Shown here: piece by piece, positions 1 through 64,000 of the stretch
Position numbering within the stretch: position 1 is the stretch's first letter
How the letters are laid out: the number at the start of each line of letters is the position of its first letter
Assembly (NCBI RefSeq): GCF_036971445.1
Contig: NC_091482.1
Span: 60,388,001-60,452,000 of the forward strand
From: Narcine bancroftii
Lineage: Eukaryota
Reading direction: 5' to 3'
Length of the DNA: 64,000 bases
Made by a program: the position numbers and the translations under genes
Notes under the pieces: model-generated
The model's database searches: none
What the model saw: the letters and a program-made list of their open reading frames with translations, nothing else
Told to the model about the DNA's origin: nothing

Positions 1-411
1 CCAGACTGAGTCGAAATCAGGGTTCTTTGTTCTTTATTACCGGATTGTAACACTTGCAACTAACAATGTTAGTCGGAGAATGCATTCTGCCGTTAACAGC
101 AAAATGATGATTTTTTATACCCTTGGATACGTGCTTAGAACATCATCATATCATTACTTGTCCAATGACTAAAACTGTTGCTATCCTTTCCCTGCTAGCT
201 TCCTGCCTCTCAATCCATCAATGTCTCTCTTATCTTGTAAGTACAAGGATGCATTCACATCTTGTTACAGCCCTGCACAGGGTAACTCCTTACACATTCC
301 CATCTCATGATGTTTTACCTAACAGGAGTACAAGGACACCTCCCCTTCTTGTTACAGCCCTGCACAGGGTAACTCCTTACACATTCCCATCTCATGATGT
401 TTTACCTTACA
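1..411 (-). mobile_element. LTR (5' LTR or solo LTR, truncated by window edge) in HACD3 intron 3
   Basis: Minus strand begins TGTAAG at 411; about 87-bp tandem duplication in U3 (approx 238-324 / 325-411); TATAAAAA (119-112) in a GGTATAAAAA(A)TCA context like the provirus LTR; AATAAA at 38-33; no polypurine tract upstream. Confidence 0.6.
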
Positions 412-429
412 ATTGGAATAAGAGTTGAG

Positions 430-900
430 GCAGAGGAGGAAACAAGGACAACCCTATCAAGGAACATCAGAAAGTGACAGGTAAAGGCAGGCTTTTTTCT
501 TTCTATTTTATAGAAGGTGGGAATGGCAACCAGGGAAGGAGCATGCTCCTCTTGCAGAATGTAGATTGTCAAGGAGGCTAACAGTATCCCTAACAACTCC
601 ATCTGTGAGAAGTGCATTCAGCTGCAGCTCCTTACAGTGTTAGGGAATTGGATGAACTCCGATCATTCAATGGCTGAGGGGCTAACAGACGAAAGGTACA
701 GGAATGCAATCATATCTTGGATGTTGTATATTTGGACAAGGTGCCTCATGTGAGGCTGCTTAACAGGTAAGAGCCCATGGAATCATAGGAAAGATATTAG
801 CATGGGTAGAGCTTTGGTTCTTCGGGAAGAAATAGAGTGGGAATAAAGGGATCCTATTCTGGTTGGCTACCAGTTACCACTAGTGTTCCACAGGGTTCTC
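430..900 (+). mobile_element. Degraded CR1-type LINE fragments
   Basis: ORF1-like (CEKCIQLQLL) and RT-like (DKVPH..LL...AHGIIG; VTTSVPQG) remnants with stops and indels. Confidence 0.55.
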
Positions 901-1699
901 ATTTCTTTGCTCCTCCTTGTGAGCTTATCACCATCATCCAAGTTCCATCCTGTTCCACGTACATTTCAATTCTATAAACATACACATCACCACTACCAAT
1001 TTCCACCCTATTCACCTCCCTGCAAACTTTATCTTGGTGAGATTTTTAAATAATTCTCATGCATTAAATAACTCGATAACCTCACCCCTTCCTAGCTTTG
1101 TAACTCATTCAGCCCTCCACCCCTCCAAGATGTTTGCATTCTACAATTAGGCTTTTTGCACATCCATGACCTTCTTCTCTAGGCTACTAGTCATTTTGTT
1201 TCATCCGTTTGGGCGATGAGCTGTAGCATTCCCTTCCTTAACTTCATGGCCTCTTTTTTTACAAGGCCTCTTTTTTTACAATGCCTTTTTAACCAGCTCA
1301 ATTGCTCAGTGATATTTTGATTGGTAAAACTACAGGACAAGCTTTGGCATTATTTTTACATGAAAGTTCTATGAAAATAGAGCCTAGCCTTTCTCCAGAT
1401 TCCAAAAAGCTGAAATCTTCTAAAATCAGCACTTTTTTTTGGTATATGACATTTGCTCATCAAAGATGGAGTTTGGCACTAAACATGACCCAACGCGACC
1501 CTCGCTTAACTCCTGTGTATCCTGTCAAGTTCTGTATCACTAATTAGTGATATCATTACTTTATAAGTACCCTACCCGTCATTCTGCTACTTTAGAAGTG
1601 CCCCTGAATTGCCATATACTGATGCCCATCCTGCGTCATGGCACTTTCAGTCGGCCCAGCAGTAGCTGAATGCAGGATCAATGGCTGACAGCAGCAAGA

Positions 1700-2090
1700 C
1701 TCGGGCAGGCTGGGGGGGGAAGAGAGACAGCAGCATGATTCAGGCGAGGGTTGGGGAGAGATGGCAGCGCGACGCGGGCGGGGGAGATGGCAGCGCGACG
1801 CGGGCAGGCGAGGTGGGGGGAGACGGCAGCGTGACGTGGGCGGGCGAGGTGGGGGGAGACGGCAGCGCAACGCGGGCGGGCGAGGTGGGGGAGATGGCAG
1901 CGCCATGTGGGCGGGCAAGAGGGAGAGACAACAGTGCAATGTAGGCAGGCAAGGAGGAGAGATGGTAGCGCAACACGGGCAGGGGAGAGAAAAAGACGTC
2001 AGCGCTACTCAGGCGAGGAGGGGGAAAGATGGCATTGCGACACGGGCGGGCAAGGGGGTGGGGGAAGAGAGGCGGCAGCACAACGCGGGT
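1700..2090. repeat. Degenerate GC-rich tandem repeat, about 36-bp unit
   Basis: Recurring ggcagcgcgacgcgggcgggcgaggtgggggaga units; explains overlapping low-complexity ORFs. Confidence 0.75.
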
Positions 2091-3141
2091 GGACTAAAAA
2101 TGATTCCAAAATCCAGAAGATTCCAAAAAACAGCAGGTATCCCGTCCTGACAAAAGGTTAGGCACCTGTGCAAGTTTTACAAGCAAATTTTAAACCCAAG
2201 TCACTACGACATATTTCCATTTCTATTTTACAGGAATGATGTAGTTGCACTGGAGTAGGAGAGATTGACAAAGATATTGCCAGTATTGGAAAATTATAGC
2301 TATGGAAAAAGATACGATAAGCTTAGGGGAAAAAATATTTGCTGGAAGAATTCAACATGTCAAATCTGAGTTGGGAGAATGGGGGAAAGGAGTTGTCTAT
2401 GTTTATGGTTGAAACTGTTCAAGACTGATCAAGGAAATAATTCTTTCCCCCCCCCCCCCTATAATGCTCTTTGACCCATTAAGTTCCTCAGCAGGTTTGT
2501 TTTACTCTCTATTTCCTCATCTGCACTCTTGTGCGTTCTAGATAAGTTAGGATTGCCTCCTTTAGAATGGAGAGAGTGAGGGGAGGCCTGACACCATATA
2601 AAATTTCAATCTTTGATCATGTAAATAGGCAGGATGTATTTCCCTGAACAGAGGGGACAGCAACTAAAGAGAATTGTGGGTGGCACAGATAGCATAGTGC
2701 AATACTTACAGTGTGGGTTTTCCCTGGGGGCTTCTACCATTCAAAATGTACTGGGGGCTGTGGGTCAATTGGGTGTAATTAGATGGCACAGGCTTGTGGG
2801 CCGAAAGGACCTGTTACCATGCTGTATGTCTAAATTTTAAATATTTAAATGTATGCTAGAAATCAGCCATTGTGAATAAGATTATGGTATTGTCTAGCCA
2901 TTACAAATCCATTACATATGCCCATCCTGTTCAGGTGCCACCTTGGAAATTAGCAGCAGATCAACATTTTCAGTAAAGTGCACAGAAATGTTTTAGCCTA
3001 CAAATTCGAGGACAAAATAATTTTCACAGAAATCCTGAAAATATCCCTGAAAAATTGTACAAGCCATTAAAAAAGTTAACTTTCATTAGGTCTGTGGCTG
3101 AATTGTAATCACCATCAAAGGTTAAACTGTCAGTGACATAC

Positions 3142-3215
3142 CTCAGAAGTCACAGCTTCCAGGAATGGCAGGCGGAATTCATAGACATTGTCTCCTTTTG
3201 CTCCATGGCCGTGTG
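3142..3215 (-). CDS. HACD3: HACD3 coding exon 3 (74 nt)
   Basis: ccttcag|CA CAC GGC CAT GGA GCA AAA GGA GAC AAT GTC TAT GAA TTC...TCT GAG|gtatgt gives (A)HGHGAKGDNVYEFRLPFLEAVTSE, matching the HACD3 CS/p23 domain (human AQGHGAKGDNVYEFHLEFL); phase consistent with exon 2. Confidence 0.93.
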
Positions 3216-4603
3216 CTGAAGGTACACAAGAAAAATGACATGATGAAACACAAGACTAGATTCAAACTCTTCTCAGGAGTGATCATAGGAGTACAAGAAA
3301 TTAGGACCATGCCATCATCCCCTTCACACCTGCTCTTCTATTCTGCCTGCTGGCCTCAATTCTCCATCCCTCCTATTCCTTGATGATTGATCTATTAAAT
3401 ATTTATCCACTTCCACTTTATTTCTAATGTTCCAGTTTTCATGGTCCAGAGATTCACCATTAAACATTTCTATGTAACCAGAGTTTTAAATGACTAGCCC
3501 TGCATCTTGTAGCTATAAACCTTGTTTGAGGCTTTCCCATCAGTGAAACTATCCCAACATCTACCCTGTCATACTCCCTTAAGATTTTATACAGGTGTAA
3601 TAGGTCACCTTTCACACTTTCACAAGGAATAAAGGCCCAAACTATTTAGTCTTTCTTGGGAGGACAACCCTCTCAGTCCAGGAATTAGTATGATGAACAT
3701 AGAACTGCTGGAGGAACTCAGCAGATCAAGACCTTAATAAAGAGTCACAACCCAAAACATCGACTGACAACCTCTACCCAGTGATATGGCCTGACTTGCC
3801 TAGTTACTCGAGCAATTTCTTTTGCTCAAAATTCCAGTATCTGCAACCTTTGATTCTCTTTTAACCTGGTGAATCTGCTTTGGACTGCCTCCAATGTTAC
3901 TGTATCATTCATGGGAAAGGAGTTTACCTCCCCAATACTTGTCAGACCTCTCTGCTATAATTTTTTCATGCTCAAGATCACCTAGGTCTCTCTAAATTTC
4001 ACTCACATTGTCTCTTCCCATTTAAATAATCTGCTTTTTGATTTCATTCACCGAAATACATGACATCACAAGCTCCACATAAAACTCCATTTGCCAATCT
4101 TTTACTCAAACGATCCCTACTCGAGAATCACAGCTTCCTTATCATATGCCCTGCCATGTATCACATCACTGGCAAATTTGGAAACTTTACACAAATGTTC
4201 CTTCCTCCAATCATTAATGTAAACACTGGACGACTACGAATCAAGTACACTGCAAAAGTATTCCACAAATTACTTCTTGCCAAGCAAAAAGGAGCAAATT
4301 TTCCAACTCTGGTTTCACTGAAACAGTTTTCAATCCACTCTCAAACAATTCCTCCTAAATTATGGCTTTCAATTTATGTGTGAGGAGTTGCAATGCAACA
4401 GGGACACAAGTCAAAAGTAACAAAAAAAAGGGCTAAAGGCTTTGTATTTAAATGCACACAACACAGGAAATAAAGTGGACGACCAGCTACACATTGGCAG
4501 GTATAATGTCATAGCCATCTTGGAGTCATGGCTAAAGGATGGATGTCATTGGGAGCTTAACATCCAATTTAATCGAAAAGAATAGGCAGGTAAGGAGAGC
4601 AAT

Positions 4604-6311
4604 GCTCCCCGGGCCACCGCTCCCCGGGCCACCGCTCCCCGGGCCACCGCTCCCCGGGCCACCGCTCCCCGGGCCACCGCTCCCCGGGCCACCGCTCCCC
4701 GGGCCACCGCTCCCCGGGCCACCGCTCCCCGGGCCACCGCTCCCCGGGCCACCGCTCCCCGGGCCACCGCTCCCCGGGCCACCGCTCCCCGGGCCACCGC
4801 TCCCCGGGCCACCGCTCCCCGGGCCACCGCTCCCCGGGCCACCGCTCCCCGGGCCACCGCTCCCCGGGCCACCGCTCCCCGGGCCACCGCTCCCCGGGCC
4901 ACCGCTCCCCGGGCCACCGCTCCCCGGGCCACCGCTCCCCGGGCCACCGCTCCCCGGGCCACCGCTCCCCGGGCCACCGCTCCCCGGGCCACCGCTCCCC
5001 GGGCCACCGCTCCCCGGGCCACCGCTCCCCGGGCCACCGCTCCCCGGGCCACCGCTCCCCGGGCCACCGCTCCCCGGGCCACCGCTCCCCGGGCCACCGC
5101 TCCCCGGGCCACCGCTCCCCGGGCCACCGCTCCCCGGGCCACCGCTCCCCGGGCCACCGCTCCCCGGGCCACCGCTCCCCGGGCCACCGCTCCCCGGGCC
5201 ACCGCTCCCCGGGCCACCGCTCCCCGGGCCACCGCTCCCCGGGCCACCGCTCCCCGGGCCACCGCTCCCCGGGCCACCGCTCCCCGGGCCACCGCTCCCC
5301 GGGCCACCGCTCCCCGGGCCACCGCTCCCCGGGCCACCGCTCCCCGGGCCACCGCTCCCCGGGCCACCGCTCCCCGGGCCACCGCTCCCCGGGCCACCGC
5401 TCCCCGGGCCACCGCTCCCCGGGCCACCGCTCCCCGGGCCACCGCTCCCCGGGCCACCGCTCCCCGGGCCACCGCTCCCCGGGCCACCGCTCCCCGGGCC
5501 ACCGCTCCCCGGGCCACCGCTCCCCGGGCCACCGCTCCCCGGGCCACCGCTCCCCGGGCCACCGCTCCCCGGGCCACCGCTCCCCGGGCCACCGCTCCCC
5601 GGGCCACCGCTCCCCGGGCCACCGCTCCCCGGGCCACCGCTCCCCGGGCCACCGCTCCCCGGGCCACCGCTCCCCGGGCCACCGCTCCCCGGGCCACCGC
5701 TCCCCGGGCCACCGCTCCCCGGGCCACCGCTCCCCGGGCCACCGCTCCCCGGGCCACCGCTCCCCGGGCCACCGCTCCCCGGGCCACCGCTCCCCGGGCC
5801 ACCGCTCCCCGGGCCACCGCTCCCCGGGCCACCGCTCCCCGGGCCACCGCTCCCCGGGCCACCGCTCCCCGGGCCACCGCTCCCCGGGCCACCGCTCCCC
5901 GGGCCACCGCTCCCCGGGCCACCGCTCCCCGGGCCACCGCTCCCCGGGCCACCGCTCCCCGGGCCACCGCTCCCCGGGCCACCGCTCCCCGGGCCACCGC
6001 TCCCCGGGCCACCGCTCCCCGGGCCACCGCTCCCCGGGCCACCGCTCCCCGGGCCACCGCTCCCCGGGCCACCGCTCCCCGGGCCACCGCTCCCCGGGCC
6101 ACCGCTCCCCGGGCCACCGCTCCCCGGGCCACCGCTCCCCGGGCCACCGCTCCCCGGGCCACCGCTCCCCGGGCCACCGCTCCCCGGGCCACCGCTCCCC
6201 GGGCCACCGCTCCCCGGGCCACCGCTCCCCGGGCCACCGCTCCCCGGGCCACCGCTCCCCGGGCCACCGCTCCCCGGGCCACCGCTCCCCGGGCCACCGC
6301 TCCCTGGGCCA
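4604..6311. repeat. Perfect 15-bp minisatellite (GCTCCCCGGGCCACC)n, about 114 copies
   Basis: Directly visible; only the last unit varies; lies in HACD3 intron 2. Confidence 0.98.
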
Positions 6312-6771
6312 GCCGTGTGTTTTTACTATTGTAATATTGCCCCTTTTGCTTGCCTTCTCTATCTCCCTCTGTAGTTTGCACACCACATTCTGGCTGCAAC
6401 ACCCATCAGGGTTTTTTTTTAAACCCTTAGTTTCTTAACTCTACACATAAGGATTCTACATCTTCTGATCCAATGTCTCCTCTTTCCAAAGATTTAATTT
6501 CATTTTTAACCAACAGAACCACACCACCCCTTCTGCCTACTTTCCTGTCCTTCTTACATAATGTGTATCCACAGATATTTAGTTTCTAGCTGTGGTAATC
6601 TTTCAGCCAAGACGAAGTGATGACCACAATGTCTTACCTGCCAACTTCCAGCTGTGCTACTCGACCATCTGCACTGTATTCATCACCCATTTAAATTTGT
6701 TTTCAAAATGCCACAAGTTAAATCCTTAATCTTACACATTCATTTTTGCCTTATTGACTGACAGTCCTCCC

Positions 6772-6905
6772 NNNNNNNNNNNNNNNNNNNNNNNNNNNNN
6801 NNNNNNNNNNNNNNNNNNNNNNNNNNNNNNNNNNNNNNNNNNNNNNNNNNNNNNNNNNNNNNNNNNNNNNNNNNNNNNNNNNNNNNNNNNNNNNNNNNNN
6901 NNNNN
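6772..6905. other. Assembly gap (134 N)
   Basis: Run of N. Confidence 1.
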
Positions 6906-7121
6906 TCCCATGCCTTTTTCTGAATCTATTTTTTTCCCTCTTGAAAGTATTTCAATTAACTTATGCAGATTTAATCAATTTGTTCTTTTTATCAAAAAAG
7001 TGCCCTCAGCAAGCTCGAGCTCAGATTATACACTACACACCAAACAGTGAAGAGTTATTTTTATACCACTGGGAGAGTCAATTACAAGTCAAAACTTCTT
7101 CATACTGCTCCCGGGGCAGTA

Positions 7122-7149
7122 TGTACCTTCAGCACACGGCCATGGAGCA
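7122..7149. repeat. 28-bp perfect inverted copy of 3199-3226 (HACD3 exon-3 acceptor plus first 17 exon nt)
   Basis: 7122-7149 TGTACCTTCAGCACACGGCCATGGAGCA is the exact reverse complement of 3199-3226 TGCTCCATGGCCGTGTGCTGAAGGTACA. Confidence 0.95.
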
Positions 7150-7209
7150 GAGGCATCATCATGGAATTGTTGCAGTACAGATTGAGGCCATTCAACATTA
7201 AAATCTTAC

Positions 7210-7252
7210 CTCTGAAGAAAAGGACATTTTCAGTGATTTTAACATCAGGTTT
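7210..7252 (-). CDS. HACD3: HACD3 coding exon 2 (43 nt)
   Basis: caacag|AAA CCT GAT GTT AAA ATC ACT GAA AAT GTC CTT TTC TTC AGA G|gtaaga gives KPDVKITENVLFFR (human NPAISITENVLHFK). Confidence 0.92.
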
Positions 7253-7829
7253 CTGTTGAGAGAGAAAAATGTTAAATAGATTAATGGAATTTTACAAAAA
7301 AGAGCAGACGCATTCACAAATGCTATAAATTATGGAAGGAATGTTGAAAATGACTACATAATTCTCTGAAGCAATTACTTACGACATAAGAGCAGAAATA
7401 GGATATTCAGCCCATCAAGTCTGCCCTGTCTTTTAATCATGAGCTGATCCATTTTGCCAATAAGCCCCACTGCCTGGCCTTCTCCCCATGACCATTGATG
7501 CCCTGGCTAATCAAGAACCTATCAATCTCTGCCTTAAATATACCCAATGACTTACCCTCCACAACGGCCTGTGGCGACAAATGATGAGAATTAACTAATG
7601 CTCCAATGATTTAGAATAAATTCAACAATCTCATTTCAAGGTGCCTGCATTCACTATATTCATCTCTTAAGGAAGCAGGAGAATGAGAATCAGGTGTGGA
7701 TGATGCTCAGAGGAAATGGAGTTGGTAAAGATGGGGAAATTGTTTAACTGGGAAGGTCAAGTTATGATATAAGGCATGAACTAGGGAGTGTAAATTTGAA
7801 ACAGAGGGTTTTTAAAAAATTTTTAGAGG

Positions 7830-8060
7830 CCCAGGACAGTACAGGCTCTTTTAGCCCACAAGCCCACGGTGGCCATATACAGTGCATCAATTAACCAACA
7901 AACCCTCTACATTTTTGGAGGGTGGGAGGACACTGGAGCACCTGGAGGAAACCCAAATGGTTATGGAAGATGGTATAAACTCCTTACAGACAGCACCAGA
8001 TTTGAACCAGGGTCGCAGATACAGTAACAGCATTGCACTAACTGCCATGCTAACCAAGCC
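7830..8060 (-). mobile_element. tRNA-derived V-type SINE
   Basis: Reverse complement of the SINE core (gcgctgtctgtaaggagtttgta...gggtttcctcc.ggtgctcc) seen at several other sites in the window. Confidence 0.65.
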
Positions 8061-9259
8061 GTCTGGGAAAGTTCTCAGGGAAATGCACACCAGAAAAATG
8101 GAGGATGTTAGGGACCACTTGTACTGGCTTCTAGATAGGGCGCAAATTCAATATCATTAACAACTCTCGCACATGCGTCAACTGAACTCCTATACGCAAA
8201 CCCATCGTGCGTACACCCACTGAAGACTCGTGCATGTGCACAAGAATCAAGATGGCTGCACCCAGCATACGGACCCTGGGACCCCGACAAACAATGCAAG
8301 TTTAGACCAGAATGTGGAAAGGTTCGCCAAGGTTGATCGAAATATTCAGGAAGATTTAAGTTGTTATCGTCAAATCTATGACGAAAAAAAGATTTGATTA
8401 AAATGTTTGCTTTAAGACTTTGGTACTCCACGTGCACAGGCAAAATTATGTCCAGTTTGGGATACGACCGATCCTTTGGTCCCAATTACAGTCATAAATT
8501 GGGGAGTACCCGTATATAACCTTAGGAAAACCCTAAGGTGTCTACACCTACATGAAGAACAGAAAGATAACCAATTAGGAATAAAGGGAGGAACATGTGC
8601 CTGGTGGTCAGGGTGTTTCTAAATGAATACTGCTTCAGTGTTTACTAGAGAGCAGGACCTTGCTGAATGTGAGGTCAGTGTAGTATAGGTTAATGTGCTA
8701 GACCATGTCAAAGTTAAGAAAGTGCAAAATTATTCAGAATCAAAAGTTGTCATGAACATGTCATGAAATTTGTCCTTTTGTGGCAGGATTACAGTCCCAA
8801 TATTGCTATAAATTACATTTCAAAATAATTAGTGCAAGAAAATAGGAGAAAGTGAGGTAGTACTGATTAATTGTCCATTCAGAAATCTAATGGCAGAGGG
8901 GAAGAAGCTGTGCTAGGTGCTCATCTTCAGGCTCCTGTACAGCAGTGTGAAGAGGGCATGGCTTGGGTGGTGAGGGCATGGCTTGGGTGGTGGGAGTCCT
9001 TGAGGATAGAGGTTCCTCTCTTAAGACACCACCTCTTGTAGATGCTTTCGACTGGTGCCCGTCATGTTGCAGGCGAAGTTAACCTTCTGGAATTTTATCT
9101 TGTCCTGAGCGTTGGCGCTTCAATACCAGACAATGATGCAACCATCCAGAATGCTCTTCACAGTATACCTGTAGAAGTTTCTGAGAGTCTTCAGTGACAT
9201 ACCGAATCTCCTCCAACTCCTTACAAAGTATAGCCGTTGGCAAGCCTTCTTCCAACAAA

Positions 9260-10295
9260 GCAAGGTTGACAGAGCTAGGGCTTTTCTCTTGGGAGCAACA
9301 ATGGATGAGAGTTGACTTAATTAAGGATTCTACGATTATGAGGAGCATAGATAGGGTAAACACGGGTGAAGTGCTGGAGGATTGGAAGGTAGCTCATGCT
9401 GTTCCATTGTTTAAAAAAGGCTCTAAAATTAATCTTGGATTTAGTAGGCCAGTGAGACTGACATCAATAATAGGTAAGTTAATGGAAGGTGCTCTAAGAG
9501 ATCGAATGTACAATAATTGGGTTAGTCAGGGGAAGATTACGGATAATCAACATGGGTTGTGCATGGTAGGTCATGTTTAACCAATCTTATAGTTTTCTGA
9601 GAAGATTATCAGAAAAGCTGATGAAGAAGATGCCATGGATTTCCTGAAAGTGCCATCACAGGTAATAGGATTGTAAAGAGAGCTTTTGGCATATTGGCAA
9701 AGTATTGAGCATAGGAATTGGGATGTTATGGAGAAGTTGTACTAGTCATTGGTGAGGCGAAATTTGGAGTATCATGTGCAGTTTTGGTCACCTAACGACA
9801 GGAAGAATATCAATAAGATTGAATGAGTGCAGAGGAGATTTAAAAGGATATTGCCAGAACTTGAAGAACTTAGTTACAGAAAAAGGTTAAACTGGTTAGG
9901 GCTTTATTTGCTGAAATGTAGACAATGAGGGGATATTTGATAGAGGTATACAAAATTATGAGGGGTGTAGATAGAGTAAATGCAAGTAGGCTTTTTCCAT
10001 TGAGGATAGGTGACATAAAAACTAATGGTTATGGGTTAAGGGTGAAAAGGAAAAAGTTTAAAGGGAACTTTAGAGGAAACTTCTTCACACCAAGTGGGTT
10101 AGGAACATGGAACAAGCTGCCAGCTGAACTGGTGAATGCATACTCAATTCTGACATTTAAGAAAATATTGGACAGCTACATGGATGTGAGGGGTATGGAG
10201 GTATATCGTCTGGTGCAGGTCAATGGGACTGGACAGAATAGTTTGGCAAAACTAGAAGGGCTTGTTTCTGTGCTGGAGTGTTCTATGGTTCTACC
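9260..10295 (+). mobile_element. CR1-type LINE ORF2 fragments
   Basis: EDWKVAHAVPLFKKG...RPVRLTS and MRGYLIEVYKIMRGVDRVN...FF..WNKLP motifs of CR1 RT and C-terminus. Confidence 0.85.
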
Positions 10296-10305
10296 TTTTA
10301 CCTGG

Positions 10306-11025
10306 TGTAATGGAAGATTCTAACCTGTTTTTTTAAACTTGCAGCTCTGGGTTAGACAAGGCTGAGAACCTGCTTGTGTTTTAGAATTAGCAGACATAAG
10401 CAAAATTCCACTGAGGGGCCAGAGATGGTGTTATCTGAAGAAAGGACATCTGTGTACCAAGAACATTTAATCTTCCTCCTTGTTTTGGTCACAGACTGTC
10501 AGCGGCCTAGCCTTGATGCAAAATAAACCATTGTATTCAAAGTGATAAGCTGAAAATTGTGTTATTCGTTAGAAGCCTAACATGCTAGCTTGCTTGCTTA
10601 TCTTTCTTGCTGTGCTGGGAATAGGTGCTTGGGTAAGCAGTTTTTGGGTAATACAAGTCATGGTCCCGCTGCTGAAGTTTGAGACTCTCCGAGAGGTGGC
10701 AACATCTCTCAGCAAGAAGAAGAACTTCTGGAATCCAGCCAACATCCCGGTCAGGGGAGGTGGAGAAGCTGCTACCGGCACCCTGACAACCGACTACAAG
10801 TGTGCAGTCGTTGCCTCGCTTTGGCAGTTGGGACCAGTCCAAGCGTTGATAAGTATAGTTGGGAAGGGCTTGCATATTGTAGTGTGAAATCAGCTTTTGA
10901 ATTTGTAATAAACATTTGTATAAACTGAACTGCTCTCGGTGTGTGTGTCTATTTTATTTCGGTAGCTCAAACGCTGTGACCAATCTAAAACAAACAAAAT
11001 GAGAGGTATAAATTTACCCAAGACA
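10306..11025 (+). mobile_element. Probable solo LTR (about 720 bp) in HACD3 intron 1
   Basis: TG...CA termini flanked by near-identical 5-mers CCTGG / TCTGG; AATAAA near 10907 followed by GT-rich tract. Confidence 0.55.
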
Positions 11026-12539
11026 TCTGGTTTATATTCAAATTTCCTGGTGTTTTGCTTTTGCTCTCCAGCTTATGCTGATCATATACTAATTGCACTT
11101 GTTTGTAATCCTTCATTCAAATCGTGTTTTTTTTCCCCCTTAAGAGGCAAGAACACTAATGAGCACATTGACATTTCTGTCAATTTCCTTTTAAATCTCC
11201 TCTATATTCGTTCAATTAGCAAGTCCACATGTCAATCTGGAAACTGTGTTTATTGTTATCAAGACCTTGATAAGATCACGCTTGAGAGATTTGGTCCGGG
11301 GAAAAAAAACCCCAGGACACATTGGATCAGATGCTGATGGTCATTATGCAAAAGTTGAGTTTTTTTTCTTCACAGTGACCAGTTGTACTGTAGTTATTGG
11401 TACTGGGACCCTTGCTGTTCTTTTGAAAAACCATCTACAATCTGGATGTCAATGCAGGAGGTGAGATTAGGTTTGCAGATGAATTGGAGATTGAGACGGT
11501 TGTTAATGATGAAAAGTTAGTAAAAGAGCAGAAAAATGGTGGATAGAATTTAATCCTGAAAAATGTGAGGTGTTACATTCTGGGAGGATTATTACAACTA
11601 GAATATGCATGTGGGGCCCAAGAAGGTCATAAGGAAGAGAGGGAAATTGGTGTTCACATTCAATGGTTCCCAAAGGCAGCAGCAGAGGGTGAAGAAGCTG
11701 ATTAAGAAGATATACAGAACACTTGCCATTAATGTGCTATGGAATTTAAATGGAGGTTATGGTGCAATTAAATTGATATTAATTAGGCCACAGATGGATG
11801 ACTGTGTAACATTCTGATGATCCCCTTACAGGAAGGATAAGAAGAGATGTCACCGAGCAAAAAATGTTTCACTCATGAAGAGGCTTCAGAGGCTATGCTT
11901 TTTGGAGACTCTTCGAAGATTGAGTATAATGGTTTCCACAGTAACTAGACACTCGCAACAACCTTTAAATATCATTTCTTTTCTCACACACTGCCTTGTG
12001 CCATTCCTTACCAATTAATTCACCGTTATTCTCTTGAATACCACACACAACCTTTATCTGCAAATGGCTCAGTACGATAGTAAAAAATCTACTTGACAAA
12101 TACAACCAACTCCAAATTACAAATTGTTCATATTGGAATTTTCAGAGCAACTCGAAACATCACCACAAACTATTATTTAAGAGATCAATATCCAGCTCGT
12201 ATTAACTCACACACTGACAGCTCCTCTTACATCCTCTCCCCAAATCCCCGATCCATTGTGCCAGCTGGGGATCATGACACCCCAACGACCTGTGCCAGTC
12301 ATTTCCAACCTGATCACTCCTCTTCAAACCAAACGTACACGTGGCCTCTTTCTCCAACCTTCTCCTTCAATCCCACCCAAAGGTTGGGCTGCATTTCCCA
12401 CCCACGGTAAGGCCACAAATAACCAAATTTATTTTCTTCTGATCCAGTTGCTGTGTGACAACCTTCCATGCTCCCACCTGAAAACATCCCTTCCTCACAC
12501 TCCAGCATATGAACTGTCTTCCACACCTCCTTTCTCACT

Positions 12540-13225
12540 CCGCCCCCCTACCCCCTCCCCCCACTCCCCCCTCCAACCCCCCTCCACCCTCCCCCTAACC
12601 CTCCTCCAACCCCCTCCCCTAACCACCCCTCCCCCTACACCTCTCTCCCCCTCCCCCTAACCCCCCTCCCTAACCCCCTAACCCCCCCTCCCCCTAACCC
12701 CCCTCCCTAACCCCCCTCCCTAACCCCCTAACCCCCCCTCCCCAACCCCCTAACCCCCTAACCCCCCCTCCCCCTAACCCCCCTCCCTAACCCCCCTCCC
12801 CTAACCCCCTAACCCCCCCTCCCCAACCCCCTAACCCCCAACCCCCTAACCCCCCTCCCTAACCCCCCAACCCCCCCTCCCCAACCCCCTAACCCCCCAA
12901 CCCCCCCTCCCCAACCCCCTAACCCCCAACCCCCTAACCCCCCCTCCCCCTAACCCCCCTCCCTAACCCCCCTCCCTAACCCCCCTCCCCCTAACCCCCC
13001 TCCCTAACCCCCTAACCCCCCCTCCCCAACCCCCTAACCCCCAACCCCCCTCCCTAACCCCCCAACCCCCCCTCCCCAACCCCCTAACCCCCAACCCCCT
13101 AACCCCCAACCCCCTAACCCCCAACCCCCTAACCCCCAACCCCCTAACCCCCCCTCCCCCTAACCCCCCCTCCCCCTAACCCCCCTCCCCCTAATCCCCC
13201 CTCCCCCTCCCCCTCCCCCTCCCCC
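12540..13225. repeat. C-rich degenerate repeat with many CCCTAA (telomere-like) units, HACD3 intron 1
   Basis: Mixed CCCCTAA / CCCCAA / CCCTCCC units; the G-rich strand is the HACD3 sense strand. Confidence 0.9.
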
Positions 13226-13262
13226 ATCTCCCACGAAACTCGCGCGGGACGGGGCCCTTCAC

Positions 13263-13349
13263 CTGAACGTCGCTCAGATCCACCCTCAGGTACAGCTCGT
13301 CGTGCCTCTGGGCCCAGTAAACGTGCGGTGTCAGGCTCAGTCCCTGCAT
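13263..13349 (-). CDS. HACD3: HACD3 coding exon 1 (87 nt), very-long-chain 3-hydroxyacyl-CoA dehydratase 3
   Basis: ATG at 13349; MQGLSLTPHVYWAQRHDELYLRVDLSDVQ|gtgaag closely matches human MENQVLTPHVYWAQRHRELYLRVELSDVQ; within a CpG island. Confidence 0.95.
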
Positions 13350-13500
13350 CTCGGCGGGCGGCCTCAACCTCTTCACTGCTCCAACGACCGGCACGGCCGA
13401 CGCGCGCGTCACCGCAACGACCGGCACGGCCGACGCGCGCGTCACCGCGTCCGGATCAGACCGCCAGAGAGGCGGGCACGAGCGTGGCTGGGGCTCCCTT
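13350..13500 (-). promoter_or_regulatory. HACD3: HACD3 CpG-island promoter / 5' UTR with a 33-bp tandem duplication
   Basis: High CpG density; cgaccggcacggccgacgcgcgcgtcaccgc occurs twice (approx 13386-13448). Confidence 0.65.
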
Positions 13501-13711
13501 CACACAGTGATACAGAAGGTGGGAAGGAGCTGGGTTGTGTGGAAAGGTGAGTGAATAAAAATTACCTGGGATCTTCCCTCCACTCACCTTAAACCCATGT
13601 CCTCTGGTACTTGCTATTATCTCCCGAGGAAAGGGGGTTGCCCACCCTGACAAAGCTCCTCATCATGTCGGAACTCGCCTCTCACCTTTCGTTGTTCCAA
13701 AAGAGAAAAGT

Positions 13712-14180
13712 CTGTTCTCCATCAATCCAGGGATCAGGTAAACCTCTGCCCCCCCTCCTCTCCTCCTCCAATGCATCTATATCCTTCCTGTAAGGTGAAC
13801 ATGTTCTCCAATCCAGGGATCAGGTAAACCTCTGCCCCCCCTCCTCTCCTCCTCCAATGCATCTATATCCTTCCTGTAAGGTGAACATGTTCTCCAACCC
13901 AGGGATCTGGTAAACCTCTGCAACCCCACCCCCACCTCCTCCTCCAATGCATCTATATCCTTCCTGTAAGTAGGTGAACATGTTCTCCAACCCAGGGATC
14001 TGGTAAACCTCTGCCCCCCCCCCCCTCCTCCTCCAATGCATCTATATCCTTCCTGTATGGTGAACATGTTCTCCAATCCAGGGTTCTGGTCAACCTCTGC
14101 CCCTCTCTAATGCATCTACATCCTTCCTGTAAGGAGGTGCCCAGAACTGAATGCAATACTCCACAAGTGTGGTCGAACCC
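13712..14180 (-). repeat. About 75-bp tandem array (5-6 units) derived from a CR1 ORF2 segment
   Basis: Minus-strand units translate as YRKDIDALEE...QRFTR, the CR1 C-terminal motif; variable poly-C within units. Confidence 0.8.
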
Positions 14181-15129
14181 AGTCATTCTTCACATTTTTT
14201 TGGCTATGGTTCCCTTAGGACTCTGCTCAAAGTTTATGGGCCCCCTTCCAGATTTCAGATTTATTGCCATCACATTTAACCCTGAATTCTTTTTGTTGCG
14301 GACAGATTATTGCACTTATTGGTAGTGCAAAAAAAGTGTACATAACATGTAAAGAAATATAAACAATCTGACTGTGTCATACAGAGAGAAAAACAAGTGC
14401 AAAAGTTAAGAGTCCTTAAATGAATCCCTGATTGAGTTTGTCCTTGAGAAGTCAGATGGTGGAGGGGGAGCAGTTGTTCCTGAACCTGGTGGTGCAAGTC
14501 TTGTGGCACCAATACCTCATTCCAGATGGCAGCAGTGAGAACAGAGCATCTTCCCTGTGAAGCAGTCAAGTTTATTTGGTTTCTTTTGTACTTCTCTCCT
14601 ATCAACTACATAAAAAAAACATTTAAAATATTATGTTACATTAGATTATGAAAAGAAGTCAAGGTTTTTACTCTAAGAATAACAACCGTGGCTTGTGATT
14701 CCAGAACAAACAGACGTGGGAAATAATTCATATTGAACACGTAGGAAAGAGAAACATACATATTACAGAAAATAATCTGTTTTTCTTCTTTCTACCAACT
14801 GCGCACGACTATACACTTCCCCATGCTGTATTCCAATTGCCACTTCTCTGCCCATTCCCCCAGCCTATCCAAGTCCCACTGCGGATTTCCTTCTTCCTCA
14901 GCACTACCTGGCACTCTGCCCATCATCATCCAAGGTTTGTGAAGGTATTGTCCATTTTGGAAGGAAAAATAAAAATCACATTTATGTAACTGGTAAGAGA
15001 TTACAGAATGCTGGGTTGTAAAAGATTTCAGTGTTTGATTCACAAAAGGTCAGTGTAAGATACAACAAGAATGAGGAAATCTAGGCTCATTGTCAGGCAA
15101 TTGAACACAAAATTAGAAAGGATATGTCT

Positions 15130-16070
15130 TTGAACAGTGTGTGCTGGGTGGTGTGGATCCATGATGATTGCTGCTGCTCTCCAACACTAGTGTTCCCTAC
15201 AGATGTTCTCAACAGTGGGAGAGTTTTGCCTGTGATGTCCTGGGCTGTCTCTTTTGGAGAGCTTTGCACTCAGGGATATTGGTGTTCCCATACCAGACTG
15301 TGATGCAGCCGGTCAGCCCACTTTCCACTACATATTTATAGAAATTTGCCAGGGTTGCTCATGTCGTACCAAACCTCTGAGGAAGAAGAGGTGCTCATGT
15401 GCTTTCTTCATGATGCCATTAGTGTGTTGGGTCCAGGAAAGATCCTCCAAGATAGTGACTCCCAGTAACTTAAATTTGCTCACCCTCTCCACTTCTGATC
15501 CCCCAACGATCACTGGATTGTACACCACTGGCTTTCCCTTCCTGAAGTCAACAATCAGCTTGTTAGTTTTGGGAATACTGAATGCAAGGTGCACCACTCG
15601 CCAAGTTTTCAATCACCCTCCTGTATGTTGACTCATCCCCATCCTTTATACAGCCCATTACAATAGTATTGCTGGCAAATTTGTAGATGGTGTTAATTGT
15701 TCTGCACCACACAATTGTAGGTGTAAAGTGAGTAGAGCCCTATGGTGCTCTGGTATTGATGGAGATTGTGGAGGAGATGTTCTTCCCAATCCTCAATGAT
15801 TGTGGCTTGGAGTTGAGTCTCAGGTCTTGAGGTTTGCTGATCAATATTGATGGGATGATGGTGTTAAATTCTGTAGTCAATAAAGAACATCCTGATAAAT
15901 GCATTTTTACTGTCCAGGGCTTTGTGTAAACCAGTGAGATGGCATCTGGCCTAGACCTATTGCTACAGTTGACAAACTGGAACATATCCATGTCACTGCT
16001 CAGACAGGAGCTGATCTGCTTCAACACCAGCCTTTCAAAACACTTAATCACTGTTGATGTAAGTGCTACT
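15130..16070 (-). mobile_element. Degraded Rex/L2-like LINE RT fragment
   Basis: PVALTSTVIKCFERLVL, KTNKLIVDFRK and FKLLGVTILEDLSW motifs. Confidence 0.75.
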
Positions 16071-18188
16071 GGTTGCATCCTGTTCTGTCTTAACCAAAGG
16101 AATCAAAACACATTATATGATTGTACATTGTTAGCAATTTGACTGCAGTTTCTTAAAATCATTACAAAGTCCCCACAATTCAAGGCTTTTCCAATGGCTG
16201 TCAAGTGCGTTGTACCGAATGTCAGAACTTGTTTTCCTTGACTGATTAAATTCTTAGTTCCTCTTGCTCTCCAAGCCCAGATTGGCTCTGATTCAGCATT
16301 CCCTGGGTCAATATTAAGGGCAGCACAGTTAGTGTCGTGGTTAACACAAATCTGTAACGGCACCAGTGATTGGTTCCAGGGTTTGGACCAGCGCTGTCTG
16401 TAAGGAGTTTGTACATTCTCCCTGTGTCTACGTGGGTTTCCTCCAACCATATCGGGTGTTGTAGGTCAATAGGGTGCAAGTCTTATTCTAAAGCTGGTTT
16501 CATTATCAAATTGTGATAATTTGCTCCAATAAACAAACAATAAATATATCAGGCAGAAAATGCACTAACAGGAATATTTTCTTTCACTTGTACTTTAATC
16601 ATATTTTGAAAGATACATGTATAAAAATAAGATAAACCATATTCAGTGTAGTCTTCCAGTGTCCATGTCTAATCTGCGAACATCAATGCCCAAGTCGGTA
16701 TATTAACCATTCGGCTCTGGGTGGGCTGTGTGGGTTCCATCAGTAATAGGGAGCTGGAAAGGGAAGGCTATTGGGGTTTTAATATGGGGCAGTACAAAAT
16801 AAACTTGTGTCACCACACAATGGGACAGTCCGGCAAGCCTGACAAAGTTAAAGCACGATTAACCTTTAAAAATAAAGTTATTGGCCCAAAGATCCATTTA
16901 CACTGCAGCCTTGAACTTCACAACATTCCTTTAGATCACAGGAGCTCCATTTCTGGGTTAAAAGTAAGAAAGAAAAACAAACAATCTTAACTTGTAGTAA
17001 CTTTTGACAGACACATTTCAGTTTGCCACACCTCTCCTCAACTACATGCTACTTGGAAAGCCACAATGTCAGCTGTCAACCACAATGTTGACAAGAAAAC
17101 TTTCAAAGGGGGCCTAATCACAAAACAACCAGCAACTCCAATAGGGGGAAGACACCTTGAAATGAAGAAGCTTTAACATTCCCCAGTGAGAGGACAGGTG
17201 AATTTCCATCCTCACAAGGATTGGAATGTTGAGCACTCATTCCACATTATTATGCAACATTCAAATGGGAAGTGAGGAATTGCCTCCATTAGTGTTGTCT
17301 ATCCCATTATCTAGACCATTAATTTGTCAGGTGCTGTGGATTTGCACTTACGGGGCCTAATCCTGGTCACCACAGCCACCAGCTAGGTAAACGGGTCAGC
17401 AATGCAAACTTTTGCACACAGTTCTAAAATAAGCCTGCAATTTAATAAAAAAACGACAACCATCTACAACAGGAAGAAACAAAATCTCAAAAATAAACAT
17501 CTCATTTGTAAGTAAAAAAACTGCAATTGTCAAGTGTCAGCCATTATCGAGTAGCAGGATCACATTACCAGATATGAGTGGTAACACAAGTTCACTTCAT
17601 GGGACTTGGTTCTTGAAATTATTCAACTTTCTGCCTCATCTCTCTCATTGTACAATTGAAATTCAGGTTCACAGAGAGCAAGAAAAGTGGTTTTGATTCC
17701 TGGTGAGGAAACTGAATTAATGCGGATATTACCACTGACTATTCTAAATCAGGTTCAGCTGCAGCACTGAGCAGCTAAGTAGAGGAAAAGTCCAGCTTTG
17801 TTGCCAAACCACCTTCAGCTATACTGGATACTAGCAAACTTTGGTCACGGGGGGAGGGCGGGTGGCCTGTCTGCGATCCATGTTCAACTGTTGGAGGAGG
17901 GGTTGCGCATCCTGTGATCAATACCCACCCAATAAAAACACTGTTTTGCACAATCGAACGCCACACTTTGACCAAGCTTAGATGAGATGCTACGCACAAG
18001 CTTCCCTACACAGTGTGAGGAAGAATCAGCCAGAGTTGCCACACACAAACTATTTACTTTACCAAACTACCAACCCACAAATGGCAATAACGCTGAAATG
18101 GACTTTTGTAAAATTACACTGCTAAAATCCATTTCCCATTTGCTGTTATTTACAATGCTATTTCAAACATTTGATCAGCTCCGTTGTT

Positions 18189-18345
18189 TCAATAGTGATG
18201 GTGGTTCGACTGTGAATTGGAGCCTTGGCTGTGCGATTCACGAGACCTAGATCGATTGTAGCCGAGATCTCTGCCCTGCCATGCTTGGTTATTTGACCAG
18301 TTGCGATGGTCACTGCGCCCTCGATACAGTCTATAGTCTTGTGAC
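18189..18345 (-). CDS. RAMAC: RAMAC last coding exon (157 nt)
   Basis: tttttag|G TCA CAA GAC gives SQDYRLYRGRSDHRNWSNNQAWQGRDLGYN...HHHY*, the N/R-rich region of RAM; phase 2 matches the previous exon. Confidence 0.85.
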
Positions 18346-19583
18346 CTAAAAATTAAATCAAAAACATCTGATCTCATTCTGATTGCAGACTCATTTGTTT
18401 CAACAAACTATGCAAAACTTCCTCTTAAGTGTAGGAGGCTAAGAGATGACAGTGAATCATCAGGGACAGTCACTGTCTTCTCTCTAGGAGTCTAAAAGTA
18501 GAGGGCAAAAGTTTAAGGTTTGGTGATGGGGTGGCTGAGATTTTAAATTGTCCTGAAGGACAACTTTTTTTCACACAAAGAGAATAAACTGCCAGATATG
18601 GTAGAAGTGTGCACAAGTACAATGTTTAAAAATAATTCAGACACTATTTCACATTCCAGCATCTAGTTTTTCTTTTATTTTTAATGATTTCTTAATCCTT
18701 TTGGTATCCTTCCTCTCTAGGCACATCACATTGACTAATTTTGACACTTCATTCCCCTTGATATCCATAATGAAATGCTGGAATCTTGTAGAAAAGATTG
18801 CTGAAGCAACTTGGGTCAGATACTATCCATGGGGAGAAATGGTCAGTTAATATTTTGACCACTTCCTCTGGCAGCTTATTCCATGTGGATTTGGTTTGTC
18901 AAACACCTGTGCTCCATTTGTGGGTCTAAAGAGCCAATATTGCATTAAAACATTTTATCAAAACTAAGATTAAAAAAAGTAAAATTATAGACATAAAGAG
19001 GGAAAGAGGCCCAGAAGTGAAAGGGCAGAACATGTGAAGAGACAGGTGGAGGGAGAAACTATTTGGAAGGTGGGTGGGGGAAAGAGGAAAAGTTTGAAAT
19101 AAATTGAGTGCAGGGGTAGGTGAAGAGATCAAAACAATGGAATCAGATAGGAGTTGCCTAAAATTAGAAACTCAATGATCATGGCGTTAGGTTTAGGTTT
19201 CTCCAGGGGGAATATGATGTGTTATTCCTCAAGTTTACCTTTAGCCTCACCCTTACAATGGATGAGGCCAAGGACAGCCATGTCACTGTAGGAATGGTTG
19301 GCTACAGGAAGCTCAAATTTAAAACCATAAACATAGAACGGGTGTTCAGTAAAGCAGTGACCAATATCCATTTCGTTTCCGATGGACGCTGCAGGACCTC
19401 CTGAATTTCTCCAATGAGTAACCCAAACCAGATTTAGAGGATTAATCTGTATGTAATCTATAAAGTTTGGTTCTCACTTCTGTTCTCTATAATTAATTAC
19501 ATTAGTTCTGTATTGCCTTCTGACTGGATTGTTGCTATTTGCTAATATCATATCTGACAAGAGGCAGAGCACCATCTCAGCAC

Positions 19584-19738
19584 CTGTGGTTTCCACCATG
19601 TCGGCTCATCCAGTCCTCGACAATGGGTGGTGGATCGGCTACACTCTTCACCATTTCCTGATACTCCACGTCAGCTGCAGTGAATCGGTGAGCAAACATT
19701 TCCTCATAGTCTGGTATAGGTTCTGCTTCACTGGACAT
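19584..19738 (-). CDS. RAMAC: RAMAC (FAM103A1, RNMT-activating subunit) first coding exon (155 nt)
   Basis: cccag|aATG; MSSEAEPIPDYEEMFAHRFTAADVEYQEMVKSVADPPPIVEDW matches human EEMFASRFT...PPIVEEW; donor AG|gtgctg. Confidence 0.93.
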
Positions 19739-20059
19739 TCTGGGGACAAAAGGTAGACAGAACATTACAAGAAATAGTCTGCAGTTGCTGTGATAAGGAG
19801 GAACTCAGCAGGCCCCGCAGCGTCCATAGGAGGCAACGTTTCGGGGCTGGGCCCTTCTTCAAGGTATGAACAAAAAGCAGGCAGCACCTGAATAAAAATG
19901 CTGGGGAGGAGGGAAGAAGCCACGGAGGGGAAGCATAGACCGAAAGGCCATGGGTAGACATGGATAGAAGGGCAGCTGTATGAATGCAGAGCTGGAAGAC
20001 AGAATAGGGAACAAGAGAGAGCCAATGGGTGGGGAGCTGGAGGAACAGCAACATCAGGA

Positions 20060-20790
20060 TAGGGAATAAGAATAGATGGGGGGTGGAATCTAACAGAAAC
20101 CAGAGATGTCAATGTTAATGCAGTTTGGTTGGAGGGTGCCCAGACACAATATGAGTCAATTTGCCAATGAGTCAATTGCGAGTGGTCTCAGTTGGGCAGT
20201 GCATGAGTCCATGGACAGACATGTTGGCATGGGAATTGAAATGAGTTGCCACTGGGAGATCCACACAGTTGCAGTGGGCAGTTAAGTTGGTCAGTGAAGT
20301 AATCTCCTGCATCAGTCTGCATCCACTCTCTCCAATATAGAGCAGAGCACAATGGGAGCCCCGAATGGTGAAGAAAGGTGGTGTTGACGCAGGTGTAGCA
20401 TTTTCTGAGGTCACAAGTAGACGCCAAGGGGGCGATTGGTGGGAGAGGATAAGTAGTTGAGTCACGGAGGGAGAGGTCCCTGAGGAAGGTGGAGAGAGGA
20501 GGCGAGGGAAAGATAATGTCTGCTGGTGGGATCTTGTAGTAGGTCATGAAAATAGCCAAAGATTATATTGTTGGATGCAAGGCTGAATGGGTGGCAAGTA
20601 AGGACAAGAGGAATTCTGTACATCTTGCATTGTGGACGGAGGGGACCAGGGTGGATATGTGGGTCAGGTTGATGCTAATGAAGGCGAAGCCACATTTTTT
20701 TGAAGGACATCTTAGATGATCTGCCCTGTGGGCAGATGTGATGGAGGAATTATGAGAAGGGAATAGAATCCTTACAGGGGAAACAGTGTG
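20060..20790 (-). mobile_element. Penelope-like (GIY-YIG) retroelement fragment
   Basis: LLYIGES.CRL and DLPVATHFNS...MSVHGL motifs; related fragments at about 21200-21310, 22700-22929, 29941-30010, 30500-30930 and 50170-50990. Confidence 0.7.
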
Positions 20791-21669
20791 AAGAGACGTC
20801 TACCTGCTTTTTTGTTCATTCAGTACCACGATGAAGGGCTCAGGGCCGAAATGTTGTCTCCGATGGACACTGCAGGACCTCTTGAGTTTCTCCAGCAATC
20901 TCGTCTATTTAAAATAACTAGGACCCTTTCCAAATTTAAAATAAGGCTTTCCCTCTTGAAATGCTCAGGTAAAAAGACCAAATGTCAATGTCTCAAGTGT
21001 TTGGGTTTTTGAAATTGTTCCTGAAGGTTCTTGGCTAAGCATAAATGACAGGAAACATCTTCAAAAGGATGTAAAACATGAAAGTATTGCAGTCACTGTG
21101 ATTGTAGTTGAAATACAGAAATGCTGGAGGAGCTCAGCTCGTATCGCAGAGCCCATAGGAGGTAAAGATATATTACTGACGTTTTGGGCCTGATCCTAAC
21201 TATGTGAACATGTCTGTCCATGGTCTCATGCACTGTCTAACTGAGACCACCCACAAATTTGACAACACATCATCTTCAGTCTGGGCACCCTCCAACCAGA
21301 TGACTTCTCCAGTTTCTGTAAACCCCCTTGCCATCTTCTTCATCTAACTCTATCTCCCTCCGTTTCCATCTGTCTCCTTTCACAGAGCCAAACTCAATTC
21401 TCACATCATATCCAATTATCTTCTGTCTGTTGGTCTGTATTGCTCCCCTACCCATTCACGTTTTCTTTCCACAGGCGACTGTTCCCCCCACCCCACCCCA
21501 CCTTGAGAAAAGCTGAAGCCCGAAACGTCGGTTCCTGCTGAGTTCCTCCAGCATTTTTTCTGTGATTTGAATCGGTTAAAAAGGACGGCCAATAACTGAG
21601 AACTGAAATCCGATTAGAAAGGAGGATTATCAACTGAAACCTGACCGTCCGTCTACTGACTATTTTTAG

Positions 21670-22100
21670 CCCCGCCGGCCCCTCCCTCCCTCCCTCCCTA
21701 CCCCTCCCCGCCGGCCCCTCCCTACCCCTCCCCGCCGGCCCCTCCCTACCCCTCCCCGCCGGCCCCTCCCTACCCCTCCCCGCCGGCCCCTCCCTACCCC
21801 TCCCCGCCGGCCCCTCCCTACCCCTCCCCGCCGGCCCCTCCCTACCCCTCCCCGCCGGCCCCTCCCTACCCCTCCCCGCCGGCCCCTCCCTACCCCTCCC
21901 CGCCGGCCCCTCCCTACCCCTCCCCGCCGGCCCCTCCCTACCCCTCCCCGCCGGCCCCTCCCTACCCCTCCCCGCCGGCCCCTCCCTACCCCTCCCCGCC
22001 GGCCCCTCCCTACCCCTCCCCGCCGGCCCCTCCCTACCCCTCCCCGCCGGCCCCTCCCTACCCCTCCCCGCCGGCCCCTCCCTACCCCTCCCCGCCGCCC
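21670..22100. repeat. 24-bp minisatellite (CCTACCCCTCCCCGCCGGCCCCTC)n, about 17 copies, RAMAC intron 1
   Basis: Directly visible; G-rich on the RAMAC sense strand; followed by degenerate ccggagaccagacc repeats to about 22335. Confidence 0.95.
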
Positions 22101-22362
22101 GGAGACCAGACCCGGCCCCCTTCCCGGAGACCGGATACCAGACTCGTCCGGAGACCGGATCCTAGACCCGGACCCATTCGCCCGCCGCCCCGAGACCAGA
22201 CCCTGGCCCCCTCTCCGCCGGCCCCGGCCCCTCCCTCCCCGCCGCCCGGAGACCAGACCCGGCCCCCTTCCCGGAGACCAGAAACTAGACCCGGACCCAT
22301 TCGCCCGCCGCCCGGAGACCCGACCCCGGCCAAACTGCTCCGAGACGGAACCTAAACTTCAC

Positions 22363-22470
22363 CTCCCACAGCAGCCACGATCCGTTCGTGTACGACCTCC
22401 AAATCCGGCATTTCCGGTCCGCAGGCATCATCCGTCCCCGGAAAAGGGTCCCCTCCCTCCGCTGCGCAAC
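22363..22470 (-). promoter_or_regulatory. RAMAC: Putative RAMAC CpG-island promoter and non-coding exon 1
   Basis: CpG-rich; CCGGAA ETS-type motifs (22412-22417 minus, 22438-22443 plus); donor GAG|gtgaag at 22363/22362. TSS not determinable. Confidence 0.6.
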
Positions 22471-22929
22471 CTCTTCACCGCCTCCTTGTGCTGATCACTG
22501 AGGCCAAGTTGTTTCTATGCACCGCTTTGTCATACGTTGGCAGATGAAGAGTGTGACTGTCATGCCTGGACCAGCCGCTAACGACTCCCCACTTCTTGGC
22601 AGCAAACATTAAAACGCTGGCTTTCTCACAGATGGAACCAAGACAAGGAAAGAGAGCAAACTTGAGTCCAAGATTATTCTCCTGAGGTTGCAAACAGTAT
22701 TAAGTATAGGAATTGGGATGGTGAACAGGACCGTATTTGGATTATTTAGAGTAGGGAAGGAGAGATGGAGGGAGCAGTCCCTGCACAAGCTGGAAAGAGG
22801 AGGAGAGGGGTAGGACATGCCTGGTGTTATGCTCACTTAGGAGGTGGCAAAACTGGCATTTCAATTGCCTGCCCCATTCCCATGCTGACATGTCCCCAGT
22901 CTCATGCACTGCCAGATTGAGACCATCAA

Positions 22930-23408
22930 TGTGATATAGAGAATTTAGGTTAAAAAGACTTAAGTTAAAATGTGATGATTAATCATAAACAGGGAAGCCA
23001 GAATGGACAGAGAGTTTACTAGCAGTCAAGGACAGAAGGAGCTGCTGAATATGTTTTTTTTAAAAACCTATCTTTTCATGGTCATAGTGAGAGACATGCA
23101 GGAGACAAAGGATTGATAAGAAGTGTGAGAAACAGAATTCAGTGAATGTAGAGTTCACAGCGTACGTAACGAACGTGATAATTAATAATGCAGTTATACT
23201 TAGAATGTTTTTGTAATACTAACCAATTAAAACAGTATTAATAAGAAGGGGAAGGGCAAATAATAAAGGTATAAAAATCAATGCACTGTATGTATTGGGG
23301 CTTAACTGGTGAGAAACCAGTTGAGTCCAACTCTGCAGACTTGTAAATAAAGCTTGTCGTGTCATCAGTTTTAAAGAGACTCATGTGTGAGAAGTTTTAT
23401 TTCTGACA
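22930..23408 (+). repeat. 5' LTR
   Basis: TGTGA...TGACA; CCAAT 23223-23227, TATAAAAA 23270-23277, AATAAA 23346-23351; no difference from the 3' LTR found by eye. Confidence 0.97.
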
Positions 23409-23410
23409 AA

Positions 23411-23428
23411 TGGGGGCTCGTCCGGGAT
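23411..23428 (+). promoter_or_regulatory. Primer-binding site, tRNA-Pro
   Basis: TGGGGGCTCGTCCGGGAT, the classical MLV PBS-Pro sequence, 2 nt after the LTR. Confidence 0.95.
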
Positions 23429-23608
23429 CTACACTCCGGCCGTGAGGGGAGGCGAGAAGAGGGACATCGGAGGCGGTGCACCCCGCTGAGTTCAGCGGCT
23501 CCTAGTCCCTTGCTCGTCGCTTCGGGCGGCTTGAGCGAGTGGTATCCGGACAGGGTGACACGACAAGACGGAGAGGAGAAGGGTGACGGTTCAATCCCCG
23601 GGAAGACA

Positions 23609-23617
23609 CCGGTAAGT
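23609..23617 (+). promoter_or_regulatory. Putative major splice donor of the provirus
   Basis: CCG|GTAAGT consensus donor in the leader upstream of gag. Confidence 0.6.
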
Positions 23618-23953
23618 GACGACTTACGATTGTGGTGTGGGGATTGGGTAACAGGTGTAACGGGATACACCTGTTTGGATAAAAACCTAACGAAATAGAT
23701 TAAGTATAGATCTTTTGTCGTGGTGTGAGGACCCTGTCGCGGGACTCTAGGATAGACCCCAGGGAAACCTCGGCGGTAACCGAAGGAGGGACAGCACCTC
23801 CGACGAAGTGCCGAGAAGAGAGGGGTCAACCCCAGGAAAACCTCAGCGGTAACCGAAGGAGGGACAGCACCTCCGACGAGGCGTCTGAGAAGAAGGGAGT
23901 AGGGTCCAGAACGAGAGGGTCCTCAGCAACGATAAACAGATCTAGGTGGGAAA

Positions 23954-25444
23954 ATGGGAGGATCAAAATCTAAGGGCTCGTCTGAAAATTTAGGACAATT
24001 CCTGGGAGTATCCCTTGACAGCCCTTTGGGGAGAATGTTTGAAAATTGGGATAGTAAAAGATATCGGGACAAAAACAAGAAAAAGATGGTCCAATATTGT
24101 CTCCTTTGGTCAAAACAACCTATTAAAGGTTCCTCGGTCTGGTGGCCGAAATTTGGATCTGATGAGGATTGGGTTAGACAAGCATTAAACATATATGTAA
24201 ATTCGAGACCAAAGGTGAATCAAGAAGAGTCAGCATATGCATTTTGTTGGGTTCCCTGGCCAGGATCCTTAACAGAATGTTTTAAATTGAGAGTGGCAGG
24301 AGAAAAGAAATGGGAACCTCTGGACAACCTTCCCCCTCCTTATATTCCCCCGGTGCCTACTGCGCCCGAGGAAAGCTTATTACCGGAGGGGAAAGGTGAT
24401 GAATCTGATTGCCCCGAAGGGGGCCGGGATAAAAAGGATGAATTAAGGGAGTCGGACCCTAAACTTCCACCGGTAAACCGACCCTGGACAAGATCCCAGA
24501 CTGGTCCAGGACCATCAAAGTTTTCAATAAACCTAAATCCCCTGAGAGAAGTTCCTATGGGAGGACCGGGAGGGGGAACGGGATATGTGAATGTTCCCCT
24601 AACTAGTACAGAGGTGCGGGGATTTAAGAAAGAAATGAAAAAGTTATTGGAAGATCCTATAGGACTGGCTGAACAGCTTGACCAATTCTTGGGACCAAAC
24701 ACATATACGTGGGAAGAGATGCAGGCAATAATGGGAACATTATTTTCACCCCAGGAGAGGCAGATGATTCGACGGGCTGCCCTCCTCATGTGGGAATATG
24801 AACAACCTGGGGACCCTAGACCCCATGAACAAAAATATCCCTTAAATGAACCCAGGTGGGACAAACGAACACCCGAGGGATTGGCAAGTATGAGACAATA
24901 TAGAGAGTGGACAATTAAAGGGATACGGGAGGCTGTGCCAAAGGGTCACAATTTTACCAAGGCATTTGGGAACCACCAGGGGAAAGACGAGTCCCCTACT
25001 TATTTTTTGGAGAGGGTGAGAAAGAATGTCCAACAGTATGCTGGTGTGGACCCTAGTACACCAATGGGTGAACAGCTTATTCGAATTGAATTTGTTTCCA
25101 AATCATGGCAAGACATTAGAAAGAAACTAGAAAAGGAGGAGGACTGGAGTGAAAAACCCCTAAGTGAACTGTTAAAAAAGGCACAAAAAGTATATGTGCA
25201 GAGAGAAGAAGAAGATCAAAAGAGGGCGACAAAGGTTATGGTACAGACTATCCGACAGATGAATGCTGAATCCAGAGGGGAAAGAAAACAAAACCTTCCT
25301 CTAAACAATCCAAGATATCCAAGAGAGGGAAGACCCCGGAGGTTCGTTAAGTGCTATTACTGCAATGAGGAAGGACACTTTAAGAGGGAATGCCCCCGAT
25401 ACAAGAGGGAATTGCGTGCCCTCGAACTTATGGAAGAAGATTAG
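23954..25444 (+). CDS. gag: Retroviral Gag (496 aa, intact)
   Basis: MGGSKS myristoylation signal; adjacent PPPY and PTAP late domains; MHR-like QGKDESPTYFLERV; single CCHC knuckle CYYCNEEGHFKREC; ends in TAG-G. Confidence 0.95.
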   Translation: MGGSKSKGSSENLGQFLGVSLDSPLGRMFENWDSKRYRDKNKKKMVQYCLLWSKQPIKGSSVWWPKFGSDEDWVRQALNIYVNSRPKVNQEESAYAFCWVPWPGSLTECFKLRVAGEKKWEPLDNLPPPYIPPVPTAPEESLLPEGKGDESDCPEGGRDKKDELRESDPKLPPVNRPWTRSQTGPGPSKFSINLNPLREVPMGGPGGGTGYVNVPLTSTEVRGFKKEMKKLLEDPIGLAEQLDQFLGPNTYTWEEMQAIMGTLFSPQERQMIRRAALLMWEYEQPGDPRPHEQKYPLNEPRWDKRTPEGLASMRQYREWTIKGIREAVPKGHNFTKAFGNHQGKDESPTYFLERVRKNVQQYAGVDPSTPMGEQLIRIEFVSKSWQDIRKKLEKEEDWSEKPLSELLKKAQKVYVQREEEDQKRATKVMVQTIRQMNAESRGERKQNLPLNNPRYPREGRPRRFVKCYYCNEEGHFKRECPRYKRELRALELMEED

Positions 25445-25516
25445 GGGTGTCAGGGGTTCCAAATGTTAGGGACCAAATATAAGAGGGAACCCCTGGTAAA
25501 ACTAAAAATTGGTCCC
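25442..25516 (+). promoter_or_regulatory. Gag stop-codon readthrough signal with H-type pseudoknot
   Basis: UAG, then stem 1 CAGGGGTTCC (25451-25460) / GGAACCCCTG (25486-25495) and stem 2 GGGACCAA (25469-25476) / TTGGTCCC (25509-25516). Confidence 0.8.
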
Positions 25517-27342
25517 AAGGGAGAAGAGGTGGTGTTGGTGCAACCAAGCTGAGCTGCAACCCAGCTCAGTTTTTATACGGCAGTGAAACAGAGACAGAGG
25601 TGGAGCATGACTGTGTCGAGTTGACAGATCTTCAGACCAAGACCCGAGAAGACCTTTGCGATACTCCGCTGGGAGAAGGATATGAATTCTACATTGACGG
25701 CTCCGCCAGATGTGTTGACGGAATGAGAAGAAATGGGTATGCTATAATAGGAGGAAATACTTGGAAAGTAGTAGAATCCACGAGACTACCCGGAAGCTGG
25801 TCAGCACAATCCTGTGACCTATATGCCTTGCAGAGAGCCCTCAGAATACTGGCAAATAAAATTGGAACGATTTACACAGATTCCAAATACGCATACGGGG
25901 TAGTGCATACCTTTGGTAAGATCTGGAAGGAGCGTGGTCTAATTACATCAAGAGGAAAGGAATTGGCACACGAACAGATGATTACTCTGACTTTAGAAGC
26001 CTTAACATTACCCCAAGAAATAGCAGTGGTCTACATACCAAGCCATCAAAGGGGAGATAACCCGACAGCAATTGGAAACAGACTGGCTGATGAAGAAGCC
26101 AAAAGAGCAGCCATGCAACAAGAAGTCCGTTTGCTGACTTTAATCCCAATAAGGCAAGGCATAAAGACAGCTCCCATTTTCACTGCTAAGGAAGAAAAGA
26201 ACATGGATCAGCTGGGCGCAAGCCAATTACCTGATGGAACATGGAAAACACCAGATGGAAGAACTGTTCTAAATAAAGAAATAACTCGCAACATTTTAAA
26301 ACACCTGCATCAACAGAGCCACTGGGGCACTCAAGCCTTATGTGACACAGTGCTTCGAGAATATGTGTGTAAGGGAATCTACACCTTGGCCCAACAAGAG
26401 GTGCAAAATTGTTACCTATGCACAAAAATTAATAAGAAGATAATGAGGACAGGGACCATGGGAGGTCAACCATTAGCCATACGCCCTTTTCAACGTATCC
26501 AGATCGACTTCACAGAGTTACCTCAAGTTCAAAGATGGAAATATCTGTTGGTGATAATAGATCACTTTACCCGATGGGTAGAAGCCTTCCCAACAATAAA
26601 TACTACAGCCTCTACAGTAGCTCGCCTCCTCCTAGAGCAGATAATCCCCAGATATGGTATAATGGATTCTATAGACTCAGACAGGGGTCCGCATTTTTCT
26701 TCAAAAATCCAGCAATTGATTTGTAATGCATTACAGGTCTCTTGGAAATTACATACCCCTTGGCATCCACAAAGCTCAGGGAAGGTCGAACGTATGAATG
26801 GAACACTAAAAATCCAATTGACAAAGTTAATGGTGGAAACTAAAATGCCTTGGATAAAGTGTCTGCCCCTAGCCTTATTGAGAATTCGTACTGCCCCACG
26901 AAAAGATGTAGGGCTGTCCCCTTATGAAATGATGTTTGGGCTTCCCTTCTGGAGTACAGTTGAGGGGTGTCCCACCTTGGGGGAAGGGGATATATTTGTT
27001 AGGAACTATTTACAGGCACTGTCACGCTCTCTTACAGATTTACGAAAGAGAGGACTATTGGCACAAACACCGCCTCTAGACTTTTCTTTACACAAAGTGG
27101 AACCAGGAGACTGGATTCTTATCAAGACCTGGAAGACTGAAAAACTCCAGCCCCAGTGGGAAGGTCCATACCAAGTTCTCTTAACTACAGAAGCTGCAGC
27201 ACGAACAAGAGAGAAGGGGTGGACACACGCATCCAGATTTAAGGGACCTGTAGAGGCGCCACAGGACCCTGATACAAACTCAGATTGGACTTGTATTCCT
27301 GGAGAAAAACCTCTTACCTTACGATTTCGCAAAAAGACTTAA
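25445..27342 (+). pseudogene. pol: pol with protease core and entire RT deleted; RNase H and integrase frame open
   Basis: Protease start EPLVKLKIGPKGEEVV without DTG; jumps out of frame to tether end (CNPAQFL..HDC); RNase H (IDGS, YTDSKY, GNRLAD); IN HHCC, DFT / DSDRG / VERMN catalytic triad and GPY motif; no YxDD present. Confidence 0.92.
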
Positions 27343-27348
27343 TTCACA

Positions 27349-29374
27349 ATGTTATTGTTATGTTCTTTGATTTTTCTTAGTTTGCCTATGTCTTTATCAG
27401 GTGTGAAATGTAAGAAATGCAGAGATACAGTGGTCCTGTTTCAGGACCACATTTGGGGAAGAGGGGAAGGTAATTTCATTTCCCATACCTCAGTTCCTGA
27501 GAAATGTTGGGCAGAAAATACCACCCAACATCCATATACCCCTTGTGTGGAAAAAGAAGGAAATAATATGGGTCATTATATACAGATTCCTAATACGCAT
27601 ACGGGGTAGTGCATACCTTTGGTAAGATCTGGAAGGAGCGTGGTCTAATTACATCAAGAGGAAAGGAATTGGCACACGAACAGATGATTACTCTGACTTT
27701 AGAAGCCTTAACATTACCCCAAGAAATAGCAGTGGTCTACATACCAAGCCATCAAAGGGGAGATAACCCGACAGCAATTGGAAACAGACTGGCTGATGAA
27801 GAAGCCAAAAGAGCAGCCATGCAACAAGAAGTCCGTTTGCTGACTTTAATCCCAATAAGGCAAGGCATAAAGACAGCTCCCATTTTCACTGCTAAGGAAG
27901 AAAAGAACATGGATCAGCAATTGGATTTCCCTCTTAACAGTTGGAAAGGTGACTCAAGCCCACCATGCCCTGATGGACTCTGGTTTTGCATACACCAACG
28001 TACTGTTCCAATGAAAAGTTACACTCCACACTTGAAATTGCCTGTCCCTTTAAGACAGCCGGACTTAGTTCGAGTCCATCCAAATAACCATGTAAGTTTC
28101 GGTAATGCAATTGGGGAGATAACCTTTTTGTAGATCTGGCAACTAAAATTGCAGGAACTTTTAATGTAACCAATTGTTGGGTCTGCGGGGGTCCACGGAT
28201 GTCAGAACAATGGCCTTGGTGGGGGGAGCCCCTCAATTCATTGACCATGATTTCCCGGATTTAGACAACTAACCGAACGAGATCAAGAGAAACCTCGTCT
28301 CTCTCTAACTTCCCCTCTGGTTTTTATTGTCTCTCACGAGCCGGCAAATACCCAGTAGGAGAAAGTCCCTGCAAGGCTGTATGGATTCGCATTTCACCTG
28401 GTGTTTTCACTTGGTTTCCTAAACCTCAGACTTGGTTCTTATCCACTGTTTTTAAAACTAATTGCCTACCCCTGTCTAATAGCAGTATTCAGTTTTGGAA
28501 TTGTACCACTTCCACCATCACAGGACCATACCAATCAAATCCTGTTCTTAAAAGAGTTTGGGAAAGGGGGTATAGAGTATCCCCAAATGGATTATTCTGG
28601 GTATGTGGTAATAAAGCTTATACTCGTCTTCCCTCACAGTGGAGTGGAACTTGTTTCCTAGGAATAATCCGCCCAGAATTTTTCCTTCTACCCCACGATC
28701 ACGGTCATAAATTAGGCGTGAAGGTCTTTGATACATTACATCGTGAACCCCGCTCTACCACGGTACATTCGGGAGAATGGAGAGATGATTGGCCTCCAGA
28801 GCGCATAATTCAATATTATGGTCCCGCTACATGGGCTCAAGATGGATCTTGGGGTTATCGTACTCCTATATATATGTTAAATCGCATAATTCGCTTACAA
28901 GCAGTGCTTGAAATTGTTACAAATCAAACAGCTATAGCCCTGCAATTACTTGCATCCCAGCAAGGTCAAATGCGCTCTGCTATATATCAGAACCGTCTAG
29001 CCCTAGACTATCTCCTAGCCACGGAAGGAGGTGTATGTGGCAAACTTAATTTGACTAACTGCTGCTTACAGATTGATGATAATGGAAAAGCCATTCGTAA
29101 AATCGCTGATAATATTCGTACATTGTCCCATGTACCGGTTCAAACCTGGCATCCTTTCCCACAATTTAATTGGATGGACAAATGGTTTGGAGGAACCTGG
29201 TGGCGTACCTTCTTGTGGGTCATCGGAGGTATTTTATTCCTCCTACTTATTTTGCCCTGTATTATTCCCTGTCTACGCAGCCTGGTGATTTCCATGGTCG
29301 AACAAGCTATGCAACCAGGGGGGATGGGAGACCCTGTAAGACTTTTATTTCAGCGTGAGATTAATGTATCATAA
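27349..29374 (+). pseudogene. env: env, HERV-I/ERV3-type, disrupted; TM frame open
   Basis: Signal peptide; NLFVDLATKIAGTFNVTNCWVCGG; REPR cleavage-like site; WPPERIIQYYGPATWAQDGSWGYRTPIYMLNRIIRLQA; ISD YQNRLALDYLLA; CX7CC; TM helix. Lesions: 327-bp pol insert, frameshift near 28113-28116, TAG at 28262-28264. Confidence 0.92.
27592..27918 (+). repeat. 327-bp direct copy of pol 25886-26212 inserted in env
   Basis: Identical sequence at constant offset 1706; same HTFGKIWKERGL...EKNMDQ peptide appears in both ORF translations. Confidence 0.97.
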
Positions 29375-29436
29375 AACATTTCTCTTCCCTAGCTTAGAAT
29401 CCCCATTCATATCTATACATATATTCAACACATTTT

Positions 29437-29455
29437 AAAGAGAGAAAGGGGTGGA
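29437..29455 (+). promoter_or_regulatory. Polypurine tract
   Basis: AAAGAGAGAAAGGGGTGGA preceded by a T-run, immediately upstream of the 3' LTR. Confidence 0.88.
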
Positions 29456-29456
29456 T

Positions 29457-29935
29457 TGTGATATAGAGAATTTAGGTTAAAAAGACTTAAGTTAAAATGT
29501 GATGATTAATCATAAACAGGGAAGCCAGAATGGACAGAGAGTTTACTAGCAGTCAAGGACAGAAGGAGCTGCTGAATATGTTTTTTTTAAAAACCTATCT
29601 TTTCATGGTCATAGTGAGAGACATGCAGGAGACAAAGGATTGATAAGAAGTGTGAGAAACAGAATTCAGTGAATGTAGAGTTCACAGCGTACGTAACGAA
29701 CGTGATAATTAATAATGCAGTTATACTTAGAATGTTTTTGTAATACTAACCAATTAAAACAGTATTAATAAGAAGGGGAAGGGCAAATAATAAAGGTATA
29801 AAAATCAATGCACTGTATGTATTGGGGCTTAACTGGTGAGAAACCAGTTGAGTCCAACTCTGCAGACTTGTAAATAAAGCTTGTCGTGTCATCAGTTTTA
29901 AAGAGACTCATGTGTGAGAAGTTTTATTTCTGACA
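29457..29935 (+). repeat. 3' LTR
   Basis: 479 bp, matches 22930-23408. Confidence 0.97.
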
Positions 29936-32828
29936 ATCAACAAATTGGAGGAACAACGCCTCACATTCTGTCTGGGCACACTCCAACCAGATGGTATTAA
30001 CACCAGATGGTTAGCCCCCATCTCTCCCTTTCCCCATATCTCTTTTCCTCTAGCTCATTTTCTCTCTTCTATCTCTTTTTCTCAAGCTCTGCATTATTCA
30101 GTCACCCCCCCTCCCTTGATCAATTCTCACCTTTCCTCTCCTGTCCTCCCATTCATGTCCAATTATGGCTTTTTGACTGTTAGCCTTTGCCCTTTCTCAT
30201 CTTCTCCCCAAGCCTTTTTATTCAGATGGCTGCCAGTTTCCCACTCCTCCCCCACCCCCCCCCACCCCCCCCAAACCTAGGCAGGGAAAAAATGCAATTT
30301 CATTTAATATTACATCTGTTCTATTGCAGGACAATAAAATAATCTGGAATCTTAAAAGACTTTTTCGTATGACATTTCTGATTTATTACATGATAATAAA
30401 TAGTATCTGAAATGGGAGGGAACGAGAGAGCGGTCCCTGCAAAAAGTGGAGAGAATGAGGTGTATCTAGTGGTAGTATCACGTAGATAGCAGAAATTGCA
30501 GATGTTGGCTGTGGAGCCAAGAACAGGATTCCCCTTGTCCTCACCTCCACCTACCCTCCAGGATTCCTCATCCACTCATCCCTTCCCATTAATTGCCACC
30601 TACCCCTGTGACTGCAAGATATGTTACACTTGCATTCACTCCTCCTCCCTCACCACCATTCGGGGCCTCAAACAGTCCTCTCAAATGAAGCAACACTTGT
30701 GGATATTCAAAGGTCTACTGCATCCAGTCCTCCCATTGTGACCTTCTCTACATTGTCTGTCTGCTGGAGTAACAGGGCCCTCAGAGACCAACTATTTTAA
30801 TTCCATACCATTCCCACACTGACATGTCTATCCAAAGCCTCATACAATGCCAAACTGAGACTACTGGCAAATTGGGGCAACACCACCTAATATTCCATGT
30901 GGGTCTCTCTATCTGGATGGCATTAACGAACTTCTCCAGCTTGTTTATCTTTATCTTTGTTACATAAAGAACACTGACCTGATGATTTTCTCCAGTGTTG
31001 TGTCTTTACTGAAGACTCAGTGGGAAGCTTCAAACCGCTACAGAAAATGGGTTGCTTCTGCTTGGGAAAGTTCTACCCAGAGGGGCACTGTGTCCATGAC
31101 AAGATCAAAGGTTCACAGTTCATTACCCTGAAATATCTTGGGCTATCTCCAACCTGAGCAGTAATTACACTCTTGCCTGAGATCCAATACCTTGTGACAA
31201 GGCTTCAGCAGAACCCTAGCACACAAGCAGCACTGCAAACAGGCATCTGGTGAGTAAACCATTTCCATCAAAACAACACCAATTGAAACATCAGGCAGTT
31301 CTGTTTTCTCAGTCATGCAGCCCAACTCATCTATGCTGCCCAAGTTAACATTTGCCTGCATTTGGTCTATATCCTTCCAAGCCCTTCCTTTCAATAAATC
31401 TGTCCAAATGTTGTTGGCTATCAAAAATATGCCCTCTTAGTTTCCTCTGGCAGCTTGTTCCAGTTACACCACCATCTGAGAAAAATGATTCCTCCTCTAA
31501 CATTTCTCACTGTGAGAAAGAGATCAGCATTCACTTTATTCATACCCATCATGATTTTATATACCTCAGCCTCCTAAACTCAAAGGAATAAAGCCCTAAC
31601 CTATTCACCTTCAGCAGTCCCAGTAAAATCCTGCCAAAGAGCCTGTTCAGTAGTGTATAAATCCTTATATCCAAGAGGCAGGGAGGAGCAGGGGTTTAAT
31701 TTCACCATATCGATCATCACTAACCTGCACTGGCCCCCAACGACCCAAAACTTGATTAAATTCCTCACACCACAGTCACCGTCCAAAACCTTGGCTCAGA
31801 TGGCGATATCTGAGTTACATGTACTGATGATACAATAACATTAAACCCAGACTGTACTTTTACCTTGGTTGCAAGCAATTTTCCCAGTGTCACTACTCCA
31901 AAAGCAGGACCTCCCTGGGGCCACTGGCATGAACACACCGCTGTCTGCAGAACCTCGTACCAACTTGGCAACTATGTTTTCCACATCTCAACCAGAAGCA
32001 CTTATTTTTATGCATTATCTCAGGCTTCAAGGTGTAAAATCCGTCTTTGTTCTGTCCTCTTCCTGCATCTCCAGCTTGAAATTCATTCATTCTCCAATGT
32101 TTCAGAAATGTCATGGAACCTTAAAATGAGGGGGCATCCTGGTCACCAGGAGATCCCCCTGAACCCCATCCCACATCACCAGGAAACCCCTGGACCCCAT
32201 CTCAAAGTGAAAAGATTTTTGAATAGGGTTTATGGGGAAACGGCAGGTATCCATCACCAGATCAGCCATGAACATATCAAATTGGGGAAGTAGACTTGAC
32301 AGGCCAGATGGGCTATCCTACTATTTCTTTCGTTCTTCTGAACTATAAATATGAAAACTTGGCACAGTGATCAAATCGCAGGTGTCTTTTAAAATAGCAT
32401 TTTTCTTGAGTGCACCGGAGATCATCAGGCTTCAAATCAAAGCCCCCAGAATAAAACCAAGGCAGCTGAAAATAGGCAGGGACCAAATGAAACAGAGTAC
32501 AGGCTATTTGAGGGATGGTGGGGAGGGCAAACTGCACAAAAGATTCAGTTTGAAGAGGTTAGGCTGACTGAGATTTTGCACTGCATGCACATTGGGACTG
32601 ACATTCCAAAACTATGAAGTCAATTCCTTCATTGGACACCACAAGTGGAGTGAGATTCTGAGATGGAGCTCACTGACTTGATCCTTCAACACAAAAAAAC
32701 TGGAGGACATAATCTGCTAAACCTCCATTCTATTTTGCTACTACAACTGCATTATGCAGTTGGCTGATTCAGATGGCGTGGAACCCAAATTACAGATAGG
32801 GTTATTTCAAGCTTTGGGAAGTGGATGA

Positions 32829-33127
32829 TCAGCTGTCCCAGTCTCCAGACTGCAGGTCTTCACCTTCATCGTCAGATTCAGAAGACACTTTCTTCATCCG
32901 TTCCATGGCTGCTTTGATGCTTCGCTCCAACTCCGTGGCTGGGTCATTGTCCAAATGTGGGTCGACCCCAACTCTGACCTTTCTCAGTGGGATACCTCGT
33001 CGGATTTCGGCTAACAGGCTTTCTTGCAGACCCTTTGGCTTCTCTGCAGACTGTACCTTCGTTTGATCAACCTTCTTTAGCAACACTTCACCACGCTTCA
33101 AAGAAGCCAGCACGTCGTCCATTGTTC
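32829..33127 (-). CDS. WHAMM: WHAMM exon 10 (WH2-WH2-C-A, stop)
   Basis: cccag|GA ACA ATG; TMDDVLASLKRGEVLLKKV, SLLAEIRRGIPLRKV, ELERSIKAAMERMKKVS, acidic tail ending GDWDS*. Confidence 0.94.
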
Positions 33128-33274
33128 CTGGGTTTGGGTCGGGGGTGGGGGGGGGGGGGGTGCGGGAGGTAAGGTGATAAAGGAGGTCAGTCATAATCTT
33201 ACACCAGTAAACTGTTCAAAAGTTATAGGAATATGGAAGCTAAAGGATAGACTTTAAACACATCTGTTATAAAT

Positions 33275-33510
33275 TTAAATTTAGATATGCAGCTCAGCAG
33301 CAGGCCCTTTTGGCCTACGAGCCCACGCTGCTCAATTACACCCAATTAACCTACAACCTCGGTACACTTTGAATGGTGGAGGAAACCAGAGCCCTTGGAG
33401 AAAACCCATGGAGACACGGGGTGAATGAACAAACATCTTACAGGTCCCCACGGTCCCAATCGCTGGCTCTAACAGCACTGTGCTCACCATTATGCTAACT
33501 GTGCCGCCCT
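33275..33510 (-). mobile_element. V-type SINE
   Basis: Same family as 37825-38080, in reverse orientation. Confidence 0.7.
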
Positions 33511-33576
33511 CATCAAGGACTTTATTAGATGCCATCATATCTGGGATGAAGGAGGATCAAGAGTTGTCAGATTTAC

Positions 33577-33970
33577 CTATATGTTCCTTTAGGGATTTCT
33601 TTGCAGAATTCTCAGCAGTGAAGACAAGTGGCTGTTCCTTTGCTCCTGATGTACACTTGCTGCTTAGAACTGCTGGTGGAAGGGGAGGTGGAGGAAGGGG
33701 AGGGGGTGGGGGTGGGGATGGGGGAACAGGAGTGAAAGGTGTTGCTGAAGAGATATCTCTGGTTTCCACCTGCCCTGCAGATAGTGGAGCATCAGTCAGG
33801 AAGATTTGTACTGGTACATTGCTGGATTCCTTAGAGATTCTGGATTGCTTTTTGCTGGTTGGGCACTTTGGAATGGAGGTTGGCTGCTGAGAGGAAGGAG
33901 ATGCTGTTTCCTGACTCTGTGCACTGAGAGTCTGACCACGAGGTTTAAATACAATCTGCCCCGATGATTT
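33577..33970 (-). CDS. WHAMM: WHAMM exon 9 (394 nt, polyproline region)
   Basis: ttctag|AAA TCA TCG...ATA G|gtaaat; open frame containing VPVQIFL and PPSPPPPPPLPPPPLPP; phase consistent. Confidence 0.88.
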
Positions 33971-35013
33971 CTAGAATGGAAGAAATTCTTGTTAATATAT
34001 ATATAAATATACTGTATAAACTCTGCCACTAAATATTTAAACGAAATATGCTCATGAACTCTCTGGAAAGTTGCATTGGCACAGTCAGAATCAGAATTTA
34101 TTGTTATGAACATATCACCAAAATCATTTTGGTGTTTAGTGCACATAGGGTAAGAAGTTGGGCTTTCACCCAAAGTGGGCTATGCCAGAGATGGACAGAT
34201 GGACCTCCAGCAGATAGGCAATCTTGTTCTCCCAGCACAAAGTGAACAACTAGATTATAAATGACCCATATAAAACTAATTTGACTCACACAAGTAGGAC
34301 TTGGCCATTCAATAAGATCACAGCTGATCTAGCAATGAATTCAGATCCACTTACCCACCGTTTTTTCCAAAATCCTTAATTTTCTACTGTTATAAATCTG
34401 CAATTTAATTAGATTCAACAAGGCAGCCAATATTTCCTCGTGCAACAAATTCCACAGGTTCACTATTCTATGGGAGAAGCAATTCTGCCTCATCTCCTCC
34501 CAAATTTACTCCTCCAAATCTTTAGGATACGTCCCTTAGTTCTAGTCTCACCTCTCTTCGTCCGCGAAGCCAAGCCAAAGAGATATGAAAAATACAATGA
34601 TCTGCCAGAATAAGTGGTACAGACATTTGGCCAGAATCAGAAATAGGTTTAGAGGGATTCAGGCCAAACCCAAGCAAAGTGATAAGTTCAGGAAGGCATG
34701 TTGGTTGGCATGGACGTGTTGGCAAGGGTCTACTGAACTAATAAAGAGATCAAAGGATATGGAATGTGGGGAGACAGCAGGACTGACGAGGGAAGAGTTT
34801 TGCCTAAGGGAGATCACATCTTAAATCTGAGATTTTTGCAGAGACAAGAATATTGCTGAACGCAGAGCAGTATAAATGGCTTATATGCACTTCAGTAAGG
34901 CTTTAGACTCAGTCCCAGATGATAGGCCGGCCTGGGCGATTACAGTTGAAGGCATGGCAACAGGAGGCAGAGGACAGTGGTAGAAGGGTGTTTTTTTTTG
35001 GGCTTGAGTACTT

Positions 35014-35535
35014 TTTTTTTATTAATTTTTTTATTTTTCACACCATAAATCACATTAGCCATGATATACACTATTTCTTTTTCACACATATACAGTGACT
35101 TTTTCTCCCCCCCCCCCTTTCCTCCCAAGCCACCCCCCCACCCCCCCCCCTCATCCATTTTAGGTATACAATCTAGGTTGCATTAAACCAGTCAGACAAT
35201 GTTGTCATTCAACAAAATTACACCAGAAATTCTACTGAGTCCATTCTTTTCTTTCCTTCTCCTTCCATCAACTTAGGTAATGTTTGTCCCCGGTAGGTTT
35301 TCGCTATTGTATTTAATGTAAGGCTCCTATACTTGTTCGAATATTTCAATATTATTTCTTAACCAATATGTTATTTTTTCTAATGGAATACATTTATTCA
35401 TTTAAATTTGGTAGTTTCTTCCTTTTAATTTGGTTATGTATTCCATTAATATTTAAAGACATATAGTTCAGCGTAGCCCTTTTATATTTTGTTTATCTTC
35501 TCTTTCCGTTTTTCCATTATTACCTTTCCTCCTTT
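35014..35535 (-). mobile_element. 5'-truncated L1-like insertion with poly(A) tail
   Basis: 13-bp TSD GGCTTGAGTACTT (35001-35013, 35536-35548); AATAAA plus A-tail on minus strand; CIPLEKITY-like ORF2 end; interrupts a CR1 fragment. Confidence 0.8.
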
Positions 35536-36361
35536 GGCTTGAGTACTTCTTAACAAGTGGTGTACCACAGGAACTTTTGTTGTTCATATGCAAATGACTT
35601 GGATGAGAATATAAGTGGTATAATAAGCAACTCTCTAAAAAATTGGAGGAGTCAAAGATAAGCAAAGAAGAATATCTTAAGGATAGGGGGGAGGGTAACA
35701 AATTACCTGGAAAGTTAGCGGAGCAGTAGCAGCTGGAATTTAATCTTGATGAATATGAAGTAATCCATTTAGGGGATTAAATTCTATTAAGACATGCTTA
35801 GTAAATGATTAGGATGTAGAGACATTGGAATGTAAGTCCATAACGCTCCAGTGTGTTGATAGGGTAGCAAAGGAAGCATTTGTATGTTTGTCTTCATTGG
35901 AGTATAAAAGCTGTAATTTCATCTTGCAGCAATACAAAACATTGGTTAAACAGCACTTGGAAGTATTGCATACAGTCCTGATTGCCAAACTCCAGGAAGG
36001 ATAGGATAGCAATAGAGTGCGGAACTAAACCAGGATGTTGTCTGGAAATGAAAGGCTATAGTTATAAAGGAGAGATTGTATAGGCTGCATTTATCCTCAC
36101 TGGAATATAGGAGGCTGAGGGGTGACCTAAATTTACAAATGGCAGAGATAGTTAAAACCTTTATCTGGTGAAGTGAATCATGATCTAAAGGGCACCATTT
36201 TAAGTGGAGAAATACAAAGGAGATCCGAGGGGTATTTTTTAAAAAAAATCACACAATGGGTAGTGAATACCTGGAACAAGCTGTCAGAAGTGGAAGTAGT
36301 AGGCACAATTATAGCTTTTAAAAGGCATTTGGACAGGTACTTGAATAAGAAAGATGTAGAG

Positions 36362-36535
36362 CAGGGGTGGCCAACCTTTTGATTTTTAATTTAGATATAC
36401 AGCATGGTAACAGACCATTTTGGCCCATAGGTTCCAAGCCCATTATAACCATATTAACCTACACCCATTATGTAAGTGGGCCGAAATGGCCTGTTATCGT
36501 GCTGTATGTCTAAATTAAAAGGTTGGCCACCTCTG
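36362..36535. mobile_element. hAT-type MITE, near-palindromic
   Basis: TIRs CAGGGGTGGCCAACCTTTT / AAAAGGTTGGCCACCTCTG; 8-bp TSD ATGTAGAG / ACGTAGAG. Confidence 0.8.
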
Positions 36536-36875
36536 ACGTAGAGGGATAGACCTAATGCAGGTGAATGGTAGACAGAAAGGACAGTTGGCATGGATGTGGT
36601 TGGCAGAAAGGATCAGTACTATTCAATGGTTATTTATTCATCCCTCACTCAGAAATCCCCTCCAAAACTGGTCCAACCAATTGGAGCCAGGTCAAAACAC
36701 ACATCAATAGTTTCTCTGGAGTGTGCAAAGGGAATGTCTGCAGCCTGCACAATTACCAAAACCATCCCTGACATCAAGGACCCAAGGGTCGAGGAAGAAT
36801 TCTGTAGCTTGGTCCAGTTAATGAACACACTACCTCAGAAAGCTGGGATGATGAAACAGAGGTGACAATCATTAC

Positions 36876-36971
36876 CTCCTTAAACTGACGCAGCCTCTGC
36901 AAAGTCTTTTGCCTCTCTACGTTAACCCATTCCCTTCTTCTTTTGTATTCTTCCTTCTGCTGGTCACGTTT
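36876..36971 (-). CDS. WHAMM: WHAMM exon 8 (96 nt)
   Basis: cacag|KRDQQKEEYKRRREWVNVERQKTLQRLRQFKE|gtaatg. Confidence 0.93.
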
Positions 36972-37052
36972 CTGTGTGAACAAATTCAGAATGTGTGTTA
37001 ACACACTATCTACTGGTGGACACCAATCAAGTCGTACTTTGCAATTACTGAC

Positions 37053-37139
37053 CAGCTGAATACTGTGGTGCTGTCGAAAACGAACATCCTCTCCTTGCAA
37101 CTGCTGCTGCTTTGCCTTTTGAGTTTCCTTACACTGATC
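37053..37139 (-). CDS. WHAMM: WHAMM exon 7 (87 nt)
   Basis: accag|DQCKETQKAKQQQLQGEDVRFRQHHSIQL|gtcagt. Confidence 0.92.
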
Positions 37140-37824
37140 CTGGTGAAGAGAAGGTGTAGTTAGGTCCTGAGGCTGGGAATAATCCTCTCTGTAGTAGAAC
37201 CGTTTCAGCAGAAAATATCTTAATGATATTGCTCACTGGTTGAGCCATGATGTGCACATCTTTATTACCTGCTCCAGAATGCCGCTTAATTTTGAACAGA
37301 AGCTAAAAACTAAATGCTTCATGCAACCATTCCCACCATTATACCCTCTACACAGACTTCATCAGATTACATCACTCCTCCATGCCTTCTTGAAGAGGGC
37401 ACGCAGGAGTTGTGCAGAAGCCTCTGGGTAGTAGCTGTCAACATTAATAAGATATCTCTTGTGGAACGAGCATTAATTTTTAGATTAATTGACTTCCAAT
37501 GAGTCAGCTAACACTTAGTTCCCTTAGCATTAGTGTGAATGTTAAAGCAATTCAAATGTTATTGTCAGCCTGAGAATATGAGCAAATCTTCAGGCATTGG
37601 GCAAGATAAGCTCCATGGAAAGAAATGGTGAGAAGAAACTCTGCACTGTGGGCTAGCAGAGGTTAGGACAGGCCTTTACTGTGAGCTGCATGCCAGCCCG
37701 TCGAACTTCTCCTTGGATCAGATGATAATCGGTGTCAAGTTGAAGGTGCAGTAGAAAGGACTCTATTGTTCTTGTTTTGTTAGTTCATTGATATAAACAA
37801 TTTACTCACATTTACTGTGGTTTT

Positions 37825-38080
37825 AGGGTAGCACAGTTGGTGCAGCATTTAGCGCAACACCTTTACAGCGCCAGCTATCAGGATTAGAGTTTGAATTCCA
37901 CGCTGTTTGCAAGGAATTTGTACATTCTCCCCACAATTGCATTTTTTCCCCCCGGAGACTCCGGTTTCCTCCCACCCTTCAAAACGTACTGGGGATTGTA
38001 GGTTAATCAGGTGTAATTGGGCGGCATGGGGTTGGGGAGTGAAATGGCCTGTTACCATGCTGTATGTCTAAATTTAATTT
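37825..38080 (+). mobile_element. V-type SINE
   Basis: tRNA-like head (gtagcacagttgg...gtttgaattcc), core tacattctcccc...ggtttcctcccac, tail ggcctgttaccatgctgtatgtctaaatt; other copies at about 2680-2840, 16320-16480, 47895-48120 and 61600-61830. Confidence 0.75.
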
Positions 38081-38329
38081 TTTTTTTTAATTAAATACAG
38101 TGATTAAAATACTTTATTTGTGTCCTTTCTCAGGCATTGATCTGAATCATAGGAACCTCTTTGATACAATTGTTAATCCACAAAACCTTTACTTAGAATC
38201 CTTCACTGGAATTTAATTACAGATGTGGAGCCACTGCAATGCCTAATGACTGGCATTGGGTTAGGGTTAGTGTTAGGAGGCCCTTTACATCAATTGGAGC
38301 AATATTACTTTTTACTACTCCCATCCAGA

Positions 38330-41160
38330 AGAAGTTAACTGTTTTGGATACCGTTGAAGGAGATGGCCTACCAGGGACAGGCCAGTGGTCAGGTCTCTAG
38401 CATGGAGTTTGGCCCTTTGGCTCAGAAGGGAAGAAGTGATCAGTTGAGATAGGGGATCCAATGGTGAGAGGAACAGATGGGAGATTCTGTGGTAAAGATC
38501 AAGATTCCCGAATGATATGTTGCTTCCCAGATGCTAGGGTCAGAAATGTCTCAGATCAAGTCTTTAGCATTCTCAAGTGGGAGTGTGAGCAGTCAGATAT
38601 TGTGGTCCACGTAGGCACCAATGACGCGAGTAGGAAGGATGACGACACAAAGTAAACTCAGGGTGTTAGGTGCAAAGTTAAACTTAAAGACCTCAAGTTA
38701 TGATCTCTGGATTACTACCCATGCCACACGCTTGTAAGGCTAGTAATAGGGAGATAATGGGGTTTAACAGGTGGCAGGAGGCTTCAGATCTTTGGATCAT
38801 TAGACTCTCTACCAGGGAAGATGGGACCTGTTCTTGCAGGATGTTTTGCATGTCCAAGCCAGCACGATTTCATGAATGGAAGATCCTGCCTGACCAACCC
38901 ATTGGAATATTTTGAAGAAATCTTAAATAGGATGGACAAGGGAAAGGCTCTGGCTGTTGTGTATTTGAATTTTCAAAAGGCCTTCGATGCTGCATAAGTG
39001 ACTGCTTAATAAGATGAAAGCCCACGGAATTACAGGAAAGATATCAGATTGGATGGAGTATTGGCTGATAGGCAGAAAGCAAAGGGTAGGAATAAAGGGT
39101 CTTGTTCTGGTTGGTTGCCGGTTACTAGTGGTGTTCTTTTTACAATGTATATTGATGATTTAGTTTTGTGGCCAAGTTTACAGATGAAACCAAGATAGGT
39201 GGTGGAGTAGGAAGTGTTGAAGAAACTGAAAGGTTGCAGAGAGACTTGGCCAGCTTAAGAGAGTGGGCAAGGAAATGGCAGATGAGACACAATGTTGAGA
39301 AATGTACGGTTGTAAATTTTGAACGGGTAGATTATTATTTGGATGGGAAAAAAATTCCAAAGTACAAAAGGACTTGGGGGTCCTCATCCAGGATACCCTA
39401 AAGGTTAACCACCAGGTTGGATCAGCAGTAAAGAAAGTGAAAGCTATGCTGGCATTCATTTCAAGAGGAATAGTGTATACTAGTAAGGAGGTGTTGATGA
39501 GACTCTATTTGGCACTGGTGAGACTTCATTTGGAGTACTGCGTGCAGTTTTGGAACCCTCATCTTAGAAGGGATGTTATGATGTTAGAGAGAGTACAGAG
39601 ATTTACCAAGATGATTCCTGGAATGCAAGGGCTACATACGAGGAACGTTTATCAGCTCTTGGACTATATTCATGGGAGTATAGAAGAATGAGAGGGGATC
39701 TCAAACATTTCAAATGCTGAAATGGTTGGACAAATTAGATGTGAATGAGATGTTTCCCTTGATGGGTGAATCCAGGACAAGGGTTAGAAGGTACTCATTT
39801 AAAACTGAGATGAGGAGAAATTTCTTTAGCCAGAGGGTTGTGGATTTGTGAAATTCATTGCCACATACAGCTGCGGAGGCCCAATCAAGGAGGAGATTGA
39901 TAGGTATCTAATTAGTCAGGGTTTCAAGGGATATGGGGAAAAGGCCAGAAATTGGAACTAGATGTATGTGATGGAGCATATGCAATGGGCCAAATTGCCT
40001 ACTTCTGTGCCTTGATCTTGTGAACTGAGCTGGAGGGTCACCAATATCCTGCAGGACTGATAGTGTTGACCCAGGGAGTTTAAAGTAGTGACAGAGGGGT
40101 GTGGGAACCAAAACTCCAGAGAGAATAGTGGAGTGGTTATGGAAAAAGATGTGGTTAAGCCTGCACACAAAGAATGAAATAGAAAGGTTGAGCATGGTGG
40201 GAAGAATGTGCTGTGTTGCATCTCCTTCAGTGCAAGGATTATAGTAGTAAAGGCAGACAGCAAGGAAGGCTTTAAAAGCTTGCAGCAGGATTTGGACCAG
40301 GTGGAAAAATGGGCTGTAAAATGGCAGATGAAATTTATTGCAGACAAGGGTGAGGTGCTGCACTTCAAGAGGACAAATCAGGGTAGGACATACATAGTAT
40401 ATGTAGGCAGATGCCCGAACAAAGTGGAGAGGGAGAGAGGGATGGTGGGAGGAGCAGTCCCAAAGGCAGAAGATGATAGGTGGATAAGGGAGGAAGAGCA
40501 CACCCTACCATTCTGTTTGGGTGCCTGCCAACATTTTTCCATACCTTGAGGAAGGTCTCAAGCACAAAACATCAGTTATGTATCTTTATTTTTGCCATAT
40601 AAAGAACAATAACCTGCAGAGTTTCTCCAGTATTGTGTTTTCTGCAGACTTTTGTGAATTATTATTGAGTACAGTTGGGATGTTATGTTGAAGATGTGCA
40701 AGACATTGGAGTATTATGTTCAGTTTTGGTCACTTATCAACAATAAAGATACAAATAATATTGAATGACTGCAGAAAAAATTATAAGCGTTTTTCAAAGA
40801 CTGGAAGAACAGAGTTTATAGGGAAAGGTTGAATGGGTTAGGACTTTATTTCCTGGAGCATTGGAGATGAGATTTAATAAAGGAATTCAAAATTATGAGG
40901 GGTACAGATAGAGTAAATGGAAACAGGCTTTTTCCACTGAGGTTGGGTGAGACAAGAACTAGAGGAGATGGGTTGAGGGTGGAAGGTGAAGTGTTTATGG
41001 GGAACATTCGGGGTTACTTCTTCACTCAGAGGGTGGTGTGTGGAATAAGCAATCAGCAGACCTGGTGGATTTCAACATTTAAAATTGGATAGTTACATGG
41101 TATGGAGGGCTATGGATTGGGATCAATATTTGGCATGAACTAGATGGGCTGTAGTGTTCT
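38330..41160 (+). mobile_element. Cluster of degraded CR1-type LINE fragments
   Basis: Esterase-like ORF1 (VVHVGTND), RT (AKFTDETKIGG, LVRLHLEYCVQFW) and C-terminal motifs. Confidence 0.85.
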
Positions 41161-41413
41161 ATACTGTATTTCCAAAACAAGGAAGAAACAATAGCATCTC
41201 ACCCTGATCACAAACATCTCATTTACTAAAACACTCACATGTAAAAAAAAATTTCAAAAAGTTTTCTCCGTGAATCTATTCACATTAAAGTTACAAAACC
41301 AAGACTGAATGGCTAAAGTCACACTAGAAAACATTTTCATTCAACTCCTTCAAATCAAAACTGCAAGAGGTGAAGCAATCACCACCCTGCAGAGCAGAGG
41401 TTATAGCAATTAC

Positions 41414-41601
41414 CCGTTTATTCCTCAGGTAGGATCGCCGTGAGCCAATGGCACCTCTTTTAGTCTCCAGGTGGTGAGCTTTGTGCAACAACTTCTTAAT
41501 GTCTACTGAGCGACTGTCATGTATCAGGCCCATCCCCTCATTGGCCTGAAGCTGCTCAGGATCTTCGCAGGCATCATAGTAAACTATCTCTTCCTCTTTC
41601 T
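41414..41601 (-). CDS. WHAMM: WHAMM exon 6 (188 nt)
   Basis: ctctag|AG AAA GAG; EKEEEIVYYDACEDPEQL...RRSYLRNKR|gtaatt. Confidence 0.92.
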
Positions 41602-42608
41602 CTAGAGTTACAAATAATAAAGCCCTCATTAGTTAATTAACAAAAAATAGAAAGGAGTATTCTAATCCAGGGCTTATTATATTTTTGGGACTAGCTATTC
41701 ATTTGTATTTCTCCTCCTTTGGGAGGTGACCATCTAGATCAGTTGGGAAGGTGGGCCAACTTTGATAAATGTGATGTGTTGCACTTTGGGAGGTCAAACA
41801 AGTGCAGGACTTGTACAGTAAATGGAATCCTCCAGACTTAACACTTGCCCTGAAATCTAAATGTTCGGTACCGTATTTGGATGACACCACCATCTATCTT
41901 TGGATTGTGTTAGATGTGGATTCTACCAGTTTTTCCTTGGCTTTAGAAAGTTGTGAATTGACAACAAAAGAAACCTCATGCAAAATGTTCTCCAACATCC
42001 TAGGCAATCTCATTGCAGTGGAAATTGCTCAAGGTACAGCAAGAACAAAACTGCTGTTTACCCAGCAATGATGCTGGCAACTAGCTTTTCATTCATTGTC
42101 AGACAGCCTGAATGCCAGCAGCAACAGGATGCAATGGTAGAGCAAACTTACTGGAGTAACGAGGGAACATCAATGAAATGATTTTCAGCAGTTATCAAAC
42201 TCACTCACCAGCCAATTCTTGTCATGATGCTGAAGATACTGAGGAGGAGTGAACAGATTGCATAATTTCTGTGACTGGAACTTTATCTTTAATAAGTTAA
42301 AAGAGTCACATACTGTACCTATGTAAATTGTAGCTAAGGTGCATCTGGTTCAGAGCCTGTATCTCAAATAAGTGCAGTAAAATCCTTAGTATCTGGCACC
42401 TACAGGGATTGGTAAATGCTGGATAAGCGAGTTTCTGCTTGTTTGAATCTGTGTGTCATGTGAATGGAGAACTAATGGGGAGGTATGCCAATTTTAAACT
42501 AGTTTTTACCCATTCATTTTCCATAACTTTTGGCCAGTCATTTGAGATTGCCACTTGAATTCCAGATAATAGAGATTTTACTACATCTTCTAAAATCAGA
42601 AATCAGTT

Positions 42609-43288
42609 CAGAATCCCGATTTATTGGTCTTGCCTGTCCAATCAGAATCCCGATTTATTGGTCTTGCCTGTCCAATCAGAATCCCGATTTATTGGTCTTG
42701 CCTGTCCAATCAGAATCCCGATTTATTGGTCTTGCCTGTCCAATCAGAATCCCGATTTATTGGTCTTGCCTGTCCAATCAGAATCCCGATTTATTGGTCT
42801 TGCCAGTCCAATCAGAATCCCGATTTATTGGTCTTGCCTGTCCAATCAGAATCCCGATTTATTGGTCTTGCCTGTCCAATCAGAATCCCGATTTATTGGT
42901 CTTGCCTGTCCAATCAGAATCCCGATTTATTGGTCTTGCCTGTCCAATCAGAATCCCGATTTATTGGTCTTGCCTGTCCAATCAGAATCCCGATTTATTG
43001 GTCTTGCCTGTCCAATCAGAATCCCGATTTATTGGTCTTGCCTGTCCAATCAGAATCCCGATTTATTGGTCTTGCCTGTCCAATCAGAATCCCGATTTAT
43101 TGGTCTTGCCTGTCCAATCAGAATCCCGATTTATTGGTCTTGCCTGTCCAATCAGAATCCCGATTTACTGGTCTTGCCTGTCCAATCAGAATCCCGATTT
43201 ACTGGTCTTGCCTGTCCAATCAGAATCCCGATTTACTGGTCTTGCCTGTCTAATCAGAATCCTGATTTATTGGTCTTGCCTGTCCAAT
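42609..43288. repeat. 34-bp minisatellite, 20 copies, WHAMM intron 5
   Basis: (CAGAATCCCGATTTATTGGTCTTGCCTGTCCAAT)20 with few substitutions. Confidence 0.97.
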
Positions 43289-44026
43289 CAGAATCAGCAG
43301 GATTTGAACGAAGCACCAAGCGCTGACTCATCCATTTCTGGAATTATAGAAACTGCATCATCAGTGACCCCTTGGGAGGAGGAAGAGGAGGGTGGGTCGA
43401 GGTGAATTTATAAAAGGATCAAAATCAAAAGAGTATTACAGCAAAAGGGGTTTAACCAGCGCTGGTCAGTGCCCCAGCATAACAAGCCTTGCCCTTCCTA
43501 TTGATGACCTGCCAATGAATCAGGTCATAGTTTGCCTTTGCCCCAGACCATCTCTCACAAGCCACCCTTCAGTAGATAATGAACAGAGGCCATGGAAATT
43601 ATGTAAATCCACTCCCACTCCTTCCCAGTGCCTTCAGCAATGTTCCCTAATCGCTCCAGGACGTCTGCTTGCTAACTTTAGATCCAGTCGTTGCTGTCTT
43701 TCTGGCCAACTGAGGAGCTAGTCATTTCGAGGCTGGGCAAAAAACAAATGCCAGGTTTCCAATTTGTATCTTAAACTTCAAGCCATTCAGTGTGCAAAGA
43801 GATCACGAAGGATGGTGCAAGCAGCTTTCTCAGGCAGATCCTCCTGACCTGCGCAACATATTCTTCACTGAACCAACCACTGATTCAGTAATTCACAATC
43901 TCACTATCAGTGGCATCCCATAGCTCAGGAATGAATATTTCTGAATTTCGATGGGGGAGTTGGGTGGCTGGAATAAACCAACCTTATCCAATGCGCTGTA
44001 GACAAGAACAAATAGCAGCTACTTAC

Positions 44027-44189
44027 CCCTAACCTCGCGTCGAATGGTGTCCAGTTGAGCGACAACCAGCAGCTCCTCATATTTTAACGTTTCGAGCTGA
44101 ATGTTGTACAGCTCCAGCTGAGTTTCATAATATTGTATCTCTAACTCATCCACTGTCTCCACTGCTATCTTGGTGTCAAGATGCTGTAT
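44027..44189 (-). CDS. WHAMM: WHAMM exon 5 (163 nt)
   Basis: atttag|IQHLDTKIAVETVDELEIQYYETQLELYNIQLETLKYEELLVVAQLDTIRREVR G|gtaagt. Confidence 0.92.
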
Positions 44190-44268
44190 CTAAATTCAAA
44201 GAGAGTTTTACTGCAGTTTTTGGCAACTTCCAGAGAATAGTTTAGAAGATAGATTGCAGGCATATCAC

Positions 44269-44438
44269 CTTGCTCTGAATCTGTGCTTTCTTGCGTTTCA
44301 AGCATAGCTCTTTTGCCCTGGTGTGTTGCAAAGTTTCCTTGGCATACATGAACTTCAATTTCTCCAAACGGGCTGCCACGCTGGCCCACGCAGCTTTGCC
44401 AAAGTGATTTTGATCTTCTTCCATCTGTTTCTGCATAG
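44269..44438 (-). CDS. WHAMM: WHAMM exon 4 (170 nt)
   Basis: ctgtag|CT ATG CAG; MQKQMEEDQNHFGKAAWASVAARLEKLKFMYAKETLQHTRAKELCL...SK|gtgata. Confidence 0.94.
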
Positions 44439-45200
44439 CTACAGGTTAACAATTCATGAGAAGCATTAGATACCTGTGTCTGTTATCTGGTTTAGATGTG
44501 AACAATCAAGTTAAGATTCCACAGAACGGTCATGAAACAGTTGAATCTCTGCATCAGACTCCAAGAATAAGGAGGTAACAATAGAGATGCTTCAAGTACA
44601 GCTATTCCTCGTCACACAACAGTTCAATAACTCAGTCATATACATAAGTCGGCTTACTCCTCTGTGCTTACCACGTTGGCATTCTGGGCTAATCCCATTT
44701 GCCTGCATTTCCTTAAATGTAAATAACATCCTTGCTTCAACCACCTCTGCTGGAAACTTATTCCACATCCCAACCACCTTTGTGTGAAGAAATTTCCCCT
44801 CATCATTTTCCCCCTGCAATTGGCCCATATTCTATTCATGAATCTAATCCAATTGTCTCTTAAACATTGTAATTGTGCCCACTTACAGTCTAGTTTCCTC
44901 TGGCAGCTCATTCCATGTACAGATCACCCTCCGAGTTAAAAGATTGCCTCTCAGGTCCTTCATAACTTAAACTGATACACTCTAATTCTAGATTCATCTA
45001 CCCAAGGGAAAAGAGCATTCACTTTATCCATGCCCCCCTTGATTTTATAACCTTCCAGAGGATCACCCTTCACTGTAGTCTAGGCAATAAGGATCCAACC
45101 TCTCCTATAACTCAACCACTCCTATCCTGGTAAAATACTTGTGAATCTCCACTGCACTCTGTCAATTTATTGATGTCCTTTCTATAGCTGGATGTAAATG

Positions 45201-45508
45201 CAGATGGTCCCTGATTTATAATGATCTGACACAAACTTTCAAAGTTACGATGGCTCGAATCTGTACTTTTGATTTCAAGTTCCAATGTATCCACATGCTT
45301 GCTATTTTCGTGCAATTCTGGGCGATGGCAGTATTGCGTGAGAGTAGCATAAGCTCTCATGATGTTGATTCAACCATGCTCGCAGTAGCTGTATTCAACG
45401 TTTAATTATAAAAAATGTCAAGTGCGGTATTCTTTTTTGAGTTACGATCTTTTTGACTTACAATGGGAGTGCCAGAACAGAACCCCATCGTAGGTCGGGG
45501 ACTACCTG
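45201..45508. mobile_element. Possible Tc1/mariner (Tigger-like) MITE
   Basis: Imperfect TIRs CAGATGGTCCCTGA / TCGGGGACTACCTG followed by TA. Confidence 0.45.
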
Positions 45509-46590
45509 TAGAGGGAAGGGAGATCCCAGTGATAATCTCTGATTTTTTGATGATCCTCTGTATTGACTTCTGGCCCACAGCTTTGCAGCTACCATCCCAC
45601 ACAATGTTGGAGCCAGAAAGGATGCACTCAGTTTTGTTCCTGTAAAATATTGTCAGGGTGGGCCCTGGTAGCCTTGCCCTCCTCAACCTCCTTTAGAGGG
45701 GTAAGTGTTGCTGAGCCTTCTGGACCTATGAAGTGTTGTGGGTCCAGGATAGGTTGTCCTTTATAAACATCAAGGAACTTTGTGCTCTCCTCTCTCTCCA
45801 TGATGAAACCATTAATGTGTAATGGGGGGGCAGTCGACCTTCTGACCTTTGATCTCCTGAAGTTCACAATCATCTCTTTTGTCTCGTCCGTGCCAAACTC
45901 AGGTTTTTGTTCTCGTACTATTTTACGAGCCTTCCACCTCCCCTGTGAGCCGAATCATCATTGTTGACGATGAGGCCCAACTACTGTTGCATCATCTGCA
46001 AATCTGATGCTTCTATTTGAACTGAATCTATTTGGCAGTGCAGTTGCGCGTCAGCAGTGTGAACAGTACCAGGCTGAGCACACAGCCTTGAAGTGTGGAA
46101 GAGCTCAGCGTGATGGTATTTGAGGTTTTGCTGACTGAATGTGCAAATATTCAGTCCAAATCCCACCCATTTCATTTGGCTCCACACAAAGGCAGCCCTC
46201 TTCAATTTTTAGTGGGACCAATTCTCTCTCAAGCCACTCTTATTCTTGAGTTGGGCTTCAATGATCATACTACCTGAGCCCAAGACAACCCAATAATTTT
46301 AAATAATAACCACAAACAAAGGCTATTTATCAGTTTACAATAAAGATGCAGTCTATTTGCTACACAAATCACAATCTCATAGATAACAGGACATCTCCAG
46401 ATCACCTCCCCATTCATATGCCCCTCATATTTGTGAGCATTGCCCTCTTCACCTGCACCCTCAGCTCAATGGAACCGATAGTTTCACTTGTCCCCTTGAT
46501 TGTGTCCTGTTCTGCTTCTCCCTTTATGTTCTCGTAATGTAAACTCTGGAGACTGAGCTGCCAGCTCACCTTTGCTTCATTCTGGTTTAC

Positions 46591-46741
46591 CTGCCAGTGC
46601 TTTCATCGTCTCCTGAAAATAATCCACCGTTATGTCTTGAATTGAGCAGATTGCTTCGTTCATGCGCCGGGACCACTCTTCCACCTCTTTCTGCAAGCTC
46701 TGGATTCTCCTTGGACCCAGAATGTCAAACTCCAAGGATTT
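46591..46741 (-). CDS. WHAMM: WHAMM exon 3 (151 nt)
   Basis: atctag|KSLEFDILGPRRIQSLQKEVEEWSRRMNEAICSIQDITVDYFQETMKALA G|gtaaac. Confidence 0.93.
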
Positions 46742-47340
46742 CTAGATCAACAGGAAGTGGCCAAGTTGACTCAGGATCTCAGCTTGGGCAAAAATTCTCC
46801 TGACAGTTTATTGATTCTATCATTGCTAAACACAACACAAATACACTTTTCAGTTTGACCTCACATTAAAGTGACTCATAAGTCAAATTACATGAATAGA
46901 AAATGTCCTTCATTAGTTTGACCTACATTCCTATTCAGAATGGTGGATAAGCACTCAAAATAAACATTTTCAAATGACTAATGTCTTTCAAAAAGTGAAA
47001 AAATAGAAATAAAAACCATTGTGGGTCCCAAATTAAATTCTCCTACATCAGGGGTGGCATGATCTACTGAAGAGCTCTATGAGCTGCAGCAGAATGGTGT
47101 CAATCTCCCTCTAACACTAGTCACTGTGTGAAGTCAGCGACTCAACTTCTGACTCATCCCTGAGATCTGGTACTGGCTGCCCAAGCTGATTATAGACAGG
47201 AGAGAGCTTTAGCCTATCATTGTACTGGAATACAATTCACACCCCTCTGCTGCTAAGCCCTCTGTTCAACTTCTAATTCTACATTGATATGGTTTAAAGT
47301 TCAGTATCTCTTATAAAGAAACTGAAACTACATGAATTAC

Positions 47341-47514
47341 CAAGGCCTCCTGTTTGCAAAGTGAGGCAAACTCTCGCATGTCCCGGAAGGGCTGTAGTAA
47401 ACACTGATAGAACTGTGTGGCAGCAGTGACCAGTTCCTCATAGGCTTCATCTTCATCCTGGTAGAGCCTTTTAAGGGTTACCATATTCTTAGTATATCTG
47501 TGCTGGTACAAGAT
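47341..47514 (-). CDS. WHAMM: WHAMM exon 2 (174 nt)
   Basis: ttacag|ILYQHR...YQDEDEAYEELVTAATQFYQCLLQPFRDMRE...EAL|gtaatt. Confidence 0.94.
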
Positions 47515-48531
47515 CTGTAAGACAAGAAATACCACCCTGTTAACTGAAAATCAGTTCAGCATAAATTGGCCTTTTAACACAACCCATGCTAGATCTTATA
47601 ATTTACATTATAAAAATCACTATGGAAAGTGCCTGGAGGATGGGCACGCCCATGGAGAATACTCAAGATGCTAGGTAGAAGAATATGCAGAACTGCAACA
47701 GCCTGACATGGCTGTACTCACAGAATACGGACAATCATGAACATTGAATATGTCCTGTTGCACCAAGAGACATCAGAGGTGGCAGTGATAGAAAGAATCA
47801 GGAAACCTCCTCCTGATGATCCTCTACCATTCCCCCTCAGATGATGCATCAGCTCCTGAATGCTGAAGAGTATTTGAATGAAGCTCAAGAATGATTAGTG
47901 CAACGCTTTTCCAGCCACGCGATTCCAGCAATCTGGTTTCATATCCAGCGCTGTCTGCAAAGAATTTGTACATTCTCCCCGTGTCTGCGTGGGTTTCCTC
48001 CGGATGCTCCAGTTTCCTCCCACCCTTCAAAACGTATGGAGGTTTTAGGTTAACTGGGGTATTTGGGCAGCACAGGCTCGTGGGTCACAAGGGCCTATTA
48101 TCATGCTCTGTGTCTAATTTAATATTAGCGGAAAGGGACAAAGTACATTCTGGCTGTGGAAAGCAGACATGTACACCATAACCTATTTCTGCACTTTAGC
48201 ATTCCAATCAAGGCAGAAGATGATCTGTGGTTCAGAGGAATGCAGAAGGCCATACAGACAACATAAGAGAACCTGCACTCTAAACAGGAAAGTCAACATG
48301 TAATAAACATAGCAACCTCACAACCAACAGGTTATTTCAAGACTTGGTATTCCTACCCTATCCAGTCATGGATGTTGGTGGACACTGCTCCTGGAGCATC
48401 CCGATGTTCATCAATGGCAGGCCCAGAAAATGGGATTATAGAGACATGGCTGAAGTATTTACAACCACATTTTGCAAGAGGTGATTAATCTCAGCTTCCT
48501 TTGGAGTTCCCCACTGTTAAAGAGTCTAGAG

Positions 48532-49721
48532 CACACATGTCAAACTCTGGCCCGCGGGCCAAATTTGGCCCGCGATATAATTATATTTGGCCCGCAAGAT
48601 CATTTCAAAAATGTATTAGAGGTGGCCCGCCCTGCAGCGAGAGCCGATGCTGTTTTTTGGTAATGTCACCCCCACCATCCTCCCCCTTCATTGCACATCC
48701 TTCCCCAATGTTACACGAGAAATTGTAACACGAGAAGTCTGTCGATGTCATCAGCCGGCAAGCCAGTTGGAAGGCTCCCCGCACAACCAGTCACTTCTCC
48801 CACCTGTCGAGCGGTGCGGCGGATTGGCGAGCGCCTGTGATTTCCTGTCGGCGCGACGGACATGGCAGGCTGTGCACGGCTCCCGGGCAGCGCGAGCCCC
48901 GCGCGACTGGCACCGGACGGCCCTTCCACAGCGCGAGCGCACTTCTCCCGGTCGCCACGGCCTTCAGCGCTTGTACCCGCGCGGACCCCAGGGACGGCTG
49001 GTTCGGCCCTGCACGTGAAGAGAGAGATGGTGGCTGTCCGCAAAGGCTGATCGGCAGCGTGCTGGGCCTGAGTGGGTGGGTAAGCAGGGGTGGGCAGAGG
49101 GTGTAGGTGAGGAGTAATGGGCAGGGGAAGTTATGGTGGTGCGAAGGGCAGTTGGAGGGAGGGATGAGTAGAAGGAGGGATGGATAGGGAAGAGGTAAAA
49201 GGGGAGGGGCAGGGCAAGTAGGGGAGGGGTGATTAGAGGGTGAGAGACGGATAGAGGGAGGAACAGGTTGAGGGGAGAGGCAGTAGAGGGGCGTGTATAG
49301 GATGGGGTGGGAAGAGGCAGAGCGAGTGGAGTGAGGGGTGAGTAGAGGTTGGGTAAAGGACTGGTCAGGTAGAGGGATGGTGGGTTGAGGGTGAATAGAG
49401 GCCTAGAGCCTGAGGAGTGAGCAGGAAGTGCTGAGTCCTGATGCAGGCCAAAATGGACACAGCCTGTGAATGCTGACTACATCTCCACAGGGACCAAATA
49501 CATTTCCCTCAGGTCAAGCAAAGGGTGAACTTGAGCTACCTACTCCTGACCTGTAACATTATCCTCCTAAAGTTATATCCTAAAGTTTAACATTACATAT
49601 GTTGAAAGAAGAGAAAACATGCAGATGTTGTTGAAAATTTTCAATAAATATTTAGTTCGGCCCTCGAGTTAGTCCAAGTTTTTAATTTTGGCCCTCCGTG
49701 AATTTGAGTTTGACACCCCTG
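48532..49721. mobile_element. Non-autonomous hAT-Charlie-type DNA transposon
   Basis: TIRs CACACATGTCAAACTC / GAGTTTGACACCCCTG; perfect 8-bp TSD GTCTAGAG (48524-48531, 49722-49729); GGCCCGC subterminal repeats; CpGs retained. Confidence 0.88.
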
Positions 49722-51140
49722 GTCTAGAGCAGTGGTTCCATAGAATGCCATTGGTGCTCTGTGGTTAGTAAGGGATCACTTAAGGTATGTGAATGGAAAG
49801 AAAAAGGGTTGAAAACAACTAGTCTAGAGGAATTTGATTTATTCCATCGATATCAAAAAAGCACCTGATAAAGTAAAGGTCATATGGTCTGACAACATTC
49901 CAGCTGTAGCAGAAAACAAGTCATGCCTCTTATCAAGTTGTTTTGGTACATTGATATCTACCCAAAATGCTATGACAGACTCATTATTTCTGCTTGCTTT
50001 TGCCAACAAAACTTCTTTTCACATCTTGACTCTATCCTGTCTCCCAGTGTCTGCCGCCTTTCCACCTACATCCAGAACACCTCTCACCTCATCCACCTGA
50101 CAGAAACTGTTCTTTTCCTCAAAAACATTTTGCTTTATCTCACTTTCTATAAATTATAGCCAAGGGGACTCAATTGGCCCCAGAATTACCTGTTTTATTG
50201 CTCCAACATGGAACAGTCCTGAGTCCAAACCTCCTCCCCAACCTTTTTTCTGCTATACTGAACCGCATGATGCTATTTCTGGCACTTGTGCAGAGCCTAT
50301 CAATTTTATCTCCTTTGCCAACAACTTCCACCCAGTCCTCAAATCCACATCATTTCAGACACTTCCGTCTCTGGATCTCTCTTGTCTCCACCTCAGCATT
50401 CAAACTATCCACTTACCTCCTCTCCAAACTATATCAACTCCCACAGTCACTTCACAAGACTTGCTTTCACCCCAATGGACACCATCCCTTTCTCTCAGTC
50501 TCTGCCTCCATTACATGTTCTCAACATGGTGTTCCCATTCTACGACTTCTGAAATGTTGTTCTTCCAGAAACACGGTTTCCCTCTCTCATCACTGAATCA
50601 ATTGCACGTACTTCCCCCATTTTCTAGTCCTGCTCTCATGCCCTCTCTCCCCAGTCAGAACAGAGATAGCTCCACAGATCCTCATTTTTCATCCCACTGG
50701 CCTCTGCAGCCAGCTCATGGAATCCCACCACGTCACAACATCTCCCCTACCCCTCATACTTTCTGCGACTTCCTGGTCCACCTCCCTTTTCCACCCTCCA
50801 TTTCCTTAGTCACATTCACTGAAACCATAGAACATGTAAAACTTGTCCCCTCAGCTCCTGCCTCATCATCATCCAGGGATCTAAAAGGTCCATCCAGGAA
50901 AGGCAAAGATTTACATGCACCTTCTCCAACCTGGTCTATGTATTTAGTACTTGCAATGTGGCCTGCCCTGCTTTGGCAAGATTAAGCATTGGATAACTGT
51001 TCTGAATGGTATCTATGCCTTGTCCGGAATGAGCTTCTGGTTACGTATCAATTTAACTCCCGCCTGGAGACTGGCACCTCATATGCCAGGCTGCTGTTCA
51101 TTGACTTCAGCTATGCGTTTAATACGATCATTCCCCAGAG

Positions 51141-51797
51141 CAGGGTTTCCCAAATTTTTTTATTTCCACTCACATAGAGTGTGGCCCCATTATAACGTGA
51201 TCATTGGGGTCCATCAAATCTCATCGCAACAAAAGCAGATTCGCGCTAAATCGGGGTTTCAATAAATCATTTTGTTACAGTTGAAATTAAACCTTGGTGG
51301 GTTGAGACACTTTTGTGTCGCAGTGTTTCAAATCTCACTTACCTAACCCAATGATCTAGTACTTAAGTATCAGAGCCTCTGAGTATAAACCCGTCTCTTA
51401 CCTGAGGTCCCCCCTCCTGCCCAGGAGCCTGACGCCCAAATCCAATGACACATCATGTTATATCCAAATTTGCATTAAATCAGGGCACGTAAAATCATGG
51501 CTTCATCATACCACCTTAAGTAATTCCTATGCCATAGATGCTCTGTGATTAGTATGGGGTGACTTAAGGTGAGTGGAAAGAAAAAGGTTGTAAATCACTG
51601 TTTTAAATCATGTGCACGGTTTCTTAACTCCAAAGGAAATAGGCCAATGACAATTTTTCTTCAAGTATTTCAGTAACAATTGGGTCTAGAGCAGTGGTTT
51701 TCCCCCCCACTCACCTCAAGTTATCCCTTACTAATCACAGAGCACCTATGGCATAAGAATTACTTATGAGTGAAAAGAAAAAGTTTGGGAAACCATG
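51141..51797. mobile_element. hAT-Charlie-type MITE (composite) inserted in a Rex/L2-like RT fragment
   Basis: TIRs CAGGGTTTCCCAAA / TTTGGGAAACCATG; TSD CCCCAGAG (51133-51140, 51798-51805); host reads ARLLFIDFSYAFNTIIP. Confidence 0.8.
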
Positions 51798-52989
51798 CCC
51801 CAGAGCTGGTGGAGAAACTGTCCTCACTGGGACTCAACATCAGTCTCTGTTACTAGATTCTGGACTTCCTAACGAAAAGACCACAGTCTGTCTGGGTCAG
51901 CAGCAGAACGTCAAACAGTCAAGCTGAGCTCTGGAGCACCTCTGGGACATGTGCTCAGCCCAGTCCTGTTCATGCTATTGACCCACAACTCCAATGCCAG
52001 ATATAGCTGCAACAGACTCATCAAGTTACAGATAAACAACATAGTTGGATCATCAGGAACAAGATTGAGTTGCACTACAGAGATGGAAAATCTCGTGATT
52101 ATAGTGCGAGAATAAAAACCTGAGTCACAACGTGGACAAGAGAAAGAAGATGATCATGAACTTTAGGAGGACCAGGAATGACCACCCTCCATTATACATT
52201 AACAACTCAACTGGTGGAGAGAAGGGAGTCCACTTAACAAGTGACCTATCCTGGACGCACATCTCCTCACTTGTCAGGAAGGTGCAACAACACTTCCTGA
52301 GAAGCAAACAAACTGTCAGCTTCTTTAACAAGCCATTTAAAGCCATACGGAGCTCAACTAGGGTCTCAGTCCCAACATTCACATTTTCCATCCCTACCCT
52401 AGCAATCTAATCACTAATCTCCCATAGTTCCACATGCCATCACATACATCTTGATCCACTTGGGTTTGGTCTCCCTTGGTTCACCTGACCGAATCCATCC
52501 ATTATGATTCAATTTATCACTCATCTGTCTCAACCCTTCTCCCTCCCCTGTCCTTCTCCACCTGCGAAACGTTTCACATATCACCTATCAGAATCTGACT
52601 CAATATTTCCCTCTCCTTATCTGGATCCATCTGCCTATCATTCCTCCCTCATCTGGTTCTAGCTATCATTTACCAGCCTGACTCACTCCTTCCTCTGACT
52701 TTAATGTACTTGTCATCTTCCTCTGCACTCTCAGTCCCAATGCAGGGTCTCAAAGTCAGCCATTGCTTCACTTTCACAAATGCTGTTTAGAATCATAGGG
52801 CATTACAGCGCAGAAATGTGTCCTTTGGCCCATCTTGTCCATGTTGAACTATTGTTTTTCCCAGCCCCATTAAACTTGGGCCATGGCCCTCCTTATCCCT
52901 CCAAGTTGTAACAACAGCTTTAGTTTCTTCAGATTCTGTTATCTGCAGCCTCTTCATGGAACAAAACTGCCAGTTAAAAAATGGACAGC

Positions 52990-54230
52990 TCTGGTCCTTG
53001 ACTCTCCCATCGTGGGAAATAACCTTTCTACAACTATTTTGACTACACCTTTCAACATTCAAAATGTTTCAATTAGATCATTGAATATCCTCACACTCTA
53101 AATTCCAATGAATGCAAGATAAGAGCTGTCAAACTCTCCTCATACGATAACCCTTTTATTCCTGGAATCATCCTCGTAAACCTCCTTTGAACCCTCTACC
53201 ATCTAAATGAGCCCAAAACTGCTCACAATGCTCCAAGTAAAGTCTCACCAGTGCCTTATAAAGCCTCTACATTACATTCCTGTCTCATACTCCAATCCTT
53301 GTGAAATGAATGCCACCACTGCATTTGCCTCCTTCACCACCTTCAACATAGAAGTTTACCATCAGGCTATTTTCACTTTACTCCCCATTTAGAAAATAGT
53401 TTGCCAGTTTTTTTTGATATACAAGTGCAGACCATACACATGTATTTCATTGGCCACTTCTCTGCCCATCTAAGTCCTTTTACAGCTTCAGCATTTCCTA
53501 TAAACTACCTGCTCCTCCACCTTTTACTTCATCTGCAAACTTGGCCACAAAGCCTTTCATTCTATCATCCAAATCATTACTATACAAGATACAAAGCACA
53601 AGCCCCAACACCAACCCCTGTGGAACACCACTAGAAACTGGCAGTCAATCTGTGTATTCTGACTCTCTGCTCCCTGCCTATCAGCCAGTGCCCTACTCAT
53701 GCTTGCATGTTTTCTGTTTATATCATGGACTCTTTGTTGTCACCTTATATGCAGCGACACCTTAACAAATACACAATATCCATTGGATTACCCCCCACCG
53801 CCCACCCTCATCCAGCCTGGATGTCACCTCCTCAAAGCATTCCAATAGGTTTGTGAAGAATGATTTTCTCTCAAGTGCCTCTAGTACTCTGTAACCTCAT
53901 CCTTTACAATTAACTCCAGCATCTTCCCAACCACTGACGGCAGGCTAACAGGACTATAACTTCCTTTTTTTGTTGCCTCACCCCCTTCTTGAATAGTGGG
54001 ATGACAGTTGTGATTTTCTAGCCTGGGACCATTTCAGAATCTATCGATTCCTGAAAGATAATTACTAGTGCCTCCATAACTACTACTTTCAGGACCCAAG
54101 GGTGCAATCCATCTGGTCCAGGAGACTTATCCGCCTAGACCTTTCAGCTTTGAGCACCTTCTCCCTTCAATACACTTACTTCCCTGATACCCTTCAACAT
54201 CTAGTACACTACTAGTGTCCTTCATAGAGG
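52990..54230 (-). mobile_element. Degraded CR1-type LINE fragment
   Basis: Reverse-strand VSSGVPQGLVLG and VAKFADE-like RT motifs. Confidence 0.7.
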
Positions 54231-54759
54231 ACAAGTTGGGCCCAAGACCTGCTCCATGATGTATGACTTTCATTCTGATTTTGTTTTACTACAAATTGTA
54301 CCAATAAGTCTCTCTCTCTTGTTCTGAATATATGCCAATTCAATTGAGTGCATGATACATGTAATTCTGTCAGGATGTATTTTATTCATGCTTTCTTGAA
54401 TCTACGTGTATTGCTTATGCGGAGAACGCAAAGCAATAGCTGACATTATTATTCTCACTGAGCTTCCTATTCATGTGTGTGGCAGCATGACTGACATCAG
54501 CAACTGCACAATGGTTGGAGAAGCAAAGGATTAAACCCCAACCTGTCTTTTGGTCGGGACAGGTGAACACCAAGATTATAAACTACAGACTCTTGACAGC
54601 TTGCAAATCCGGATTGAAGTTGTGCCATTCCGAGTTATGATCGAGTGACCATCGTTTTCCCCTCATTGCCCTGTTCAGAATGCACGTTATAATGGGCAAA
54701 CGCACACTTACACCCACATCCTCTCAAATACCGACCAGCCCCAAGCTGCCACCCCGTAC

Positions 54760-55314
54760 CTTCCTCAGCGCCTCCCGACGCCCGGTCACCCGCTGTTCCA
54801 GGCTGCGGCTGCGGAACTCGCTGACACTCTCGAAGTACTCTTCGTCGTCGTTGGCCTCGGGGAACAGCGAGTCCAGGGCGATGCGGTGGCCGCACAGCTC
54901 GACGGCAGCATCCAGGTAGAGCTCGAGCTGGCGGCAAACGCCGTCCAAATCGGGGCCGGGCTCGGAGGGCTCGGCAAGTGAGAGGTCGGGAAACAGGAGG
55001 CCCCACAAGCCCGGCGGCCTGAGCTCGGGCATCGCCGGGAAGCAGTGCTCCAGGGCCGTGCAGCTCGCCACCAGCACACGGTGGATGCAGTGCAGATTCT
55101 GCGGAGAGTAGAGCGCGGCCCAGCTGCCCGGGGCCTCGTCCTCGGCCTCGGCCCTCCGCGCCTGGAGCGACCGGCTGTGGCAGGTGACGGCGAACTTCCC
55201 TTCCACCTCGTTCCAGGCCACCAGGAAGCGCAGGCGGGGCCGCTGGGCCTCGGTGAAAAGCCCGCTGCGGATGGAGACCCAGCCCTCCAGGCTGTCGGGC
55301 CGTTCCTCGTCCAT
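54760..55314 (-). CDS. WHAMM: WHAMM exon 1 (555 nt); joined CDS 2,277 nt = 758 aa
   Basis: MDEERPDSLEGWVSIR...LRFLVAWNEVEGKFAVTCHSR (WHAMM/JMY N-terminal domain); donor AAG|gtacgg; ten exons join in frame; adjacent to FSD2 as in human. Confidence 0.95.
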
Positions 55315-55640
55315 CGGACTCCCTCAGCCAGCGGCCGCCATCCTGCGATCCCCGACCTGTGACGTCATCCGGAGCCGGGCGTCGTGACGTCACGCGCAGC
55401 GTCAATCGTGTCGTCACCGTCGAGCCCGACTCCGGCCTGAACCGCTCGTCGCTCCGGGTCGCTTCGGTTCAGCCCCGAGACGTCGTGATTGGAGTGAAAG
55501 CACTTGGAGGAACTCAGCGTCCACGCGAGGTATGGCCCTGGGGTAACCAGGTCTCGGGCCCGGGAGGCGACAGGGGGCCTTGGTAAAATGGGGTGGCCTG
55601 GCCCGCGGGCGGCTTGAAAGGACCCAACCCGGTCAGTGGG
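55315..55640. promoter_or_regulatory. CpG-island promoter of WHAMM (possibly bidirectional)
   Basis: Two full CRE palindromes TGACGTCA (55360-55367, 55385-55392); YY1-like GATGGCGGC on minus; plus-strand donor-like GAG|GTATGG at 55529/55530. Confidence 0.75.
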
Positions 55641-55649
55641 CTTCTAAAT

Positions 55650-56258
55650 CCCCCTCAGATCGCCGGGCTCCCCCCTCAGATCGCCGGGCTCCCCCCTTAG
55701 ATCGCCGGGCTCCCCCCTTAGATCGCCGGGCTCCCCCCTTAGATCGCCGGGCTCCCCCTTAGATCGCCGGGCTCCTCCCTTAGATCGCCGGGCTCCCCCC
55801 TTAGATCGCCGGGCTTCCCCCTTAGATCGCCGGGCTCCTCCCTTAGATCGCCGGGCTCCCCCCTTAGATCGCCGGGCTCCCCCCTTAGATCGCCGGGCTC
55901 CTCCCTTAGATCGCCGGGCTCCCCCCTCAGATCGCCGGGTTCCCCCCTCAGATCGCCGGGCTCCCCCCCTTAGATCGCCGGGCTCCCCCCTTAGATCGCC
56001 GGGCTTCCCCCTTAGATCGCCGGGCTCCTCCCTTAGATCGCCGGGCTCCCCCCTTAGATCGCCGGGCTCCCCCCTTAGATCGCCGGGCTCCCCCCTTAGA
56101 TCGCCGGGTTCCCCCCTCAGATCGCCGGGCTCCCCCCTCAGATCGCCGGGCTCCCCCCTTAGATCGCCGGGCTCCCCCCTTAGATCGCCGGGCTCCCCCT
56201 TTAGATCGCCGGGCTCCCCCCTTAGATCGCCGGGCTTCCCCCTTAGATCGCCGGGCTC
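55650..56258. repeat. 21-bp minisatellite (CCCCCCTTAGATCGCCGGGCT)n, about 29 copies
   Basis: Directly visible; variable C-run length. Confidence 0.95.
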
Positions 56259-57159
56259 TATTACAATGTTGTATGTATTATCATTTATTGGATTTAGAAT
56301 TAAGTAGTATTGCGATTGAACCTTATGTATATCTGCAAAGGTTTAATTACAATTGATTTACTGGTTTTTTTTGTTTGTTTTTCTGATAAACCTCAAAAAT
56401 ATTTTTAAATGAAAAAAAATTCTGAGTCTTCCTGCTTCTGGCTTATTCCTTGAAGGGCTCAGGTCAGAAACGTCCTACAGACGGTCCCTAACGCACGTCC
56501 GAGTTCTGTTCTGACCAACTGGTCAGATCTCGAAATGAATGCGTTGGATGCAGTAAATGACCCCTATAGATTCACAGGTGAAGTGTTGCTCTACTTGGAA
56601 GGCCTCCGCTGTACTGTTCAATATTCATGTCTATACAGGGGGAAAAAACTTAGTTGTGCTTGTAATCCAGGCAAATCATTCTCCTTTTAGTAGAGCATAG
56701 AGCAAGAATAAAAAGTGTTAACAATTGAACTAAAGTGCAAGGTATCATGTTAAATAAAAGGAGTAAAAGTTAAAGAGCGGAAAGCACCATCTTTTTTAAA
56801 TGGGAAGTCCTTTTAAGAGTCAAATAATAGCAGGAAAGAAATTGTCCTTAAATCTGGAGGTGCATATTTTCAAATTTATGATTCTTTTGCTTGTTGAGAG
56901 AGGGAAGAGTGTGACTAGGATGGGGTGTGTCCTTTAATATGTTGGCTGCCGTCGTGGGAAAACACTGTGAAGATGGAGGGGAGGATGGTTATCCGATTAT
57001 TTGAGCTGCCCCTATATCTTGTGACCCCACTTTCCTTTGTTTTACTGACATTGAAGGAGAAGTTGTTATTGTGACACCAGATCTTCCTTCTTGTATTCTG
57101 TCTTGAATAGTGGGTGGGTGGGGCAGAGACTGATTCTCTTCCTCCTCTTCATCTTTCCT

Positions 57160-57312
57160 GTGTTCATAAAATATGCTTTCCTGAGCTGTTTCCTTAATTG
57201 GGCTACATCTGTTTGCATTCTCAGGCTGGTGTCTGAGGAGTGGCTTAGGGAAAGGTCATGTGTTACCAAATAGCTAAATATATGACAGGCAGACTGCCAG
57301 AGTCTAGTGGGG
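57160..57312 (+). promoter_or_regulatory. Candidate muscle-type promoter / non-coding first exon of FSD2
   Basis: CArG box CCTTAATTGG (57192-57201), E-boxes CATCTG and CATGTG, A/T-rich CTAAATATA, donor GG|GTAAGA at 57312/57313. Confidence 0.4.
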
Positions 57313-57316
57313 GTAA

Positions 57317-58635
57317 GAGAGGGAGGGAGAGAGGGAGAACTGGACTGGGGGGGGAGAGAGAGAGGGAGAACTGGACTGGGGGGGGAGAGAGAGAGGGAGA
57401 ACTGGACTGGGGGGGGAGAGAGAGGGAGAACTGGACTGGGGGGGGAGAGAGAGGGAGAACTGGACTGGGGGGGAGAGAGAGGGAGAACTGGACTGGGGGG
57501 AGAGAGAGGGAGAACTGGACTGGGGGGGGAGAGAGAGGGAGAACTGGACTGGGGGGGAGAGAGAGGGAGAACTGGACTGGGGGGGGAGAGAGAGGGAGAA
57601 CTGGACTGGGGGGGGAGAGAGAGGGAGAACTGGACTGGGGGGGAGAGGGAGAACTGGACTGGGGGGAGAGGGAGAACTGGACTGGGGGGGAGAGGGAGAA
57701 CTGGACTGGGGGGGAGAGGGAGAACTGGACTGGGGGGGAGAGGGAGAACTGGACTGGGGGGGAGAGGGAGAACTGGACTGGGGGGGAGAGGGAGAACTGG
57801 ACTGGGGGGGAGAGGGAGAACTGGACTGGGGGGGAGAGGGAGAACTGGACTGGGGGGGAGAGGGAGAACTGGACTGGGGGGGAGAGGGAGGACTGGGGGG
57901 GAGAGGGAGGACTGGACTGGACTGGGGGGAGAGGGAGGACTGGACTGGACTGGGGGGAGAGGGAGGACTGGACTGGACTGGGGGGAGAGGGAGGACTGGA
58001 CTGGACTGGACTGGGGGGAGAGGGAGGACTGGACTGGACTGGACTGGACTGGGGGGAGAGGGAGGACTGGGGGGGGAGAGGGAGGACTGGGGGGGGAGAG
58101 GGAGGACTGGACTGGACTGGGGGGAGAGGGAGGACTGGACTGGACTGGGGGGAGAGGGAGGACTGGTGGGGGAGAGGGAGGACTGGACTGGACTGGGGGG
58201 AGAGGGAGGACTGGACTGGACTGGGGGGAGAGGGAGGACTGGACTGGACTGGGGGGAGAGGGAGGACTGGACTGGACTGGACTGGGGGGAGAGGGAGGAC
58301 TGGACTGGACTTGGGGGAGAGGGAGGACTGGACTGGGTGGGGGGAGAGTGAGGACTGGACTGGGGGGGGAGAGGGAGGACTGGACTGGACTGGGGGGAGA
58401 GGGAGGACTGGACTGGACTGGGGGGAGAGGGAGGACTGGACTGGACTGGGGGGAGAGGGAGGACTGGACTGGACTGGGGGGAGAGGGAGGACTGGACTGG
58501 ACTGGGGGGAGAGGGAGGACTGGACTGGGTGGGGGGAGAGGGAGGACTGGACTGGGGGGGGAGAGGGAGGACTGGACTGAGTGGGGGGGGGAGAGGGAGG
58601 ACTGGACTGGGGGGTGAGAGGGAGAGAGAGAGGAG
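57317..58635. repeat. G-rich compound minisatellite (GAGAGGGAGAACTGGACTGGGGGG / GGACT units)
   Basis: Directly visible; strong G-skew on the plus strand. Confidence 0.95.
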
Positions 58636-59438
58636 CTTTTAGAACATGGTTTAAAGAACAATCCAGAATACTGATCTCTGAACAGGTACAAATGCTGAGC
58701 TGCTCTGGTTCTCTGTAATTTAGTCATTGAAAAGCAATCCAGACATTTGATAAGAACAACTGCATCCTGGATCTAAACATGTCCCTGAATGTTTAGCATA
58801 CGTGCCACTCCATTTTTAAACTTTGGAGTTCAATTTCTATTTGCTGAATGTTTGCCTCTTGATAGTCTCAACTGAGACTTCTGGACATTTTTGGTCTCCC
58901 AATTTCCTTTTGTGAATGGTGGTTTGAACTCATCCTCGAACCTTTTCCTCTCTCAAACTGGTCGGTAATCTCTTCCCATGACAAAGCTCAGAAGGAAGTG
59001 GGGTTTTTTTTTTAGGAATCTTTTGTCAGGAATGTGAATGATGTGCCCTCCCTAATGTAGAAAAATTAATGAAGAGGGAACATGGTTATGGCTTGTGAGA
59101 GATTACTGGCCAGTGAATTTAAAGGACTTCTCAGAGCATTGTTTAGTGTTTTATAATGTTTTGGCTTCTCATTTTTTTCCAATCTATGTACCTGTAGACT
59201 CAGATTTTCACATTCTGGGAACCGACATGAGAGATATTTGAGATGCTAAATGATTGGAATAAACTAATCAGAATTTATTAGTGATGAGCTGACATTGTAT
59301 AGTTAATTAAGACTGGGACAGATTTGAAGTTTGGGATTTGCTTCTGATATTGTCTGTTTTATTTTCTATTCTCCATAGGATTTTGGGGCAAATATATTCA
59401 GGGTGAAGCTACATGTTTTTCCCACACATCTAAAGAAG

Positions 59439-60203
59439 ATGGAGAGCCAGCCAGATGAATCCAGCGGTCCAGAACCGGCGACCAAGAGTCCCAAACAGAA
59501 GGATACAGGCAAAGGATCCTCAACCTCCCAAAGAGCAGAAGAGGGAGGAGGTGTGGAGGGTACGGAGCCAGAAGGATTTCAGTTCTACCATATGGACCTC
59601 TATGAACCAAGGGAACGGTTGGGGATTTTTGCAAAAGCCAAAGTGGGTGATTGTCATCTGGCTGCCCTGCAGGATGCACCACTAAGTATTCCCCACTCTA
59701 AGGAAGAGCAAGCGGCAGAGGGACAACCCATAGAGGTGCTGAGCCATGATGTCCACAGAGAGGACAATGGCTATTTGTCTTCTCCTGAAGCAGAGTTGAG
59801 TACTGGTCGGAACCTGATGGAATTTTCCAACATCCTCCCAATGGAAAAGCAGTTTGATCCCTTCCAACAAATAGTCGATTACTCAGAAAGTGCAAGTCAA
59901 TACAGTGAAGGGCCTGTCAGCCCTGTGTCAGAACCATGTTGCATTGAAGAGACTAAGGCAGAGAATACCCCAGCTAAGAGTGGAAATAATGTAGCAGAAA
60001 GTGTTGGAGATCACAGCATACTGAGAAACAATGCCTCCAAAGAAACAGATCTCGAGTCAGGTGACCAGGAGATTGCCCAGGACATAATCCCTGATGTTTA
60101 TTGTCAATCATGTGATATCCCGATACCTGCTTTTGAGAAGCTTTTTGGATTCCACAAACACCATAATGTGATCCCATTAACAGAAGCAGCAGCGGCTGCT
60201 AAG
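59439..60203 (+). CDS. FSD2: FSD2 first coding exon (exon 59379-60203; 255 codons)
   Basis: Acceptor ccatag| at 59378; FQFYHMDLYE and PDVYCQSCDIPIPAFEKLFGFHKHHNVIPL match FSD2 (human FHFYHMDLYD, PDVFCVTC...HKEHEVIPL); donor AAG|gtatgg. Confidence 0.9.
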
Positions 60204-61396
60204 GTATGGATGGCACACTGATCCTGAAAGCCACTAAGCTCAGTCAATGGTTGGCAAGGCCAATAATTATTGCCCAGAGTTCTCCCTATGATGTAAATAT
60301 TCCCACATTGCTTTTAAGTGGGACTTCCATCCAATTTCCCAAAGAATTTCACGGTCTTGTGAAGCGTGTAAGGAATCGTCTGCATTCGCCTGGATTACAG
60401 GACAAAGCAGTTTGCTTGATTGGCATCCCATCCACTGCCTAAACATCACCACATATCAGCTCAGACACTTCCTTATTATCTACCCCTACCCCTCCACAAT
60501 CCACACTACGGTGTTCATCTGATCTATTGCTCTCAAGATTTTGTACACCTCTATGAGTTTAACACTCATTCCCCTGTGCTCCAAGGAATAAAACCCTCTG
60601 GATGTTCCCTCCCCTTTATATACATGATATCTCCCCTCACCACTTTATTCGCGATAAAAGGACCAAAATCGAAACTAAATAACCAATGCTCTCCACAAAT
60701 GCTGCACGATCCACTAATTCATGGCAGCTCCTTTTTATCATTGCAACGTCTGCAAGTTTTGTGTTTCTCTTTCATTTACTGCTGTTCTGGCTGCAGATTG
60801 TACCATCTAAAAACTCATTGTGGCATGTAAAAAAAAAAGGAAAGAAAGAGAGGGAGGAAGTGAAAAAAACGAAGGAATATTCAAGAATGTAGTGATACTT
60901 GTAGAAGATGGTTTCAACTGGTACTTTGTCCATTGAGAGGAGGGATGAGCGAACTAAGAGGTTGTGTGGAGACTCAAGGGGTAAATGTGGAAAGACTGAA
61001 GCGGCTGTTCTCCTCTAAGCAGTGAATTGTCAGAGTAAATATGTTAGAAGGGAGGAAGAGGAAAGAGTGTTTTCAGTCGTTAAAGGGTCAGTAATCAGAG
61101 AAGACCGTCAAAGATGATCACCAAAAGAACCAAACGTAAGATGAGAAAAGCAGAAAATACTGGACTTACTGAGCAGTTCAGTGGAGAGATAAATAGCATT
61201 AATGCCTCATTAATTAGAGTGGTTGGGATTGAAGGAGCTGTGGTATATACAGGTCCAGTAATGGTGTAGGGATGGGGGAGTGCGATCAACTCGATTGCTT
61301 TTCAAAAGATCCATCCCACCTTTGAGCCTGATTCCACAACTGATGTTTCCAACTTACTTCCAGTTTGTGGCTTTCTCCCCCCCACCCCCACCACAG

Positions 61397-61492
61397 TTTG
61401 AGTGCCTGAACAGTCTGAAGAAGCTTGAGCACCAATTGATACAGATGGAGACATTTTCTAACCACTTGGAGGAAATCTTTGTTACTGTTGAG
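61397..61492 (+). CDS. FSD2: FSD2 coding exon 2 (96 nt)
   Basis: ccacag|FECLNSLKKLEHQLIQMETFSNHLEEIFVTVE|gtaaga. Confidence 0.92.
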
Positions 61493-61964
61493 GTAAGAGT
61501 TTTATTTTTCTACTTCTGTGATGTTGAGATTCCGCACCTGGCCCACTGTGCGCATTAGCAGGAAGACCTATCTTTCCAATGAGATGATTTTTTTTTCAAT
61601 TTACACATAACAGCACGATAACAGGCCCTATCAGCCCATGGGCCCCTGTCTACAATTGACCTACACCCTCCAGGACATTTTTGAACAGTGGGAGAAAACT
61701 GGAGCCCCGGAGGAAACCCACACAGATGTGGAGAGAAAGTTCAAACTCCTTACGGACAACACGGGATTCAAACCCCAATCCCAATAGCTGGCGTTGTGCT
61801 AACCTCTACACTCATCATGCCGCCCCGAATGAAAAGCTGTGTAATACCATGTTTTCCTTCCCACAGATGCTGGGTGGCTTTCTAGCTTTTCTGGCATTCC
61901 GGAGTTTGCAATTTCAGTGATGCGCTGATATCATTCTTAGCATTACGTTGTGTTTGAATCTCAG

Positions 61965-62198
61965 GAGAACATTGGTAAACAGGAACACTACCTGGAACTG
62001 CAGTATGACGACTTGATGCAGTTTCTCGTTCAGCGTTTTGAGGACAGGAGCCAGGGGCTGGAGGAGGAGAAGAACCAGAAGCTGGAGAGGTTGTATGATT
62101 TGCTGTTGAGCTGTGGGTGCAGCATGGATGGCTACAAGGAGCTATTAGAATCCACTGATACGCTCTTCAATACTGAAGACAAGCAAACCTTCCTGAAG
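61965..62198 (+). CDS. FSD2: FSD2 coding exon 3 (234 nt, coiled coil)
   Basis: tctcag|ENIGKQEHYLELQYDDLMQFLVQRFE...KLERLYDLLLSCG...FLK|gtaatc. Confidence 0.92.
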
Positions 62199-62911
62199 GT
62201 AATCTCATCAGTAGTGTCTGTTCTCATTAGATATTTGTAATTCTCATTCTGGCATTCCTGTTTTCCCAGTCCTCATAGTGGATTTTCCCTCAGAACTGCT
62301 CCAGAATTCCAGTTGCATCATTCTCTTTCTGATATTCTCCCCTTGAGATTGTTAGGATAGAATACAAACACGTGCATCACAAGCAGTAAGGCCACCCAGA
62401 TCCTCAACTGATCAGTCTGTCTAACAATAACCTCCACTCTAACCTACCCTGCTGGACTTTCCCTTCCTCATGTATCTACTTCTGTTTTCATTGTCCTTTG
62501 AGAAGAGAGGTCTAAAGAATTATAACCCTCTGAGAAAATGCTTAACATCATCAATGACCTAAGAGGTATATCTTTATTGAAAACATTGGTCATGGGTTTC
62601 CCTCAATAGAGATCATCCTCCACGTTCACCCTGTCAGACTTCTCAGGATCTTGTATTCTTCATTCATATCTACCATGGCCCTTCTACCCAGCTGGTCCAA
62701 CCTTTCCTCACAACACAATCTTCTGTGAACTTCTTCCAGATAAGAGGTGGTGTATGGAGGGGCCTCTGGAAAATTGGTTGGGAGAATGGAATTGGAGAAT
62801 GAAATATTTTAATAAATTTTACAGATCTCAATTTTAGATGATTTAATTTTCGAGTGAGGGTTAGACATTCTGTGATGATCAATGAATCTCTTTCTTCTTC
62901 ATAACAAACAG

Positions 62912-62934
62912 AATGGACAAACAATACTGGCCAG
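62912..62934 (+). CDS. FSD2: FSD2 23-nt micro-exon
   Basis: aaacag|AAT GGA CAA ACA ATA CTG GCC AG|gtaacg; size and phase match the short exon typical of TRIM/FSD genes after the coiled-coil exon. Confidence 0.7.
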
Positions 62935-62959
62935 GTAACGTCAGAATTGATCTCTGCAT

Positions 62960-63310
62960 TTTGTGTTTACACTGGAGTGTCACATTGTGTTGTGTTGACA
63001 GTGGAATGCCGTTTCTGTGTTGGCAATGGAGTGCTATGTTTCTGTTGACAATGGAGGTCCGCATCCACGTCGACATGGGAGTGCCATGTTTCTGTTGACA
63101 ATGGAGTTCCGCGTCCACGTCGACATGGGAGTGCCATGTTTCTGTTGACACTGGAGTGCCGTGTCTGTGTTGACAATGGAGTGCCGTGTTTCTGTTGACA
63201 ATGGAGTACCGCGCCTGCATCGACACGGGAGTGCCATGTTTTTGTTGACAAAGGAGTGCCGTGTCTGTGTTGACAATAGAGTGCCGTGTTTCTTTTGACA
63301 CTGGAGTGAA
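62960..63310. repeat. Degenerate about 25-bp minisatellite (GAGTGCCGTGTTTCTGTTGACAATG-like)
   Basis: Recurring gttgaca.tggagtgcc units interleaved with gtcgacatggga units. Confidence 0.85.
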
Positions 63311-64000
63311 AAGAGAAAAGTTCAGATAACACCCAACACATCAAGAAGCATCCGTGGAAGGAGAAACAAAGTTAACATCTCAGGTCAAGCTCTTAAAGCT
63401 GAAGTGTTAACAGTTTATCTTTCCAATGATGTGGTCTCTATGGCATAGAACATTTCAGCACAGTCCAGGCCCTTCGCGGGCTCACAATGTTGTGTTGACC
63501 AATATAAATCTGCTTAAGAATCTACACCTTACCTATCTCATAACCTTCAATTTTTCTTACATCCATGTGGCTGTCTGAATCTTTTAAATGTCCCCATTGT
63601 ACCAGCCTCCACCACCTCCCTGGCAAAGCATTTATATAAAAAGAAACTTGCCCCTGACATCTCCCCTAAACTTTCCTCCCATCACCTGATGTCCTCTAGT
63701 GTTTGCTACTCTCATGCCTTGTTGCGGAGAAAGAATCAACTACCGACACCAGGGTAATGCTTCGGAAGAGTTTTATTAGCAAGATATCTCGGAGAGCATG
63801 TCCAGCACCGAGCCTGAGCTTGCTCTGCTTACAGCCAGTTTTAACAGAGCTTATATTATAATAAATGGCAGTGCATTCCTGCATGTGGGCTTCTTGTTGC
63901 GGTCAACCTTTTTTTTTAATAACTTTATTTATTTGTTCAACAAGGTTATTACATACAGTAAAAAAAAAGTACATATTATGAACGATTTTTAAAAAATTAT

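Follow-up and report, generated by a model that had tools for sequence, protein, structure and literature searches.

The window analysed here is a 64-kb stretch of DNA that carries HACD3, a fat-elongation gene, on its minus strand. The exon-4 peptide matches proteins of that name, best in rays, and HACD3 proteins also align to exon 3; the exons with the Pfam domain PTPLA lie downstream. Exons 1 to 4 contain 87, 43, 74 and 165 coding nucleotides, respectively. The features of this part of the gene are as follows, with positions given in the window.

13263..13349, minus strand: HACD3 exon 1, coding part, 87 nt
7210..7252, minus strand: HACD3 exon 2, 43 nt
3216..7209, minus strand: HACD3 intron 2, 3994 nt, GT..AG
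3142..3215, minus strand: HACD3 exon 3, 74 nt, beginning HGHGAKGDNVYEF
3199..3226, minus strand: copy source, the last 11 nt of intron 2 including the AG and the first 17 nt of exon 3
7122..7149, minus strand: antisense arm, in which the intron-2/exon-3 junction recurs inverted and without a mismatch; pre-mRNA position, intron +61 to +88
7158..7196, unstranded: decayed fragment of a dispersed repeat, 82-86% identical to contigs of other loci
4604..6311, unstranded: GC minisatellite inside the intron-2 loop, 15-bp unit, 113.9 copies, sole locus in the genome

The reverse complement of 3199-3226 was identical to 7122-7149 at 28/28 nucleotides, the spacing between the two copies being 3,923 nt. 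An exact 28-nt antisense copy of the exon-3 acceptor, starting about 60 nt past the exon-2 donor, lengthened by G-U and then A-U pairs to about 30 bp and adjoined by a hairpin, had been proposed in an earlier sequence-only reading of this DNA. All of these points were reproduced: the copy takes in 11 intron and 17 exon nucleotides, the G-U and A-U pairs lengthen the 28-nt core to a predicted duplex of 30 bp and -61.0 kcal/mol whose arm occupies intron +61 to +90, and the hairpin at 7101-7123 is present as a single-copy element with an 8-bp stem. The pair is the longest exact inverted repeat of the 64-kb window (the runner-up is 22 nt), and about 3e-8 inverted matches of 28 nt are expected by chance. 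A pattern search of the 3.33-Gb genome with up to three mismatches allowed returned just these two sites for the 28-mer. The edges of the copy are sharp, with no decayed remnant of homology past the 28 nt, and the decayed repeat fragment at 7158-7196 begins 8 nt from it. Antisense matches longer than 10 nt were found at no other junction among the 11 tested, and Rfam families gave no match in window positions 1-14000. A decayed pairing longer than 30 bp was also considered and found to be unsupported, the short matches near the copy being at shuffle level.

The 1.7-kb GC minisatellite that had been noted in intron 2 was confirmed in size and place, with the 15-bp unit and the limits 4604-6311 as added detail. 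It has 99% matches and 87% GC, is G-rich on the mRNA strand and stop-free in all six frames, and is likely a recent expansion. Four further young minisatellites were seen in the window at 21692-22097, 42608-43295, 55650-56258 and 57327-58628 (units of 24, 34, 21 and 28 bp; 87-100% matches), together with a telomere-like G-rich tract (CCCCCTAA-type) at 12538-13225, at the start of HACD3 intron 1, and two overlapping perfect GC-rich palindromes of 14 and 22 nt at 48548-48574. Endogenous-retrovirus-like frames on the plus strand at 23936-29374 correspond to Gag p30 with a zinc knuckle, RNase H with integrase, a second RNase H piece and env (TLV_coat); no match to reverse transcriptase was found in the four retrovirus-like frames scanned there.

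Skipping of the 74-nt exon 3 had been predicted to cause a frameshift, and it does so, with a stop at codon 81 within exon 4. Whether exon 3 is skipped or intron 2 retained, translation stops at codon 80-81, well upstream of the later junctions. Exons 2 and 3 add up to 117 nt, and skipping both preserves the frame; a protein form without these two exons was found in none of the retrieved relatives. Neither a clean exon 2-4 nor a clean exon 1-4 form was present among the 155 relatives' proteins viewed, and the exon missing from a short Hemitrygon HACD3 form is a later one, not exon 3. HGHGAK stands at the site in every retrieved shark or ray protein that spans it, and in Callorhinchus the first His position is occupied by Arg. 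Scans of metagenome contigs with back-translated exon 3 gave no match, and the single run from another organism was without coverage over 6906-7361. No paper on an intron-2/exon-3 duplex was found in the literature under HACD3/PTPLAD1; the HACD3 splicing change reported in excerpts of PMC12287257 concerns exon 1, not exon 3.

Nine public runs contain part of the region, and five of them (RNA and DNA) were examined, including two RNA runs from one study; RNA runs X7 and X9 and DNA runs X3 and X4 were outside the examined set. Each of the two RNA runs yielded one contig through exon 2 (2120 and 3278 nt, at depths of 461 and 247). In both, exon 2 was joined to exon 1 on one side, and on the other it ran straight into the first base of exon 3. 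Exon 3 was visible solely as 30-nt loose ends, its opening 30 nt, and these were identical to the genome in both contigs. Exon 2 was joined to nothing besides exons 1 and 3 in the contigs of either run, from which minor forms drop out, and the opening 30 nt of exon 3 showed no A-to-G change in either majority sequence, in which minority editing is invisible. Because exon 2 continued into unedited exon 3 in both runs, neither masking nor editing is what happens to most transcripts there. The main HACD3 mRNA is spliced normally and unedited in these two RNA runs, whose contigs span the exons, not the arm. Transcripts with a premature stop far upstream of later junctions are degraded by nonsense-mediated decay (NMD), so that skipped or retained forms, with their stop at codon 80-81, would be hidden from the contigs.

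The letters at the edges of the copy were then parsed. On the plus strand they run in the order CATA, CTGC, a 7-nt loop, GCAG, TATG, the remaining copy and GCAG, and the following features were delimited.

7101..7123, plus strand: hairpin with an 8-bp stem (7101-7108/7116-7123) and a 7-nt loop, read as a putative snap-back product of the same repair event
7116..7119, plus strand: left GCAG of the direct repeat and, by prediction, the 3' end that folds back on 7105-7108
7120..7150, plus strand: putative insertion of 31 nt relative to a reconstructed empty site, a 4-nt snap-back patch and a 28-nt distant patch sharing TG, ending in the repeated GCAG
7147..7150, plus strand: right GCAG of the direct repeat, its GCA being the end of the copy

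The 31 nt at 7120-7150 are flanked on both sides by the GCAG direct repeat and contain no untemplated base. The CATA left of the stem, reverse-complemented, gives TATG, whose TG also opens the copy; at its far end the copy closes on the GCA with which the second GCAG begins, a 3-nt microhomology. Both templates are on the plus strand, left of the site. When the same 28-mer was placed at random 20,000 times, a stem of at least 8 bp arose in 0.5% of placements and a stem together with a 4-nt repeat in 4 cases, in a test that was framed after the pattern had been seen. A DNA tail ending at 7119 is predicted to fold back with -3.5 kcal/mol before extension. An origin of the hairpin as a transposon piece or a minisatellite seed was rejected, as it is single-copy with two mismatches allowed.

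We favour, with a probability of roughly 0.7, the reading that the 28-nt inverted copy was left as a near-neutral scar when a single DNA break was repaired, the broken strand copying two templates in turn, and that the main mRNA includes exon 3 unedited in both RNA runs. A templated repair insertion had been offered earlier as the neutral alternative; the evidence favours it, and it accounts for the hairpin too. The break would have left a plus-strand 3' tail with a GCAG end (7119), and this tail would have folded onto CTGC (7105-7108), where backwards copying of CATA would have added TATG and made the hairpin. The new end would then have used its TG to prime again 3.9 kb further left on the same strand and copied from 3226 to 3199 to give the inverted copy, whose GCA end would have annealed to the right-hand end before sealing. 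We infer this order of steps, and the empty site, from the arrangement of the letters. Both templates lie on one side and on one strand, which is what a single long resected tail would lead one to expect. The layout, so parsed, is that of snap-back, multi-round repair synthesis, and the use of a splice acceptor as template is put down to chance. A mirror parse from the right-hand end suits the same letters; both templates would then be in the mRNA sense, and a pre-mRNA template would be possible. The DNA-primed and the mirror parse are inseparable by sequence alone.

Repair-mediated duplication is already known as a class, of which the HACD3 copy would be a further case, its regulatory role being unproven. 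For such duplications in vertebrate genomes, excerpts of Pace et al. 2009 (PMC2671141) describe donors within 5 kb, with microhomology, filler and target duplication; partial exon/intron donors account for 4/824, and an ACSBG2 exon was reverse-copied into an intron of its own gene without sign of constraint. The HACD3 copy likewise has a same-chromosome donor less than 5 kb away (3,923 nt) that is part exon and part intron. On a parse made without an empty site to hand, it also has microhomologies (TG and GCA), filler, a 4-nt target duplication (GCAG) and no poly(A/T) tail. Unlike the duplications in those excerpts, the copy is 28 nt long, below their 50-bp detection cut-off, it lies outside any recognisable transposon, and its filler would itself be templated by snap-back.

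Snap-back and multi-round synthesis are described for SD-MMEJ repair in part of PMC2943611, Pol-theta tracts are given in part of PMC7165422 as local and rarely longer than 10 nt, and multi-template insertions occur as human germline variants (MMBIR; excerpts of PMC8421209). Like SD-MMEJ and Pol-theta insertions (PMC2943611 and PMC7165422, as excerpted), the HACD3 copy appears to combine a primer repeat on one side, an inverted hairpin-made patch, several rounds of synthesis and a final microhomology. In contrast to the SD-MMEJ, Pol-theta and MMBIR studies, in whose excerpts templates lie within about 100 bp and tracts are mostly shorter than 10-30 nt, its second template is 26 nt long and 3.9 kb off. 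The first patch is thus local and short, as in SD-MMEJ/TMEJ, and the second (26 nt, 3.9 kb) is not; the copy, as parsed, works like snap-back SD-MMEJ/TMEJ and is not classed under it. Since Pol-theta tracts are local and rarely exceed 10 nt, an SDSA/MMBIR-like capture would explain a 26-nt tract from 3.9 kb better than textbook TMEJ. To judge from its letters, the feature has the traits of repair-mediated duplications that could be examined and resembles a snap-back, multi-template insertion.

The background of such copies was sampled in five blocks of the same genome, 1.324 Mb altogether, as sharp-edged, locally unique copies of 20-40 nt no more than 30 kb apart. Filtering of 114 candidate pairs left seven sharp-edged copies, the focal one and six others; none of the six had an 8-bp stem beside it. 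Genome-wide checking of four of the six identified one as a dispersed repeat and three as two-copy pairs: 31 nt direct, 871 apart (C29:30079110 / 30079981), 28 nt direct, 784 apart (C1:200093371 / 200094155), and 21 nt inverted, 1123 apart (C29:60462772 / 60463895). These three pairs of 21-31 nt are probably the same kind of scar. A base rate built on these 3 events, 1 of them inverted and all at background sites without annotation, extrapolates to about 7,500 such copies per genome (95% range 1,600-22,000), about 2,500 of them inverted (64-14,000). At an assumed 150-200 thousand acceptors, about 3 copies (0.1-20) would cover an acceptor by chance, so that a few are to be expected per genome without further cause. 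Also seen was a segment of about 150 nt duplicated in inverted orientation at a distance of 1.4 kb (C29:60624361 / 60625752), with no further match in the 524 kb searched. At the mutation rate of 7e-10 per base per generation given for another species, the epaulette shark, in an excerpt of PMC10587355, the first mismatch between the two HACD3 copies would be expected only after 25-50 million generations, and their perfect identity therefore needs no selection.

A repair-born arm might also modulate splicing now. It would pair with the emerging acceptor, and a fraction of transcripts would skip exon 3, retain the intron or shift to the AG at +21/+24; skipping or retention would bring a stop near codon 80 and NMD, and the shift, which is in frame, would remove 7-8 residues of the HGHGAKG stretch. 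The predicted 30-bp, -61 kcal/mol duplex covers the AG, the in-frame AGs at exon +21/+24 lie just beyond it, and the premature stops on skipping or retention suit such a role. Opening of the local folds is predicted to cost 14.2 kcal/mol for the arm and 12.2 kcal/mol for the acceptor, which leaves about -35 kcal/mol, loop cost excluded. The upstream donor is attached to RNA polymerase II while the intron is being made, according to part of PMC8316553, so that the arm would be carried to the acceptor; paired regions obstruct splice sites, and in human genes active splice sites are poor in conserved pairings (excerpts of PMC8052449). With a duplex of about -35 kcal/mol over an active acceptor and conserved pairings avoiding active splice sites, strict neutrality is thus not obvious. 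However, the canonical junction was the sole form in the contigs of both RNA runs, the arm is predicted to be locked in its local structure, and the U-rich tract (-21 to -14) is predicted to lie mostly outside the duplex, unpaired. The splice-switching role proposed by the sequence-only reading is therefore borne out as far as the stability of the duplex in silico, but not in the majority junctions seen in the RNA contigs. The arm like the PCCRs of PMC8052449 (as excerpted) is intronic, lies near an intron end and is predicted, though only predicted, to pair over a splice site at kilobase range; unlike it, PCCRs are defined there by vertebrate conservation and depleted at active splice sites, whereas the HACD3 acceptor is active. 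HACD3/PTPLAD1 is absent from the five supplementary files of that paper that were searched, the full PCCR catalogue being a separate browser track outside the comparison. On the folding predictions, pairing between arm and acceptor may occur in some of the molecules and a partial effect on splicing is possible; splicing factors probably outcompete the arm in most molecules, and present-day modulation is considered unlikely.

The same duplex had been suggested as an editing-complementary sequence for ADAR, which would recode the His codons (CAC and CAU to Arg) or destroy the acceptor A. Intronic editing-complementary sequences of ADAR substrates, for example GluA2 Q/R, form an imperfect duplex around A-containing codons. 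The HACD3 arm resembles that of GluA2 Q/R in its predicted intron-exon duplex around codons with A, and differs from it in that the duplex is perfect, the arm is upstream and over the acceptor, and no editing was seen in the main transcript. The seven A in the acceptor arm of the exon-intron duplex and the Callorhinchus Arg at the first His position speak for editing. Against it, A-to-G changes were missing from the opening 30 nt of exon 3 in both RNA contigs, the retrieved shark and ray proteins over the site, from species that may or may not have the arm, all read HGHGAK, and selective editing depends on mismatches, which are missing from a perfect duplex. The suggestion has in-silico support from the predicted pairing, and an ADAR role is considered very unlikely. 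By the mirror parse, the scar could instead have been copied from nascent pre-mRNA, the right-hand strand being primed at exon +17 of the unspliced transcript and reverse-transcribed across an acceptor held near the exon-2 donor by the spliceosome. Both templates would be in the mRNA sense, the junction that was copied is an unspliced one, 61 nt separate the copy from the partner donor, and Pol-theta is said to reverse-transcribe RNA. The DNA parse, however, takes no extra step and has a hairpin primer at hand, such copying is common in the background (at sites that were not annotated), and copies touching exons are preferentially noticed; an RNA template is accordingly held to be improbable. 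A still broader, speculative and improbable proposal is that the repair of breaks just past splice donors takes as template the 3' splice site in the gene's own nascent, spliceosome-held transcript and thereby preferentially writes acceptor-masking antisense elements that remain without a mismatch over tens of millions of generations in the slowly mutating sharks and rays, this one tuning HACD3 through NMD-coupled skipping or the +21/+24 AG shift. An assembly artefact is scarcely credible: no contig of the five runs examined could be placed over 7101-7157 and a 134-N stretch lies 216 nt away, but the hole is unspecific (DNA runs X1 and X2 gave no contig from the locus over 6906-7350, exon 2 included), the assembly is chromosome-scale with 595 contigs, and there is no way for an assembler to produce an inverted copy of 28 nt together with a hairpin and a target repeat.

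Taken as the near-neutral scar that we prefer, the HACD3 copy would be a tidy, fully parsed two-step templated repair in a cartilaginous fish. It also cautions against taking a perfect intron-exon duplex in slowly mutating genomes of this kind as evidence of selection, and it offers a natural test of the duplex strength at 4-kb range that an active acceptor tolerates. If such copies were enriched at splice junctions, or altered exon use, they would provide a direct path from repair to new RNA-structure switches.
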